Origin: Anaeromyxobacteraceae bacterium
GTDB taxonomy: Bacteria > Myxococcota > Myxococcia > Myxococcales > Anaeromyxobacteraceae
Length of the DNA: 64,000 bases
Direction: 5' to 3'
Assembly: GCA_047602405.1 (NCBI GenBank)
Contig: JASGHJ010000001.1
Coordinates: 576,001 to 640,000, forward strand
Both the position numbers and the translations under genes were made by a program. The number at the start of each line of letters is the position of its first letter. The stretch's first letter is position 1. Of the stretch, positions 1-64,000 are shown piece by piece. The notes below the pieces were generated by a model. It was not told the origin of the DNA. It did not search any database and saw nothing but the letters and a program-made list of their open reading frames with translations.

Positions 1-2655
<2,655 letters not shown>

Positions 2656-2659
<4 letters not shown>

Positions 2660-3129
2660 CCGCTCCCGTGCCGATCCGCCCGCTCCAGGCCGGCGACGTC
2701 GCGCCGCTCGCCCGCGCGCTCGCGCCGCTCCCGCTCATGCAGCGCTACGGGCGCGCCGAGGCCGCGCTCGCCCGCGACCTCGAGGCGGCGCTCGCCCGCG
2801 GCGACGGGCTCGTGACGGCGCTCGGTCCGGGTGGCGTCCCCGCCGGCCTCGCCTGGTTCCTGCCCACCGGCACGCTCGGGATGGGCGCGTACCTGCGCCT
2901 CATCGCGGTCGCGCCGGGCCACGAGGGCCGCGGCGTCGGCGCGGCGCTCCTCGAGGCCTACGAGCGCGCCGCCGCGGTCGCAGGGAAGCACGCGTTCCTG
3001 CTCGTCTCGGACTTCAACGAGGGCGCGCAGCGCTTCTACGAGCGCCACGGCTGGACGCGGAGCGGGCAGCTCCCGGGCCTGGTGCTGCCGGACGTGACCG
3101 AGCTGCTGTACTGGAAGCGGCTGCGCTGA
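2656..3129 (+). CDS. GNAT family N-acetyltransferase
   Basis: ATG at 2656; YLRLIAVAPGHEGRGVGAALL (motif A) and NEGAQRFYERHGW (motif B). Confidence 0.88.
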
Positions 3130-3133
3130 CTCG

Positions 3134-3847
3134 TCAGCCCAGCAACCTCGCCGCCACCGCCGCGAGCACCTTCCCGCCCCGATCCTCGACCACTGGCCCG
3201 TGGCTCGGCACGAGCCGCGCGAGCTCCGGCAGCGCCGAGAGGCGCGCGAGGTGCGCCGCGAGCGCGCGCCGGTCGTCGATGAGGAAGAGCTTCGCGATCG
3301 CGGTGACCTTGGGCCCCTCCCCCGAGGTCCCGAGCAAGCGGAGCATGAGCCCGGCCGGCCCCGGCGCAGGCGGCACGTTCATGACCGCGTCGCCGAACAC
3401 GAGCGACGCGCCGCGCGGGCCGCGCGCGATCAGCACCGCCTCGCGCCCGCGGGTGCCGTCGAGCACCTGCACCTCGAGCGCCGGGTCCGGCGGGAGCGCG
3501 TCGGCGGTGAGGTCGACCGGCACCTTCTTCGCGACGCCGGCGGCGGAGCCCGCGGGCGCGACGACCTTGCAGGACGGAAAGCGCGCCTTCCAGGCGTGGA
3601 CGTCGAGGCGGTGGAAGCCGTTCGGCACGAAGAGCCAGGCCGGCGCGCCGTGCGCGAGCACGGCCTTCATGGCTGGCTCGTCGAGCGGCACCGCGTTGTG
3701 GAAGAGGAGGCCGTCCGCGCGGCGGACGATGGTCATCCGGCGGTCGATCGGGCCGCGCGGCAGCACGGAGGTGACGTGCCACTGGCCTTCGTCGAGCGGC
3801 TCGAGGGGCCCGTGCGGGAGGACGGTCCAGGGACGCGGGGTCGACAT
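3134..3847 (-). CDS. Metallo-beta-lactamase-fold protein (DUF4336-like)
   Basis: ATG at 3847; RRMTIVRR, VPNGFHRLD, FGDAVMN and VPSHG motifs. Confidence 0.7.
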   Translation of the reverse strand: MSTPRPWTVLPHGPLEPLDEGQWHVTSVLPRGPIDRRMTIVRRADGLLFHNAVPLDEPAMKAVLAHGAPAWLFVPNGFHRLDVHAWKARFPSCKVVAPAGSAAGVAKKVPVDLTADALPPDPALEVQVLDGTRGREAVLIARGPRGASLVFGDAVMNVPPAPGPAGLMLRLLGTSGEGPKVTAIAKLFLIDDRRALAAHLARLSALPELARLVPSHGPVVEDRGGKVLAAVAARLLG

Positions 3848-3920
3848 GGTCCTGAGGGTAGATCGGCGGAGGGCCCCCGGCGTTGACCCGCTGGGGCGTG
3901 CGTGGTTCCATCCCGCGCCC

Positions 3921-4526
3921 GTGAAGCACGCGACCCGCCACACCTTCTTCGAGGACGCGCAGGCCATCCTGACCGCCGCCGCGTTCGTCTCGCTCGGCCT
4001 CGCGTTCCTGAGGAGCCACCACCTCCTCACCGGCGGGACGGCCGGGCTCGCGCTCCTCCTCGCGCGCCTCGTGCCGCTCTCCTTCGGGCAGCTCTTCGCG
4101 CTCCTCAACCTGCCGTTCTTCTGGCTGGGCGTGAAGCAGCTCGGGTGGCGGTTCACGCTCAAGACCTTCTCGGCGATCTTCCTCGTCTCGCTCGCCTCCG
4201 ACCACATGGGCGAGGTGCTGCACTTCGAGCACGTGTCGCCGGTCTACGCCGCCGCGATGGGCGGCTTCTTGAACGGCGCCGGGCTCCTCATGCTGTTCCG
4301 CCACCGCGCCTCGCTCGGCGGCGTGAACATCCTGTCGATCTGGCTGCAGGAGAAGCACGGCCTGCGCGCCGGCCTCGTGCAGCTCGCGGTCGACGCGTGC
4401 GTGGTCGTCGGCGGGCTCCTCGTGACGTCGCCGGGCGTGGTCGCGCTGTCCGTGCTGGGCGCGCTCGCGCTCAACATGGTGCTCGCCGTGAACCACCGGC
4501 CGGGCCGGTACGTCGCGACGGGGTAG
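3921..4526 (+). CDS. YitT family membrane protein
   Basis: LLTGGTAGLALL, LNLPFF, ASLGGVNIL and NHRPGRY motifs; several TM segments. Confidence 0.88.
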   Translation: MKHATRHTFFEDAQAILTAAAFVSLGLAFLRSHHLLTGGTAGLALLLARLVPLSFGQLFALLNLPFFWLGVKQLGWRFTLKTFSAIFLVSLASDHMGEVLHFEHVSPVYAAAMGGFLNGAGLLMLFRHRASLGGVNILSIWLQEKHGLRAGLVQLAVDACVVVGGLLVTSPGVVALSVLGALALNMVLAVNHRPGRYVATG

Positions 4527-4531
4527 CCCGC

Positions 4532-4786
4532 CTACCGCTCGAGCACCTCGGCCGCCGTCCGGTGCGCCGCGCGCAGCTCCCGCGCGAGCGCGCGGACGCC
4601 GTCGCGGTCCTCGCTCCAGAGGAGGCCGAGTTGGATCGGCGCGGCGTCGTCACCGCCCGCGGGCGTGTAGACGACCTTGAGCCGCCAGCGCTCCTGCTCG
4701 CAGGCCTTCCGGACCTCGAAGCGCAGGATGCGGCCGGTCCGCCTCACGGCGGCGAGGGCCTCCTGGGCCTCGGGCGGCAGGGTCAC
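4532..4786 (-). CDS. Small hypothetical protein
   Basis: Coding-like codon usage from GTG at about 4786 (TLPPEAQEALAAV...); start uncertain. Confidence 0.5.
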   Translation of the reverse strand: MTLPPEAQEALAAVRRTGRILRFEVRKACEQERWRLKVVYTPAGGDDAAPIQLGLLWSEDRDGVRALARELRAAHRTAAEVLER

Positions 4787-4853
4787 GGCCACGGCGCCCA
4801 GATCACCACGTCGAGGCCCGGCATTCCAGGGGTTTACCCGCCACCGGCGCCCC

Positions 4854-4939
4854 GAGGTGCGCCCGCACCGAAGCCGGGGGCCCGTGTCCGGCACCGGCTC
4901 GCCCGCGGCGTCCCGCGCCGGCAGCACCGAGGCCGGGGG
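4854..4939. repeat. Dispersed, degenerate copies of the 44-bp double-hairpin repeat
   Basis: GAGGTGCGCCCGCACCGAAGCCGGGGGCCCG (4854-4884) matches the unit at 12491-12650 with one mismatch; a partial copy CAGCACCGAGGCCGGGGG lies at 4922-4939. Confidence 0.8.
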
Positions 4940-5043
4940 ACAGCCCGCCCGCGCGACACCGGGGCGCGGGGCGTGCGGTCACGCTGCGCACGACGGGGCC
5001 GGGTGCTAGGTTTCCAGGGTCGACTTCACGGTCAGGAGCGTTC

Positions 5044-5784
5044 GTGACGTCTCCGCTGCTCACCATCCTGCTCCCCGGACTCGACGGCACCGGCCGCCTC
5101 TTCGGCCCGTTCCTGCAGCGGGCCAGCGGCGCGCTCGACTTCCACGTCCTCTCCTACCCGCCCGACCGTTTCCTCGGGTACGAGGCGCTCGCCGAGCGCG
5201 TGCTCGCGGCGCTCCCCCGGGATCGCCCCTTCGCCCTCCTCGGCGAGAGCTTCGGTGGCCCGCTCGCGCTGCGCGTCGCCGCCGCGGCGCCCGAGGGGCT
5301 CGTGGGCCTCGTGCTCGCGTCGAGCTTCCACCGCCGCCCGGCCGCGACCGCCATCTCGACGCTGCGCTTCCTCTCGCCCGCCTACTTCCACCTGCCGCTG
5401 CCGGCGCACGGCGTGCGGCTGCTCCTCGCCGGGCGCGACGGCGAGGACGCGCTCGTGCGCGAGGTGCAGGAGGCGGTCGCGGCGGTGAAGGGCGCCGTCA
5501 TGGCCGCGCGCGCGAAGGAGGCCATCCGCGTCGACGCGACCGAGCACCTCCGGCGCGCGCCGGTGCCGGTGCTGTTCCTCGGCGGCAAGCGGGACCGGCT
5601 GCTCCGCACCGCGCTGCCGATCGAGGTGCGCGCGGTCCGGAGCGACGCGGAGATCCGCATGCTCGACGCCCCGCACCTCACGCTCCAGACCCAGCCCGAA
5701 CAGAGCATGCGGATCATCGAGGAGTTCCTGGGACGTTGCATCTCGCGGGGTGGCGCGGAAGGGCGGGCCCGGCGGGCGGGCTAG
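5044..5784 (+). CDS. Alpha/beta fold hydrolase
   Basis: LLPGLDGTG, nucleophile elbow GESFGG, D in GKRDRL and H in DAPHL. Confidence 0.88.
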   Translation: MTSPLLTILLPGLDGTGRLFGPFLQRASGALDFHVLSYPPDRFLGYEALAERVLAALPRDRPFALLGESFGGPLALRVAAAAPEGLVGLVLASSFHRRPAATAISTLRFLSPAYFHLPLPAHGVRLLLAGRDGEDALVREVQEAVAAVKGAVMAARAKEAIRVDATEHLRRAPVPVLFLGGKRDRLLRTALPIEVRAVRSDAEIRMLDAPHLTLQTQPEQSMRIIEEFLGRCISRGGAEGRARRAG

Positions 5785-5860
5785 ATGGACGTCGGACCTT
5801 TCAGGTAAGAAACAGGCAGTGACGTGGTCGGGTGTCGTGCAGGTCCGCGGGGGGCTCAGG

Positions 5861-6067
5861 ATGGTGTGGACGAAGCGAGGCGCGAGGAAGGAACAGCCGT
5901 CGGGGCGGAAGGTCGCCCTGGTGGAGTCACCCGCGCTCGTGACGTCCGAGGAGCTCCCGGTTCCCGAGGCCACGCGGGAGCAGGAGGACGTGCGCCGCCG
6001 CGCCAGCCGCCGGCTGAAGCTGCTGTCCGGGCTCCTCAGCCGCGGCAAGGGCGAGGCGATCGACTGA
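5861..6067 (+). CDS. Small hypothetical protein
   Basis: ATG at 5861, 68 aa, no recognisable motif. Confidence 0.35.
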   Translation: MVWTKRGARKEQPSGRKVALVESPALVTSEELPVPEATREQEDVRRRASRRLKLLSGLLSRGKGEAID

Positions 6068-6221
6068 CTTCGTAGGGCGTCGCTTCCGCCGGCTCCAGGG
6101 ATCGGCGGGAGCAACGGGTGCCCCGGATCCCTCCGGGGAACGGGGCACCACTGTCCTCGGGCCGAGGCCCGGAGCGCCGGAGCGCCCCGGGCCCTGCTTC
6201 CGCGGGCCGCCGCGCCCGCGA

Positions 6222-8291
6222 CTAAGCCGCGTCGCGGCCCTTCGCGGTCAGGTCCGAGCGCAGCCGCTCACGCCACGCGTCCGCCTCCGGGCTCGAGGCC
6301 GCCGGCGCGCCCTGGGTGAGCGCCCCGGTGCGCTCGGAGAGCAGCACCGCGAGCAGCGCCTCGAACACCGAGCCGTTGCCCCCGCCGGTGCCGCCGGCCT
6401 GGCCGTTGCCCGCGCCGCCGCCGATGAGCACGCGCGGCACGACGTCGACCCCCGCGACCTGGATGGCCTCGGCGAAGCGGTTCATCACCTGCTGGGTGAG
6501 CTGCAGCTGCGGGCCGCCGTAGGCGCGGACCTGCTCCTCGATCGCGAGCGCCTGGGCGACGCCGACGCGGGCGGCCTTCTCGGCCTCCGCCTCCGCCATC
6601 GCCTTCACCCGCTGCGCCTCACCCTGGCCCATGGCGCGGACCTTGTCGGCCTCCGCCTCGGCGAGCGCGCGGATCTGGGCGGCCTGCTGGACCGAGCGCT
6701 GGTACTCGGCCTTGCCCTGGTTGGCCTGGATCTGGATCGAGAGCTCCGACTCGGTGAGCGCGGTCTGCTGCTTCGCGCGCGCCTCGGCCTCGCGCAGCTC
6801 GCGCTCCTTCACCGCCGCGCCCTGCTGGCGGTTGTAGGTGTCCACCTGCTCGACGGCGATCTGCCGGGAGCGCAGCTGCATCAGGATCTGCTCGATGGCG
6901 TGGTCGTTCGGCTGCGACGACGGCGTGCCGATGAGCACCTCCTTCAGCTCGAGGTTGTACTGGGCGAACTTGCCCTTCATCTCCTCGGACGAGTGGCGCT
7001 GGATCTCGCTGCGGTCCTGGATGAGCTCGATGAGCGTGCGGGTCTGGCCGACGTTCTTGAAGTAGGCCGAGACCATCGGGTCGAGCGTCTGCTCGACGAG
7101 GCGCTTCACGTCGCCGAACTGCTGGATGACGAGCGGGGCCTTCCGGTAGTCGATGTGGACGACCACCGAGAGCGGCAGCGTCGGCTCGAAGGCGTCCTTC
7201 GTGATGAGGAGCACCTCGGAGAGGTTCTCGTCGTAGCGGTGCGCGCCGACCTGGCCCTTCACCCACTTCAGGATGAAGTTCGTGGTGGGGACCATGAGGA
7301 TCTTGCCGGCGTAGGTGTTGAACGGGTACTTGCCCGGCAGGAGCGGCTCGCTCCAGACGCCGCGCTCGCCCGCGTGCACCATCTCGCCGTGGCGGTAACC
7401 CTCGCCCGAGAGGTCGCGGCCGATCGCGCCGGTGTACGAGACGACCACGCCGACGTGCCCCACCTCGACCACGGTCTTCGCGATGGTCTCCACCGTCGCG
7501 AAGAGCCGGTTCAGGTAGTACGTGCCCTCGACCAGCACCTGGAGCTGGCGGCCGCGCTGGCCGCCGGCGGCGAGGAAGTGCTCGGGGTCCTGGAAGTTGT
7601 TGTGGTACGCGGCCGCGGCCTTCGGGTCGGCGCCGACGGTGGGCGCGATGACCTCGCCCTGCGCGAGCGACGGGCCGTCGTGCACGGTGACGATGCCGAC
7701 CGCGTCCTCGGTGATGACGACCGGGGCGAAGCCCTGGCGCTCGCCGAGCACCTTCGCCATGCCGCGGATGAGCGCCTCCTCGTCCGGGTTGAGGGGCAGG
7801 AAGTAGAGGCCGTCCGCCGCGATGACGACGAACTGGGCGAGGTTCACGGCGTACGTGCCCTCGCGCAGGATGCGGCGCTGGGGGCCGCGCTGGCCGCCGC
7901 CGTGCAGGAAGGCCGCGGCGTCGGTGAAGTCGGTGACCTTCGCGTTCGAGGCGAGCGTCTGCGTGGGCGGGAGCGCCTCGCCGTCGCGCGCGAACACGTA
8001 GCCGATGCGGCCCTGCGGGATCGTGACGAGCGGGACCACGTGGACCCGGTACATGAGCGGGAAGAACACGTGCCAGCCGCCGCGGAGGACGTCGGGCTGG
8101 TAGCCCGCCTCGCCGGCGAGGGCGATGAAGCCCTTCTTCACGGAGCCCCGGGGGCTCCAGAGCTTCTCGACGATGCCGACCCGGCTGTTCGGGATGTACC
8201 GGACCACCCCGGTGAGCCAGGTCAGGGCGGCGGCGGCGAGCACCCCGGCGACGATCCAGAGCCAGGTGGGAAGCTGAGCGGCGGCGAACAC
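6222..8291 (-). CDS. SPFH/flotillin (band 7) domain protein
   Basis: N-terminal TM helix, repeated LxxGxY beta motifs, SPFH core (LITKDAFEPTLPLSVVVHID) and an Ala/Glu-rich coiled coil (AEAEA). Confidence 0.85.
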   Translation of the reverse strand: MFAAAQLPTWLWIVAGVLAAAALTWLTGVVRYIPNSRVGIVEKLWSPRGSVKKGFIALAGEAGYQPDVLRGGWHVFFPLMYRVHVVPLVTIPQGRIGYVFARDGEALPPTQTLASNAKVTDFTDAAAFLHGGGQRGPQRRILREGTYAVNLAQFVVIAADGLYFLPLNPDEEALIRGMAKVLGERQGFAPVVITEDAVGIVTVHDGPSLAQGEVIAPTVGADPKAAAAYHNNFQDPEHFLAAGGQRGRQLQVLVEGTYYLNRLFATVETIAKTVVEVGHVGVVVSYTGAIGRDLSGEGYRHGEMVHAGERGVWSEPLLPGKYPFNTYAGKILMVPTTNFILKWVKGQVGAHRYDENLSEVLLITKDAFEPTLPLSVVVHIDYRKAPLVIQQFGDVKRLVEQTLDPMVSAYFKNVGQTRTLIELIQDRSEIQRHSSEEMKGKFAQYNLELKEVLIGTPSSQPNDHAIEQILMQLRSRQIAVEQVDTYNRQQGAAVKERELREAEARAKQQTALTESELSIQIQANQGKAEYQRSVQQAAQIRALAEAEADKVRAMGQGEAQRVKAMAEAEAEKAARVGVAQALAIEEQVRAYGGPQLQLTQQVMNRFAEAIQVAGVDVVPRVLIGGGAGNGQAGGTGGGNGSVFEALLAVLLSERTGALTQGAPAASSPEADAWRERLRSDLTAKGRDAA

Positions 8292-8671
8292 GGTCGTACC
8301 CCTTTCGTGGGATGAGCTGCTCAGGTCAGCCTAGAGACTTCCCGGGCGCCGTACACGAGAATCGGAAAACCCGAGGCGGCGCGGGCGTTCACGATATGTG
8401 GAGGCCGAAAACGGGCCCGGAACGATCTATCCTGGCCTGGTACTTGAACTTTTTGCGTCCGGCACCCGAGGTTTCGACCGGGAAGGGCGCGCGCGGAGGT
8501 GCGGGGCGGCGTTCACCATCAGTGACTTCCGCGGGAGCGGACGGCTTGATGTGGAAGTGCGGCGGAATGTCGCGCGGCGGCCGCGGCCCTCCTCGGGTTC
8601 GCCCCGAAGGTTGTAGCCTCCGCCCACACTCGAACCCCGAGCCGCACACCTCTCCGGGAGGAAGCAGTCCC

Positions 8672-10108
8672 GTGGTCCGCCGCATCGCGATCGTCGCCCT
8701 CGTCGTCGCCGTCCTCGCCATCGTCGCGATCCGCGTCCTGCACCTGGACGAGCGGCCGCCGTTCGCCTCGGCCCCGGCTCCGGCGCCGGTGGCCACCGCG
8801 GCAGCGCCGGCCCCGCCGCCCACCGCCCCCGTGCCCGCTCCGCCGCAGGCCACGACGGCGCCGCCCGAGGCTCCGGCGGCGCCCGCGACGGTCGCCGCGC
8901 CCGTGCCCGTGCCCGCCCGCCGCCCCACGAACGGCGCCGGCGTCTCCTTCGAGTCCGCCGACGCCGCCGACCGGCGCTCGCGCGAGCCGGTGGCCCGCCC
9001 CCCCGAGCTCCGCGACGTGACCCCGCCCGAGGCGCCGGCCGATCTCCTCGCGGAGCCGGACGGCCCGAACGTGCGGCTCTCGTGGCCGGCCTCGACCGAC
9101 GACGTCGGCGTCGAGCGCTACGAGGTCCTGCGCGACGGCCAGGTGTTCGTCTCGACCTCCGGCCCCTCGGCGACGGACGAGGCGGCGCCCCCGCTGCGGA
9201 AGCTCTGCTACTCCGTCGTGGCCCGCGACGAGGCCGGCAACCGCTCGCGGCCGAGCCGGACCGCCTGCCTGAAGCTCGCCGACCTCGTGCCGCCGACGCC
9301 CCCGACGGTGGTCCAGGCCCGCAGCACCTCCGAGACCTCGGTCGCGCTCAGCTGGTCCGGCGCCGCCGACGCGGGCGGCGTGGTGGGCTACGACGTCGTC
9401 CGCGGCGGGCTCGTCGTCGCCACGCCGGACTCGCCGCGCACCGCGGACTCCGGCCTCCTCGCCGGGCGCACCTACTGCTGGACCATCCGCGCCCGCGACG
9501 CCGCGGGCAACGTCTCGAAGGACTCCGCCGAGGCGTGCGCGACGGTGCGCGACCAGACCCCGCCCGCGCCGCCGCCCGGCCTCGTCGCCGCGCCCGCGGC
9601 GCCGGACCGGCTCGCGGTGGGCTGGCAGGCGGCGGTCGACAACGTCGGCGTGGACCACTACGAGGTGCTCCGGGACGGGAAGCTGATCCTCCGCACCGCC
9701 GCGACCAAGCTCACCGGCACCGAGGCGGGCCTCGTCCCCTCGACCTCGTACTGCTACACGGTCGTCGCGGTCGACGCGGCGGGGAACCGCTCGCGCCAGG
9801 CCGGCCCCGCCTGCGCCCGCACCGCCGACCCGGGCACGCCCGCCGGGCCCACCGACCTCGCGCTCGCCGCGAGCGCGCGCTCGGCGAGCGCGGTCGTGCT
9901 GCGCTGGGACGGCTCGCCCGAGCCGGGCGTCGTCTACACGGTCTACTGGGACGGCCACAAGCGCATCGGCGCCACGCCGCGCAACGAGTACACGGTCGTC
10001 GGCCTCAAGTCCGGCGAGCACCGGTGCTTCCGCGTGTCGGCCGTCGACCCGGCTGGCCGCGAGTCGCCCTCCAGCCTCGAGGCGTGCACCGGCGCGCCGA
10101 AGTTGTAG
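8672..10108 (+). CDS. Membrane-anchored fibronectin type III repeat protein
   Basis: GTG at 8672 after GGGAGG; TM anchor, Pro/Ala linker and four Fn3 repeats (LSW..STDDVGV..YEV.RDG...Y.V.A.D.AGN.S). Confidence 0.85.
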   Translation: MVRRIAIVALVVAVLAIVAIRVLHLDERPPFASAPAPAPVATAAAPAPPPTAPVPAPPQATTAPPEAPAAPATVAAPVPVPARRPTNGAGVSFESADAADRRSREPVARPPELRDVTPPEAPADLLAEPDGPNVRLSWPASTDDVGVERYEVLRDGQVFVSTSGPSATDEAAPPLRKLCYSVVARDEAGNRSRPSRTACLKLADLVPPTPPTVVQARSTSETSVALSWSGAADAGGVVGYDVVRGGLVVATPDSPRTADSGLLAGRTYCWTIRARDAAGNVSKDSAEACATVRDQTPPAPPPGLVAAPAAPDRLAVGWQAAVDNVGVDHYEVLRDGKLILRTAATKLTGTEAGLVPSTSYCYTVVAVDAAGNRSRQAGPACARTADPGTPAGPTDLALAASARSASAVVLRWDGSPEPGVVYTVYWDGHKRIGATPRNEYTVVGLKSGEHRCFRVSAVDPAGRESPSSLEACTGAPKL

Positions 10109-10160
10109 CCTCCCCACCACTCGCCTTGCCCGCACGGCCGCCCCGGCCTACACGAGGGGC

Positions 10161-10565
10161 ATGGCCGCCCACGAGCTCGAGGTGCTGGAGGCGAACCAGG
10201 CGTTCTACCGCGCGTTCTCGCGGAAGGACGCCGCCGCGATGGACCTCCTCTGGGCGGAGGCCCACCCGGTCGCGTGCGTCCACCCGGGCTGGGACGTGCT
10301 CGACGGCCGCGAGGACGTGATGGGCAGCTGGGAGGCGATCCTCGACGGCGACGGCGCGCCCCAGGTCGCGGTCTCGCTGGCGCAGGCGCACGTGCTCGGC
10401 GAGGTCGCCTTCGTCACGTGCCACGAGGTCGTCGACGGCGGGCGCCTCGCGGCGACGAACGTCTTCGTCCGCGAGGCCGGCCGCTGGCGCCTCGTGCACC
10501 ACCAGGCGAGCCCGATCGCCCCCGGCCAGGAGCGCGACCTGCCGCCGCCCGGCCCCGCGAATTAG
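10161..10565 (+). CDS. SnoaL-like / NTF2 family protein
   Basis: ANQAFYRAF, CVHPGW, ATNVF and WRLVHHQAS motifs. Confidence 0.88.
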   Translation: MAAHELEVLEANQAFYRAFSRKDAAAMDLLWAEAHPVACVHPGWDVLDGREDVMGSWEAILDGDGAPQVAVSLAQAHVLGEVAFVTCHEVVDGGRLAATNVFVREAGRWRLVHHQASPIAPGQERDLPPPGPAN

Positions 10566-11029
10566 GCGCTCTTCGTCTCGGCGCGCGGCGAGTTCGCCGG
10601 CTCCTTCGGCTTCTTGTCGCCGCCGCCGGACGCCTTCTCGCCACCGACCTTCATCGAGACCGTGCCGTCGAGGCGCGCGCCGCGGTCGACGCGGAGGCTC
10701 GCGGTCTCGACGTCGCCGACGAGGCGCGCCGTGCCGATGAGCTCCACGGCGCTCTTCGCGCGCACGTTCCCGTGGACCTCGCCGTGGATCACCACGGTGC
10801 CGCAGTCGATCTCGGCGTCGATGCGGGCGTGCTCGCCCACGACGAGCACGTCGTTCGTGACGATCTGGCCCTTGAAGCGGGCGTCGATGCGGACGGTGCC
10901 GCGGAAGGTCAGCTTGCCCTCGAACTCGGCGCCGGCGCCGAGCAGGAGGTCGGCCGCGGCGGGCGGCGGGCTGGGGGGCGGGGTGGGGTTGACGGGACCG
11001 GTGGGCTCGTCGCGGGGGATCATCGGCAT
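10562..11029 (-). CDS. Bactofilin (polymer-forming cytoskeletal protein)
   Basis: LLGAGAEFEGKLTFRGTVRIDARFKGQI...VVIHGEVHGNV...LVGDVET...VDRGARLDG beta-helix pattern. Confidence 0.9.
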   Translation of the reverse strand: MPMIPRDEPTGPVNPTPPPSPPPAAADLLLGAGAEFEGKLTFRGTVRIDARFKGQIVTNDVLVVGEHARIDAEIDCGTVVIHGEVHGNVRAKSAVELIGTARLVGDVETASLRVDRGARLDGTVSMKVGGEKASGGGDKKPKEPANSPRAETKSA

Positions 11030-11085
11030 GCGGAGGGAACCGCCGCCGGGGGTCCCGATCTTCCCGGGCATGCGGGGGGAGCGAC

Positions 11086-11565
11086 CTAGAAGACGAGCGC
11101 CAGGACGAGGACCCCGATCGCCACGAACGCGATCGCCACCTTGGCCGCGCTCCCGAGGACGAAGCCGAGGAACGCCCCGGCGCCCGCCTTCGCGGCCCGC
11201 TTCATGTCCGGGTTGCGCGCGTACTCGAACGCGATCGCGCCGATCGCCGGCCCGAGCAGGATGCCCGGCAGGCCGAAGAAGAGCCCGACGATCGTCCCGA
11301 CGCCCGCCCCCAGGATGGACCAGCCCGACGCGCCGAACACCTTCGCTCCCAGCGCGCCCGCCGCGAAGTCGACCGCCCAGACCGCGGCGCAGAGGAGCCC
11401 GATGACCGTCAACGGCAGCCAGCCGACGCGCGTGAAGTGCTCCGCCCACGCGACCACCACCGCGCCGGCGAAGACGAGCACGGCGCCGGGGATGGCGGGC
11501 AGGACGAGGCCGGCGACGCCGACCGCCACGAGCGCGAAGCCGAGGACGTAGAGCGCGATCTCCAC
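11086..11565 (-). CDS. DUF456 family membrane protein
   Basis: GLVLPAIPG, GAKVFGAS and GILLGPAIGA motifs; AAGGAGG RBS before GTG at 11565. Confidence 0.85.
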   Translation of the reverse strand: MEIALYVLGFALVAVGVAGLVLPAIPGAVLVFAGAVVVAWAEHFTRVGWLPLTVIGLLCAAVWAVDFAAGALGAKVFGASGWSILGAGVGTIVGLFFGLPGILLGPAIGAIAFEYARNPDMKRAAKAGAGAFLGFVLGSAAKVAIAFVAIGVLVLALVF

Positions 11566-11677
11566 GCCTCCTTTCATGCCGCGAAGCGGGCGGCCGGTCG
11601 AGCCCCCTTCGAGCCGCCCGGCGCCGGGCGCGCCACCCGCCGCGGCCGACGATCCGCTGCGGCCGGCGGCGGGCCGC

Positions 11678-12433
11678 TCAGCCGGCGACGCACTCCTCCG
11701 GCGGCAGCCGCAGCATCGCCTCGCGGAAGAGGTCGCCCTGCGCCAGGCTCACCCCGAGCGCGCGCGCCGCGCGGAGGTCGGTCGCGGTCTCGACCCCCTC
11801 GGCGACCACGAGCTTCCCGGTGCGCGCCGCGAACGCCACGAGCGCCTCGGCGAGGGCGCGGATCGCCGGCTCGGCGTACGCGCGCATCACCGACCGGTCG
11901 AGCTTCAGCACGCTCGCCGCCCGCAGATCCTCGGTCGAGACGAGCACGTCGCGGCCGCCGAGGTCGTCGAGCGCGGCGGGGATGCCGGCGGCGACGAGCG
12001 CCTTCACCATATCGCGCCCCTGCCGCACGCCCTGGGCGTGGACCGACTCCACCACCTCGACGGTGACCGGCACGCGCGAGGTCCTGAGCAGGGCGAGGAA
12101 CCGCTCGTGGCCCGCGCCGGCCCAGGCCTCGCCCGACAGGTTGAGGAACAGCCGGGGACCCGGCGCGTGCGCGATCTGCAGCCGCTTCAGCGCGAACTCG
12201 GTGCGCCACAGGAGCTCGGGGTCGCGCGCCAGCCGGCCGAAGACGACCGCGGGCGGCACGCCGACGCCGTCGGCCCGGTGGAAGCGGGCGAGCGCCTCGT
12301 GGCCGTGCAGCCGGCAGGTCCACACGTCGACGAGCGGCTCGTACTGCACGCCGAAGCGGCCGCCCCGCACGACCGCGAGCGGATCGTCCTCTGGAGGTGG
12401 GCGTACGCCGGCCGCGGTGCTCGTGAATCGCAC
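11678..12433 (-). CDS. Stand-alone EAL domain c-di-GMP phosphodiesterase
   Basis: YEPLVD, EALARF, LFLNLS, EVVE, ALDDLG, LKLDRS, VAEGVET and AQG motifs; start approximate. Confidence 0.85.
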   Translation of the reverse strand: MRFTSTAAGVRPPPEDDPLAVVRGGRFGVQYEPLVDVWTCRLHGHEALARFHRADGVGVPPAVVFGRLARDPELLWRTEFALKRLQIAHAPGPRLFLNLSGEAWAGAGHERFLALLRTSRVPVTVEVVESVHAQGVRQGRDMVKALVAAGIPAALDDLGGRDVLVSTEDLRAASVLKLDRSVMRAYAEPAIRALAEALVAFAARTGKLVVAEGVETATDLRAARALGVSLAQGDLFREAMLRLPPEECVAG

Positions 12434-12490
12434 TGCCGACCAGAACAGGCGAGGCCCCCCACCCCTATTCCCCTCCTCGTCCCGGCCCCC

Positions 12491-12650
12491 TGAGGTGCGC
12501 CAGCACCGAAGCCGGGGGCCCGCCCCCGGCGCCTTGAGGTGCGTCAGCACCGAAGCCGGGGGCCCGCCCCCGGCGCCTTGAGGTGCGCCAGCACCGAAGC
12601 CGGGGGCCCGCCCCCGGCGCCTTGAGGTGCGCCAGCACCGAAGCCGGGGG
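12491..12650. repeat. Tandem repeat, about 3.6 x 44 bp, each unit with two hairpins (REP/BIME-like)
   Basis: Unit TGAGGTGCGCCAGCACCGAAGCCGGGGGCCCGCCCCCGGCGCCT starts at 12491, 12535 (one C>T in a loop), 12579 and 12623 (partial). Confidence 0.95.
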
Positions 12651-12662
12651 TAGGATCGCCGC

Positions 12663-13946
12663 GTGCAGCCGCTGTCCGAGGACCGCCTCCGCACCGTGCC
12701 GTGGCACGCGCTCGCAGGGCTCGCGCCCGCGCTCGACGCGCCGCTCACCGACGTGCTCGCCGGCGTGCCCGCCGAGCGGGTCCTCGATCGCCTGCTCCGC
12801 GATCGGCGCGGCCTCGACGCGGCGGGGCGGGCCGCGATGGCCGAGGCGGTCTTCGGCGTCGGGCTCTGGCGCCGCCGGCTGCGCGCGCAGCTCGGAGATC
12901 CCGCCGCGGGGCCGCGGCTGCTCGTCGGCGCGCTCCTTCGCGACCTCGCGGGGCGCGCGGACGCCGAGGCGCTCGCGGGGCTCGAGCCCGGCGCGCTGCC
13001 GCCGCCGCGGCCGCCGCCGGTCGAGCTCGGCGACCGCGCCTCGCTGCCGGACTGGCTCGTCGCGGAGCTGCACGCGGCCGTGGGTCCCAGGGCCGCCGCG
13101 CTCGCCGACGCCCTCAACCTCCCGGGCCCCGTCGCCCTGCGCGCAAACCGGCTGCGCACCGACCGCGACGCGCTCGCCGGGCTCCTGCGCGCCGAGGGCG
13201 TCGAGACCCGCCCGAGCGAGCTCGCGCCGGACGGCCTCGTCGCGACGTCACCGCGGCCGAACGTGCTCGGGCTCTCCGCCCACCGGGAGGGGCTCTTCGA
13301 GGTGCAGGACGAGGCGAGCCAGCTCGCCGGCAGCGCCGTCGGCGCGCGCGAGGGCGAGGAGGTGCTCGACCTCTGCGCCGGCGCGGGCGGGAAGGCGCTG
13401 CTCCTCGCGGCGGCGGTCGGACCGCGCGGGCGCGTGCACGCGACCGACGTCGACCCCGCCCGGCTCGACCGCCTGTGCGCGCGCGCCGAGCGCGCCGGCT
13501 GCGCGGGCGCGATCACCGTCCACGGCGCCGCGCCGCCGCCGGGCCTGCGCGTGCAGCGGGTCCTCGTCGACGCGCCCTGCTCCGAGCTCGGCGCGCTCCG
13601 GCGCGGGCCCGACCAGCGCTGGCGCATCGACCCCGCGGGCTTCGCGGCCCTGCCCGCGCTGCAGGGGGAGCTCCTCGCGCGCGCCGCGGCCCACGTCGCG
13701 TCGGGCGGCCGGCTCGTCTACGCGACGTGCACCTTCCGGGCGGAGGAGGACGAGACCGTGGCCGAGGCCTTCGAGGACGCGCACCCGGACTTCCTGCGCG
13801 TCGTGCCGGACGTCGAGCACGCGGCCGCGCGGCTCGGCGGCCTCGGCGCGCTCGTCACGCCCGACGGGTTCGTGCGCACGTGGCCCCACCGCCACGGCGC
13901 GGACGGCTTCTTCGTGGCGGCGTGGCGGCGCGAGCGGGGGACGTAG
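12663..13946 (+). CDS. RsmB/NOP2 family SAM-dependent RNA m5C methyltransferase
   Basis: VQDEASQ, VLDLCAGAGGKA, VLVDAPCS, LVYATCT and DGFFVA motifs. Confidence 0.9.
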   Translation: MQPLSEDRLRTVPWHALAGLAPALDAPLTDVLAGVPAERVLDRLLRDRRGLDAAGRAAMAEAVFGVGLWRRRLRAQLGDPAAGPRLLVGALLRDLAGRADAEALAGLEPGALPPPRPPPVELGDRASLPDWLVAELHAAVGPRAAALADALNLPGPVALRANRLRTDRDALAGLLRAEGVETRPSELAPDGLVATSPRPNVLGLSAHREGLFEVQDEASQLAGSAVGAREGEEVLDLCAGAGGKALLLAAAVGPRGRVHATDVDPARLDRLCARAERAGCAGAITVHGAAPPPGLRVQRVLVDAPCSELGALRRGPDQRWRIDPAGFAALPALQGELLARAAAHVASGGRLVYATCTFRAEEDETVAEAFEDAHPDFLRVVPDVEHAAARLGGLGALVTPDGFVRTWPHRHGADGFFVAAWRRERGT

Positions 13947-13964
13947 CGCGGCGCGCCAGCCGGC

Positions 13965-14876
13965 TCAGGCGGGCAGCGCGTCGACGAGCTCGAACGCCTC
14001 GGCGCGGAGCGCGAGCACGTCCTCGTCCTCCAGCCAGAGCACCTCGAGCGCCTGCTCCACCGTGGCGGGCGCGTCGCAGTCGAGGCCGCCCTCCGGCTGG
14101 GCGGGCATCTTCCGGGCCCCGGCGGACGCCTCCGGGGGCGGCGGGAGCAGGCCCGCGCCGGCCTCCCACGCGAGCTGGTGCGCGAGCACGACGGCGGCGT
14201 TCACCTGGTACGCGCGCCCGCCGGGCGCCGGATCGTGGTGCGTGGAGGCGACCGCGCGGATCGGATCGGGCAGCCTCCAGGCGGTGACCAGGCGGCCCGA
14301 CGCCTCGGTGTGGAGGGCGTCGAGGACCGGCGCGAGGGTGTCGAGCGGCATCCCGCGGAAGCGCGGCACGTCCGCCACCACCTGCAGGCACGCCGCGAAC
14401 CCGACGTCGTGCACGAGCCCCGCCACGAAGGCGTGCTCGCTGGGCGCAGAGGCGCACTTGCAGATCGCGCGGGTGAGGCCCGCGACCGCGGACGCGTGGC
14501 GGTTGAGCCGCTTCGCGAACGGCTTGTGGTCCGGCGCCTGGAAGACCCGGAGCTCGAGGGCGGCCTGCACGACCACCTGCGAGAGCATCTCGAGGCCGAG
14601 GCGGACCGCGGCCTGGCGGAGCGAGACGACCGGCGAGCGGCGCGAGTACTGCGCCGAGCCGGCGAGGCCGAGGACGCGCCCGGCGAGGACCGGGTCGCGC
14701 TCGAGGAGGTTCACGACGTCGGAGAGCTGGACGTCGGGAGAGCGGGTGAGCTGGAGGACCTCGAGCGCGACGGCGGGCAGGAGCGGCGGGCGCCAGGAGG
14801 GCGCGGCGAGGGCGCTCCGGACGGCCTCGGCGAGGTCGGGGGCGGACAGCGAGGTGCGGGTCGCGGTGGTGCTCAC
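13965..14876 (-). CDS. HDOD domain protein
   Basis: PPLLPAVALEVL, DPVLAGRVL, SLRQAAVRLG, AGLVHDVG, WRLP and THH motifs. Confidence 0.88.
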   Translation of the reverse strand: MSTTATRTSLSAPDLAEAVRSALAAPSWRPPLLPAVALEVLQLTRSPDVQLSDVVNLLERDPVLAGRVLGLAGSAQYSRRSPVVSLRQAAVRLGLEMLSQVVVQAALELRVFQAPDHKPFAKRLNRHASAVAGLTRAICKCASAPSEHAFVAGLVHDVGFAACLQVVADVPRFRGMPLDTLAPVLDALHTEASGRLVTAWRLPDPIRAVASTHHDPAPGGRAYQVNAAVVLAHQLAWEAGAGLLPPPPEASAGARKMPAQPEGGLDCDAPATVEQALEVLWLEDEDVLALRAEAFELVDALPA

Positions 14877-15091
14877 GGGGGGCGACCCCTTGCGAGGGCC
14901 GTGCTCGCGCGGAGCCGCATGAACACGCGGAAACGGGCGGGGTTCGCGCCACCCCGGGTTGCCCGGCCCCTCGCGGCCGCCGGCGACGCCCGCACCACCG
15001 GTCAAGGCGGGCGGGTCGCCGGCCGAGGGGGCCGCCCCTGCGCCGGGACGGCGCGTCACCGTGTCACGGCACGAACCCACCGACGCCGAGC

Positions 15092-16771
15092 TCAGAGCTC
15101 GGTCTTCATCACGGCCCCCGCCGAGGCGTTCGACACGAGGAGCGCGTAGCGGCGGAGCCAGGGCGACCGGACCGCCTTCTTCACGGGGCGCCACGCGGCC
15201 CTGCGCGCGGCGAGCTCGGCGTCCGGCACGTCGAGGTGGAGCACGCGCTCGTCGACGTCGAGCGTGATGGCGTCGCCGTCCTTCACGAGCGCGATCGTGC
15301 CCCCCTCGGCGGCCTCCGGGGAGACGTGCCCGATGCACGCGCCGCGGGTGGCGCCGGAGAACCGGCCGTCGGTCACCAGCCCCACGCTCTCGCCGAGCCC
15401 CATGCCCATGATCATCGAGGTCGGGGCGAGCATCTCCACCATGCCCGGGCCGCCCTTCGGCCCCTCGTAGCGGATCACGACCACGTGCCCGGCCTTCACC
15501 TTGCCGCCCCGGATGCCCTCGAGCGCGTCCTCCTGCGAGTCGAAGCAGATCGCCCAGCCGGTGAAGCGGCGCATCGTCGGCTGGATGCCGGCCGTCTTCA
15601 CGATCGCGCCGTCCTCGGCGAGGTTGCCGAAGAGCGCGGCGATCCCGCCGACCGGCGAGTAGGGCGCGTCGATCGGCCGGATGACGGCGCGGTCCTTCAC
15701 CTCGGCGGTGGCGATGCGCTCGCCGACGGTCTCGCCGGTGACGGTGAGGGCGCCCTTGCGCACCACGTCGCCGCGGGAGGCGACCTCGTGCAGCACCGCC
15801 GGCACGCCGCCCGCCGCGTGCACGTCCTCGATGTGCACGGTCGAGAGCGACGGGGCGATCTTCGCGACGTGCGCGACCTTGCGCGCGAGCGTCTCGAGGT
15901 CGCGCAGGCCGTAGGTGACGCCGGCCTCGCGCGCGATCGCGAGCATGTGGAGCACGGTGTTCGAGGAGCCGCCCATGGCGAGGTCGACCACCATGGCGTT
16001 GTGGATCGCGTCGGCGGTCACGATCTTCCGCATCCGGAAGCGCTCGTCGCCGGCGATCTCGACCGCGCGTCGCGCCGCCCGGCGGACCAGCGCCTCGCGC
16101 TCCGGCGTGAGCGCGAGCACGGTGCCGTTGCCGGGCAGCGCGATGCCCATCGCCTCGCAGAGCACGTTCATCGAGTTCGCGGTGAACATGCCGGAGCAGG
16201 AGCCGCCCGACGGGCAGGCCTTGCACTCAATCTCGTAGAGCTCCTCGTCGGTGAGCTTCCCCAGCGCGCGCTGGCCCACCGCCTCGAACGCGGTGTTGAG
16301 GTCGATGGCGGTGCCGTCCGCGAGGTGGCCGGCCTTCATCGGCCCGCCGGAGCAGAACACGGTGGGCACGTCGACGCGCAGGGCGCCCATGACCATGCCC
16401 GGCACGATCTTGTCGCAGTTCGGGATGCACAGGAGCGCGTCGAGCTGGTGCGCCTCCATCATCGTCTCGATCGAGTCCGCGATGAGCTCGCGGGAGGGGA
16501 GCGAGTAGTGCATGCCCCCGTGGCCCATCGCGATGCCGTCGTCGACGCCGATGGTGTTGAACTCGAAGGGGACCCCGCCGGCCTTCCGGATCTCGTCCTT
16601 CGCGATCCGGCCGTACTCCTGGAGGTAGAAGTGGCCGGGGATGATGTCGACGTGGCTGTTCGCGATGGCGATGAACGGCTTCTCGAAGTCCTCGTCCGTG
16701 AGGCCCGTGGCGCGGAGCAGGCTGCGGTGCGGCGCCTTCTCGAACCCCTTCTTGATCGTGTCGCTGCGCAT
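15092..16771 (-). CDS. ilvD: Dihydroxy-acid dehydratase
   Basis: MRSDTIKKG...PGH...[23 protein letters not shown]...CDKIVPG...[12 protein letters not shown]...[10 protein letters not shown]...[21 protein letters not shown]. Confidence 0.97.
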
Positions 16772-16795
16772 CGTGCGATTATAGCCCTTCGAGCC

Positions 16796-17470
16796 GTGAC
16801 CCCGCTCACCACCCCGGGCTTCGAGGAGGCCGTCTCCGCGCTGCGGCGCGCGCTCGCCGCGCGGGCGCCGGACCCGCTCGAGGTCCCCGCGTTCCGGCGG
16901 GCGGCGGTGCTCGTGCCGCTGCTCGCCCGGCCGGACGGACCCACGGTCCTCTTCACGCGCCGCTCGCAGGATCTCCCGCACCACCGGGGCGAGATCTCCT
17001 TCCCGGGCGGCGGGCTCGACCCGGGCGAGTCGCCCGAGGCGGGGGCGCTGCGCGAGGCCCACGAGGAGGTCGGGCTCCTGCCCGAGGCCTCCGAGGTGCT
17101 GGGCCGCCTCGACGACCTCCCCTCGATCGCGCGGTACGTGGTGACGCCGGTCGTCGCCGCGATCCGCTCCCCGCCTGCGGCGTTCACGCCGGCCGCGGGG
17201 GAGGTGGCGGAGGGCTTCGAGGTGCCGCTCTCCCGGCTGCTCGATCCTGCGATCCGCAGGGCCGCGCTCTGGGACCCGTCGCGCCTTCCGCCCGAGGTGC
17301 CGGTCGCGCTCATCCGCGCGCGCATCCCGTTCGAGGAGACGGACGGCTCGGGGAAGTGGAAGGTCTGGTCGTTCGCCGCCGACCCCGAGCGGGTGATCTG
17401 GGGGCTCACCGCCCGGATCGTGGCCACGCTCCTCGACCGAGCGTTCGGGCCCGGCACGCGGAGCGCCTAG
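16796..17470 (+). CDS. Nudix hydrolase, CoA pyrophosphatase type
   Basis: [17 protein letters not shown], Nudix box [10 protein letters not shown] and IWGLTA. Confidence 0.92.
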
Positions 17471-19591
17471 TAGTAGTAGTTCCGCTGAGCGACGCGCAGG
17501 TGCGCGACCCCGTCGGTGTCGATCCAGGCGACGCTGAGCCCGAAGCTCTCCTCGACCGTGTAGCTCGCGACCTGCCCACCGGCGGGGATCGCGGGCAGCG
17601 ATCGCCAGGTCCCGTCTGCGTTCCGCTCCCGGACCTCGAAGCGGTCGAGGCCCGCCTCGCGCACCACGAACACGAGCTTCGACCTCGCGAAGCGCGGCCA
17701 GCGCGCCGCGCGCCCAGGCGACGCGTCGATGACGATCGGATCGGACAGGTAGCCGTACGGCGTGCACTCGCGGCCCACGATCCCACCCGCCTCGTCCCAG
17801 ACGACCCAGGTCGTGAGGCCACCGTCGGCGAGCGCGGGGCGGCCCGCCACCTGGGCCGGGTCCACGTTGATGGGCCCCACCGGCGCCGAGAGGCTCGTGT
17901 GGTCGTAGTTCGCGAAGCGGAGGAAGAGCTGGGCCGGGCCGCCGGGCGGGGCCTCCAGGGTCGCGAGGGTGCTCCCGTTCACTGCGGCTCCGCGCAGGTC
18001 CTGGATCGCGCCCGTCGCGATCGGGGCCTGGTTCGCCCACCGGTAGCGCACGAGCGAGCCGCCGCCCGGGGCCGGCTCGGCCCAGGCGACGCCGGCGAGG
18101 ATCGCCACCCCCACGTCCTGGAGCGCCGGCCCAGGGCTGGCGAGGGCCGTGATGGCCGGCGCCGCCGCGAGCACGGTCCGCCCCGCGGTCCGGCTCCAGC
18201 GGACGACGCGATCGCCCCCGGCGTCGGACTCGACCCAGAGGAGGCGTCCCACGTCGCCGGAGCCGTCGAGCGCGCGCACCGCCCCCGCGGACAGCACCTC
18301 GCCGACCGCAAGCGGCGAGGGCTGGGGGCCGGCGGCTCCGGCGAAGCGCCGGACCGCGCCGTCCGCGCCGCGGACCAGGAGGGTCACGTCGTCGGGTAGC
18401 ACGAAGCTGCGGTACCCGATCGCGAGTTCCACGGACGTGGTGCCGGGGGACAGGAGGGCGGGCCAGGGGACTCGCCAGGCGGGGGCGTCGAAGGTGCAGG
18501 CGCCGGGGCCCATCACGAGCGGGTTCCCCGCGCGGTCCACGTACGGCGGGGGCGCGAACGACAGCCTGGCCGGGAAGGCGACAGGCCGGTCCACGTAGAA
18601 TCCGCTGGGACGTGAGGCCGTTCCAGCCCGCTCCGCCCACCGGCTCGGAGAACGTCGCGAGCGCGCCCGCGCTCCAGTCCGCGTCGTCGGGGCGCGTCTC
18701 CACCGAGCAGGTGCAGGTGGGCGAGGTGTTGTCGGTGGCGAGCTCGAGGGGCGGGCTCGCCAGGAACCCGGGCGCGTCCACGGCGAGCGCGTGGGGTCCA
18801 TCGGCGAGCGGCGTCGTGTCGAGGCCGACGCTCCCGCCGATCGGGAGGTCGGCGCGCTTCACGCCATCGACCAGGAGCTCGAGCGGCCCGACCACCCCGG
18901 CGTAGACGGGGGGCGCCGCCACGGTGACGGTCCCGCGCAGCAGCCCGGAGCCGGAGACCGTCGGCTGGGGCAGCGTGGGCGCGGTCCAGCGTTGCGAGAA
19001 GGCCGCGCACGAGGCGTGGACGTCGCAGACCTCACCGGAGAGCTCGACGGGCCCTGCGTCGAGCGCCTGGACACCTTCGATGTCGGCGCGGAGCTCGGCC
19101 CCCACGATGCTCGAGGTCACGTCGAGGCGCCCCCCCGGCCCGCTCGCGACCAGCCCGTGCACGGAGCCGAGCCTCTCGAAGAACGTGACCCGAGCCTGGA
19201 ACAGCCGCTCGGCGCCCGTCCGGTAGAGGACGTCGGGGGGCTCGACCGCCAGGATCACGGGAGGCGGCCACGCCACCACCACCCGCGTCGCCTCGCTCTC
19301 GAGGCGGATCCCTCCGTCGTACGCGCGGGCGGAGAGCGCATACGCGCCGTTCACGGGCAGCACGAGCAGGTACGGCTCCCCGGCGTGGACCCGGCCCGGC
19401 AGCTCGGCGCCGTCGAGGAGCAGGCGCACCTCGCCCTGGGCGCCGGTGGTGACGAGCACCTCGAGCCGGCCGTCCACCACCGTGACCGACCCGGCGGGCT
19501 CGAGCCGGACGGTGCCAGGGTGATCGAAGAGCTTGCAGCCCTCCGCGACGAGGAGGCCGAGCGCGAGGACGGAGCGGAGGGGGGCGGTCAT
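17467..19591 (-). pseudogene. Ig-like domain putative lipoprotein, split by a frameshift near 18600 (or a sequencing indel)
   Basis: The ATG 19591 frame ([19 protein letters not shown]...[13 protein letters not shown]...TFSEPV) loses coding character near 18600. The frame ending at 17467 (FYVDRPV...YVDRAGNPL...) then takes over. The span is 2125 bp (3n+1). Confidence 0.6.
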
Positions 19592-20652
19592 GGCGTCGCG
19601 TCCAGCTGGAGTCCGAACCAGATCCGGGGGGGGCCGTCGAGGGCGCTCGCGGCGCCCGCGTCGAGGGCCATGCGGCCGACGCGCCACCGGGCGCCCACGA
19701 TCGCGAGCACCGGCGTGTCGCTGCCCCGGCGCGAGGCCCAGACCTCGCCGAGGAGGTCCACCCGCGGGGCGACCTGGCTCGTGACCGCGAGCGCGACGCC
19801 GGTCGCGCCCATCGCCCCGAGCCCCTCCGCGCCCTCGAAGATCGGCCCGGCGTGGAGGGTGACGAGGAGCGCCGGGTAGGTGAGGCTCACCGTCCCCGAC
19901 AGGAAGCCCTGCACGCTGCCGCCGGAGCCCGCCCGCACGTGCAGGCCACTCGCGAGCCGCAGGTGCTCGCCGAGCGCAGCCCCGCCGCGCAGCGCCCCGA
20001 AGACGTTGCGGCCGTAGGACGCCGCGTGAAGCACCGGCAAGGTGGTGCCCGCGGTCAAGGCCGCGTGCCCACCCAGCCCGACGGTGGCGGAGAGATCTGC
20101 GGCCTCGACGAGCGCGAGGCGCAAGCCGCCGGAGGGCACCAGCACGGCCGAGGGCGCGGTGAGGTGCCGGTCCGAGATGTCGGCGGGCCGGGTGCGCTCG
20201 ACCACCCGGAGGATCCGCGCCACCTTCTCGTCCGGCAGGGTCCACTGCACGTCGCCGCCCACCTCCAGGAGGACGGCGCCGCCGGTCCGGCCGAGGAGCC
20301 TGCCGCGCAGCACCTTGCCGTCGCGGAGGACCACGCACGCGAGCGGCGGCCCCTCCGGCAGCGAGCCGTGGGGGACGGTGACGTCGAGGAGCCCGGCCAC
20401 GTCGGCGGCCCTCGAGAAGACGACGTCGCCGTTCGGCCGGCGGACCGCGACCACCCCGGGCCGCGAGCGCAGGATCTTCCCCTGGATCGTCTCGCCGTCC
20501 GCGAGGACGAGGTACCCCTCCGCGCCGGGCAGCGCGGGCGCGAGCGCGATCTCGCCGAGCGGCGCTTCCGGTGCCGTCGCCGGGGCCTGCGCCCGCGCCG
20601 TGGTGGCGACGGCGGCGACGAGCAGCGCGGCGGCGGTCTGGAAGAGGCTCAT
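19588..20652 (-). CDS. Secreted / outer-membrane hypothetical protein
   Basis: ATG at 20652 after GGAGG; signal peptide, two 'L.DG....G....' small domains and a beta-strand-rich C-terminus. Confidence 0.65.
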
Positions 20653-20996
20653 CCCGGATTCCTCCGGAGAGAAAAGCACACCAGGCGGCCCGGCGTTGAG
20701 TCTTCGGAGGTCCCGGCCCGCCGGGCGAGACCGGGTCGCGACCCGGGGAGAGGCCCACACGGGGGCGGGGGTGTGGCTCGCGATCCGATCGCGGTGCTTC
20801 GCCTCGGTGGAGGCGAGCCTGCCGACATCCGCCACGTCCAACCGAAGCAGCAGCACCCCAGGGACCGGAACATCCTCCCGATCCGCGCGTTCCACCCTCT
20901 CGTGGTGAACCAGCTCAGTTCGGACGAACCCGGGCGGAGCGCGCGTGAGCGCACAGCGGACCCGGGATCGATCCGGATGCGGTGGCGCACTAGGAT

Positions 20997-22622
20997 GTGA
21001 ACGTGACCAGGTCAGCGTACGTCGCAGTCGCCGCCATCGCCGTGCTCGCCACCGCCTGTGGCGGCGGAGGCTCGAAGAAGTCCTCCGGTCCCTCCGAGGG
21101 CTCCGCGTGCACCAAGCAGACGGACTGCGGCAGCTCGCTCCTCTGCCATGCGGGCAAGTGCGCGGCGTCGCTGCCGGCCTCGCCGAGCTGCGCGAGCCCG
21201 GGCGGCGCTCCCTCGCTGCTCGCCGGGCCGGCGGTGGTGGCGAGCGATCCTGGCGTGGGCGTCTGCGGGTTCGGCGTCCAGACGCCGATCTTCCCCGCCG
21301 GCGCGGGCCTCGGGCAGGTGCAGGACCTCGGGACGCACACGGTCGGCGACGTCGTGACCTTCACGGTCCCCGCGGACACGTGGAGCATCACCATCTACGA
21401 GCAGGAGGTCGGCGGGGTGGCCCCGAAGACCATCACCTTCTCGACGAGCTCCGGCGGCTCCTCCACGCAGCCGAACGTGGCGGTGCCGGACCAGGTGAAG
21501 TCGCCCACCGGCCTCGTGATCTTCGACGACGTCGGGATGTCGAGCCCGCCCTCGGGCCCGAACGGCTACGACGACTACACGAAGGCCTTCTATGGGGTGC
21601 ACTTCGGCGCCGCGACGCCGTACTCGGGCACCGCGACCTTCCCGAACGCCTCGAAGGGGCTCGAGCTCGCGCGCGTCGCGGGCTCGCTCGTCCCGGGCAC
21701 GTGGTCGCTCCGGGTGAACGACTACGCCTACGAGTGCGCGACCGCGTACTCGAACTGCACCGCCGGCGCGAGCACCACGAGCCAGTACCGGGTCCACGTC
21801 GTCACGCACGGCCCGCTCCGCAGCACCGGCAAGCTCGACCTCGACGTCTACCTCGCCACCGACAACGCGAACGGCACCGCCCGGCTCACCGCCGCGCAGG
21901 CGGTGAACGACGCCGGCATGAAGCGGCTCTTCGCCTCGGCGGGCACGTTCCTCGGGCGGGCGGGGCTCTGCCTCGGCACGGTCACGTTCCACGACCTGCC
22001 GGACTGGGCGCGGAGCCGCTTCGCGCTCACGACCTACGACGACACGCAGACCTGCGACGAGACGAACCAGCTCTTCCGGCTCGCGCTCACGCAGGACTCC
22101 GGCGTGCACCTCTTCTTCGTGGACGATCTCGTCGACGCGAACGCCGGCGGCAGCCAGGTCGGGACCCTGCTCGGCCTCGACGGCGCGATCCCCGGCCCGT
22201 CGGGCCTCCCCGGCTCGCCCACGAGCGGCGCGATCGTGCCGATCGGCGGCGTCAGCTCGGGCTGCACGGGCTCGGGGCTCAACCTCGCGAGCTGCGAGGC
22301 GGACCTCATGGCCTACGTGACCTCGCACGAGGCCGGCCACTGGCTCGGGCTCTTCCACACGACCGAGTACCCGGGGACCTTCTTCGATCCGCTCGCCGAC
22401 ACTGGTGAGTGCCCGTGCAGCCAGTGTGCGACCAACAAGCCGAAGTGCGGCCAGGACCCGAACCTCGCGATGACCACGAACCTGTGCAACAAGAGCTCGG
22501 TCTGCACGGGCGGGGACAACCTCATGTTCTGGCTCGTCACCCCCGGCGCGTCGATCGGCAACCTCACCTCGCAGCAGGGCGAGGTCATCCGCCTCAACCC
22601 GGCCGTGGAGGTGAAGCCGTGA
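20997..22622 (+). CDS. Cys-rich lipoprotein zinc metalloprotease (metzincin, M43-like)
   Basis: Lipobox ATAC; HEAGHWLGLFHT (HExxHxxGxxH); Met-turn DNLMFW. Confidence 0.82.
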   Translation: MNVTRSAYVAVAAIAVLATACGGGGSKKSSGPSEGSACTKQTDCGSSLLCHAGKCAASLPASPSCASPGGAPSLLAGPAVVASDPGVGVCGFGVQTPIFPAGAGLGQVQDLGTHTVGDVVTFTVPADTWSITIYEQEVGGVAPKTITFSTSSGGSSTQPNVAVPDQVKSPTGLVIFDDVGMSSPPSGPNGYDDYTKAFYGVHFGAATPYSGTATFPNASKGLELARVAGSLVPGTWSLRVNDYAYECATAYSNCTAGASTTSQYRVHVVTHGPLRSTGKLDLDVYLATDNANGTARLTAAQAVNDAGMKRLFASAGTFLGRAGLCLGTVTFHDLPDWARSRFALTTYDDTQTCDETNQLFRLALTQDSGVHLFFVDDLVDANAGGSQVGTLLGLDGAIPGPSGLPGSPTSGAIVPIGGVSSGCTGSGLNLASCEADLMAYVTSHEAGHWLGLFHTTEYPGTFFDPLADTGECPCSQCATNKPKCGQDPNLAMTTNLCNKSSVCTGGDNLMFWLVTPGASIGNLTSQQGEVIRLNPAVEVKP

Positions 22623-23185
22623 TCGCCGCGCTCGCCGCCCTGCTCCTCTCCGCCGGACCCGCGGCCGCCGCGCCCGCCGACCCCTGTGCGCCGCGCGGCG
22701 ACGCGCGCGACGCCGACCGCACGAGCGCCTGCGAGCTCCTCGGCGCCATCGACCGCCGCGTCCCGGACGGCACGTGGCGCGCGCTCGGCCCGGTCGCCGA
22801 CGAGGTCCTCGCCGCGCTCGCCCGCGGCGGTGGGCTCGTCGTCTTCCGCGCCCGCGCGCTCGAGGCGCTCGCCGCCCGCGGCGGGGCCGAGGCCGAGGCC
22901 GCCCACCGCGCGCTCGCGATCGACGGCGCCGCGCCGATGATGGTGCGCCGGGCCGCCGTGCACGGCCTCTCCCGGCTCCTCGACGACGCCGCCCTCACGG
23001 CCGCGCTCGCGCCGCTCGCCGAGCGCGACGCCGACGGCCGCGTGCGCGCCGAGGCGAGCGAGGTGCTCGCCCGCCGCGTGCCCGCCGCCGCGTGCGCCGG
23101 CGTCCGCGCCCGCGCCTCCGCCGGCGGCGTCGAGGCCATCCGGCTCGAGCGCGCGCTCCGGGCCTGCGGGGCCGCGGAGCGGTAG
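22619..23185 (+). CDS. Secreted HEAT-repeat-like protein
   Basis: GTG overlaps the upstream [20 protein letters not shown] and VRAEASEVL repeats. Confidence 0.65.
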   Translation: MIAALAALLLSAGPAAAAPADPCAPRGDARDADRTSACELLGAIDRRVPDGTWRALGPVADEVLAALARGGGLVVFRARALEALAARGGAEAEAAHRALAIDGAAPMMVRRAAVHGLSRLLDDAALTAALAPLAERDADGRVRAEASEVLARRVPAAACAGVRARASAGGVEAIRLERALRACGAAER

Positions 23186-24055
23186 ATGCTCCTCGCCGGG
23201 CTCACCCTCGCGGCCGCGCTCGCCGGCGGCCCGCCGGTGCCGGACTCGGCCTGCGCGGCCTACCTGCAGGTCTACCCGTCCGCGCCGCTGCCCAAGGCGG
23301 GCGGCGAGGCCGCCTGCGGCGAGCTCCTCGCGGAGGCCTGCGACGCGGGCCGGCGGCTCGCCTGCGCCGAGCTCGGCGTGCTCCTCGAGGAGGGCGTCGT
23401 GCTGAAGCGTGACGGCCCCCGCGCGCTCGCGTTCCTCGAGCGCGCCTGCGACGCGGGCGTGGGCTGGGCCTGCGGCGAGCTCGGCCTGTTCCTCCTGCGC
23501 CGGGGCGAGGGCGAGCGCGGGCGTGCGGCGCTGCGCGAGGGCTGCGCGATCGGGAGCGGCGCGGCCTGCACGGCGCGGCTCGCCGACGTGACCGACCCGG
23601 AGGCGGCGCGCCGGCTCGCCGAGCGCGCCTGCGACCTCGGCGACGTCGACGGCTGCGTCGCGCTCGCGGCGCGCACGCCGGGCGGCCCTGCGCCGGCGAC
23701 GCTCGACCGCGCCTGCAGGCTGGGCGCGGCCGAGGCGTGCGCGGCGCTCGGCGCCGAGGGGATCGGCAAGCGCTGCGACGGCGGCGACGGCCAGGCGTGC
23801 CTCCAGCTCGGCGTGCTCCTCGAGGAGGGCCGGGTGATGAAGGCCGACGGCGCGGCGGCGGCGGCGCGCTACGAGCGCGCGTGCACGGCGGGGAAGGCGG
23901 AGGCGTGCTGGCGGCTCGGCCGCCTGCACCGGCTCGGCGCCGGCGTGGCGCACGACGAGGCCCGGGCGAGGAAGCTGCTCGCCGGGGCGTGCGCGGACGG
24001 CGAGCGGGAGGCGTGCCGGCTGCTGAACGAGGGCGAGGCGGAGCTGCCCCGCTAA
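23186..24055 (+). CDS. Secreted Sel1-like (HcpA-type Cys-rich) repeat protein
   Basis: Repeated A...ERAC.AG...AC..LG motifs; the third base of its TAA stop is the first base of the element's left TIR. Confidence 0.88.
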   Translation: MLLAGLTLAAALAGGPPVPDSACAAYLQVYPSAPLPKAGGEAACGELLAEACDAGRRLACAELGVLLEEGVVLKRDGPRALAFLERACDAGVGWACGELGLFLLRRGEGERGRAALREGCAIGSGAACTARLADVTDPEAARRLAERACDLGDVDGCVALAARTPGGPAPATLDRACRLGAAEACAALGAEGIGKRCDGGDGQACLQLGVLLEEGRVMKADGAAAAARYERACTAGKAEACWRLGRLHRLGAGVAHDEARARKLLAGACADGEREACRLLNEGEAELPR

Positions 24056-26252
24056 GAGCTGTCCCATAAGTCCCGCTTGAGCTTGTGAGGGACGGAGACA
24101 GCGGCACGGTGTCCGCGAGGTGGCGGCCGCGTCGGCGATGAGGGAAGCATGCGCCGGAAGCGAGCGAGGTCGCGCGCGGAGAGGGCCGCGAGGACGAGCA
24201 GTCGGCGGGTCGGCAGGAGATGCGTGGTTACTGGATCGTGAAATCTCGGGCGTTGCCCCGGTTCACGCGAGGGCCGGACCTGAACGCCCTGTCAGGGGGT
24301 TGGCGTAGCGTGAAGATGTGGAAGTCGAGGCCAAGCGGACCCGCGGTCCGAACCGCCAGGAGCCCTGGGCGCGCCGCCCGGAGGACGGCGTGTCGGTCCT
24401 GCGGCTCGCGCTCGACGTCCACGATCCCCTGCAGCGCAGGCGGCTCGAGAGGATGTTCGCCGACGCGTACCGGGTGCGGCGGGCGTTGCAGCGGGCGGCC
24501 CGCAACCGTGCGCGGGCCTACTGGGCGGCGAGGCACGAACGGGCCCGGGATGGCGCGGGCACGCGCGACCGGCTCGGCCTCAGCCGCGACGCGCTCGAAC
24601 ACGCCGCCTACGCCTGCCTCGACGCGGCGCCTTACCTCCGGCGTTTCGTCACGAAGGCGCTCGCGATGCACCTCGCCGATTCGGTCTGGTCGGCGGTGGA
24701 GCGGCACCTGTTTCCGGACGCGACCGGGAAACGCCAGGGGCTGCTCCACGTCGGGCGGTGGTTCGACTTCAGGAGGCTGCCCGGTCGCGCGCGCTCGCAT
24801 ACGAAGGATCGGAAGTGGGAGACCTTCCGGCTCCACGGCTCGCTCGTCGGTCGTCGTGAGGTCGCGTCGGCTCCGAGCGGGCGCGTCGACTGGTGGGCCT
24901 ACCAGGGTCCGCTGGTGCTCGTGTTCAGCGGGCTCGCCGACGGCACGCTGGTGCTTCCGGTTCGACTCCCCACGGCTCCCTGCAACCAACCCATCCTCGA
25001 CTACCACCTCGCCGACCCGAGCCTCTGGCACAAGGTCGATGTCGTCCGCACCCGAGCGCCACACGTACCTGGCGGCTGGCGCTACGAAGCCCACCTGATG
25101 GTGCTGAAGGAGCCCTACGTCTCCCCTGCGACGAGGGCGCGCCGCGCGGAGGTCGCCCTCGCCGAGCCCGGCCGCGTGGCTGGAGTGGATGTCAACGTGT
25201 CGAACCTGACCGTCGCCTCCCAGGTGGCGGGAGGCGATCTTCGGCTCACGCGGATCGAGCGCGACGCGGCCACGAAGGAGCGGGACCGTGGCCGGGGACG
25301 CCGCGAGCGTCGCAGGCAGCGAGCCCTGGAGCGCTCCCGCCGGGTCGCCAACAGCGAGCAGTACCGGCTGTCCAAGCGGCAGGAGAAGCGCGCCCGTCGG
25401 CGCGCCGCCGCGGGCCTCCCGCCCGTGGAGGTCATCCCCCAGGGGCCGAGGGTCGCGAGGTCCGATGGCGCTCCGCTCCAGGCCTACCGCGGCGACCGGC
25501 TCACCCGTCGTCACCGGAGGCTCCGGGCGGAAGAGGTCGCTGACGCCGCCGCTGCTGCACAGGCTCGGCGCGACGGTGCCCGGCGGGTGGCCGCGGAGGT
25601 CGTCCGCACGCACGGCTACAAGGTCTTCGTCGAGGAAGGCCCCATCTCCGCCTGGGCGCGACACTGGGGCCGCGGCGTCGCCGCTTTCACGCCGGGCCTG
25701 CTCGTCTCGGCCATCGACCGCGAGGCCCGGGCCGTCGCAGCCGTCGCCAAGGCCAGAGGAGGCGTGGTCCGGATCCCCACCCGCACGACCACGCTCTCCC
25801 AGCGCTGCCCCTGTGGCGCCCGCGTACCGAAGACCCTCGCCGTCCGGGTCCACCGCTGTCCGCGCTGCGGCCTCGAAGGTGACCGCGACGCCGTCTCCGC
25901 GGTGCTCGCGAGCTTCGTCGTGCTCGACCTCCCCGGCGAACCCGCTTCGGCGCGCGTCGACTACGCCGCCGCGCGCGAGTCCCGCCCCGACCTCCAGCGC
26001 CTCCTCACTCCCTACCTGCCGCTCGGGTGGCAAGACACCCGGTCCGAGTCAAACGACCTCTTCGTCCGCGAGGCCAGTTGCCCCGCGTGGCGGACGTCCA
26101 CACCGGCCTCTTCGCCGGTGGCTCGGCGAACCGCCGGAACGGCCACGGGCCCTACCCGGGATGAGCCTCTCTCACGAGAGTCCACGTCCGAGCGGGCCCG
26201 ATGGCGAACCGGACTGCCCCACTCGCCGCTTGGCGAATTATGGGACAGCTCT
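24055..26252 (+). mobile_element. Non-autonomous TIR-bounded element carrying only tnpB
   Basis: AGAGCTGTCCCATAA (24055-24069) and TTATGGGACAGCTCT (26238-26252) are perfect inverted repeats, each flanked by TA (24053-24054 and 26253-26254). No transposase ORF is recognisable inside. Confidence 0.85.
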
Positions 26253-26255
26253 TAG
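24318..26255 (+). CDS. tnpB: Large TnpB-like RNA-guided RuvC nuclease (645 aa)
   Basis: RuvC-I VAGVDVN (D at 25188), Arg-rich helix, RuvC-II VFVEE (E at 25632), zinc finger SQRCPCG...HRCPRCG, RuvC-III DRDAVSA (D at 25887). Confidence 0.85.
   Translation: MEVEAKRTRGPNRQEPWARRPEDGVSVLRLALDVHDPLQRRRLERMFADAYRVRRALQRAARNRARAYWAARHERARDGAGTRDRLGLSRDALEHAAYACLDAAPYLRRFVTKALAMHLADSVWSAVERHLFPDATGKRQGLLHVGRWFDFRRLPGRARSHTKDRKWETFRLHGSLVGRREVASAPSGRVDWWAYQGPLVLVFSGLADGTLVLPVRLPTAPCNQPILDYHLADPSLWHKVDVVRTRAPHVPGGWRYEAHLMVLKEPYVSPATRARRAEVALAEPGRVAGVDVNVSNLTVASQVAGGDLRLTRIERDAATKERDRGRGRRERRRQRALERSRRVANSEQYRLSKRQEKRARRRAAAGLPPVEVIPQGPRVARSDGAPLQAYRGDRLTRRHRRLRAEEVADAAAAAQARRDGARRVAAEVVRTHGYKVFVEEGPISAWARHWGRGVAAFTPGLLVSAIDREARAVAAVAKARGGVVRIPTRTTTLSQRCPCGARVPKTLAVRVHRCPRCGLEGDRDAVSAVLASFVVLDLPGEPASARVDYAAARESRPDLQRLLTPYLPLGWQDTRSESNDLFVREASCPAWRTSTPASSPVARRTAGTATGPTRDEPLSRESTSERARWRTGLPHSPLGELWDSS
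26040..26252 (+). ncRNA. Putative omega-RNA (reRNA) scaffold overlapping the tnpB 3' end
   Basis: Nested complementary segments: CGGACGT/ACGTCCG (26091-26097/26184-26190), TTCGCCG/CGGCGAA (26111-26130), CTCTC/GAGAG (26167-26180) and TCGCC/GGCGA (26223-26236). This is the expected position for a TnpB guide scaffold. Confidence 0.55.
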
Positions 26256-26521
26256 TGCCTCCCGGCCCCGTACGCCCCGAGCGTAGCCGCCGCGGAGCGG
26301 CGGCGGAGACGAGGGGCGGGCTTGAACGCCGCCCGCTTCTTCTCGTTCCCCGAGAGCGCGGCCACCTCGATCGAGCCCCGCTCCCCCACGCCCTCGCCGC
26401 GGAGCTCCTCGCTGAAGAGCTGGACGGCCTCGCCGGCGTCCCACGCCGCGAGGTGGGCGGTGGTGGTGCGCACCGGGGAGCTGAAGGTGCAGCGGAACAG
26501 GGTCTCGCGCTCGACGGTCAT
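26252..26521 (-). CDS. Small hypothetical protein
   Basis: 89 aa with coding-like codons; the third base of its TAA stop is the terminal base of the right TIR. Confidence 0.6.
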   Translation of the reverse strand: MTVERETLFRCTFSSPVRTTTAHLAAWDAGEAVQLFSEELRGEGVGERGSIEVAALSGNEKKRAAFKPAPRLRRRSAAATLGAYGAGRH

Positions 26522-26626
26522 GGCGCGCTCACTGTACCGGCGCGCCTCGCAACGCGACCGTGACGAGATCGGGGCGAAGGTGACGAGATCGTGACGCCCG
26601 GGATCCCCGGGCGGGACGGCGCTGCG

Positions 26627-27037
26627 TCAGGCCGCGCCCTCGGCAGGGCGCGCGGAGCGGCGCGAGGCGGTGAGCGCGTCGACCGCCTCCACGAGCGCGC
26701 GCTCGTCGACCGGCTTCGTGAGGAACGCGTCGGCGCCCGCGGCGAGGAGGCCGTCGCGCGACTGCTCGCGGCCGGAGATGCCGATGATCGGCACGCGGGC
26801 GAGGCGCGCATCGGCCGAGGCGCGCAGCGCGCGGATCACCTCGGAGCCGCTCATGCCCTCCATGATCTCGTCGATCACGCAGAGGTCCGGCGGGTCGCGG
26901 TGCGCCTCGGCGAGGGCGAGCGGGCCGGACTCGACGCCCACGGGCACGTGGCCCGCACCCTCGAGGATCATGTCGAGCAGGCGGAGGATGAGGTGGTGGT
27001 CGTCGACGACCAGGATGCGGAGCGACTCGGCGGCCAT
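26627..27037 (-). CDS. Single-domain response regulator (CheY-like)
   Basis: ILVVDD, phosphoacceptor in CVIDEIM, IIGISG and FLTKPVD. Confidence 0.9.
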   Translation of the reverse strand: MAAESLRILVVDDHHLILRLLDMILEGAGHVPVGVESGPLALAEAHRDPPDLCVIDEIMEGMSGSEVIRALRASADARLARVPIIGISGREQSRDGLLAAGADAFLTKPVDERALVEAVDALTASRRSARPAEGAA

Positions 27038-27160
27038 GCGCGCCGCACGGTAGCCCACCCTCCTTCCCCACGCGCGGCCACACCCCGAAGGGTCGAGGTG
27101 AGAACGAGGCGCGCAGCGCCCGAGGCGGGCGCCGCATCACGACGGATCTTGCGGGGCCGC

Positions 27161-27349
27161 TCAGCGCGTGTGGCCGGACGGATCGGAGGACGCCTGCGCC
27201 CACATCTGCCCGTCGTCGCGCGAGCGCTCCATGATGGCGACGCCGATCGCGCACGCGAGGAACACCGCGAGCGCGAGCATCCACGGGCGGAACTCGAGCA
27301 TGCGCTCGAGCCAGGACGTGGGGGCCGGGGCGGGCTTCCGGGCGGGCAT
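27161..27349 (-). CDS. Small membrane protein
   Basis: 62 aa with one TM helix (WMLALAVFLACAIGVAIM); GGAG upstream. Confidence 0.45.
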   Translation of the reverse strand: MPARKPAPAPTSWLERMLEFRPWMLALAVFLACAIGVAIMERSRDDGQMWAQASSDPSGHTR

Positions 27350-27508
27350 GGGACGCTGCTCCACGGTGGGATCAGTAGACCGGGGAAGGGGGGTGGCGCA
27401 ACCCCTTGACCGCCGTGGCCCCCGCATCGTTCCGGCCCTCCTCCGGAGGGGTGCCGGACACCCTGTTCATGCAAGGATATCAGCGGGTTTCAGCTACACT
27501 CCCGGCCC

Positions 27509-28912
27509 ATGCTCGCCGCCCTCGCCGCCGCCCTCGCCGTGTCGGCCTCCCCCGCCCCGCTCCGCGCCGTCCCGAACGTCATGCGGGTCGACCTCGTCCA
27601 CACCGGCGACGCCACCGGCGAGCGCTTCGGGCTCGATCGCGTGGTGCTCGAGCCGCTCTCGTGGTCCGGCCGGATGGACCGGCTGATCGACGACACCGGG
27701 CTCGGGAAGTACCAGGTCGAGGTCCGCGACCTCGCGACCGGGCGGGCGCTCTACTCGCGCGGCTACTCCAGCGTCTACGCGGAGTGGGAGACGACCGACG
27801 AGGCGCGGCGGCTCCAGCGCGCGTTCCAGGAGTCGGTGCGGTTCCCCGCGCCGGACGCGCCGGTGCAGGTCGTGATCCGCAAGCGCGATCCGCACGGCCT
27901 CTGGCGCGAGGTCTGGAGCGTGCCGGTCGATCCGAAGGACCGCGCGATCGTCACCGCGCGCCCGGCGTCGCCCGGGCCGGTGATCGAGCTCCTGAAGAAC
28001 GGCGAGCCCGGGCAGAAGCTCGACCTCGTCCTCCTCGGCGACGGCTACACCGCGGCCGAGCGCGGCAAGTTCGAGAAGGACGCCCGCCGCCTCCTCGCGG
28101 CGCTCTTCGACAAGGAGCCGTTCCGCGCCCGCAAGGCCGACTTCAACGTGTGGGGCATCGTGCCGCCCGCCGAGCAGTCCGGCGTCTCGCGCCCGCTCAC
28201 CGGCGTCTCCCGCGCGAGCCGCATCGGCGCGAGCTACGACGCGTTCGGCTCGGAGCGGTACGTGCTGTCGTTCGAGGAGCGGTCGCTGCGCGAGGTCGCC
28301 TCCTTCGCGCCGTACGACTTCATCGCCATCCTCGTGAACGGCAACACCTACGGCGGCGGGGGCATCTACGGGCTCTACACCACGGTCGCCGCGGACTCGC
28401 TCTGGGCGTCCTACATCTTCGTCCACGAGCTCGGCCACTCGCTCGGCGGCCTCGGCGACGAGTACTTCACCTCCGACGTCTCGTTCCTGCCCGCCGGCGA
28501 GGCGAAGCCCGAGCCGTGGGAGCCGAACACGACCGCCGACCCGAAGGCGTCGAAGTGGGCCGACCTCCTCACGCCCGGCGTGCCGCTCCCGTCGCCCTGG
28601 CCGAAGGACGCCTTCACCGCGCGCGCGAAGGAGCTGCAGAACCAGCGCAAGAAGCTCCGCGAGACGAACCGGCCCGAGGCCGAGATGGACGCGCTCTTCT
28701 CGCTGCAGAAGAAGGAGGAGACGGCGCTCCTCGGCGCCGCCCCGCTCGCCGGGAAGGTCGGCGCGTTCGAGGGCGCGAACTACGAGGCCTCGGGCTACTA
28801 CCGGCCCTCGGTCGACTGCGTGATGTTCTCGCGCGACGAGGTCCCGTTCTGCCCCGTCTGCCAGCGCTCGCTCGGACGGGTGATCGACCAGTACGCCGGC
28901 CCGCGCCGGTAG
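27509..28912 (+). CDS. Peptidase M64 (IgA-peptidase-like) family metalloprotease
   Basis: Signal peptide; LLGDGYT, YGGGGIY, HELGHSLGGLGDEY, FEGANY...YRP..DCVM...FCPVC. Confidence 0.92.
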   Translation: MLAALAAALAVSASPAPLRAVPNVMRVDLVHTGDATGERFGLDRVVLEPLSWSGRMDRLIDDTGLGKYQVEVRDLATGRALYSRGYSSVYAEWETTDEARRLQRAFQESVRFPAPDAPVQVVIRKRDPHGLWREVWSVPVDPKDRAIVTARPASPGPVIELLKNGEPGQKLDLVLLGDGYTAAERGKFEKDARRLLAALFDKEPFRARKADFNVWGIVPPAEQSGVSRPLTGVSRASRIGASYDAFGSERYVLSFEERSLREVASFAPYDFIAILVNGNTYGGGGIYGLYTTVAADSLWASYIFVHELGHSLGGLGDEYFTSDVSFLPAGEAKPEPWEPNTTADPKASKWADLLTPGVPLPSPWPKDAFTARAKELQNQRKKLRETNRPEAEMDALFSLQKKEETALLGAAPLAGKVGAFEGANYEASGYYRPSVDCVMFSRDEVPFCPVCQRSLGRVIDQYAGPRR

Positions 28913-28933
28913 TGCCGCCGGCCCCGCGTGAAC

Positions 28934-28981
28934 TCCCCCTCTCCCCCCGCGGAGCGAGGGGAGAGGGCCGGGGTGAGGGGG
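28934..28981. repeat. BoxC-like palindromic intergenic repeat
   Basis: CCCTCTCCCC-N11-GGGGAGAGGG followed by CCGGGGTGAGGGG, the layout of a widespread short repeat family. Confidence 0.7.
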
Positions 28982-29112
28982 CACGACCCACTACAATTTA
29001 GCTCCGTAACTTCGGGTCCTTGCCGACCCGCACTGGGGGTACCCTTGCCTTGCGCGTTGCGTTATGATTCCTGAGTCAACGCGCCGCACCCCGCTCCCCC
29101 TCGGAGGGCCCC

Positions 29113-30855
29113 ATGACCGACAAGAAGACCGCCAGCTTCATGCAGTCGCTCTGCGCCGGCGAGATCGAGGAGGAGATCCTCCTCCCCTACCCCGAGCCGC
29201 GCGCCGAGGAGAAGGAGACCCTCCAGGCCGTGTTCGGGACCCTGAAGTCCCTGCTCGGCAACCGCGACAAGGACTTCCGCGCGTGGGACCGCGCCGGCGA
29301 GTTCACGCCGGCGTTCGTGGACGAGCTCAAGGAGGCGGGGCTCTTCGGCCTCGTCATCCCGGAGCAGCACGGCGGCCTCGGGCTCGGCGCGATGGCCTAC
29401 TCGCGGGTGATCCAGGAGCTCGGCAAGTACGACGGCTCGACGGCGGTGACCGTCGGCGCGCACAGCTCGATCGGCATGCGCGGCCTGCTCCTCTTCGGCA
29501 ACGAGGAGCAGCGCGCGCGTTACATGCCGAAGCTCGCGACCGGCGAGATGATCGCCGCGTTCTGCCTGACCGAGCCGGGCGCCGGCTCCGACGCCGCGGG
29601 CATCAAGACGAACGCGGTCAAGGACGGCGACGACTGGATCCTGAACGGCGAGAAGATCTGGATCACGAACGGCGGCATCGCCGACTTCTTCACCGTCTTC
29701 GCGAAGACCTCCTCCGAGGGGCGCGGGCACATCACCGCGTTCATCGTGACGCGCGACATGAAGGGCGTCACGACCGGCCCGCACGAGGACAAGATGGGCA
29801 TCCGCGCGTCCTCGACCACGACGGTGGTCCTCGAGGACGTGCGCGTCCCCGCCGCGAACGTGCTCGGCGAGGTCGGCAAGGGCTTCAAGGTCGCGATGAA
29901 GATCCTCAACTCCGGCCGCACCGGCCTCGGCGGCGGCTCGGTGGGCGGGATGAAGCGCCTCATCGGCTTCTCGGTGGAGCAGGCGAAGGGCCGCGTGCAG
30001 TTCGGCCAGCCCATCTCCACCTTCGCGACCATCCAGGACAAGATCGGCCAGATGGTCATCGACGCCTACGCCTCCGAGAGCGTCGTGAACCTCGTGGCGG
30101 GCCTCGTCGACCGCGGCTTCGAGGAGTACGCGGTCGAGGCCGCCATCTCGAAGGTGCTGTCGACCGAGATGCTCTGGAAGACGTCCGACGAGGCGCTGCA
30201 AATCGCCGCCGGCCAGGGCTTCATGCGCGAGATGCCCTACGAGATGGCGATGCGCGACTGCCGCATCAACCGGATCTTCGAGGGCACGAACGAGATCCTG
30301 CGCCTGTTCATCGCGCTGACCGCGATGAACGACGTCGCCGAGGACCTCAAGGAGATCGCCGCCTCCACCCGCGGCATCTTCGACGACCCGATCAAGGGCT
30401 TCGGGGTCCTCTCCGACTACGCGCGCAAGCGCGCCTCGCTCGTCACGGGCCTCCGCCGCGAGAAGGGCAAGTGGACGATGCTCCACGCCTCGCTCGCCGA
30501 GGAGGCCGCGCTCCACGAGGAGGGCACGACCGAGCTCGCGAAGGCCGCCGACCGGATCCTCCGCAGGTTCGGGAAGAAGATCATCGGCCAGCAGCTCGTC
30601 ACCCGCCGGCTCGCCGACATCATGATCGACCTCTTCGCCATGTCCGCGGTGCTCTCCCGCGTCTCGACGAAGATCGACGACCACGGCGAGGCCGCCGCGT
30701 CGGTGGAGCGCGAGATCGCGAAGGCCTTCGTGCGCCAGGCGAAGCGCCGCGTGGACCGCAACTTCGCCGCCATCGACGACAACGAGGACGAGGCCGTGAA
30801 GTCCCTCGCGAAGCACGTCCTCGAGGTCGGTCGCTACGAGTGGGACAACGTCTGA
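29113..30855 (+). CDS. Acyl-CoA dehydrogenase (ACAD9/VLCAD-like, with C-terminal extension)
   Basis: AFCLTEPGAGSDA, LNGEKIWITNGG, KMGIRASST and RIFEGTNEILR motifs. Confidence 0.95.
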   Translation: MTDKKTASFMQSLCAGEIEEEILLPYPEPRAEEKETLQAVFGTLKSLLGNRDKDFRAWDRAGEFTPAFVDELKEAGLFGLVIPEQHGGLGLGAMAYSRVIQELGKYDGSTAVTVGAHSSIGMRGLLLFGNEEQRARYMPKLATGEMIAAFCLTEPGAGSDAAGIKTNAVKDGDDWILNGEKIWITNGGIADFFTVFAKTSSEGRGHITAFIVTRDMKGVTTGPHEDKMGIRASSTTTVVLEDVRVPAANVLGEVGKGFKVAMKILNSGRTGLGGGSVGGMKRLIGFSVEQAKGRVQFGQPISTFATIQDKIGQMVIDAYASESVVNLVAGLVDRGFEEYAVEAAISKVLSTEMLWKTSDEALQIAAGQGFMREMPYEMAMRDCRINRIFEGTNEILRLFIALTAMNDVAEDLKEIAASTRGIFDDPIKGFGVLSDYARKRASLVTGLRREKGKWTMLHASLAEEAALHEEGTTELAKAADRILRRFGKKIIGQQLVTRRLADIMIDLFAMSAVLSRVSTKIDDHGEAAASVEREIAKAFVRQAKRRVDRNFAAIDDNEDEAVKSLAKHVLEVGRYEWDNV

Positions 30856-30916
30856 CGGTCCGCCCCTCGTCTCCGGGCCGCTGCGCGGCCCTACGCTCGG
30901 GGTGAACGGTTCCAGT

Positions 30917-30954
30917 GAAAGACGCCCGGCCCCGCGAGGGGCCGGGCGTTTCTC
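30917..30954. terminator. Probable bidirectional intrinsic terminator
   Basis: Perfect 12-bp stem ACGCCCGGCCCC-GCGA-GGGGCCGGGCGT with short A/T flanks, between convergent genes. Confidence 0.75.
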
Positions 30955-30969
30955 ATGTGATCCCCCCGG

Positions 30970-31665
30970 TCAGGCCTCCAGGAACGCCCCCACGAGCCGG
31001 CTGAAGCCCTCGTCGCCGAGCTGGGCGGGGACCTCGGTGGCCTTCGGGAGCTCGCCGCCGTCCGCCGCTGCGAGGCCGAGCTCGCCCTCGACGAACCGCG
31101 CGAGGCGGGCCTTCTCGGCCGTGAGCCAGGCCTTCGTGTCGGCGCCCTTCGGGAACCTGAGGTAGCTCGGCTCGCCCGGCGCCACGTTGAAGAGCCACTC
31201 GCCGCCGCGCTCCGACTTCACGCGGCCCGGATCGCGCTCGACGCCGCGGTTGACGGCCTTCACGGTGCCGTCGACCGGCGCGGGCACGCGGACGGAGAGC
31301 CGGCCGGCGTGCAGCACCGCGACGGGCTCGCCGCGGCGCACGCGTGCGCCGACGCGGGGCAGGTCGACCGCCGTCACCGACGGCAGGAGCTGCTGCCCGA
31401 AGTCGTCGAGGCCGACCGCGAGGCCGTCGCCCTGCGGCGCGAGCCAGGTGTGCGTCGGCGCGTGGAAGGCGTCCTCGCGGTACTGGAGGTCGCCCGCGGT
31501 GGCGCGCTTCGTCGCGGTCGCGCGGCCCAGCGCGAGCCGGGCGTACGCGTACGCGATGGCGGGGATCGCGAGGACGAGCGCCCCGGCGACGAAGAGGATG
31601 AACCGGCCGGTGAGGCCGGCGAGCACGATGCCGAGGAAGGAGAGGATGGAGATCGAAGTCGTCAT
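30970..31665 (-). CDS. Membrane-anchored glycine cleavage H-protein-like protein
   Basis: HTWL, VGLDDF, VDLPRVG and APVDGTVKAVN GcvH-fold motifs after N-terminal TM segments. Confidence 0.8.
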   Translation of the reverse strand: MTTSISILSFLGIVLAGLTGRFILFVAGALVLAIPAIAYAYARLALGRATATKRATAGDLQYREDAFHAPTHTWLAPQGDGLAVGLDDFGQQLLPSVTAVDLPRVGARVRRGEPVAVLHAGRLSVRVPAPVDGTVKAVNRGVERDPGRVKSERGGEWLFNVAPGEPSYLRFPKGADTKAWLTAEKARLARFVEGELGLAAADGGELPKATEVPAQLGDEGFSRLVGAFLEA

Positions 31666-31703
31666 GGTGGCGTTCCCTCGCGGTGGTCCACACGTCCTTC
31701 ATG

Positions 31704-31718
31704 GCAAGCCACGGGCCA
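31704..31718 (-). promoter_or_regulatory. Putative sigma-54 -24/-12 promoter
   Basis: The minus strand reads TGGC-CCGTGGC-TTGC, about 40 nt upstream of the ATG at 31665. Confidence 0.6.
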
Positions 31719-31922
31719 GCCCTCGGCCGCCCGAAAGGCCCTGATCACGCGGGCCTGCGGGGCCGCGGCGCGCTGTCGCGTGGAAGAACTCAGCGATCGG
31801 GCGGGGGTCCGGGAGACGAACCCTCGTGATCACGGGCACCTGGGCCGTTTCGTTTCATCGCTCTACGGCTGCTGAGAAACGATACGCCCAGGGATCGCGG
31901 GGTTAGCGGACCCCCGGTCCGC

Positions 31923-32906
31923 TCACGTGCGGCGAAACGCCGGGATCGCGCCGCGCGCCGCGCGCTCCATCGGGAGGAGCGCGGCGTACAGCGCGTCGTG
32001 GACCGGCACCGGGACACCCGCCTCGCGGGCGAGCCGGACGAGCGCGCCGGGCTGGTCCTCGAGCTCCGAGGGCAGGCCCGCGGCGAGGTCGCGCTGCATG
32101 GACACCGTCGCGTCGGGCGGCGAGGCGTCGATGCGTGCCATGACCCTCGCGACCGTCTCGTCCGGCACCGGCACCCCGCGCGCGCGGCCCACGGCGACGA
32201 CCTCGCGGACCGCGGCCTCGAGGAGCGCGCGCGCCTCCGGCACCGCGCGGAGCGGCCCGCACGGCGTGCGGGCCGCGGCGGCGACGGTGCCCCACGGCTC
32301 GACGAGCGCGAACTTCTCCCACGCGGCGCGCTCGACGTCCGCCTCGACGATCGCCTCGGCGCCCGCGGCCCGCAGGAGCCCGGCGAGCGCCTCGAGCCGG
32401 CTCGAGGGCCGATCCTTCCCGGCGCCGAGCTCACCGGTGGTCACGCGCGGCGGCGCGCCGACGTGCTTCACCCGCCCCGGCGCCTCGACCCAGGAGAGCA
32501 TGTGCGCGAGCCCGCCCACGACCTGCCCGGCGGGCAGCGCGGCGAGGAGCCGGCCGGCCGAGAGCACGCCGTTCTGCAGCGGCACCGCGAAGCCGCCCTG
32601 GGCTCCTCGACGCGGGGCGAGCAGCGGGGCGAGCGTGGGCGCGACCGCCTCCACCTGCCAGGCCTTCACCGCGAGGAGCACGGCGTCCGCGGGCGCGAGC
32701 CCGGAGGGCGCGTCGGCGAGGCCGCCCCGGAACCCGTCCGGCGGGACCGTGAAGCTCGCGACGGTGGAGTCCACGCGCAGGCCCTCCGCGCGGATCGCGG
32801 CGAGCCCCGCGCCGCGCACCACGAGCCCGACCTCCACGCCGCTCCGCGCGAGGAGCCCCGCGAGCAGCCCGCCCACGCCGCCCGCGCCCACGATGGCGAT
32901 CCGCAT
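31923..32906 (-). CDS. panE: 2-dehydropantoate 2-reductase
   Basis: IVGAGGVGG, LLAVKAWQ, LQNG, WEKF and SMQRDL..G.PSELE motifs. Confidence 0.9.
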   Translation of the reverse strand: MRIAIVGAGGVGGLLAGLLARSGVEVGLVVRGAGLAAIRAEGLRVDSTVASFTVPPDGFRGGLADAPSGLAPADAVLLAVKAWQVEAVAPTLAPLLAPRRGAQGGFAVPLQNGVLSAGRLLAALPAGQVVGGLAHMLSWVEAPGRVKHVGAPPRVTTGELGAGKDRPSSRLEALAGLLRAAGAEAIVEADVERAAWEKFALVEPWGTVAAAARTPCGPLRAVPEARALLEAAVREVVAVGRARGVPVPDETVARVMARIDASPPDATVSMQRDLAAGLPSELEDQPGALVRLAREAGVPVPVHDALYAALLPMERAARGAIPAFRRT

Positions 32907-32978
32907 GGCCCCATCATCGCCGGTCCCGCACCGCCGCGCGAGGCTTGCCGCCGAGGCGGCGCTCCCGAAGGTTCGAGC

Positions 32979-33539
32979 GTGCGCTTCGTCCTCCTCCTCG
33001 CCCTGCTGTCGGTCCCCGCCGTCTCACACGCCCAGGAAGCCTCGGACCCCGCCGCCGGTGCCATCGTCACCGACGAGGGCGCCACCGAGCTCCTCGGCCG
33101 GGTCTACCGCAAGGGCGACGTGATCCAGCTGCCGGAGGGCACGCTCACGATCGAGGAGGACGCACACCCCGGCGAGGAGCAGGGTGTCGGCTCCTTCACG
33201 GTGATCACGCCGACGGTGGTCACCCCCGGTGAGGGCCCGGTGGCGGCGGCCCCCGTCGAGGCCCGTCCCGTCGACGACGGCGCATGGGCGTCCTCCACCG
33301 GGCGCGGCGCGGCCCCTCCCTGCGAGGCGGAGCGCAGCGCGTTCATCGCCGAGCTGTGGCGCGGGTGGGGCGTCGAGGTCGAGGACCCCGCCGCGTTCCT
33401 CGAGGGGCTCGCCGGCGGGGACCCGGGCCTCGTCCTCTCCTGGCTCGCCTCGGCCGAGCAGACCATCCGGCCGATCGCCTGGTCGTCCGGGCTCCGGGCG
33501 CGCGCCGACGCGCTCGCCGCCTGCGCGCGGCAGCGGTGA
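32979..33539 (+). CDS. Secreted hypothetical protein
   Basis: GTG at 32979; signal peptide RFVLLLALLSVPAVSHA. Confidence 0.55.
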   Translation: MRFVLLLALLSVPAVSHAQEASDPAAGAIVTDEGATELLGRVYRKGDVIQLPEGTLTIEEDAHPGEEQGVGSFTVITPTVVTPGEGPVAAAPVEARPVDDGAWASSTGRGAAPPCEAERSAFIAELWRGWGVEVEDPAAFLEGLAGGDPGLVLSWLASAEQTIRPIAWSSGLRARADALAACARQR

Positions 33540-33576
33540 GCTTCCCCGCGGGGCCGTTCCGTGTCATTCGGTTGCC

Positions 33577-34194
33577 GTGGAGACGGCCACCGAGTTCCTC
33601 CTGCGCTGGCACTACCTCGGCCTCTTCCTCGTGCTGCTCGTCGAGGAGGGCGGGGTGCCGCTGCCGGTGCCCGGCGACCTCTTCATCGCGGCCATGGGCG
33701 TGCTCGCCTACCAGGGGCTCGCGTCCTTCTGGCCGACCGCCGCGATCGTCACCGCCGCGACCGTGCTCGGCGCCGGGTTCCTCTTCCTCGTGTCGCGCCG
33801 GCTCGGGCGGCCGCTGCTCCTCCGGATCGCCCGCCGCTTCGGCTACACCGAGGCGCGCGAGGCGCGCGTGGAGGGCTGGGTCCAGGGCCAGGGGCCGTTC
33901 GCGATCGTGGTGGGCCGGCTCATCCCCGGGCTCCGCATCGTGCTCACGGTCGCGGCGGGCGCGCTGCGCGTCGACGGGCGCGTGTTCGCGATCGGCACGA
34001 CGATGGCGGGCGTGGTCTGGGCCACGCTCTACTTCTGGCTCGGGTGGTTGCTCGCGAAGGGCTACCGCACGCTCGGCCCCGGAGCGGGCGCCTGGCCGCT
34101 GCTCGCCGGCCTCGTCGTCGCCGGCCTCGGCCTGCTCGCGTGGCGCCTCGCGCGGAGCCGGCGCGGCCAGGAGGACGAGCCCACGCCGCGCTGA
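33577..34194 (+). CDS. DedA family membrane protein
   Basis: EEGGVPLPVPGD, GRLIPGLR and AAGAL motifs. Confidence 0.9.
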   Translation: METATEFLLRWHYLGLFLVLLVEEGGVPLPVPGDLFIAAMGVLAYQGLASFWPTAAIVTAATVLGAGFLFLVSRRLGRPLLLRIARRFGYTEAREARVEGWVQGQGPFAIVVGRLIPGLRIVLTVAAGALRVDGRVFAIGTTMAGVVWATLYFWLGWLLAKGYRTLGPGAGAWPLLAGLVVAGLGLLAWRLARSRRGQEDEPTPR

Positions 34195-34278
34195 GCCGGA
34201 CGGAGGGTGTACGCTCCGGGACGGCCGACCTCCATCCGGTGCTCGCACATCCACGCACCGCGAAGCAGGTTTCCCGAG

Positions 34279-34647
34279 GTGGGGGGCGCACTGATCATCC
34301 GACGGATCCTCCTCGTGGAGGACGACCCGGGCTCGCGAGACGCGATCCGGGCGCTGCTCGAGGCGTCCGGCTTCAACGTGACCGTCGCGTGCGACGGGCT
34401 CGAGGCCTGGGAGCTCCTCGCGCGTGGCCCCCGCCCGACCGCGGTCATCGCCGATCTCATCACGCCGCGCATGACGGGCAACGACCTCGTCGCGCGCATC
34501 CGGCGGACGCCCCGCCTTTCTCGCGTGCCGGTGATCGCGATGAGCGCCGCCGTGAACCAGGCGCGCAGCCCCGCCGCGGAGGCGTTCCTCGAGAAACCCT
34601 TCTCGAGGGAGCAGCTCGAGTGGGCGCTCCGACGGATCGGGGCGTGA
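34279..34647 (+). CDS. Single-domain response regulator
   Basis: ILLVEDD, IADLITPRMTG, VIAMSA and FLEKPF; start uncertain. Confidence 0.85.
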   Translation: MGGALIIRRILLVEDDPGSRDAIRALLEASGFNVTVACDGLEAWELLARGPRPTAVIADLITPRMTGNDLVARIRRTPRLSRVPVIAMSAAVNQARSPAAEAFLEKPFSREQLEWALRRIGA

Positions 34648-34696
34648 GGCCGGGCCCGGAGGTGGGCGGTCCGCGCCGCCCACCCCCTCGAGTCGC

Positions 34697-35563
34697 CTAC
34701 GGATGCCCGGTCGTCTTGTCGGCGTGGCAGGTGCCGCACTTCATGCCGGACGCCACCGGCTGGACGGTGCTCGTCGCCGGGTGGCAGGTGACGCAGGTGG
34801 CCGACTGGGCGTCCCGCGCGGGGGCGGTCCAGGTGCCCGCGCCCGCGAGGTACGTGTTCAGCATCTCGGCCACCTTGCCGGCCACGTCGGCCGTGAGGCG
34901 CGCGCAGCGGGCCTTCTTGTCGGCCCCGCCCGCCGACACGCCGTTCGCCGCGCACCAGTCGGAGACCGAGGCGTGGCACAGGTGCGAGTTCGGCGCCCGC
35001 TGCAGCTGCACGATGCCCGCCGCGGTGAAGTTCTTCGTCGTGCCGGTCTCGGCCGCGTCGACCGCGGTCGGGACGTAGGCCGGGAAGGCGTAGCCCTCGT
35101 ACCAGCGGAGGAGCTCGGTCATCATCGCGTTGCGCGCGTCGGCGTTCGCCACGATGGAGTTGATGATGAGCGTGCCGCCGAGCGCGGCGCCGCAGATCGA
35201 GCCGTAGCTCGCGATGCCGCCCCCGCCGAACTTGCCGAAGTCCTTCGGCATGAGCGAGAAGGGCTTGCCCACGGTGTCGGCGAGGTGGCCGAGCAGCGCG
35301 GCGTACGCGCCGTGGCAGCAGCCGCCGGCGTAGTAGCCGTGGTAGGCGACCTCGCGGACGGCCGCGGCGTCGAGCTGGTAGGTCGACGGCAGGTGCTGCT
35401 CGTACGGGAAGTCGGCGACCTGCGGCCCCGGATCCACGGGGGTGGTGTCGGTCTTCTTCTCCGAATCCTCCCCGCACGCGGACAGGCTGCCCAGGGTCAT
35501 CGCGCCGGCCAGCGTCAGGCCGGCCTTCGCCAGGAGGTTGCGCCTCGAGAGTTCGTTGCTCAC
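34697..35563 (-). CDS. Split-Soret-cytochrome-like (C-GCAxxG-C-C family) redox protein with Tat signal and two CXXCH motifs
   Basis: SRRNLL Tat motif, LSAC lipobox, GGCCHG, SICGAALG, HLCHASVSDWC, RCARLT, then CVTCH and CGTCH; GAGGAG RBS. Confidence 0.82.
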   Translation of the reverse strand: MSNELSRRNLLAKAGLTLAGAMTLGSLSACGEDSEKKTDTTPVDPGPQVADFPYEQHLPSTYQLDAAAVREVAYHGYYAGGCCHGAYAALLGHLADTVGKPFSLMPKDFGKFGGGGIASYGSICGAALGGTLIINSIVANADARNAMMTELLRWYEGYAFPAYVPTAVDAAETGTTKNFTAAGIVQLQRAPNSHLCHASVSDWCAANGVSAGGADKKARCARLTADVAGKVAEMLNTYLAGAGTWTAPARDAQSATCVTCHPATSTVQPVASGMKCGTCHADKTTGHP

Positions 35564-35878
35564 GGTCCTGCTCCTCGCGTCGGGTTCAGCGGCGCCGCCC
35601 TCGGCGCCATGGAGGGGCATGCTCCGCGTGCACCCTGCGTTAAGTCAAAGTGGTTCAGCGACGCAGGGATACGCGCGCGGAATGGCTCGGCTTCGCGCGC
35701 CTCGGCGCCGCGAAGGTGTTAACCCTCGAAGAATCTGCGCGAGGGTGGCCCGCCCGGGCCATGCGGCTGCGCGGCTGCGCCGCGAACCGCGGCGTGGGCG
35801 CGCAGGCGAGACCTCCCCCGCCCGGACCCTCGGTCCGGAGCGGCCACGCAACCCGTTCGCGGGCGACGCGGTGGCCGC

Positions 35879-37237
35879 CTACGGGCCGCCGACGAGCCCG
35901 GCCAGCTCGCCGAGCTCCGTGGCGCAGACCGCCGCGGCGAGGCCGAGCCGCTTCATCCGCTTCCAGAGCGTGACCCGCGAGATGCCGAGCGCGCGGGCGG
36001 CGCGCGTGCGGTTGCCGCCGGCCGCGGCGAGCGCCGCCTCGAGGGCGGCGCGCTCCTCCTCCGGGGCGCGCGCCGCCGCCGGCGGGGGCTCGGGCACGAG
36101 CCGGAGCGCGGCCGGCAGGTGCTCGCGGCGGAGCTCGGCGGCGCCCTGCGCGGCGAGGGCCGCGAGCTCGATCACGTGGAAGAGCTCGCGCACGTTCCCC
36201 GGCCAGCCGTGCGCCTCGAGGGCACACACCGCGTCGGCCGCGAGGTGCGGCCGGCCGGGGAGCCGGGCCAGCGCGGCGAGCGCGAGCTCGCCCACGTCGG
36301 AGGCGTGCTCGCGAAGCGGCGGCACGCGGAGCGGGAACGCGGCCAGCCGGAAGAAGAGGTCCGGCCTGAGCCGCCCCGCCGCGACGAGCGGCCGGAGATC
36401 CTCGAGCGCGGTCGAGAGGAACCGGACGTCCACCGACGTGCGGACGCCGCCCCGCTCCACCGTGCCGTCCTCGACCACCCTGAGGAGCCGCGCCTGCGGC
36501 GCCGCCGGGAGATCGCCGAGCGCGTCGAGGAGGAGCGCCCCGCCCTCCGCCTCGGCGATCGCCCGCTCGAGGCCGGCCTCGTCGAGCCCCGCGCACGCGA
36601 CCCGGACGAGCGGGCCGGCGGCGCGTGGGCCGAGCCGGTGGATGGCGCCGGCGACGGCGTCCTTGCCCGCCCCGCTCTCTCCGAGGAGGAGCACCGGCGA
36701 CCGGGCGCGCGCCACGAGCTCGATCATCCGGAACAGCTCGAGCATCACCGGGTGGCGCCCGAGGAGCCCGACGTACCGGCCCGCCACGTCGCCGCGGGCG
36801 TAGGGCGCCTCGCACGCGGACTCCACAGGCCCGACGGCGGCGAAGCTCTCCACGGCCCCGAGGGGCTCGCCCCGATCGCCGAGCAGGGGGACCGCGTTCT
36901 TGACGATCACGAGCACCCGGCCGTCCCGGGTGCGGATGGCGCACTGCTTCGACGACTTGCCGGTGCGGGCGAGGTCGCAGCGCAGCGGGCCGCCGCCGCA
37001 GGCGCAGCCGTTCTCGAGATCGCCGGCGAAGAGCGTGCAGCGCCGCCCGACCGCCTCGGCGCGCGACCAGCCGGTCACCTCCTCGGCGGCGCGGTTCCAG
37101 AAGGTGATCGTGCCCTCGAGGTCGGTCGTGAAGAGGCCGTCCGGCACGAGGTCGCCGAGCGCGCGGATGCGCGCCTCCGAGCCGAGGCCGAGGAGCGGCA
37201 GCGCCGGCGAGGCGGTCTGGGTGGGCGGGTGGGTCAT
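35879..37237 (-). CDS. PAS-domain enhancer-binding-protein-like regulator with Fis HTH (degenerate AAA+)
   Basis: PAS (WNRAAEEVTGW), Walker A GESGAGKD, RPDLFFRL, WPGNVREL and HTH GNRTRAARALGISRVTLWKRMKRLG. Confidence 0.88.
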   Translation of the reverse strand: MTHPPTQTASPALPLLGLGSEARIRALGDLVPDGLFTTDLEGTITFWNRAAEEVTGWSRAEAVGRRCTLFAGDLENGCACGGGPLRCDLARTGKSSKQCAIRTRDGRVLVIVKNAVPLLGDRGEPLGAVESFAAVGPVESACEAPYARGDVAGRYVGLLGRHPVMLELFRMIELVARARSPVLLLGESGAGKDAVAGAIHRLGPRAAGPLVRVACAGLDEAGLERAIAEAEGGALLLDALGDLPAAPQARLLRVVEDGTVERGGVRTSVDVRFLSTALEDLRPLVAAGRLRPDLFFRLAAFPLRVPPLREHASDVGELALAALARLPGRPHLAADAVCALEAHGWPGNVRELFHVIELAALAAQGAAELRREHLPAALRLVPEPPPAAARAPEEERAALEAALAAAGGNRTRAARALGISRVTLWKRMKRLGLAAAVCATELGELAGLVGGP

Positions 37238-37267
37238 CTCCCTCGGGCCGATGATAGCCCGGGAGCG

Positions 37268-38026
37268 TCAGTTCCGCGCGACGCGCTGTCGCGGCGACGT
37301 TCGCGCCCAGCGCCCCCGGATGGGCGCCTCCTCCGTCAGCTCCCGGAGGTGCTTCACGAGCGCGGGCTTCGTGCCCGGCACGAGCTCGAGCTCCTCGGCG
37401 AGCGAGAGGTGCAGGACCTCGACGCCGTCGCGGTGTACGAGCGAGTAGCCGAAGGAGCGCCCGTTGCCGAGGTCGATGCGGGTCTCGCCGATCACCGCGA
37501 TGACCTGATCGAGCACGACCTCGCAGCTCGCCTGCGCGCCCGCGTCCGGCGCGCGGCAGCGCTCGATGATCAGGTTCCCGCCCGGGCGGAGCGCCGCCCA
37601 GACCGAGTAGCCGCGCTTCGTGGGGTCGTGCGCCGTCGAGGTGATCCAGCGCTCCGTCCCGGTGAGCCGCGCGACCGGCGCGGCCTCGCGGCGCGCGGGG
37701 AGGACGGTGAAGTCCGGGACCGCGCCGGGCTGGGGCAGGCCGGCCTGCGCCGGTCCGGGCCGCGCCTGCGCCGGCCGCGGCGAGGCATCGCGGGGAGCAC
37801 CGGGGACGGCGCGCCCGGCGGCCTCGACCGGCGCGATCGCTCCGGCGACGGCCTGGGGCTCGACCTCGGCGGCGGAGGGCTCCGCGGCCGGCGGCCGGAT
37901 CAGGTGCCAGACGCGCTCGACGTTCTGCCCGACCACGATCCCGAGCAGGAGCAGGATCACGCCGGCCTGGACGACGACCGCTCGCGGGGCCACGAGCCAC
38001 CGGGTGACACCGAGATCGTTCTTCAT
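37268..38026 (-). CDS. Membrane-anchored hypothetical protein
   Basis: N-terminal TM helix, Pro/Ala linker and a globular C-terminus. Confidence 0.55.
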   Translation of the reverse strand: MKNDLGVTRWLVAPRAVVVQAGVILLLLGIVVGQNVERVWHLIRPPAAEPSAAEVEPQAVAGAIAPVEAAGRAVPGAPRDASPRPAQARPGPAQAGLPQPGAVPDFTVLPARREAAPVARLTGTERWITSTAHDPTKRGYSVWAALRPGGNLIIERCRAPDAGAQASCEVVLDQVIAVIGETRIDLGNGRSFGYSLVHRDGVEVLHLSLAEELELVPGTKPALVKHLRELTEEAPIRGRWARTSPRQRVARN

Positions 38027-38184
38027 TGGAGCACCCTAGGCGGCCCGGACCCACACTGGCTGTGATGAAGGTCACGGGCCTACCGTCCCGGATGGGACGC
38101 GATCCCGCCGCGGGAACCCTCCGGCAGGGCGCGGCCACCGGCCGCAGTGCCGCGCCTCGCGCGCGCTCCCCAGATTCAGAGGCG

Positions 38185-38421
38185 ATGAGCCCACCCGTCC
38201 ACGCGATGGCAGCCCGGGACGCGGTCGCCGCCTGCCTGTTCGTCCTGCTGTCGATCGGCCTCGCGTGGACCGTCGCCGGCGGGGCCGAGGACTGGGCCCG
38301 GCGGCTCGGCGTGGTGTTCGTGGGGGCGGTGGTGATCGGGCTCGCCCTCGCCGCGGTGGCGGCGGTGGCGGGGATCACCCGGCGCCTCTCGGTGCGCGGC
38401 CCGAGTCACCGCCGGACCTGA
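38185..38421 (+). CDS. Small two-TM hypothetical protein
   Basis: Two hydrophobic segments; start uncertain. Confidence 0.35.
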   Translation: MSPPVHAMAARDAVAACLFVLLSIGLAWTVAGGAEDWARRLGVVFVGAVVIGLALAAVAAVAGITRRLSVRGPSHRRT

Positions 38422-38429
38422 GCCCAGGG

Positions 38430-38999
38430 TCAGCCGCCGGCGCCGGCGGGCCGGTAGCGGAGCACCACCGCCCCGGACCGGAGCTCGTGGCGCTCCACGA
38501 GCGTGAGCACCGCGCGCTCGCGGAGCCCGGCGAACAGGGTCGGTCCGTGGCCGGTCAGCACCGGGTGCACGATGAACTCGTACTCGTCGATGAGCCCCAG
38601 GTTCGCGAGCGCGAGGGGGAGGGTCACGCCGCCCACGAACAGCCCCTTCCCGGGCAGCGCCTTCAGCCGCCGCACGGCCTCGCCGAGGTCCCCGCGCAGG
38701 AGCTCCGCGTTCCAGTCGACCTCCGCGAGCGTGCTCGAGACGACGTACTTCTTCGCGGCGTCGATGGTCCGCGCGAAGGGCACCATCCACGGCGCCCCCC
38801 ACTCCGGCGCCTGGCCCGTGCGCGCGACCGGTCGCCAGGCCTCCTCCATCATCCGGTAGACGACGCGGCCGAAGATCAGGGCGTCGGCCTGCGCGAGGCT
38901 CGCCGCGGCGTGCTGGTGCAGCTCCTCGTCCGGGATCCCCACCCGGTGATCGACGCAGCCGTCGAGGGTGACGTTGATGGAGTAGCGCAGCGGTCTCAT
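38430..38999 (-). CDS. Dihydrofolate reductase / RibD C-terminal family protein
   Basis: INVTLDGC, IFGRVVY, KYVVSSTL and LIDEYEFIVHPVLTGHG motifs. Confidence 0.9.
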   Translation of the reverse strand: MRPLRYSINVTLDGCVDHRVGIPDEELHQHAAASLAQADALIFGRVVYRMMEEAWRPVARTGQAPEWGAPWMVPFARTIDAAKKYVVSSTLAEVDWNAELLRGDLGEAVRRLKALPGKGLFVGGVTLPLALANLGLIDEYEFIVHPVLTGHGPTLFAGLRERAVLTLVERHELRSGAVVLRYRPAGAGG

Positions 39000-39865
39000 C
39001 GGGGCTCCGGCGCCGCCAGGAACTCCTCGATCATCGGCACGACCCAGGCGGCGTGCGCGCCGAGGACGGCGTCGTGGGTGGTGAGGGGGAGGATGGCGAG
39101 CCGCGCCCGCGGGATCAGCCGCGCGAGCGCGACGGCGTGCTCGGCCCGCACCACGTCCGCGTCGCCGGCCACGACGAGCGTCGGCGCCGTCACCGCCTTC
39201 ACCCGCGCGTCGGGCCAGTCGCGGAAGGCGAGCAGGCGGTCCGCGGTCTTCCGGAAGTAGGACGGGAGCCGCTCGGGGTGGGGCGAGGTCGCGCGGTAGA
39301 CCGCGGCGTACGCCGGCGGCACGTCCGCCACGGTCGCGCGCGCCATGCCCTCGAAGAACCCGGGCTGCAACCCGTCGCGCTTGACCATCCCGGAGATGAA
39401 GACGACCCGGCGCACGAGCCGCGGGTGGCGCGCGGCGGCCTCGAGCGCGATGGTCGCGCCGTTCGAGAAGCCCACGAGGTCTGCCCGGTCGATCCCGAGG
39501 TGCTTCAGGAGCGCCGCGGTGTCGTCGGCCGAGCCCTCGAAGGTGAACGGCCGGTCGACGTCGGCGGTCCGCCCGTGGCCTTGCTGGTCGAAGGCGATCA
39601 CGCGGTGCGTGCGCGCGAGCAGCGGGAGCGCGGCCGCCCACGTGGTCTCGATGGCGGGGTCGCCGCCGTGGAGCAGCACGAGCGGCGTGCCGCCCTCGGG
39701 GCCGTGCACCTCGTAGTAGAGGCTGAGCCCGTTCACCGGCGCGAACCCCCGCGCGACGGGCGGCGCCGAGGGGATCGCCGGGGGAGGCAGCGGTGGCGCG
39801 GCGGCCGCGAGGGCGGGCGGCGAGGCGAGCGCGGCGAGCAGGAGGAGCGGCGGCGAGAGGGCCAT
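38996..39865 (-). CDS. Secreted alpha/beta hydrolase
   Basis: LVLLHGG, DQQGHGRT, GFSNGA, GDAD and TTH motifs. Confidence 0.9.
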   Translation of the reverse strand: MALSPPLLLLAALASPPALAAAAPPLPPPAIPSAPPVARGFAPVNGLSLYYEVHGPEGGTPLVLLHGGDPAIETTWAAALPLLARTHRVIAFDQQGHGRTADVDRPFTFEGSADDTAALLKHLGIDRADLVGFSNGATIALEAAARHPRLVRRVVFISGMVKRDGLQPGFFEGMARATVADVPPAYAAVYRATSPHPERLPSYFRKTADRLLAFRDWPDARVKAVTAPTLVVAGDADVVRAEHAVALARLIPRARLAILPLTTHDAVLGAHAAWVVPMIEEFLAAPEPR

Positions 39866-39894
39866 GCCGGATTGGACACCGGCAGGCGCCGGGA

Positions 39895-41253
39895 TCATCG
39901 CGCCCGCTCGGGTCGCCACCGCACCGCGAGCGTCGCCAGCGCGGCGACCGCGAACGAGGTGAGCGAGGCCGAGAGCCAGGGCGGCGGGGGGCTCCAGCCG
40001 AGCGCGCCCTGCGCCCGCGTCCAGAGGTCCGACCACCCCGGCACCGTGCCGGGGTTGAGGAGCTGGTAGGCCGCGAAGCCGAGCACCCACGGCACCGTCA
40101 TGAGCGGCCGCGCGGGCGCGAGCGGGCCGGCCTCCCACCGCCCGCGCCGGAGCAGGTAGTAGTCGACGAGCAGCACGGCGAAGAGCGGGATGAAGACCGA
40201 GCCGATGAGGTAGAGGAAGTTCTGGTACTGCGCGACGTCCACGACGAGGCCGAGCGCGGTCGCCACGGCGCCGACCCCGACCGCCAGCAGCCGCCGATCG
40301 AGCGCGGGCCCGAGGTTCTGGGCCGAGAGCGCGGTCGAGTAGACGTTCGCGAACGCCTCGTCGACCTCGTCGAGCACGAGGATGGCGAGCGCGACCCCGC
40401 CCGCCGGGAGCGCGATCAGCGCGCCGAGCGGATCGGCGCCCGCCCCGGGCAGCGCCCGGACCGCGAGCACGCCGAGGAGGAAGTAGGCCGTCGCCGCGAG
40501 GCCGAAGCCCACGAGCGCGCCGCCGAAGGCGTCGCGCGGGCGCCGGGCGTGGCGCGCGTAGTCCGCGGCGAGCGGCGCCCAGGAGATCGGCAGCGCCACC
40601 ACCACGTCGAAGCCGAGCCAGAACCCCTGCCACGAGCCGCCCGCGGGCGCGGCGGCGCCGCGGCGGAGCACCTCGTAGAAGAGGTAGGCGGTCGCGGCGA
40701 GCACGAGCCAGACCGCGTACCGGCGCAGCCCCTGGACGAAGCCGAGCGGCCGGAGCGCGAGCGCGGTCGCGAGCGCGCCGGCGCCGAGCACGAAGACCTC
40801 CCGCGGGATCGCCGGGAAGAGCCGCGAGGCCCCGTCGGCGATGATCGCGACCTCGACCGCGGCCCACCCCACGCACTGCGCGATGTTGAGCGCGGTCGGC
40901 GTCCACGAGCCCCTGCGCCCGAGCAGCCCGCGCAGGAGCACCATCGCCGGCGCGCCGGTCTCGGCGCCGGGCACCGCGGCGAGCGCGAGCACCAGGCTGC
41001 CGATCAGCGTGCCGAGCACCACCGCGGTGATCGCGGCGGCGAGGCCGAGGGGCGGCAGTGCCGCCGACGGCTGGAGCACGAACGCGCCCGCGACGGGCAC
41101 GGTGAGCGTGATGCCGAGGTTGCCCCAGAGCGCCACCTGATCGGCGAGGCCCAGCGTGCGCGGCGGCGCCTCCGCGAGCGTGCGGGGCGCGTCGTGCGGG
41201 GTGGTCTCGGAGGTCGCGCCCAGGGTGCCGGACTCTCTACGACGGATGCCCAC
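39895..41253 (-). CDS. NCS1/cytosine-permease family transporter (CytX-like)
   Basis: Many TM segments; LWGNLG, SWAPLAADYAR and FANVYS; start approximate. Confidence 0.85.
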   Translation of the reverse strand: MGIRRRESGTLGATSETTPHDAPRTLAEAPPRTLGLADQVALWGNLGITLTVPVAGAFVLQPSAALPPLGLAAAITAVVLGTLIGSLVLALAAVPGAETGAPAMVLLRGLLGRRGSWTPTALNIAQCVGWAAVEVAIIADGASRLFPAIPREVFVLGAGALATALALRPLGFVQGLRRYAVWLVLAATAYLFYEVLRRGAAAPAGGSWQGFWLGFDVVVALPISWAPLAADYARHARRPRDAFGGALVGFGLAATAYFLLGVLAVRALPGAGADPLGALIALPAGGVALAILVLDEVDEAFANVYSTALSAQNLGPALDRRLLAVGVGAVATALGLVVDVAQYQNFLYLIGSVFIPLFAVLLVDYYLLRRGRWEAGPLAPARPLMTVPWVLGFAAYQLLNPGTVPGWSDLWTRAQGALGWSPPPPWLSASLTSFAVAALATLAVRWRPERAR

Positions 41254-41409
41254 ACGAGGAAAGGGGGAGTACGCCGCGGTACGCCGCGATGCGCCATGCC
41301 CGGCCGCCCGATCCTTGACGCTCGGTCGAGGCTGTCGCGCGGGCCTGGGCTTTTCGCCGGAGGGAAAGTTGTCCTAGCGTCGAGGGTCGTCCGGCTCGCT
41401 GGGGGTCGC

Positions 41410-44400
41410 ATGCACCGTTCACTCTCCGTCGCTCTCTCCGCCGCCCTCCTCGCCGGCTGCAGCGGCCTCGACCACACGAACCCGTTCGATCCCTCGACCC
41501 CAGCCTCGCAGCAGGCCCGGGCGACGCTCGTCGGCACCGTGACGAAGGAGGCCGGCGCCACCGCACCGGTCCTCTCGGGCGTGCGCGTCTCCATCCCGGG
41601 CTCGAGCCTCGGCGCGGACACCGACGCGGCCGGCCACTTCTCGATCTCCGACGTCCCCCCCGGCACCTACGCGCTGCAGGCCGTCGCGACCGGCTACGAC
41701 TCCGCCACCGTGACCGGCATCGCCGTGACCCTCGACGACGGCGACCGCGAGGTCGAGGTCCCCACCCTCTCCCTCGCCCTCTCCCGCGGCGCGGTCTCCG
41801 GCTTCGTCTCCGCCGAGGCGTTCGGCGCGGTGGACGCGATGATGCTCTCCGGCGCCCTCGTGAGCCTCGACGGCCTCCCCGGCGCCGCCACCACCGACGC
41901 GGCCGGCGGCTTCTTCCTCTCCGGCGTGCCCGCCGGCCAGTACACGCTGAGCGTGAAGCGCGTCGGCTTCGTCCAGGGCGGGAACCCCCTCTCCGTCACG
42001 GTCGCCGGGAACGCCGTCGCGACCCTCCCCAGCGTGCCGGTCGCCTGGGATCCGGGCGGCGTCTCGGGCTCGCTCCTCGTCCAGGGGGCCGCCACCTCGG
42101 GCGGCGTCACCGTGCGCGTGAAGGGGCTCACCCTCGTCGGCACGCCGTTCCAGGCCACGACCACGAGCGCGCCGGACGGCACCTGGGGGCTCGAGGGCGC
42201 GGTCCCCGCCGGCGACTACAACGTCACCTACGAGCTCACCGACTACGCGGTCGTCGCCGCGTCGACCACCGTGGCGCCCCACACCACCACGGCGCTCCCG
42301 GCGGTCACGCTCGTCCGGGACACCGGCAGCGTCACCGGCGTCGCCACGCTCCAGGGCACCGGCGACGCCTCCGGCATCCAGGTCACCCTCTCCCCGCAGG
42401 GCACCGCGACCGTGGCCGGCGCCGCGATCACCGACGGCGCCGGCGTCTGGGCCGTCAACGCGCTCCCGGTCGGCCTCTACGACGTCGCCTACCAGAAGAC
42501 CGGCTACCTGAAGCAGGCCGCCACCGTCCTCGTCCTCTCCAACCGGTCGGTCGCCGTCGCCGCCGCCTCGCTCCCGGTCATCCCGGGCGTGCTGCGCGGC
42601 CGCGTCCTCCTCGAGGGCGTCGCCGCCGGCGCGTGGCAGGGCACCACGGTCTCGATCGTCGGCGCGACCGGGCTCTCCACGACGACGGGCACCGACGGGA
42701 AGTGGGTCCTCTCCGGCGTCGGCTCCGGGGCGCTGCAGGTCGCGATCGACCACCCGGGCTTCGACGCGCAGACGATCCAGGTCGTCACCTCGCCCGGCGG
42801 CGACCTCACCCTCCTCGACGTCTCGCTGGCGGTCTCGCGCGGCGGCCTCGCCGGCACGGTCACGCTGCAGGGCGCCGCCTCCTCCGCGGGCGTGGTCGTC
42901 ACGGCCGCGGGTCCGGCGCGGCAGAGCACCGTCACCGACGCCACCGGCGCCTTCTCGCTCGCGGGCCTGCCCGTCGGGACGTACGCGGTCAGCGCCCGGC
43001 TCGACCCGGACTACGCGCCGCTCACCGTGGCCGGGCAGGTCGTGGCCGCCGGCGCGACCACGACGCTCTCGGGCTCGCCCCGCACGCTCTCGCTCCTCAC
43101 CACCGGGTCGATCGGCGGCACGGCCGCCGTCGAGCGCGGCTCGGCGGCCGGGATCGCGGTCGCGCTCTCCGGCGTGGACCGCAACGGCGCGCTCGTCACC
43201 CAGGGCGTGCAGACGGCGGCGGGCGGCGCCTACGCCCTGCCGTCGCTCCCGAACGGCTCCTACTCGCTCACCTTCACGAAGGCCGGCTACGACCCGGTCA
43301 CCTCGTCCGGCCTCACCGTGACGGGCGGCGCCGTGACCGCCCCCGCGGTCACGCTGCTCGCGGCGAAGGGCACGATCGCCGGCCAGGTCTCGCTCACGGC
43401 CGGCGCGGTGACGGGGTTCTCGGTCGGCTCCGACTTCTCCGGCGCGGTGGTGAGCCTCACCGGCGCCGATGTGCCGGTCCCGTCGGCCGTCACCGACCCT
43501 TCGGGCAACTACCGCTTCCCCGACGTGCCCGTCTCGCTCGCGGGGACCCCGTTCACCGTCACTGCCCGCAAGCCGAACTTCACGACCGCCTCCACGACGG
43601 TCACCGGCGTCGCGAACGCCACGGTCTCGGTGACCGCGCTCACGCTGCCCGTGAACGCGGGCTCGCTCGCCGGCACGGCGGTCCTCTGGGACGACGTCGG
43701 CAACGCCGGCCAGAACGCCACGAGCGCGGGCATCACGGTCCAGGTCTCCGGCGCGACCTTCAACGGCACCTCCTGGACGGTGACCCCGGCGCCCACCACC
43801 GCCGCGAACGGCGCCTGGAGCGTGCCGGCCATCCCGCCCGGCACCTACACCGTGACGCTCACGAGCGCGAGCCGCACCTGCGCCGCCGGCGGCTCGGCGA
43901 GCGTCACCGAGGGCGCCCCCGCCACGATCGCGGGCGCGGTCCGCTGCCAGGACGCGATCGCCCCCGGCACCGTGGTGCTCACCGCGCCGGCGCCCTACAC
44001 CACCTCGACCTCGGTCCCGGTCACGATCGCGAGCGCCGCCGCCGACGCGACCACCCCCTCCTCGAACTTCCGCGGCTACCAGCTCGCCGTCGGCGCGGCG
44101 CCGGACTGGAGCGCGGCGACGATCACCGCCGGCCAGCCCGGCGCGCTCACCTTCACCCTCCCGGCCGTGGACGGCGCCTACACGCTCTGGGCGCGCGCGG
44201 TCGACTGGATCGGCAACGCCGGCCCCGCCGCGAGCGCGGCGGTGACCCTCGACCGCGCCGCCCCCACCACCCCGACCCTGTCCACCCCGCGCGGCCAGGT
44301 GAACGACACCACCGCGGCGGTGACCGTGACCGGCTCCGAGGGCGACCCCGCCTTCCTGCAGTACGAGGCGTGCGTCGGCACCGCGGTCGGGGCCTGCCCG

Positions 44401-47007
44401 GCGAGCCCGTCGTGCTCGCCGCTCCTCGCCACCCCGAGCTCCTTCGCCGCGCCCCTCACCGCCGACAAGCGCAACTGCGTCTGGGCCCGCGCCCGCGACA
44501 AGGCCGGGAACACGAGCGGCGCGGCGGTGCTCGAGATCGTGAGCGACCTCACCCCGCCCACGCCGCCCACGGTCGTCCCGACCTTCGACCCGCTCGCCGT
44601 GGGGCTCCGGGCGACCTACGCCGACTTCTTCGTGACGGGCGGCCCGACCGACAAGCCCATGGGTGACCCGACCCCCTGGCTGAACGTGGCCTGGCTCGAG
44701 GTCGACTCCGGCGCCGGCTTCGTGCCGCTCTGCCCGGAGGCGGCCTGCCACCCGGCCAACACCTACCAGCCGTGCGCGGCGGCCTGCACGGCCGTCTGCA
44801 CCGACGCGCGGCGCGTCTGCGGCGGCACGGCGGGCAATGCGCCGTACGCGATCCGGGTCCCGCTCGCGGCCTCGTCCGCGAACGTGGTCTCGGTCCGCGC
44901 GGTGGACGTCGCCGGCAACGTGGGGAGCGCCTTCTCCCAGACGGTGAACACGCTGGGCCAGGGCGGCGTCCTCGCGAGCGGCGGGAACGCCTACCTCGAC
45001 AACGTCCGGATCAAGGGCTCGGTCGTCACCTGGTCCGGTGCGGGCGGGGTGTGGCTCACGGACCTGGGCCAGAACCTCAGGCCGGAAGCGACCGACCCCG
45101 CCTGCATCGTGGGCGCGGGCTCGGGCGGGGAGATCGGCGCCGAGCCCGCCAGCCAGTCGCTCGTCGTGCTCGTCGACGGGGCCACGAACTTCATCCGGGC
45201 CCGGCGGCGCGGCACCGGCCCCTGGTGCTCCGGGACCGACGCGACGACCTCCATCTACACGATCCCCGCCGGCTACACCGTGGGTGACGTGAGCGCAGCC
45301 GGCGAGCGCGCCGCGTTCATCCGCCGCACGAACGCCACCAGCACCTACGAGCTCCAGGTGATCGAGCCCGGCGCGAGCGGCCAGCTCGGCGTGGGCCCCG
45401 TCGCGGGGCCGTTCCTCGCGGCGACCTACGCCTCGCCGGCGCTCCCCCTGCAGATGCAGCTCGGCGGGAAGTACGCGATCACCTGGGTCTGGCTCGGCGG
45501 CTCGAACTACGCCTGGTACCTCGTCACCGCGAACGGCAGCGACTTCTCGGGCGGCGCCACCTCGCAGGCCCTCCCCGCCGGCACCTGGGGCGCGGCGGTC
45601 TCCGCCGACGGCTCGGAGATCGTCTACGCGGCGCAGTCCGGGATCAACGAGACCCTCACGGTGTGCAGGCCCGGCGCGGCCGGCGCGTACACGCCCGGCG
45701 GCGCGGGCTGCGTCACCCGCAGCTACCCGCTCGGCGCGATCAACACGACCGGCTCCCGCATCGCCATCGAGGGCACGCACGTGGTGGCGGTGGAGAACGG
45801 CTCGCCCGGCTACGTCACCGACTGGAACGCCGGCCCCGACGGCGTCTTCCAGGCGAGCGGGGGCGACGACACGCTCGTCCGCAACCTGCCCAGCACCGTG
45901 ACGCGGGCCTCGCCGTCGATCGGCTCGAACGGCCTCCTCGTGTACCGGAACGGCTACTCGCAGACCGACGGCACGCAGGACCTGCTCTGGCTCGACCTCT
46001 CGTCGCTGCGCTGGGAGGTGGCCGCCGCGGGCGAGCTGCGCTACCCGGTGGTCAACGGCGCGGGGGCGCTGTTCGCGGCGGACCTCGGCAGCAGCCGGCT
46101 CGTCTACCGGAGCGGCGACGGCAGGACCACCGCCGCGAGCACCGTCAACGGCTACTCGACGCCGGACTGGTCGTACGCCGCGGCCACGGGGAACGCGCTC
46201 GTCACGAACGACGCGTACGGGCTCTGGGTCTACCTCGCCGACCCGGGCGGCGGCTGGTTCGCCACCGTCCCGACGCCGACCAAGGTCTACACGGCCGGGG
46301 CCGGGAACAACACCTACTTCCTGACCGCGGGCGGCGGGAAGGCGCTCGCGCTCGAGCTCGTCTCGTCGACCTGGGTCCCGATCGTCCTCGAGCCCGGGGC
46401 CGGCACGCTCGCGACCGCCACCGCCGTGAACGTGCTCGCGGGAGCGGGCATCACCGCCTCCGGCTCGAACGCGGCCTTCGCCATCACGTCCCAGTACGCC
46501 TTCTTCAGCTGCGTCTCCTCGGGCACCCGCCTCTGCGTCCGCGAGGCGGGCGCGGACCACGTGTTCGGCACCGCCGACGACGCCGGCGGGACCGTCGTGC
46601 TGAAGCACGCGCCGAACGCGGCCATCGGCGTCGCGGGCACGCCGTTCGACGGCAGCGACGCCCAGGCCTGGGGCCGCAAGGTCGCCGTCACGTCCGGCGG
46701 ACACCTCTACGTGCTCGACGCGGGCCCCGACCTCCACTTCAACACCGCCGACGACGCCGAGGTGGATCTCGGCACGTTCAGCGGCGACCGGCGAGACTTC
46801 GCGCTCGCGGGCAACTTCGTCGCCTACCTCGCCGTCGGCGCGCCGGCCGGGAAGCAGGTGTTCCTCGTGGACCTCGTGACGAACAGCGGCCGCCAGCTCA
46901 CCGAGCACTACTCGGTGAAGCAGCAGGTGGTGGTGGAGCCGAGCGGCCGGGTGTTCTGGAAGGACGGCCTCTTCGCGAGCGCGGGGATCTTCACGCGGAC
47001 GCCGTGA
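41410..47007 (+). CDS. Giant surface lipoprotein (about 1865 aa) with carboxypeptidase-regulatory-like/Ig repeats and a beta-rich C-terminus
   Basis: ATG at 41410; lipobox LAGC; NPFDP; many T...G.F....vP.G.Y repeats; D.AGN Ig motifs; Cys-rich inserts. Confidence 0.85.
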   Translation: MHRSLSVALSAALLAGCSGLDHTNPFDPSTPASQQARATLVGTVTKEAGATAPVLSGVRVSIPGSSLGADTDAAGHFSISDVPPGTYALQAVATGYDSATVTGIAVTLDDGDREVEVPTLSLALSRGAVSGFVSAEAFGAVDAMMLSGALVSLDGLPGAATTDAAGGFFLSGVPAGQYTLSVKRVGFVQGGNPLSVTVAGNAVATLPSVPVAWDPGGVSGSLLVQGAATSGGVTVRVKGLTLVGTPFQATTTSAPDGTWGLEGAVPAGDYNVTYELTDYAVVAASTTVAPHTTTALPAVTLVRDTGSVTGVATLQGTGDASGIQVTLSPQGTATVAGAAITDGAGVWAVNALPVGLYDVAYQKTGYLKQAATVLVLSNRSVAVAAASLPVIPGVLRGRVLLEGVAAGAWQGTTVSIVGATGLSTTTGTDGKWVLSGVGSGALQVAIDHPGFDAQTIQVVTSPGGDLTLLDVSLAVSRGGLAGTVTLQGAASSAGVVVTAAGPARQSTVTDATGAFSLAGLPVGTYAVSARLDPDYAPLTVAGQVVAAGATTTLSGSPRTLSLLTTGSIGGTAAVERGSAAGIAVALSGVDRNGALVTQGVQTAAGGAYALPSLPNGSYSLTFTKAGYDPVTSSGLTVTGGAVTAPAVTLLAAKGTIAGQVSLTAGAVTGFSVGSDFSGAVVSLTGADVPVPSAVTDPSGNYRFPDVPVSLAGTPFTVTARKPNFTTASTTVTGVANATVSVTALTLPVNAGSLAGTAVLWDDVGNAGQNATSAGITVQVSGATFNGTSWTVTPAPTTAANGAWSVPAIPPGTYTVTLTSASRTCAAGGSASVTEGAPATIAGAVRCQDAIAPGTVVLTAPAPYTTSTSVPVTIASAAADATTPSSNFRGYQLAVGAAPDWSAATITAGQPGALTFTLPAVDGAYTLWARAVDWIGNAGPAASAAVTLDRAAPTTPTLSTPRGQVNDTTAAVTVTGSEGDPAFLQYEACVGTAVGACPASPSCSPLLATPSSFAAPLTADKRNCVWARARDKAGNTSGAAVLEIVSDLTPPTPPTVVPTFDPLAVGLRATYADFFVTGGPTDKPMGDPTPWLNVAWLEVDSGAGFVPLCPEAACHPANTYQPCAAACTAVCTDARRVCGGTAGNAPYAIRVPLAASSANVVSVRAVDVAGNVGSAFSQTVNTLGQGGVLASGGNAYLDNVRIKGSVVTWSGAGGVWLTDLGQNLRPEATDPACIVGAGSGGEIGAEPASQSLVVLVDGATNFIRARRRGTGPWCSGTDATTSIYTIPAGYTVGDVSAAGERAAFIRRTNATSTYELQVIEPGASGQLGVGPVAGPFLAATYASPALPLQMQLGGKYAITWVWLGGSNYAWYLVTANGSDFSGGATSQALPAGTWGAAVSADGSEIVYAAQSGINETLTVCRPGAAGAYTPGGAGCVTRSYPLGAINTTGSRIAIEGTHVVAVENGSPGYVTDWNAGPDGVFQASGGDDTLVRNLPSTVTRASPSIGSNGLLVYRNGYSQTDGTQDLLWLDLSSLRWEVAAAGELRYPVVNGAGALFAADLGSSRLVYRSGDGRTTAASTVNGYSTPDWSYAAATGNALVTNDAYGLWVYLADPGGGWFATVPTPTKVYTAGAGNNTYFLTAGGGKALALELVSSTWVPIVLEPGAGTLATATAVNVLAGAGITASGSNAAFAITSQYAFFSCVSSGTRLCVREAGADHVFGTADDAGGTVVLKHAPNAAIGVAGTPFDGSDAQAWGRKVAVTSGGHLYVLDAGPDLHFNTADDAEVDLGTFSGDRRDFALAGNFVAYLAVGAPAGKQVFLVDLVTNSGRQLTEHYSVKQQVVVEPSGRVFWKDGLFASAGIFTRTP

Positions 47008-47016
47008 GGCGAGGGG

Positions 47017-47717
47017 TCACCGCCCCGTCGCGAGCGCGACGAGAGCGGCGACCGCCTCGTCGGGCACGGTGTGGCCGCCGTCGAACTCGAGGAAGCGCAC
47101 GGGCGCGAGGGTGCGCGACTCCGAGGGCGGGCAGACCTCGTCCCGGGCGCCATGCGCGAGGAGCACGCGCAGGCCCTTGCGGCGCGGGAGCTCGCCGCGC
47201 AGCCACATCCCGCACGGCGCGAACGCGGCGAGCGCGCCGATCCGCGGCTCCTCGACCGCGAGGTCCGCCGCGACGCCCGCGCCCTGCGAGAAGCCCGCCA
47301 CCGTCACCGGGAGCGGCGGCGTGCGCGCGAGCCACGGCGCGAGCGCGTCCCGGATCCGGGCGCGGCTCCGGGCTTGCTCGTCCGCGGTCCCGCCCCAGTG
47401 CTGCCCGGTCCGCGCGGCGTGGGGGCCCTCGAGCGAGATCACCGCGACGTCCGCGACAGCCCGGCCGCGCGGAGCCTGCGGGCGAGCTGCTCGCCCTGCC
47501 GGAGATCCCGGCCGAGCCCGTGCAGGTAGACGATGGCGGCGGAGGCCTCGGAGGGCCCCGGCCCGTCGACCGCCGCGAGGAGCGGCAGCGGCTCGGGGCG
47601 CTCCTTGCCGCCAGGGCGCGCGAGGACCCCGCCGACGATCGCGGCCGCGACGAGCACGGCGAGCGGGAGCCCGCGGCGCCAGCGGGACGGCGGCGGAGGT
47701 GAAGGAGTCCCGGTCAC
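47017..47717 (-). pseudogene. Phospholipase/carboxylesterase split by a frameshift near 47450 (or a sequencing indel)
   Basis: The 5' ORF (47439-47717) has a TM helix and IVYLHGLG. The 3' ORF (47017-47442) has GFSQG, HGARDEV and FDGGH. The span is 701 bp (3n-1). Confidence 0.7.
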
Positions 47718-47879
47718 TTGCCCGTGCGATTACCTCGCCGGCGGCTTAGTTCGCCAGGGCTCATCCCCGCGGTGGTGGACGCCGCCCCCGCAGGGACCTC
47801 ATCGATGAATGACCTCACGGATTCCGGGTTCACCCCTCGGGATGCCGCCTCTCCAGCCTCGAAGTCCCGGAGCCACCTC

Positions 47880-48419
47880 GTGTCGACCCTCCCCGTCCTC
47901 GCCGCGCTCGCCCTCCTCACCGCCGCCGATCCGCCGCGCCCGAAGCCGATCCAGGTCCCCGTCGTTCCGCCGCGCGCCGCCGACGTCGGCAGCATCGACG
48001 GCATGATCCGCGCCTGGTACGAGATCGTCTCGGGCCCCGCCGGCCAGCCGCGCGACTGGGGCCGCGACCGCACCCTCTACATCCCCGGCGTCCGGTTCGT
48101 GAGCGCCGTCGTGAAGGACGGGAAGCCCGCCGTCTCCGTGCGCGATCACCAGGCCTTCGTCGAGTACTCCGAGCCCTTCCTGCAGCAGGGCTTCTTCGAG
48201 AAGGAGATCCACCGCGTCACGACCCGGTACGGCACGATCGCGCACGTCTGGAGCACCTACGAGAGCCGCGCGAAGGAGGACGGGCCGGTCACCGAGCGCG
48301 GGATCAACTCGATCGAGCTCCACTGGGACGGCGCCCGCTGGTGGATCGCCGGCGCGCAGTGGTTCACCGAGTCGAAGGAGCACCCGATCCCGGCGGAGTT
48401 CCTGCCGGGCGGGAAGTGA
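47880..48419 (+). CDS. Secreted NTF2-like hypothetical protein
   Basis: GTG at 47880; ISG/VSGPAG, GFFEKEI, IAHVWSTYE and RGINSIEL motifs. Confidence 0.7.
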   Translation: MSTLPVLAALALLTAADPPRPKPIQVPVVPPRAADVGSIDGMIRAWYEIVSGPAGQPRDWGRDRTLYIPGVRFVSAVVKDGKPAVSVRDHQAFVEYSEPFLQQGFFEKEIHRVTTRYGTIAHVWSTYESRAKEDGPVTERGINSIELHWDGARWWIAGAQWFTESKEHPIPAEFLPGGK

Positions 48420-48423
48420 GGAC

Positions 48424-50901
48424 CTAGTCCCTCGGCTTCCCCAGCTCCCGCCACCGCAACACCGCCGGCAGCACCACGAGCGCGGTCGCGAGGCAGGCGA
48501 CCTCGCCGAGCACGGCGAGCACGCCGAACGAGAACAGGGCCTGGTTGCGCGCCACGAGCAGGGACGCGTAGCCGAGGATCGTCGTGAGCGAGCAGAGCGC
48601 GACGGCGCCACCGGTCGTGCGCACGACCTCGGTGATGGAGCGGGCGTGATCGATGCGGCGCCGCGCGAAGATGTTGGTCGCGTAGTCGACGCCGATGCCG
48701 AAGGTGATCGGCAGGGCGATGAAGTTGAGCATGTTGAGCTTCAGGCCGAGCGCCCCGGCGAGGCCGAGGAACCAGGCCACCCCGAGCGCGAGCGCGGCGA
48801 GCACCCCGGCGGCGTCGGCGAGCGAGCGGCCGGCGGCGGTCCCGGCGCCGAACGCCACGACCACGAGCACGGCGACGCCCACGAGCGAGAGCAGGGTCGC
48901 ACGCGGGCCGTCCTGCTCGATGGCGTCGAGCACGTCGGCGAACACGAGCATCGAGGAGGCCACCGGCGCGTCGGCGGGGAGGTCGAGGCCGCGGAGCTCG
49001 GCCGCGAAGCGGCGCACGTCGTCGCCGTTCCAGACGTCGATCTTGCCCGACGGGTAGACGATGACCGGCGTCCCGACCCGCCCGTCGGACTCGGTGAGCT
49101 GCCGCTTCACGGAAGGCGGCAGGTCTGCGGCGCCGAAGGGGCGCAGGTCCGCGGGCGGGAGCACCGCCTTCACCATCAGCTGCCGGTCCGGCGGCAGGAA
49201 CGACAGGTGCTCCGGCGTCGCGAGCGCGCGGAGCTCCTGCACGAGGGGCAGCTTCGCCTCCTGGTCGTCCGGCACGACCGAGGCGATCGAGAGCACCGAC
49301 CCGAAGGTCGTGGCCGGGGTCGCGGCGACGTGGGCCTGCACGCGGGCGGCGAGCGCGCGGGCCTGCGCGACGTCGTGGCCGAGGATCACGGTGGGCGAGA
49401 GGTGCTCGCCGAAGAGCTCGTCGACCCGCTCGTCCCACCAGCCGGGGCCGCCCACCGCGAGGGCGGAGGCGTCGCGGAGCTTCCTGAAGTCGTGCTCGAT
49501 GGGGGCCCGCGCGAAGCGGGCGATCGCGACGCCGGCGGCGACGGTGAGCGCGAGCGCCACGAGCGCGGTGACGCGCGGCGCGCGGGCGACGAGCACCGAG
49601 ACGGCGTGCGTGAAGATCGGCCGCGAGGGGCGCTGGCCGTGGCGCGGGATCGGCGAGCGGGCCTCCCACGCGAGGACGAGCGGCGTGCCGACCGCGTAGG
49701 CGGCGACCCAGGAGAGCGCCATCCCGAGCCCGCCGATGAGGCCGAACTGGTTGAAGCCGCGGAAGTCGGTCGCGAGGAGCGAGCCGTACGCGACGCCGGC
49801 CGCGAGCGCGGCGGTGAGCGTCGCGAGCCAGGTGCCGTGCACCGCGACCCCCATCGCCTCGACCGGCGCCTTCCCGTGGCGGCGCTCCTCGAGGTAGCGC
49901 GCGAAGAAGATCAGCCCGACGTTGATGCCGTTGCCGATGACGATCGAGCCGAGGAACGCGGTGTTCGAGTTGAGGTGGCCGACGGCGAGCTCGGCGAGCC
50001 CGAAGGTGACGAACGTGCCCGCGAGGAGCGGCAGCCCCACCGCGAACACCGCCTTCCAGGTGCGGTTGTAGAGCGCGATGGCGAGCGCGACCGCGAGGAC
50101 CACGAGCGCCGTCGCCCAGACGAGGTCCTCGGCGAGCGCGTCGTGCTCGCGGACGTTCGAGGCGACGTAGCCGCCGTAGTCGACCTCGACGGCGGGGGCA
50201 CCCGGGGCGGCGGCGGCCTTCAGCGCCGCGACCTCGGCCTGCACGCGCGCCAGCAGCCCCTTCACCCGGGCGTAGTCGTCGGCGGGGCCGTTCATCCGCA
50301 CGACCATCGCGAGGATGGTCTGCTTCTCGCCGGGCTTCTTGCCGGAGACCTCGCCCGCCTGGTAGCCGGACGGGAAGCGCTGCGCGAGCGCCTCGCGGCC
50401 GGCGACGATCCGGCGGAGCACGGCCTCCACGTCGGGCGCGGCGCCCGGAGGCGGACGCCCCGCCCGCGCCGCCTCCTCCCACGCGATCCGGGCGCGCAGC
50501 GCGTCGCGCAGCGTGACGAGCTCGTCCTGCGTGGCGAAGAGCAGGAGCCTGGGCCGGAAGAAGTCGGTCGCCTCGTCGGTGCGGTAGTCCACCCACCGGA
50601 CGAGCTCCGTCGCCTGGTCCAGCCGCTCGGCGAGGTCGTCGGCGAAGAGCTGGAGCGACAGCAGGTCCGCGCCGGAGAGCACCACCGTGAGCTCGGCGTA
50701 CCCGCCGAACCGCCGCGCGACCTCCCGGGCGTCCACCGCGCCACGGCTCGTGCCGGGCAACAGCTCCGACATGTCGGGCCGGAGATCCCCGTACAGCCGC
50801 ACCGTGCCCCACAGGCCGAGCGCGGAGCAGAGGACCGCGAGGAGGAGCAGCGCCCGCCGGTGGCGGTCGGCGAAGCGGACCCAGCGCTCGGAGGGCGTCA
50901 C
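48424..50901 (-). CDS. MMPL/RND family lipid transporter
   Basis: Two-fold repeat of TM bundles with IVIGNGINVG and ITFGIGVDYA, plus LTTILGYASL; GTGA overlap with the upstream gene. Confidence 0.9.
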   Translation of the reverse strand: MTPSERWVRFADRHRRALLLLAVLCSALGLWGTVRLYGDLRPDMSELLPGTSRGAVDAREVARRFGGYAELTVVLSGADLLSLQLFADDLAERLDQATELVRWVDYRTDEATDFFRPRLLLFATQDELVTLRDALRARIAWEEAARAGRPPPGAAPDVEAVLRRIVAGREALAQRFPSGYQAGEVSGKKPGEKQTILAMVVRMNGPADDYARVKGLLARVQAEVAALKAAAAPGAPAVEVDYGGYVASNVREHDALAEDLVWATALVVLAVALAIALYNRTWKAVFAVGLPLLAGTFVTFGLAELAVGHLNSNTAFLGSIVIGNGINVGLIFFARYLEERRHGKAPVEAMGVAVHGTWLATLTAALAAGVAYGSLLATDFRGFNQFGLIGGLGMALSWVAAYAVGTPLVLAWEARSPIPRHGQRPSRPIFTHAVSVLVARAPRVTALVALALTVAAGVAIARFARAPIEHDFRKLRDASALAVGGPGWWDERVDELFGEHLSPTVILGHDVAQARALAARVQAHVAATPATTFGSVLSIASVVPDDQEAKLPLVQELRALATPEHLSFLPPDRQLMVKAVLPPADLRPFGAADLPPSVKRQLTESDGRVGTPVIVYPSGKIDVWNGDDVRRFAAELRGLDLPADAPVASSMLVFADVLDAIEQDGPRATLLSLVGVAVLVVVAFGAGTAAGRSLADAAGVLAALALGVAWFLGLAGALGLKLNMLNFIALPITFGIGVDYATNIFARRRIDHARSITEVVRTTGGAVALCSLTTILGYASLLVARNQALFSFGVLAVLGEVACLATALVVLPAVLRWRELGKPRD

Positions 50902-51554
50902 GGGTTCGGCATCCTCTCGAGCCGCGGACCCGCCGCGCCGAGCGCGAGGAACTCGAGCCCGTCGGCGCCGAGCGAGCCCGCGTTGGCGTAGCGGTCGCCC
51001 GGCACGAGGTGCTGGACGTGGACGTGGCCGAAGACGCCGAGGTCGAACGCGCCGCGCTCGACGACCGCGAGGCAGCGGCGGCGGAAGGTCCGCTCCATCG
51101 CGCCCTGCGCGAGCGTGCGCGCCGCCGCCTCGGCGAGCCAGGCCGCGCCGCGGACGACCGAGAGCCGGCCGAAGCGCCGCGAGATGCCGTCGCCGAGCCG
51201 GCCGATGGCGGAGGCGTTGACCGGGTCGGCGCGGTGGCCGTGCGCGACGAGCACCCGCCCCACGCCCGGCCACTCGAGCTCCACCTGCTCGTCGCCGTCC
51301 TCGGGGTCGTGGTTGCCGCGCGTGCGCGCGAGCCGGTGCTCCGCGTGGAGCGCCGCCATGGCCTCGACCACCGCCGGGTGCGCGGCCTCGCCCCGCCCCG
51401 GACCGGCGAAGAGCACGTCGAACACGTCGCCGTTCAGGATCACCCGCGCGCCCGCCGCGCCGGCGCGCTCGAGGAACGCGCGCGCGAGCCGGCCGTGCGC
51501 GGCCGGGCTCTCCGGGCCGAGGTGCCAGTCGGAGGCGATCCAGACCTCGCTCAC
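50898..51554 (-). CDS. Calcineurin-like metallophosphoesterase (LpxH-like)
   Basis: SDWHLG, NGDVFD, GNHD, AHGH, FGHVH and NAGS motifs. Confidence 0.88.
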   Translation of the reverse strand: MSEVWIASDWHLGPESPAAHGRLARAFLERAGAAGARVILNGDVFDVLFAGPGRGEAAHPAVVEAMAALHAEHRLARTRGNHDPEDGDEQVELEWPGVGRVLVAHGHRADPVNASAIGRLGDGISRRFGRLSVVRGAAWLAEAAARTLAQGAMERTFRRRCLAVVERGAFDLGVFGHVHVQHLVPGDRYANAGSLGADGLEFLALGAAGPRLERMPNP

Positions 51555-52285
51555 GCCCCGCCCCGGACCCGGTCGATGAGCGCCTGGGTGCGCTCCCAGG
51601 CGAGCTCCTGCAGCGGCTTCACGATCGCCATGTCGCGCGCGGCCTCCGGCCGCCGCTCCACCGCGATGGGCTCCCCGAGCACCACCCGGATGCGCGCCGG
51701 CAGCGGCACCGGCGACCAGAAGGAGAGCTTCCCGAGCCTCGCGCCCGGGTAGGCCTCCGCGCCGCCCACGATCGCGAGCGGCACGATGGGCGCGCCGCGC
51801 TTCAGCGCGAGCCGCGCGAAGCCGTACCGGCCCGCCCACTGCAGCCGGTAGAAGTCCCTCGACGGCTGCGCCTCGCGCGAGCCGCCGGGCGTGACGAGGA
51901 GCTGCTCGCCGCGCTCGAGCACGGCCTCGCAGGTGTCCTCGGCGGTGCCGATGATGCCGGCGATCTCCTTCGCGCGCGGCAGGCCCGGCAGGTACCGCTC
52001 GATCTGCGAGAGCCCGCCCACGATCCGGATCCGGTCCTGCTCCTCGCCGGTCTCGTGGAAGTGCTTCCAGCCGAGCAGGTAGCAGCCCATCACGAGGTCG
52101 GGCACGAAGTAGCTCGCGCCGTGGAGCGCCACGTAGATCGCCGGCCCACGCGGCGGCGGCCCGCCCTCGAGCGTCGTCCGGTGATACGCGCACATCGCGC
52201 GCGCCCACGGCAGGAAGAACCGGCGGTAGGCCCAGTGCGAGCGGTCCTGCAGCGGGGGCAGCTGGGCCTTGTCGTCGCGGGCCAT
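51551..52285 (-). CDS. Lysophospholipid/DAG acyltransferase family protein
   Basis: IYVALH, TPGGSREA, GFARLAL and PIVPLAIVG motifs. Confidence 0.85.
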   Translation of the reverse strand: MARDDKAQLPPLQDRSHWAYRRFFLPWARAMCAYHRTTLEGGPPPRGPAIYVALHGASYFVPDLVMGCYLLGWKHFHETGEEQDRIRIVGGLSQIERYLPGLPRAKEIAGIIGTAEDTCEAVLERGEQLLVTPGGSREAQPSRDFYRLQWAGRYGFARLALKRGAPIVPLAIVGGAEAYPGARLGKLSFWSPVPLPARIRVVLGEPIAVERRPEAARDMAIVKPLQELAWERTQALIDRVRGGA

Positions 52286-52288
52286 CGG

Positions 52289-53035
52289 CTACGGGCTCCA
52301 GGCCGGACGCCGGCCCTTCGTGGCGCCCGTGAGGAGCGCCTGGGTCTCGGCCGCGACGCGATCGGCGAACGCGGCGAGGGCCGGGCCGTCGAGCGACGCG
52401 CCGTCGCGCGCGGGCGGCGGCGCGATGGGCGCGCCGAAGACGAAGTCGAGCGGCACCGGCAGCGGCAGGAGCGGGAGCCAGAGGCTGCCGGACCTACCGA
52501 GCGGGACGCGCCAGGGGTGCTGCTGGTCCGCGCCGGCGATGGCGAAGGGCACGACCGGCACGCCCGCCTTCGCCGCGATGCGCGCGAAGCCGCGCCGGCC
52601 CTTCCAGTCGATGACGTCCTTCGGGCCGTAGAGCTCGCGCGCGCCGCCCGGGAAGAGCAGCACCGACTCGCCGCCCGCGAGCGCCGCGAGCGCGGCCTCC
52701 TCGGTCGCCTCGATGGTGCCGACGTGGCGGCGGATCCACGACAGGCCGGGCAGGCGGTGGAGCGAGGTGCCGCGCTTCTCCATCGGCCGGAACGGGACCC
52801 GGTCGGAGTCCCAGAACGACACGAGGCCGAGGAGGATGATCTCGAGGTACAGGAACGTGCGCGGGTGCTTTCCGACGTAGACGACCGGGCGGTCCGCCGG
52901 CACCTCGTCGAGGCCGAGCACGCGCGGCCGGTACCAGAGCTTCAGCGCGCGCGCCGCGGGGACGATGACCGCCTTCTGGCGCCAGGTGCGCGGGAACCGG
53001 GCGTACCGGTCGTCCTTCCGATCCTCGGGTTGCAC
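52289..53035 (-). CDS. Lysophospholipid/DAG acyltransferase family protein
   Basis: VYVGKH, FPGGARE, GFARIA and PVVPFAIAG motifs. Confidence 0.85.
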   Translation of the reverse strand: MQPEDRKDDRYARFPRTWRQKAVIVPAARALKLWYRPRVLGLDEVPADRPVVYVGKHPRTFLYLEIILLGLVSFWDSDRVPFRPMEKRGTSLHRLPGLSWIRRHVGTIEATEEAALAALAGGESVLLFPGGARELYGPKDVIDWKGRRGFARIAAKAGVPVVPFAIAGADQQHPWRVPLGRSGSLWLPLLPLPVPLDFVFGAPIAPPPARDGASLDGPALAAFADRVAAETQALLTGATKGRRPAWSP

Positions 53036-53044
53036 GGGCGAATC

Positions 53045-54211
53045 CTAGCCCCGGACGGCGCGGAGCGCGCGCGCCGCGAGGCCGCGCGCCGGGGGTGCGA
53101 CCTCGTGCTCGGCGAGCGCGACGCCGTAGACGTGGGCGACGCGCGCGGCGACGCGGGTCCAGGAGAGCGCCCCGGCGCGCGCCAGGCCGCGCGCGGAGAG
53201 CCGCTGGCGGAGCCCGGGGTCGGAGAGCGCGCGCTCGAGCGCACCGGCGAGGGCCTCCGCCTCGCCGCGGGCCGCGAGCAGCGCCGCGCCGCGGGCGGCC
53301 TCGGCGTAGCCGGGGAGGTCGCTCGCCACGACCGGGCAGCCGGCCGCCATCGCCTCCACGAGCACCATGCCGAAGCTCTCGCCGCCGAGCGACGGCGCGC
53401 AGAAGACGTCGGCGGTGCGATAGTGCTCGGAGAGCTCCGCGTCGGTGACGCGGCCGTGGAAGACGACGTCGAGGCCGCGGGCCCGCGCGGCGAAGCGCTC
53501 CTCGGGGCCGGCGCCGACCACGTGGACCTGGATCGCCCGCCCGCGCGCCAGCAGCCGGGCGGCCGCGTCGAGCAGCACCGAGAGGCCCTTCCGCTGCTCG
53601 CCGTAGCGGCCGACGAAGAGCACGCGCGGCACCGCGGGGTCGTCCGGGCCGAGCAGGCGCACGGGGCTGCGCGCCGGGCCGCCGGCCGTGAAGCGGGAGA
53701 GGTCGACGCCGTTCGGGATCACCGCGGTGCGGCCGCGGTACAGGGCGCGGGAGAAGTGCTTCGCCGCCCGCGAGACCGCGATGCCCACGTCGATGCGGTT
53801 GAGCCGGCCGGACGCGGAGATGACCCGGCGGAGCACGGTCTGCAGGGGCAGCTCCCGGTCGTCGTTCGCGTGGAACGTGGCGACGATGGGCAGCTGCTGG
53901 CGCAGCGCGAAGCGCCCGGGCCCCGGCACGATGGGCTCGTGGATGTGGACGAGGTCGAAGCAGCCCGCCTCGAGCACCTCGCGTGTGCGGCGCGCGGACA
54001 CGAGCAGGCCGACCCGGGCGACCGAGCCGTTCGCCGGCACCGGCACGACGCCGGGCAGGCCCACGCAGCCCTCGGGCACGGGCCCGCTCGCCGGCCCGAG
54101 CACCTCGGCCTCGTAGTCGAGGGTCCGCAGCGCGGCGGCGAGGCTCCAGGCGTGACGGTTCACGCCGCCGTCGCGGGAGAGGTCGTAGGGGGTGACGATG
54201 CAGACGCGCAC
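53045..54211 (-). CDS. GT4 glycosyltransferase, PimA-like
   Basis: VTPYDL..DGGV, VPVPANGSVAR, HIHEP, VATFH, IAVS, IPNGVD, RKG and APSLGGESFGMVLVEAMAAG motifs resemble actinobacterial PimA. Confidence 0.82.
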   Translation of the reverse strand: MRVCIVTPYDLSRDGGVNRHAWSLAAALRTLDYEAEVLGPASGPVPEGCVGLPGVVPVPANGSVARVGLLVSARRTREVLEAGCFDLVHIHEPIVPGPGRFALRQQLPIVATFHANDDRELPLQTVLRRVISASGRLNRIDVGIAVSRAAKHFSRALYRGRTAVIPNGVDLSRFTAGGPARSPVRLLGPDDPAVPRVLFVGRYGEQRKGLSVLLDAAARLLARGRAIQVHVVGAGPEERFAARARGLDVVFHGRVTDAELSEHYRTADVFCAPSLGGESFGMVLVEAMAAGCPVVASDLPGYAEAARGAALLAARGEAEALAGALERALSDPGLRQRLSARGLARAGALSWTRVAARVAHVYGVALAEHEVAPPARGLAARALRAVRG

Positions 54212-54228
54212 GCGGTGGCTCGCTGGCT

Positions 54229-55002
54229 TCAGGTCCCCGTCTTCTGCGCCGGCGGGGACTGCAGGGGCCGTGCCGCCGAGCTCTTGCCGTCATCTCGCGC
54301 ACGTAGCGCCCGGTAGATGACGACCATCCGCCCCACGGCGGTGGCTCCCGCGCCCACCGTGACGAGCACGCACACCACCTCCACGAGGAGCAACGCCCCG
54401 TCCCCGGGCAGGAATTCCGCGCCGATGAGCGTGAACATCATCGCCACGAGGCGGTGCGGCCGCTCCAGCCCGAAGCCGGGGCAGTCGACGCCCAGCCCCT
54501 CGCCGCGCGCCCGCGCGTACGAGACCATCAGCGAGGCGACCACCGCCGCGGCGGCCCAGAACGTGCCGGAACGGTGCGTGAACGCCCAGCCGACGCCGGC
54601 GAAGAGGGTGATCTCCGAGATGCGGTCGAGGTTGGAGTCGAGGAAGGCGCCGGCCGGCGACTGCGTCGAGGTCGAGCGCGCGAGCTCCCCGTCGAGGAGG
54701 TCGCACCACGACCCGAACACGAGCAGCACCGCCGCGAGCCCCCACTCGCGCAGGCCCACGAGGAGCGACGCCGCGGTCGTGAGCGCGAGCCCGATCGCGG
54801 TCATCCCGTTCGCGGAGATCCCGAGCGCGCCCGCGGCGCGGAGCACCGGCCGCGAGACGAAGTAGGCCCAGCGCCCGAGCAGCGGGATGAGCCCGGGGCC
54901 CGCCACCCGCGCCGGCGGAGCCGGGCGGGCGGCGAGGTAGAGGAGCGACGTGGCCGCCGCGGTGCCGACCAGCGAGGTGATCGCGAGCTGGCCGGCCGTC
55001 AT
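54229..55002 (-). CDS. CDP-alcohol phosphatidyltransferase (probable phosphatidylinositol-phosphate synthase)
   Basis: DLLDGELAR...GAFLDSNLDR signature plus SLMVSYARARGEGLG. Confidence 0.9.
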   Translation of the reverse strand: MTAGQLAITSLVGTAAATSLLYLAARPAPPARVAGPGLIPLLGRWAYFVSRPVLRAAGALGISANGMTAIGLALTTAASLLVGLREWGLAAVLLVFGSWCDLLDGELARSTSTQSPAGAFLDSNLDRISEITLFAGVGWAFTHRSGTFWAAAAVVASLMVSYARARGEGLGVDCPGFGLERPHRLVAMMFTLIGAEFLPGDGALLLVEVVCVLVTVGAGATAVGRMVVIYRALRARDDGKSSAARPLQSPPAQKTGT

Positions 55003-55005
55003 GCG

Positions 55006-56307
<1,302 letters not shown>

Positions 56308-56345
56308 GTACGCCTCACTGGCGGGGACGCGACGACGCGCGGTTG

Positions 56346-56468
56346 CCCCGATGAACGTTGCCGACGAGCCCGTCAACCACGGGTAGGACCCACGAACTGC
56401 ACGGGCATTCCCGGTTACGAGCGCCGCGACCGGCAACGGGGCGCGCAGCGCGGGACCCCTCATCGGGG
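56346..56468 (-). ncRNA. Candidate structured leader RNA upstream of ino1
   Basis: Nested perfect stems CCCCGATGA/TCATCGGGG (9 bp) and CGTTGCCG/CGGCAACG (8 bp), plus internal hairpins. Confidence 0.4.
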
Positions 56469-56635
56469 TGTCCGGGAGGTCGGCCTTTTACAACATGCCG
56501 CGTCGAGCGGGAAGGGTCCGATCGTATGCCCCTGTGACGGCAGGTCGCAGGGACGCCTCCACGGACGGTCGGTCCGGTCGGGCCCCGAGCCGCGCGACGG
56601 GCCGGGCCGGTACACTGCATCCCGGGAGGCGGACC

Positions 56636-58129
56636 TTGGGCAGAGCGCGCGAGCGGATCCTGGCGGCGATCGACCTCGGCACGAACGCGATCCGCCTGGA
56701 GATCGCCCGCCCGCTGCCCGACGGCACGCTCGAGACGCTCCACCAGGAGCGGGATCCGGTCCGGCCGGGCGAGGGCGTCTTCGCGACGGGCTCGCTGCCA
56801 CGCCAGGTCGCGGATCGCGTGATCGCCACCCTCTCCCGCTACGCGGCGCTCTGCCGGCGCTACGGCGCCAGGGTCCGGGCGGTCGCGACGAGCGCGGTCC
56901 GGGAGGCGAAGAACAAGGACGAGCTCGTCCGGCGCGCCCGCCGCGAGGCGGGCATCGAGCTCGAGGTCGTGTCCGGTCGGGAGGAGGCGCGGCTCATCTG
57001 CCTGGGCGTGCTCTCGGATCGGCCTCCCCGCGCGCGCTCGCTCCTCATCGACATCGGCGGTGGCTCCACCGAGGTCATCGCCGCGGAGGGGGCGGTGCCC
57101 ACGAGCCTCACGTCGGTGAACCTCGGGGCGGTCCGCCTCACCGAGATCTTCGCGAGCGCGGGGAAGATCGAGGACGGGAAGCTCGCCGCGATGCGCTCGT
57201 TCGCCGCCGAGGCCTTCCGGGACGGGCTCCCGCGCAGCCCGCCTCGCGCGCGGGTCGCCCTCGGCAGCTCGGGCACCATCAACGCCATCGTCGCGGCGCA
57301 CGGGGATGGCCGCCGCCTCACGCGGAAGCGCTGCACGAGAGCGGTCGAGGAGCTCGCCGGCATGACGCTCGCCCAGCGGCGCCGGCTGCACGAGCCGCGG
57401 CGCGCGGAGGTGATCGTCGCCGGTGCGGTGATCCTCGAGGCCGCGATGCGCCACCTCGGCGTGGAGGCGCTCACGGCGGTCGACACCGGGCTGCGCAACG
57501 GCGTCCTGCGGGATCTCGCCGCCCGCTCGCCCGCGCTCGCGGCCGCCGAGGCCGCGGGCCGCACCGAGGCGGCGCTCGCGCTCGGCCGGCGGTTCGGCTT
57601 CGACGAGGCCCACGCGCGGCAGGCCGCGCGGCTCGCGCTCGCGCTCTTCGACCAGCTCGCCGGCGTGCACCGGCTCCCCGCGAGCGCCCGAAGCCTGCTC
57701 GAGTCGGCGGCGCTCCTCCACGACGTCGGGCACGCGGTGTCCCCGAGCCGCCACCACAAGCACACCTTCTACATCGTCCAGAACGCCGACCTCGCCGGCT
57801 TCTCCGACCGGGAGCGGCTGCTCCTCGCCCTCGTCGCCCGGTACCACCGGCGCTCCGTTCCCGATCGCGGGCGCGAGGACCTCGAGCTCCTCACCGGTCC
57901 GGAGCTCGTCACCGTCCGCCGGCTGGTCGCGCTCCTGCGCGTGGCGGACGCGCTCGACCGCAGCCACGCGCAGCACGTCCGGGCGCTCCGCGCGGCGGCG
58001 CGCGGCGGCGCCGTGCGCGTCTCGCTCCGCGCCGGCGGCCCGCTCCACCTCGAGCTCTGGGACGTCGCGCGCGAGGCCGGCTTCTTCCGGCAGGCGCTCG
58101 GCCGCCGGCTGGAGATCGCGGGGAGGTAG
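56636..58129 (+). CDS. ppx: Ppx/GppA exopolyphosphatase with HD domain
   Basis: AAIDLGTN, VATSAVREA, EEARLI, IDIGGGSTE, GLRNG and LLHDVG...HHKH; TTG at 56636 after GGGAGG. Confidence 0.92.
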   Translation: MGRARERILAAIDLGTNAIRLEIARPLPDGTLETLHQERDPVRPGEGVFATGSLPRQVADRVIATLSRYAALCRRYGARVRAVATSAVREAKNKDELVRRARREAGIELEVVSGREEARLICLGVLSDRPPRARSLLIDIGGGSTEVIAAEGAVPTSLTSVNLGAVRLTEIFASAGKIEDGKLAAMRSFAAEAFRDGLPRSPPRARVALGSSGTINAIVAAHGDGRRLTRKRCTRAVEELAGMTLAQRRRLHEPRRAEVIVAGAVILEAAMRHLGVEALTAVDTGLRNGVLRDLAARSPALAAAEAAGRTEAALALGRRFGFDEAHARQAARLALALFDQLAGVHRLPASARSLLESAALLHDVGHAVSPSRHHKHTFYIVQNADLAGFSDRERLLLALVARYHRRSVPDRGREDLELLTGPELVTVRRLVALLRVADALDRSHAQHVRALRAAARGGAVRVSLRAGGPLHLELWDVAREAGFFRQALGRRLEIAGR

Positions 58130-58148
58130 GGATAGGCTCCGCGGCGCC

Positions 58149-59063
58149 GTGCTCGCCGCCTTGCTCGCCCTCGCCGCCCTCGCCGGCCCGGACGTCTCCC
58201 CGTCCGGGGCCTCGCTTCCGGCGGCCCGGCCTCCACCCGACGCGGCCATCGCCCGCGCGCTCGCGACCGCCCCCGCCGGCGCCGCCCGCGCCGTCGCGGC
58301 GACGGCGCCGCTCCGGGGCGCGCCCTACGCGCTCGACGCGCTCGGCGAGGCGGACGACCGCGACCCCGATCCGCGGTTTCGCCTCGACGCCTTCGACTGC
58401 ATGACGTTCGTCGAGACCGCGGTCGCGCTCGGGAACGCCGCGTCGCTCGAGGAGGCGCGGCGCCTGCTCGACCTCGTGCGGTACGAGGGCCCGCCCGCGC
58501 TCGCCTCCCGCCGGCACGAGGTCCTCTCGCAGTGGATCCCGCAGAACGTCGCGGCCGGGTGGGTGCGCGACGTCGCCGCCGAGGTCGCGCCCGGCGCCGT
58601 CGTGCGGGAGGAGAAGGTCTACTCGCGCGAGGCGTGGGCGCTCGTGCGGCGCGCGGGCCGCGCCATCCCGGGGCTGCCCCGCGCCCGCCTCCCGGTGGGC
58701 ACCTTCGCGGTGGACGTCGTGCCGCTCGACGCGCTGGCGGCGGCCGCGCCGCGGATCCCGGCGGGGACGATCGCGTTCGTCGTGCGCGACGACGCGCCCG
58801 ATCGCCCGAGCCGCGTCTCGCACGCGGGGCTCGTCTTCGAGGGGCCGGGCGGCGAGCGGTGGGTCCGGCACGCGACCTCCACCGTCGGCGTGGCGCGGGT
58901 GATCGAGGAGCCCCTCTCACGGTACGTGGAGCGCAACCGGAAGGCGCGGCCCGCCTGGCGGGTCGTGGGCCTGGCCCTCGTCCAGATCGCCGACAACCGG
59001 GCCCGCCTCGCCGAGGCGCTCGCCCACCGGCCCGCACCGGGAGTGCCGGCCAGGGTCCCCTGA
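58149..59063 (+). CDS. DUF1460 / NlpC-P60-like amidase
   Basis: FDCMTFVE catalytic Cys, VSHAG His and RHATS; signal peptide. Confidence 0.82.
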   Translation: MLAALLALAALAGPDVSPSGASLPAARPPPDAAIARALATAPAGAARAVAATAPLRGAPYALDALGEADDRDPDPRFRLDAFDCMTFVETAVALGNAASLEEARRLLDLVRYEGPPALASRRHEVLSQWIPQNVAAGWVRDVAAEVAPGAVVREEKVYSREAWALVRRAGRAIPGLPRARLPVGTFAVDVVPLDALAAAAPRIPAGTIAFVVRDDAPDRPSRVSHAGLVFEGPGGERWVRHATSTVGVARVIEEPLSRYVERNRKARPAWRVVGLALVQIADNRARLAEALAHRPAPGVPARVP

Positions 59064-59218
59064 ACCCCCCGGAATCACGGGAGGGTTCCTACGTTATCCC
59101 GCGTCACGAAGGCGCGCGCGGGCCCTCCTTACCGGACTGCCTCACCCAGGAGCCCAGGCGCCCCGGCGGCCCGCGAAATACGGCCACGAACACCACGTAA
59201 CACCGCCCACACACCGAC

Positions 59219-59947
59219 ATGACCGCCACCGATCTCGCACAGGACGGCTCCGTCATCTGGACCACGCTCGCGGAGCCCGGGCTCGGGCTCGCACAGGCGG
59301 TCACACGGCGCCGGGCGCTCACCGCGCTCCTCGTCTCGACGCTCGCGGCGCTCGTCGCGACCGCCGTCATCCTCCCGCACCTCGACCTCGCGGCGCTCGC
59401 GGCGATGAAGCTGCGCCCCGACATGACGCCGCACGAGCGCACCGAGGCCATCGAGACCGCCGCGAAGCTGAACGCGGTCATGGCCTGGGGCGGGGCGGTG
59501 CTCGGCCCGGCGATCCAGGCGCTCTTCGTGAGCTGCTTCCTCTGGCTCGGCTTCTGGACCGCGGGCGCGAAGACCGGCTTCAAGGAGACCTTCACGGTCA
59601 CCGCGCACGGGCTCCTCCCGAACGCGCTCCGCGGCCTGCTCATGGCGCCCGCGGCGGTCGTGCACGCGCCGGTGAACCCGATGCAGCTCGACAGGCTGCT
59701 CCCCTCCAGCGTCGCCGCGCTCCTGCCGCCCTCCCTGCCGCCCCCGGCGCTCGCCGCGGCCTCCGCGCTCGACCTGTTCTCGCTCTGGGCGCTCTACCTC
59801 GTCGGCACCGGCATGGCGAAGGCCTCCGGGGCCTCCCGCCGGCGCTCCTTCGTCGTCGTCGCCGTGCTCTTCGTCGCCTACGTCGCGCTGCTCAAGATCG
59901 CGCCGTCCGCTGCCGCGGGCGGCCCCGGCCCCCGAGGAGGCCCGTGA
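59219..59947 (+). CDS. YIP1 family membrane protein
   Basis: About five TM helices, LDLFSLW, at the head of an exporter operon. Confidence 0.75.
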   Translation: MTATDLAQDGSVIWTTLAEPGLGLAQAVTRRRALTALLVSTLAALVATAVILPHLDLAALAAMKLRPDMTPHERTEAIETAAKLNAVMAWGGAVLGPAIQALFVSCFLWLGFWTAGAKTGFKETFTVTAHGLLPNALRGLLMAPAAVVHAPVNPMQLDRLLPSSVAALLPPSLPPPALAAASALDLFSLWALYLVGTGMAKASGASRRRSFVVVAVLFVAYVALLKIAPSAAAGGPGPRGGP

Positions 59948-61311
59948 ACCCGCCCCGTCCCATCGCCGCGCTCGCCCTCGCGCTCGTCACCGCCTCCGCG
60001 GCGGTCCCGTCGCTCGCCGCGGCGCAGGCCGCCCCCATCACGCTCGAGGACGCGCTCGCCCGCGCGACCCGGCACAACGTCGAGCTCTCGCTCGCCCGCG
60101 AGGACGCCGCCGTCGCCGGCTCCGACCGCGTGTCGGCGCTCTCGAACGTCCTGCCGCGCCTCGACCTCTCCTCGACCTTCGGCCGCAGCTTCATCGGCGC
60201 GCAGAGCGGGTACGTGACCTCCACCGGCATCCCGGTCCCGGCCCAGCCCGCCTCCGACCAGGCCTACTACTCGCTCGGCGCGACGCTCTCGCAGCCGCTC
60301 TTCGACTGGACGGCGTTCCAGGGCGTGCGCGCCTCGGGCTACCAGCTGGCCGCCGCGGAGAAGCAGTACGACGAGCAGGTCCTCTCGACCGCCTTCGAGG
60401 TGACCCGCCGGTTCTACGAGGTGGTCCGCGCCGAGCGCACCCTCGCGGTGCTCGAGAAGACCGCCGCCCGCACGCAGGACCTCGTCGCCCGCGCCGACGC
60501 GCTGTTCGCGGCTGGCCGGGCCCCGCGCGCCGACACCTACACGAACCGGGTGAACCTCGCGAACGACCAGATCAACGTCGAGCGGCAGCGCGCCCGCGTG
60601 AACGCGGCCCGCACCTCGCTCGGCCAGGCCATCGGGCTCACCGGCTCCGAGGCCGCGAACCTCACCGTCGCGGTCCCGCCGGTCATGGACCGCACCGACC
60701 TGCGCCCCGGCCAGCCGCCGGCGCTCGACGAGCTCATCGCGACGGCGCAGAAGCGCCGGCCCGCGGTGGCCGCGGCGAAGGCCCAGGTCGCCGCCGCCGA
60801 CGCGAGCGTGCAGAGCGCGTGGGGCGGCTACCTCCCCTCGGTCGGCGCGCAGGTCAGCTACAACCGCAGCGGCCCGGAGCTCACCGGCAACGCCGGCGTC
60901 TACGGGGACCTCACCCGCGAGTACTCGTCCTCGGCGCTCGTCGTCGCGAGCTGGAACCTCTTCGAGGGCCGGCGCACGCAGGCGCAGGTGCAGCGCGCCG
61001 AGTCGAGCGCGCGGCGCGCCCGCACCGGCGAGGAGGCGACCGCCCTGCGCGTCGCGAAGGAGATCTCCGACGCCCGCGCGGTGGCCGCGTCCGGCGCCAC
61101 CCAGGTCGGCCTCGCCGCCGACAACCTCGCCACCGCCGACAAGGCCCTCTCCCTCGCCCGCGAGCGGCTCGAGGCCGGGCTCGCCACGCAGCTCGAGGTC
61201 CGAGAGGCCTCGCTCAACCTCACCCGCGCGGAGCTCTCGCTCGTCGAGGCCCGCATTGACCACGCAGTGGCGATCGCCGACCTGGCGCGCGCCTCCGGAG
61301 GACCGCTCTAG
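59944..61311 (+). CDS. TolC family outer-membrane efflux protein
   Basis: [34 protein letters not shown] and ERLEAGLAT motifs. Confidence 0.92.
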
Positions 61312-61313
61312 CC

Positions 61314-62705
61314 ATGGCCTACCAGAACCCCGTGACCCGGACGGAGTCCGAGCCCCAGCGGCCCCCGGAGAAGCCTACGATTGCACCCATGCCGACCGCC
61401 CACCGCATGAGCTGGAAGAAGCGCATCTTCGCCGGGGTCTTCGTCCTCGCGATCGTCGCCATCACCGCCGGGTCGCTGATGCCGAAGCCGCAGCCGCCGG
61501 TGAACATCCAGGCGACGACGGCGAAGAAGGGCTCGATCACCCGCATCGTCACCGCGGGCGGCAAGCTCCAGGCGGCGACCGAGGTGAAGCTGTCCTCGAA
61601 CATCACCGGCGACCTCCTCTCCCTGACGGTGAAGGAGGGCGACGTGGTGAAGGCCGGCCAGGCGCTCGGCACCATCGACCCCCGCCGCTACGCCGCGCAG
61701 GTGTCGCAGTCCGACGCCCTCCGCGCGTCCGCCGCCGCCGACGTGCAGCAGCAGCGGGTGCTCGTCGCCCAGCTCGAGCAGGAGCTCGCCCGGGTGGAGC
61801 GGCTCGCGAAGTCCAACAACGCCTCCTCCGCCGAGGTCGACAAGGCGAAGACGGAGCTCGCCGCCGGCCGCGCGCGGTACGACGCGGCCCAGGGCCGGCT
61901 CGCCCAGTCCGAGGCGTCGCTGCGCGAGGCCCGCCACTCCTTCTCGATGACCACCCTGACCTCCCCGATCGACGGCGTCATCACGAAGCGCCAGAAGCAG
62001 GTCGGCGAGCGGATCCGCGGCTCCGACTTCTCCGAGGACGTCATCCTCATCATCTCCACGCTCTCCCAGATGGAGATGAAGATGGAGGTCGGCGAGCAGG
62101 AGGTGGTCTACCTCAAGGAGGGCGACACCGCCGAGGTCGAGATCGACGCGATCCCGGAGAAGAAGTTCCCGGCCAAGGTGGTCGAGGTCGCCCGCAACGC
62201 CAACGTGAAGAACGCCGGCACCGAGGGCGAGGTCACCACCTTCTTCGTGCGGCTCGCGCTGACCCAGGCCGTCTCGAACGCCCTCCCCGGCATGAGCGCG
62301 CAGGCCTCGGTCTTCACCGACACCCGCGACGACGCGATCGTGGTGCCCATCCAGGCCGTCACCGTGCGCCCGGAGAAGGACCTGAAGCCCGGCGGCGCGC
62401 CCGGCCAGGAGCAGCCGCCGCCGCAGCCGGAGGGCTCGGCCAACGCCAAGAAGGTGAAGCGCGACCCGATGCAGAAGGTGGTCTTCGTCGTGAAGGACGG
62501 CGTCGCGAAGATCCGCAAGGTCGAGACCGGCCTCGCCTCCGACACCGAGATCGAGATCGTGTCCGGCCTCGCCGAGGGCGAGAAGGTCGTGGAGGGCCCG
62601 TACCGCGTGCTCTCGCGCGAGCTCGAGGACGGCAAGCGCGTCGCCGAGCAGGACCAGGCCAAGAAGGGCGACGACAAGGCGAAGCCGGCCGAGAAGAAGG
62701 GGTAA
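61314..62705 (+). CDS. MacA-like periplasmic adaptor subunit
   Basis: TM anchor, [11 protein letters not shown], coiled coil, SPIDGVI, PGMSA and EIVSGL motifs. Confidence 0.92.
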
Positions 62706-62710
62706 CGACC

Positions 62711-63439
62711 GTGTCCGAGCCGCTCATCATCGTCGAGGACCTGCACCGCCACTACGAGGTCGGCGGCGAGGTCGTCCGCGCGCTCGACGGGGTCAGCTTC
62801 ACGATCCCGCGCGGCGAGTGGGTGGCCATCGTGGGCCAGTCCGGCTCGGGCAAGTCCACCCTCATGAACCTCCTCGGCTGCCTCGACACGCCCACCTCAG
62901 GCCTGTACCGGCTGAACGGCGCGGACGTGGCGGGGCTGCAGGACGACGAGCTCGCCGACCTCCGCAACAAGGAGATCGGGTTCGTCTTCCAGACCTTCCA
63001 GCTCCTGCCGCGCTCGACCGCGCTGCAGAACGTCGAGCTGCCGCTCGTGTACCGCGGCATCCCGAAGCGCGAGCGTCGCCTGCAGGCGGAGGAGGCGCTC
63101 GAGGCGGTCGGCCTCGGGAACCGCATGCACCACCGGCCGAACGAGCTCTCCGGCGGGCAGCGCCAGCGCGTGGCGATCGCCCGCGCGCTGGTCGGGAAGC
63201 CCTCCATGCTCCTCGCCGACGAGCCCACCGGCAACCTCGACTCGCAGACCGGCGAGGACATCATCCGGCTGTTCAGCGAGCTCCACCGGGGCGGCAACAC
63301 CATCGTGCTCGTCACCCACGAGCCGAAGCTCGCCGCGCGCTGCCCGCGCGCCATCAAGCTCTCCGACGGCAAGGTGATCGGCGACGGCCCCGGCAGCGAG
63401 ATCGCGCACCTCGGCGGGGCGCGGGCGGTGCCGGCATGA
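62711..63439 (+). CDS. ABC transporter ATP-binding protein (MacB/LolD-like)
   Basis: [34 protein letters not shown] and VTH motifs. Confidence 0.95.
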
Positions 63440-64000
63440 AGCGCCTGGCCGCGGTGCGGCGGGTGCTCGCCGAGACGCTCGAGGGCATCCAGATCGCCGT
63501 CGGCAACCTCGCCGGCGCGCGGCTCAGGAGCGCGCTCACGACGCTCGGCATCGTCATCGGCGTGATGACGGTCATCACCATCGTCGCGATCATCCAGGGG
63601 CTCAACAAGTCGTTCGAGGCCCAGATCGCGAACCTCGGCGCGCACACGCTCTACGTGTCGAAGTGGGCCTGGTTCACGAACGGCCGCGACGCGTGGTGGG
63701 AGCTGCGCAACCGCAAGGACATGGGGAAGAAGGAGCTGCACGCGGTCGAGCAGCAGGCGACCCTCGCCGCCGTGGTGGCGCCGCAGCTCTTCACGCGGAC
63801 CGATCTCAAGCGCGGCGACCTCGAGACCCCGAACATCCAGCTCATCGGCACGAACGCGCAGTACCTCGCCACCGGCGCCGGCAACGTCGCGGCGGGCCGG
63901 TTCCTCGTCGAGACCGACGTGGACCTCTCCCGCTCGGTGGTGGTGCTCGGCTCCGACGTCGCCGACCGGCTCTTCCCGGGCTTCGAGAAGGAGCAGGTCC
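63436..64000 (+). CDS. MacB-like ABC permease (runs off the window end)
   Basis: Manual translation from ATG 63436 gives [28 protein letters not shown]...GRFL...VVVLG. Confidence 0.9.

Follow-up and report, generated by a model that had tools for sequence, protein, structure and literature searches.

TnpB proteins associated with DDE transposases form six branches, DDE-1 to DDE-6, with inverted repeats and solo copies; in the accessible text of that study, their use of omega-RNA is inferred (Altae-Tran et al., 2023, PMC10691335). ISL2, IS630 and IS1031 are named as hosts in a 2026 review, whose accessible part describes prokaryotic elements combining a DDE transposase with OMEGA as rare and suggests inflexible target recognition as the reason (PMC13565253). 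In the omega-RNA of ISDra2, as excerpted, positions -5 to -3 pair in a pseudoknot and -2A is non-canonical (Nakagawa et al., 2023, PMC10097598). The IS607 TnpB of ISXfa1 was shown to absorb a fixed flanking base, and Fanzors are predicted to absorb the TIR and the TSD, according to the accessible portion of the source (Yoon et al., 2023, PMC10711439). Our literature search for a tested DDE-associated TnpB, covering sources open without subscription, returned only PMC10691335, PMC13565253 and Fanzor papers, and no such protein. What TnpB contributes to its host element is so far understood from scarless elements of the Y1 and serine-recombinase types.

We analyzed a window of 64,000 nucleotides from the genome of an Anaeromyxobacteraceae bacterium, which contains a tnpB gene in an IS5-family element. 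In the explanation that we favor, the last 232 nt of this gene are probably the omega-RNA scaffold of the transposon's TnpB. This scaffold would end in the duplicated TA and the flanking G, with the guide starting at 26256 and CTAG serving as the TAM. The features are listed in Table 1.

Table 1. Features of the tnpB element and of its predicted guide RNA, in window coordinates.
Feature	Position	Strand	Remarks
Left junction CTA	24052..24054	+	C from the CTAG target, then the upstream TA of the duplication; the TAM is inferred to derive from here (CTAG when the site is empty)
IS5-family (ISL2-like) DDE transposase remnant	24055..24260	-	5' limit approximate; about 590 bp gone at 24136/24137 relative to autonomous copy L016
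Left TIR, 15 bp	24055..24069	+	From inverted-repeat search and left-end alignment
tnpB, 645 aa	24318..26255	+	RuvC D291/E439/D524; C4 zinc finger 497-517; PF07282
Predicted omega-RNA scaffold, 232 nt	26024..26255	+	Overlaps tnpB codons 570-645
P1 hairpin	26024..26041	+	Paired in 291/294 cells, with 26028-26037 a significant pair; predicted pseudoknot 5' strand in the loop (AAGA, 26032-35)
P2 long-range stem	26044-49/26121-26 (26044..26126)	+	291/294 cells; CG/GC/UA swaps in distant homologues; encloses P3 and P4
P3 hairpin	26067-74/26080-87	+	92% paired
P4 hairpin	26101-07/26114-20	+	80% paired
P5-P8 domain	26133..26213	+	Carries 5 of 7 significant covarying pairs
P5	26133-37/26209-13	+	233/238 cells
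P6	26142-52/26194-205	+	Part of P5-P8 domain
P7	26157-60/26187-90	+	194/196 cells
P8 (CTCTC/GAGAG of the initial annotation)	26167-71/26176-80	+	209/221 cells
Terminal stem-loop with inner TIR	26214..26248	+	Weakly supported; 278/379 cells; 77% in the 29-end alignment; top is TCGCC/GGCGA of the initial annotation
Right TIR, 15 bp	26238..26252	+	Inside predicted scaffold
Pseudoknot 3' strand (predicted)	26250..26253	+	Last three TIR bases and T of the duplicated TA; TCTT complementary to P1 loop in 192/196 cells
Duplicated TA and fixed flanking G	26253..26255	+	Inferred scaffold positions -3 to -1; register by analogy with ISDra2
Predicted guide TGCCTCCCGGCCCCGTACGC	26256..26275	+	Inferred from first variable position; 3' limit nominal

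The element spans 24055-26252 and is bounded by the two TIRs. A TA is present on both flanks and is duplicated within CTAG; when CTA and TAG are included, the inverted-repeat pair scores 21 nt at 95% identity. Among 26 candidate left ends (about three spurious or offset), C precedes the TA in 23, and bases further out are variable. Four orthologous empty sites were found in the source genome, with a single CTAG at two and CTAC at two. Together, the conserved C and the single CTAG at empty sites identify, by comparison of the ends, CTAG as the target, with duplication of its TA. The orthologue of the locus under study (L085) carries a rearranged repeat there and not a clean empty site. Elements of the Y1 or serine TnpA type (IS200/IS605, IS607) have neither TIR nor TSD, and both are present here. 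A search for a CRISPR array of type V (Cas12f, Cas12m, V-U) found none of more than 2.5 units in 16000-36000 and none among the direct repeats in 24000-27500.

Copies L015 and L016 contain an intact minus-strand ORF matching DDE_Tnp_1, DDE_Tnp_4 and HTH_Tnp_4 (in L016, E 1.8e-10 for DDE_Tnp_1 and 4.9e-9 for DDE_Tnp_4). The best NCBIfam match of the intact transposase is the IS5-family model NF033581, at 47 bits and below its cutoff of 140. We take the ISL2 subgroup label from motif likeness. A transposase homologue is present in 23 of the loci L001-L038, many of the remaining loci being short contigs. Judged by these comparisons, the copy under study is a transposase-deleted version of an IS5-family DDE transposon that also carries tnpB. 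Six copies in the source genome have a tnpB that is full-length or frameshifted, and a further one is a remnant. Despite its lost transposase sequence, the copy under study has a 99.9% identical twin at a different site, which marks it as recently mobile and suggests that it likely moved in trans. The initial annotation did not note that the host element is of the IS5 DDE family. Database records that contain relatives bear the titles Anaeromyxobacter, Kofleriaceae, Myxococcales, Bryobacteraceae and several actinomycetes, plasmids included. They are sparse, with 5 of 401 genomes of the phylum positive, and viral contigs searched with this query gave no relative.

Comparison of homologous right ends suggests that 26024-26255 is likely an omega-RNA-like scaffold for TnpB, conserved and covarying. 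When 29 right ends were aligned (71% column identity), conservation extended from the hairpin at 26024 to CTTAG. The initial annotation had proposed such a scaffold overlapping the 3' end of tnpB and including the TIR. Covariation supports the overlap and, together with the predicted pseudoknot pairing, the inclusion of the TIR. The conserved RNA begins about 16 nt upstream of the 5' boundary given then (26040), and the 5' hairpin P1 had been overlooked. RNAalifold placed 51 pairs, 29 with two-sided change. A model built from the alignment matched 52 of 53 loci, missing L059. All seven of its matches in the source genome are at right ends of elements and none is at a left end; among 150 candidates scored there, no stand-alone scaffold was found beyond these seven. 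A search of Rfam with 23000-29000 gave no family match, only a chance match at E 0.97.

The cell counts in Table 1 refer to 49 distinct ends. Alignment A1 was the source of the fold, and alignment A2 was fitted to it, so that paired counts lean toward the fold, and many right ends in the counts are close kin. With this bias, 21 held-out ends, in an alignment fitted to the model, gave 125/126 paired cells for P1, 125/126 for P2, 95/99 for P5, 82/84 for P7 and 73/79 for P8, and 105/153 for the terminal stem. Two RNAalifold pairings were rejected. Pairing of 26042-45 with the TIR was kept in 42/81 cells of the held-out ends, and an extended P2 holds instead. Pairing of 26125-28 with 26215-18 had no notable two-sided change and competes with P2.

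Covariation was also scanned all-against-all in an unfitted MAFFT alignment, against a null in which substitutions were shuffled on the tree. This alignment contained 37 of 49 distinct ends, with 12 long or divergent ends left out; the 49 exclude two remnants (L020, L052) and one duplicate. Seven pairs reached E<0.05 and nine E<=1, all in the proposed fold and in five helices. The same scan of an upstream coding control gave no significant pairs. Within the helices, G-U pairs outnumber A-C pairs by 88 to 10 (41 to 10 without one invariant pair), which indicates that the folded strand is the tnpB-sense strand.

Folding energy alone is modest evidence in a genome of 74% GC. Compared to shuffles, the z score was -2.1 for 26040-26300 and -3.1 for 26024-26255 (0 of 200 shuffles). 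The comparative fold has an energy of -91 kcal/mol, the minimum free energy fold -113.7 and the fold of the initial annotation -60. In the single-sequence ensemble, P2, P5 and P7 have probabilities of only about 0.1-0.25.

The motifs that the initial annotation named are all in place and nested, and the region folds somewhat better than its shuffles. Most of its pairings are wrong. For five of its seven stems the pair probability is <=0.05, and these are paired in 103/162, 152/215, 226/321, 144/197 and 168/272 cells (62-73%, 49 ends). CTCTC/GAGAG holds, being 95.8% paired with two-sided change at all five pairs. TCGCC/GGCGA (26223-27/26232-36) is stable here (probability 0.93-1.0) and lies in a region of variable length, where it is 48.6% paired by column. 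A structured RNA is supported here, with a fold that differs from the one first drawn. In the 29-end alignment, the refined fold is 87.8% paired compared to 71.4% for the earlier fold, a comparison that favors the refined fold by construction.

The loop of P1 likely pairs with the terminal TCTT as a pseudoknot, as judged by complementarity in 192/196 cells, a pairing that the model did not include. One of its pairs is variable. It changes from A-U to G-C in L003 and separately in a Dactylosporangium lineage, whose sister L014 has G-U; in two lineages (L025; L026/L028) it is an uncompensated A-C. Three of the four pairs involve near-invariant TIR or target bases, and none was significant in the covariation scan, so that the pseudoknot is likely but not demonstrated. 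An extension pairing 26030-31 with 26254-55 was rejected, with standard pairs in 0 of 49 ends.

Conservation stops at the variable flank, consistent with the initial proposal that the guide comes from flanking DNA. Base counts at the last five positions, taken over 51 distinct right ends, are C51, T50, T50, A50 and G51. The next base, 26256, is G10, C14, A12 and T15 and is the first variable position. The near-fixed CTTAG followed by a random base suggests that the guide likely starts at 26256 (TGCCTCCCGG...) and that the TAM is likely CTAG. The guide had been placed at 26253 (TAG...). Since 49 of 51 right ends keep TAG and T26253 is in the predicted pseudoknot, TAG is most likely scaffold. 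By analogy with ISDra2, the register would most likely be T26253 at -3, A26254 at -2 and G26255 at -1. The TAMs suggested earlier, CCGC or GCTA, are not upheld, as different insertions have different bases upstream of CTA.

The most serious alternative, which we consider unlikely, is an omega-RNA whose boundary is one base earlier, with the TAM CTA and a guide starting at the fixed G26255. It fits the same data, because target choice by the transposase fixes the G either way, and in the accessible account of Fanzors the TSD is described as the absorbed part (PMC10711439). However, in the ISDra2 register the scaffold continues for two bases beyond the final pseudoknot pair, here A26254 and G26255, and the TnpB of IS607 absorbs a fixed flanking base.

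With a boundary after G26255, the enzyme must tell apart the base at -4, since the occupied right junction reads TTAG and the empty site CTAG. The first TIR base is A in 21 and G in 5 left ends, whereas 50 of 51 right ends retain the matching T. In the sole exception, L020 (CCTAG), tnpB is gone, as is most of the scaffold. Such an asymmetry is compatible with the pseudoknot as well as with self-protection; the G left ends are close kin, and the exception is a single one. A search of the source genome for second targets, consisting of CTAG and any of six guides, found none at 8 nt.

The RuvC triad of TnpB is intact. Among 80 homologues, D291 is conserved in 78, E439 in 75 and D524 in 76, and the four zinc cysteines and the triad are conserved in 75-78 of 80. 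The top Foldseek matches are Cas12f (E 3e-11), TnpB (ISFba1 TnpB, 1e-9) and Cas12m, and Cas12k is also among the matches. It is very unlikely that this TnpB, with its omega-RNA, binds its target but does not cut it, or acts in RNA processing alone, and in this way represses or shields the site. The protein is long and divergent and scores far below cutoff with the NCBIfam TnpB models, its RuvC-III motif reads DRDAVSA and not DRDxN, and the structural matches to Cas12m and Cas12k would suit such a role, but the conserved triad and cysteines argue against it.

Downstream of D524 are 121 codons, in agreement with the roughly 120 originally counted after RuvC-III. In an AF2 model from 80 sequences (mean pLDDT 85.9), confidence collapses from residue 570, which corresponds to nt 26025 at the scaffold start, and the tail has pLDDT <50. 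The 76 codons overlapping the scaffold (570-645) are therefore predicted to be disordered. Variability by codon position was compared in 29 in-frame homologues, a set that we selected. It was 0.29/0.22/0.46 and 0.26/0.24/0.50 in core segments and 0.32/0.32/0.31 in the tail. The third-position excess of the core (0.46-0.50 compared to 0.22-0.29) is absent from the tail, suggesting that the tail is conserved at the nucleotide level. A protein function of the tail was rejected on the absent codon signal and the low pLDDT.

The stop codon of tnpB consists of the duplicated TA and the flanking G. Of 50 ends, 42 could be scored, and in 33 of these the frame runs exactly to this TAG, across 12 scaffold lengths of 230-269 nt. 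This suggests that indels in the RNA tend to preserve the frame, though the peptide looks unconstrained. The frame is likely kept because a stop would be needed before the processed 3' end.

Also very unlikely is a cis-acting element of the mRNA (a stabiliser, a terminator or a regulator of transposition) or a DNA structure for the transposase in place of a guide scaffold. The fold sits at the 3' end of the mRNA, where a scan for promoters and terminators found none and no simple terminator. On the other side, it is found only at the tnpB end with no match at the left end, its G-U usage points to RNA, and it is 232 nt long and has a loop whose sequence is complementary to the final fixed bases ahead of the variable flank. 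DDE transposases recognise double-stranded TIRs, which argues against a DNA structure. One sequence run checked for expression yielded nothing longer than short contigs, at 80-95% identity, which says nothing either way. Finally, the omega-RNA as first drawn, with the listed stems, a guide at 26253 and CCGC or GCTA as the TAM, is scarcely credible even though its motifs are present and nested and one stem is confirmed, given the poor pairing of five stems, the conservation of only C upstream of TA and the predicted pairing of T26253.

In the scaffold reading that we favor, the RNA would arise from the tnpB transcript or from an internal promoter and load onto TnpB. Self-processing of the RNA by TnpB is described in the literature. 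The pseudoknot between the P1 loop and the terminal UCUU would set the boundary between scaffold and guide. The complex would then cut alleles carrying CTAG and the flank, which could be the excised donor, an element-free sister or an incoming copy. Repair from an occupied copy would restore or spread the element. The occupied right junction TTAG would be spared, and a donor rejoined with both copies of TA in place would read ATAG and not be cut.

A broader proposal, to which we give a little less than an even chance, is that the element represents an uncharacterised bacterial type of OMEGA system, in which an IS5-family cut-and-paste transposon would have adapted TnpB completely to its own use. 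The CTAG target would double as the TAM; the TIR end, TA and G would form the pseudoknot, the RNA 3' end and the tnpB stop; the terminal T would block self-cutting; and the scaffold would stay in frame to halt ribosomes immediately ahead of the guide. The IS5-TnpB element provides a concrete, recently mobile DDE case with a predicted scaffold, boundary, TAM and rule of self-protection. It also adds a candidate for a compact nuclease and an RNA family that Rfam lacks. If the proposal is true, the system would parallel in bacteria the way in which Fanzors adapted to DDE transposons, and its enzyme, at about 570 aa, would be a programmable nuclease that uses CTAG as its TAM. Absorption of fixed flank by the scaffold is already shown for IS607 and predicted for Fanzor, which limits the surprise.

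Similar to the DDE-associated TnpB branches, the element has a DDE neighbor, inverted repeats, a tnpB 3' end near the element end and solo-tnpB copies; the accessible text on those branches gives no RNA fold, TAM or assay (PMC10691335). The scaffold shares with the ISDra2 omega-RNA, as far as the excerpted source describes it, the overlap with the tnpB 3' end and, by prediction here, a disordered C-terminal tail of the protein and a pseudoknot formed before the guide with a 5' element. Unlike our element, ISDra2 is a Y1 host without TIR or TSD, its core is 116 nt compared to about 232 conserved nt, and its protein has 408 residues compared to 645. Here, the ORF spans the whole scaffold to the terminal TAG. 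IS607 TnpB, Fanzor2* and Fanzor1 also have a fixed flank base or TIR and TSD in the scaffold, with an apical-loop pseudoknot in TnpB and Fanzor2, in the accessible portions of the sources. However, their hosts are serine-recombinase elements or eukaryotic, and Fanzor1 has lost the pseudoknot. In contrast, the element described here is bacterial and of the IS5 family, its TnpB has canonical RuvC-II spacing, and TIR, TSD and flank base are predicted to lie together in a scaffold that would keep the pseudoknot.

The tnpB reading frame remains open through the entire scaffold in 33 of the 42 homologous right ends, where the stop codon is formed by the duplicated TA and a flanking G. Across the window's own end (26025-26255) and these 42, the tnpB ends that keep the frame span 12 scaffold lengths. 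The scaffold-encoded peptide shows no codon constraint, despite the frame being kept to the terminal stop.

The insertion falls in a Sel1-repeat gene, within its stop codon; the gene remains intact because the TA and the first TIR base restore a TAA stop. The transposase ORF likewise terminates inside its own TIR, and both ORFs share the C-terminal end LWDSS. Beyond the right end, a REP-like palindromic repeat starts 12 nt into the predicted guide. It has 123 matches of at least 45 nt in the genome of the window, G000, and is matched in many genomes of the same genus.

Coordinates of the features and of other element copies in G000
Feature	Location
Sel1-repeat gene	window 23186-24055
REP-like repeat	window 26268-26320
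Copy L015	G000:C2:797489-801976
Copy L017	G000:C2:2701493-2704168
Copy L020, remnant right end	G000:C2:2661891-2662048

In the G000 copy L015, an additional insert of ~1.7 kb separates the transposase and tnpB; it matches DDE_Tnp_1_assoc and is likely a nested IS. The L015 scaffold carries a one-base deletion. In L017, the transposase gene lacks an internal stretch and contains one apparently inverted segment. A second genome, G402, contains at least nine copies with longer scaffolds of 254-269 nt (L009, L064, L067, L069-L073 and L076). Their end sequence lacks the TIR GGGAC, and no matching left end was found for them with up to 4 mismatches allowed.

L020 has lost tnpB and most of the scaffold. 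Its right end reads CCTAG, which would be a self-target for TnpB. Genome-wide, CTAG is about four-fold rarer than expected in G000 (433 versus 1803 expected; 640 versus 2912 expected). This scarcity limits both insertion sites and off-target predicted TAMs.
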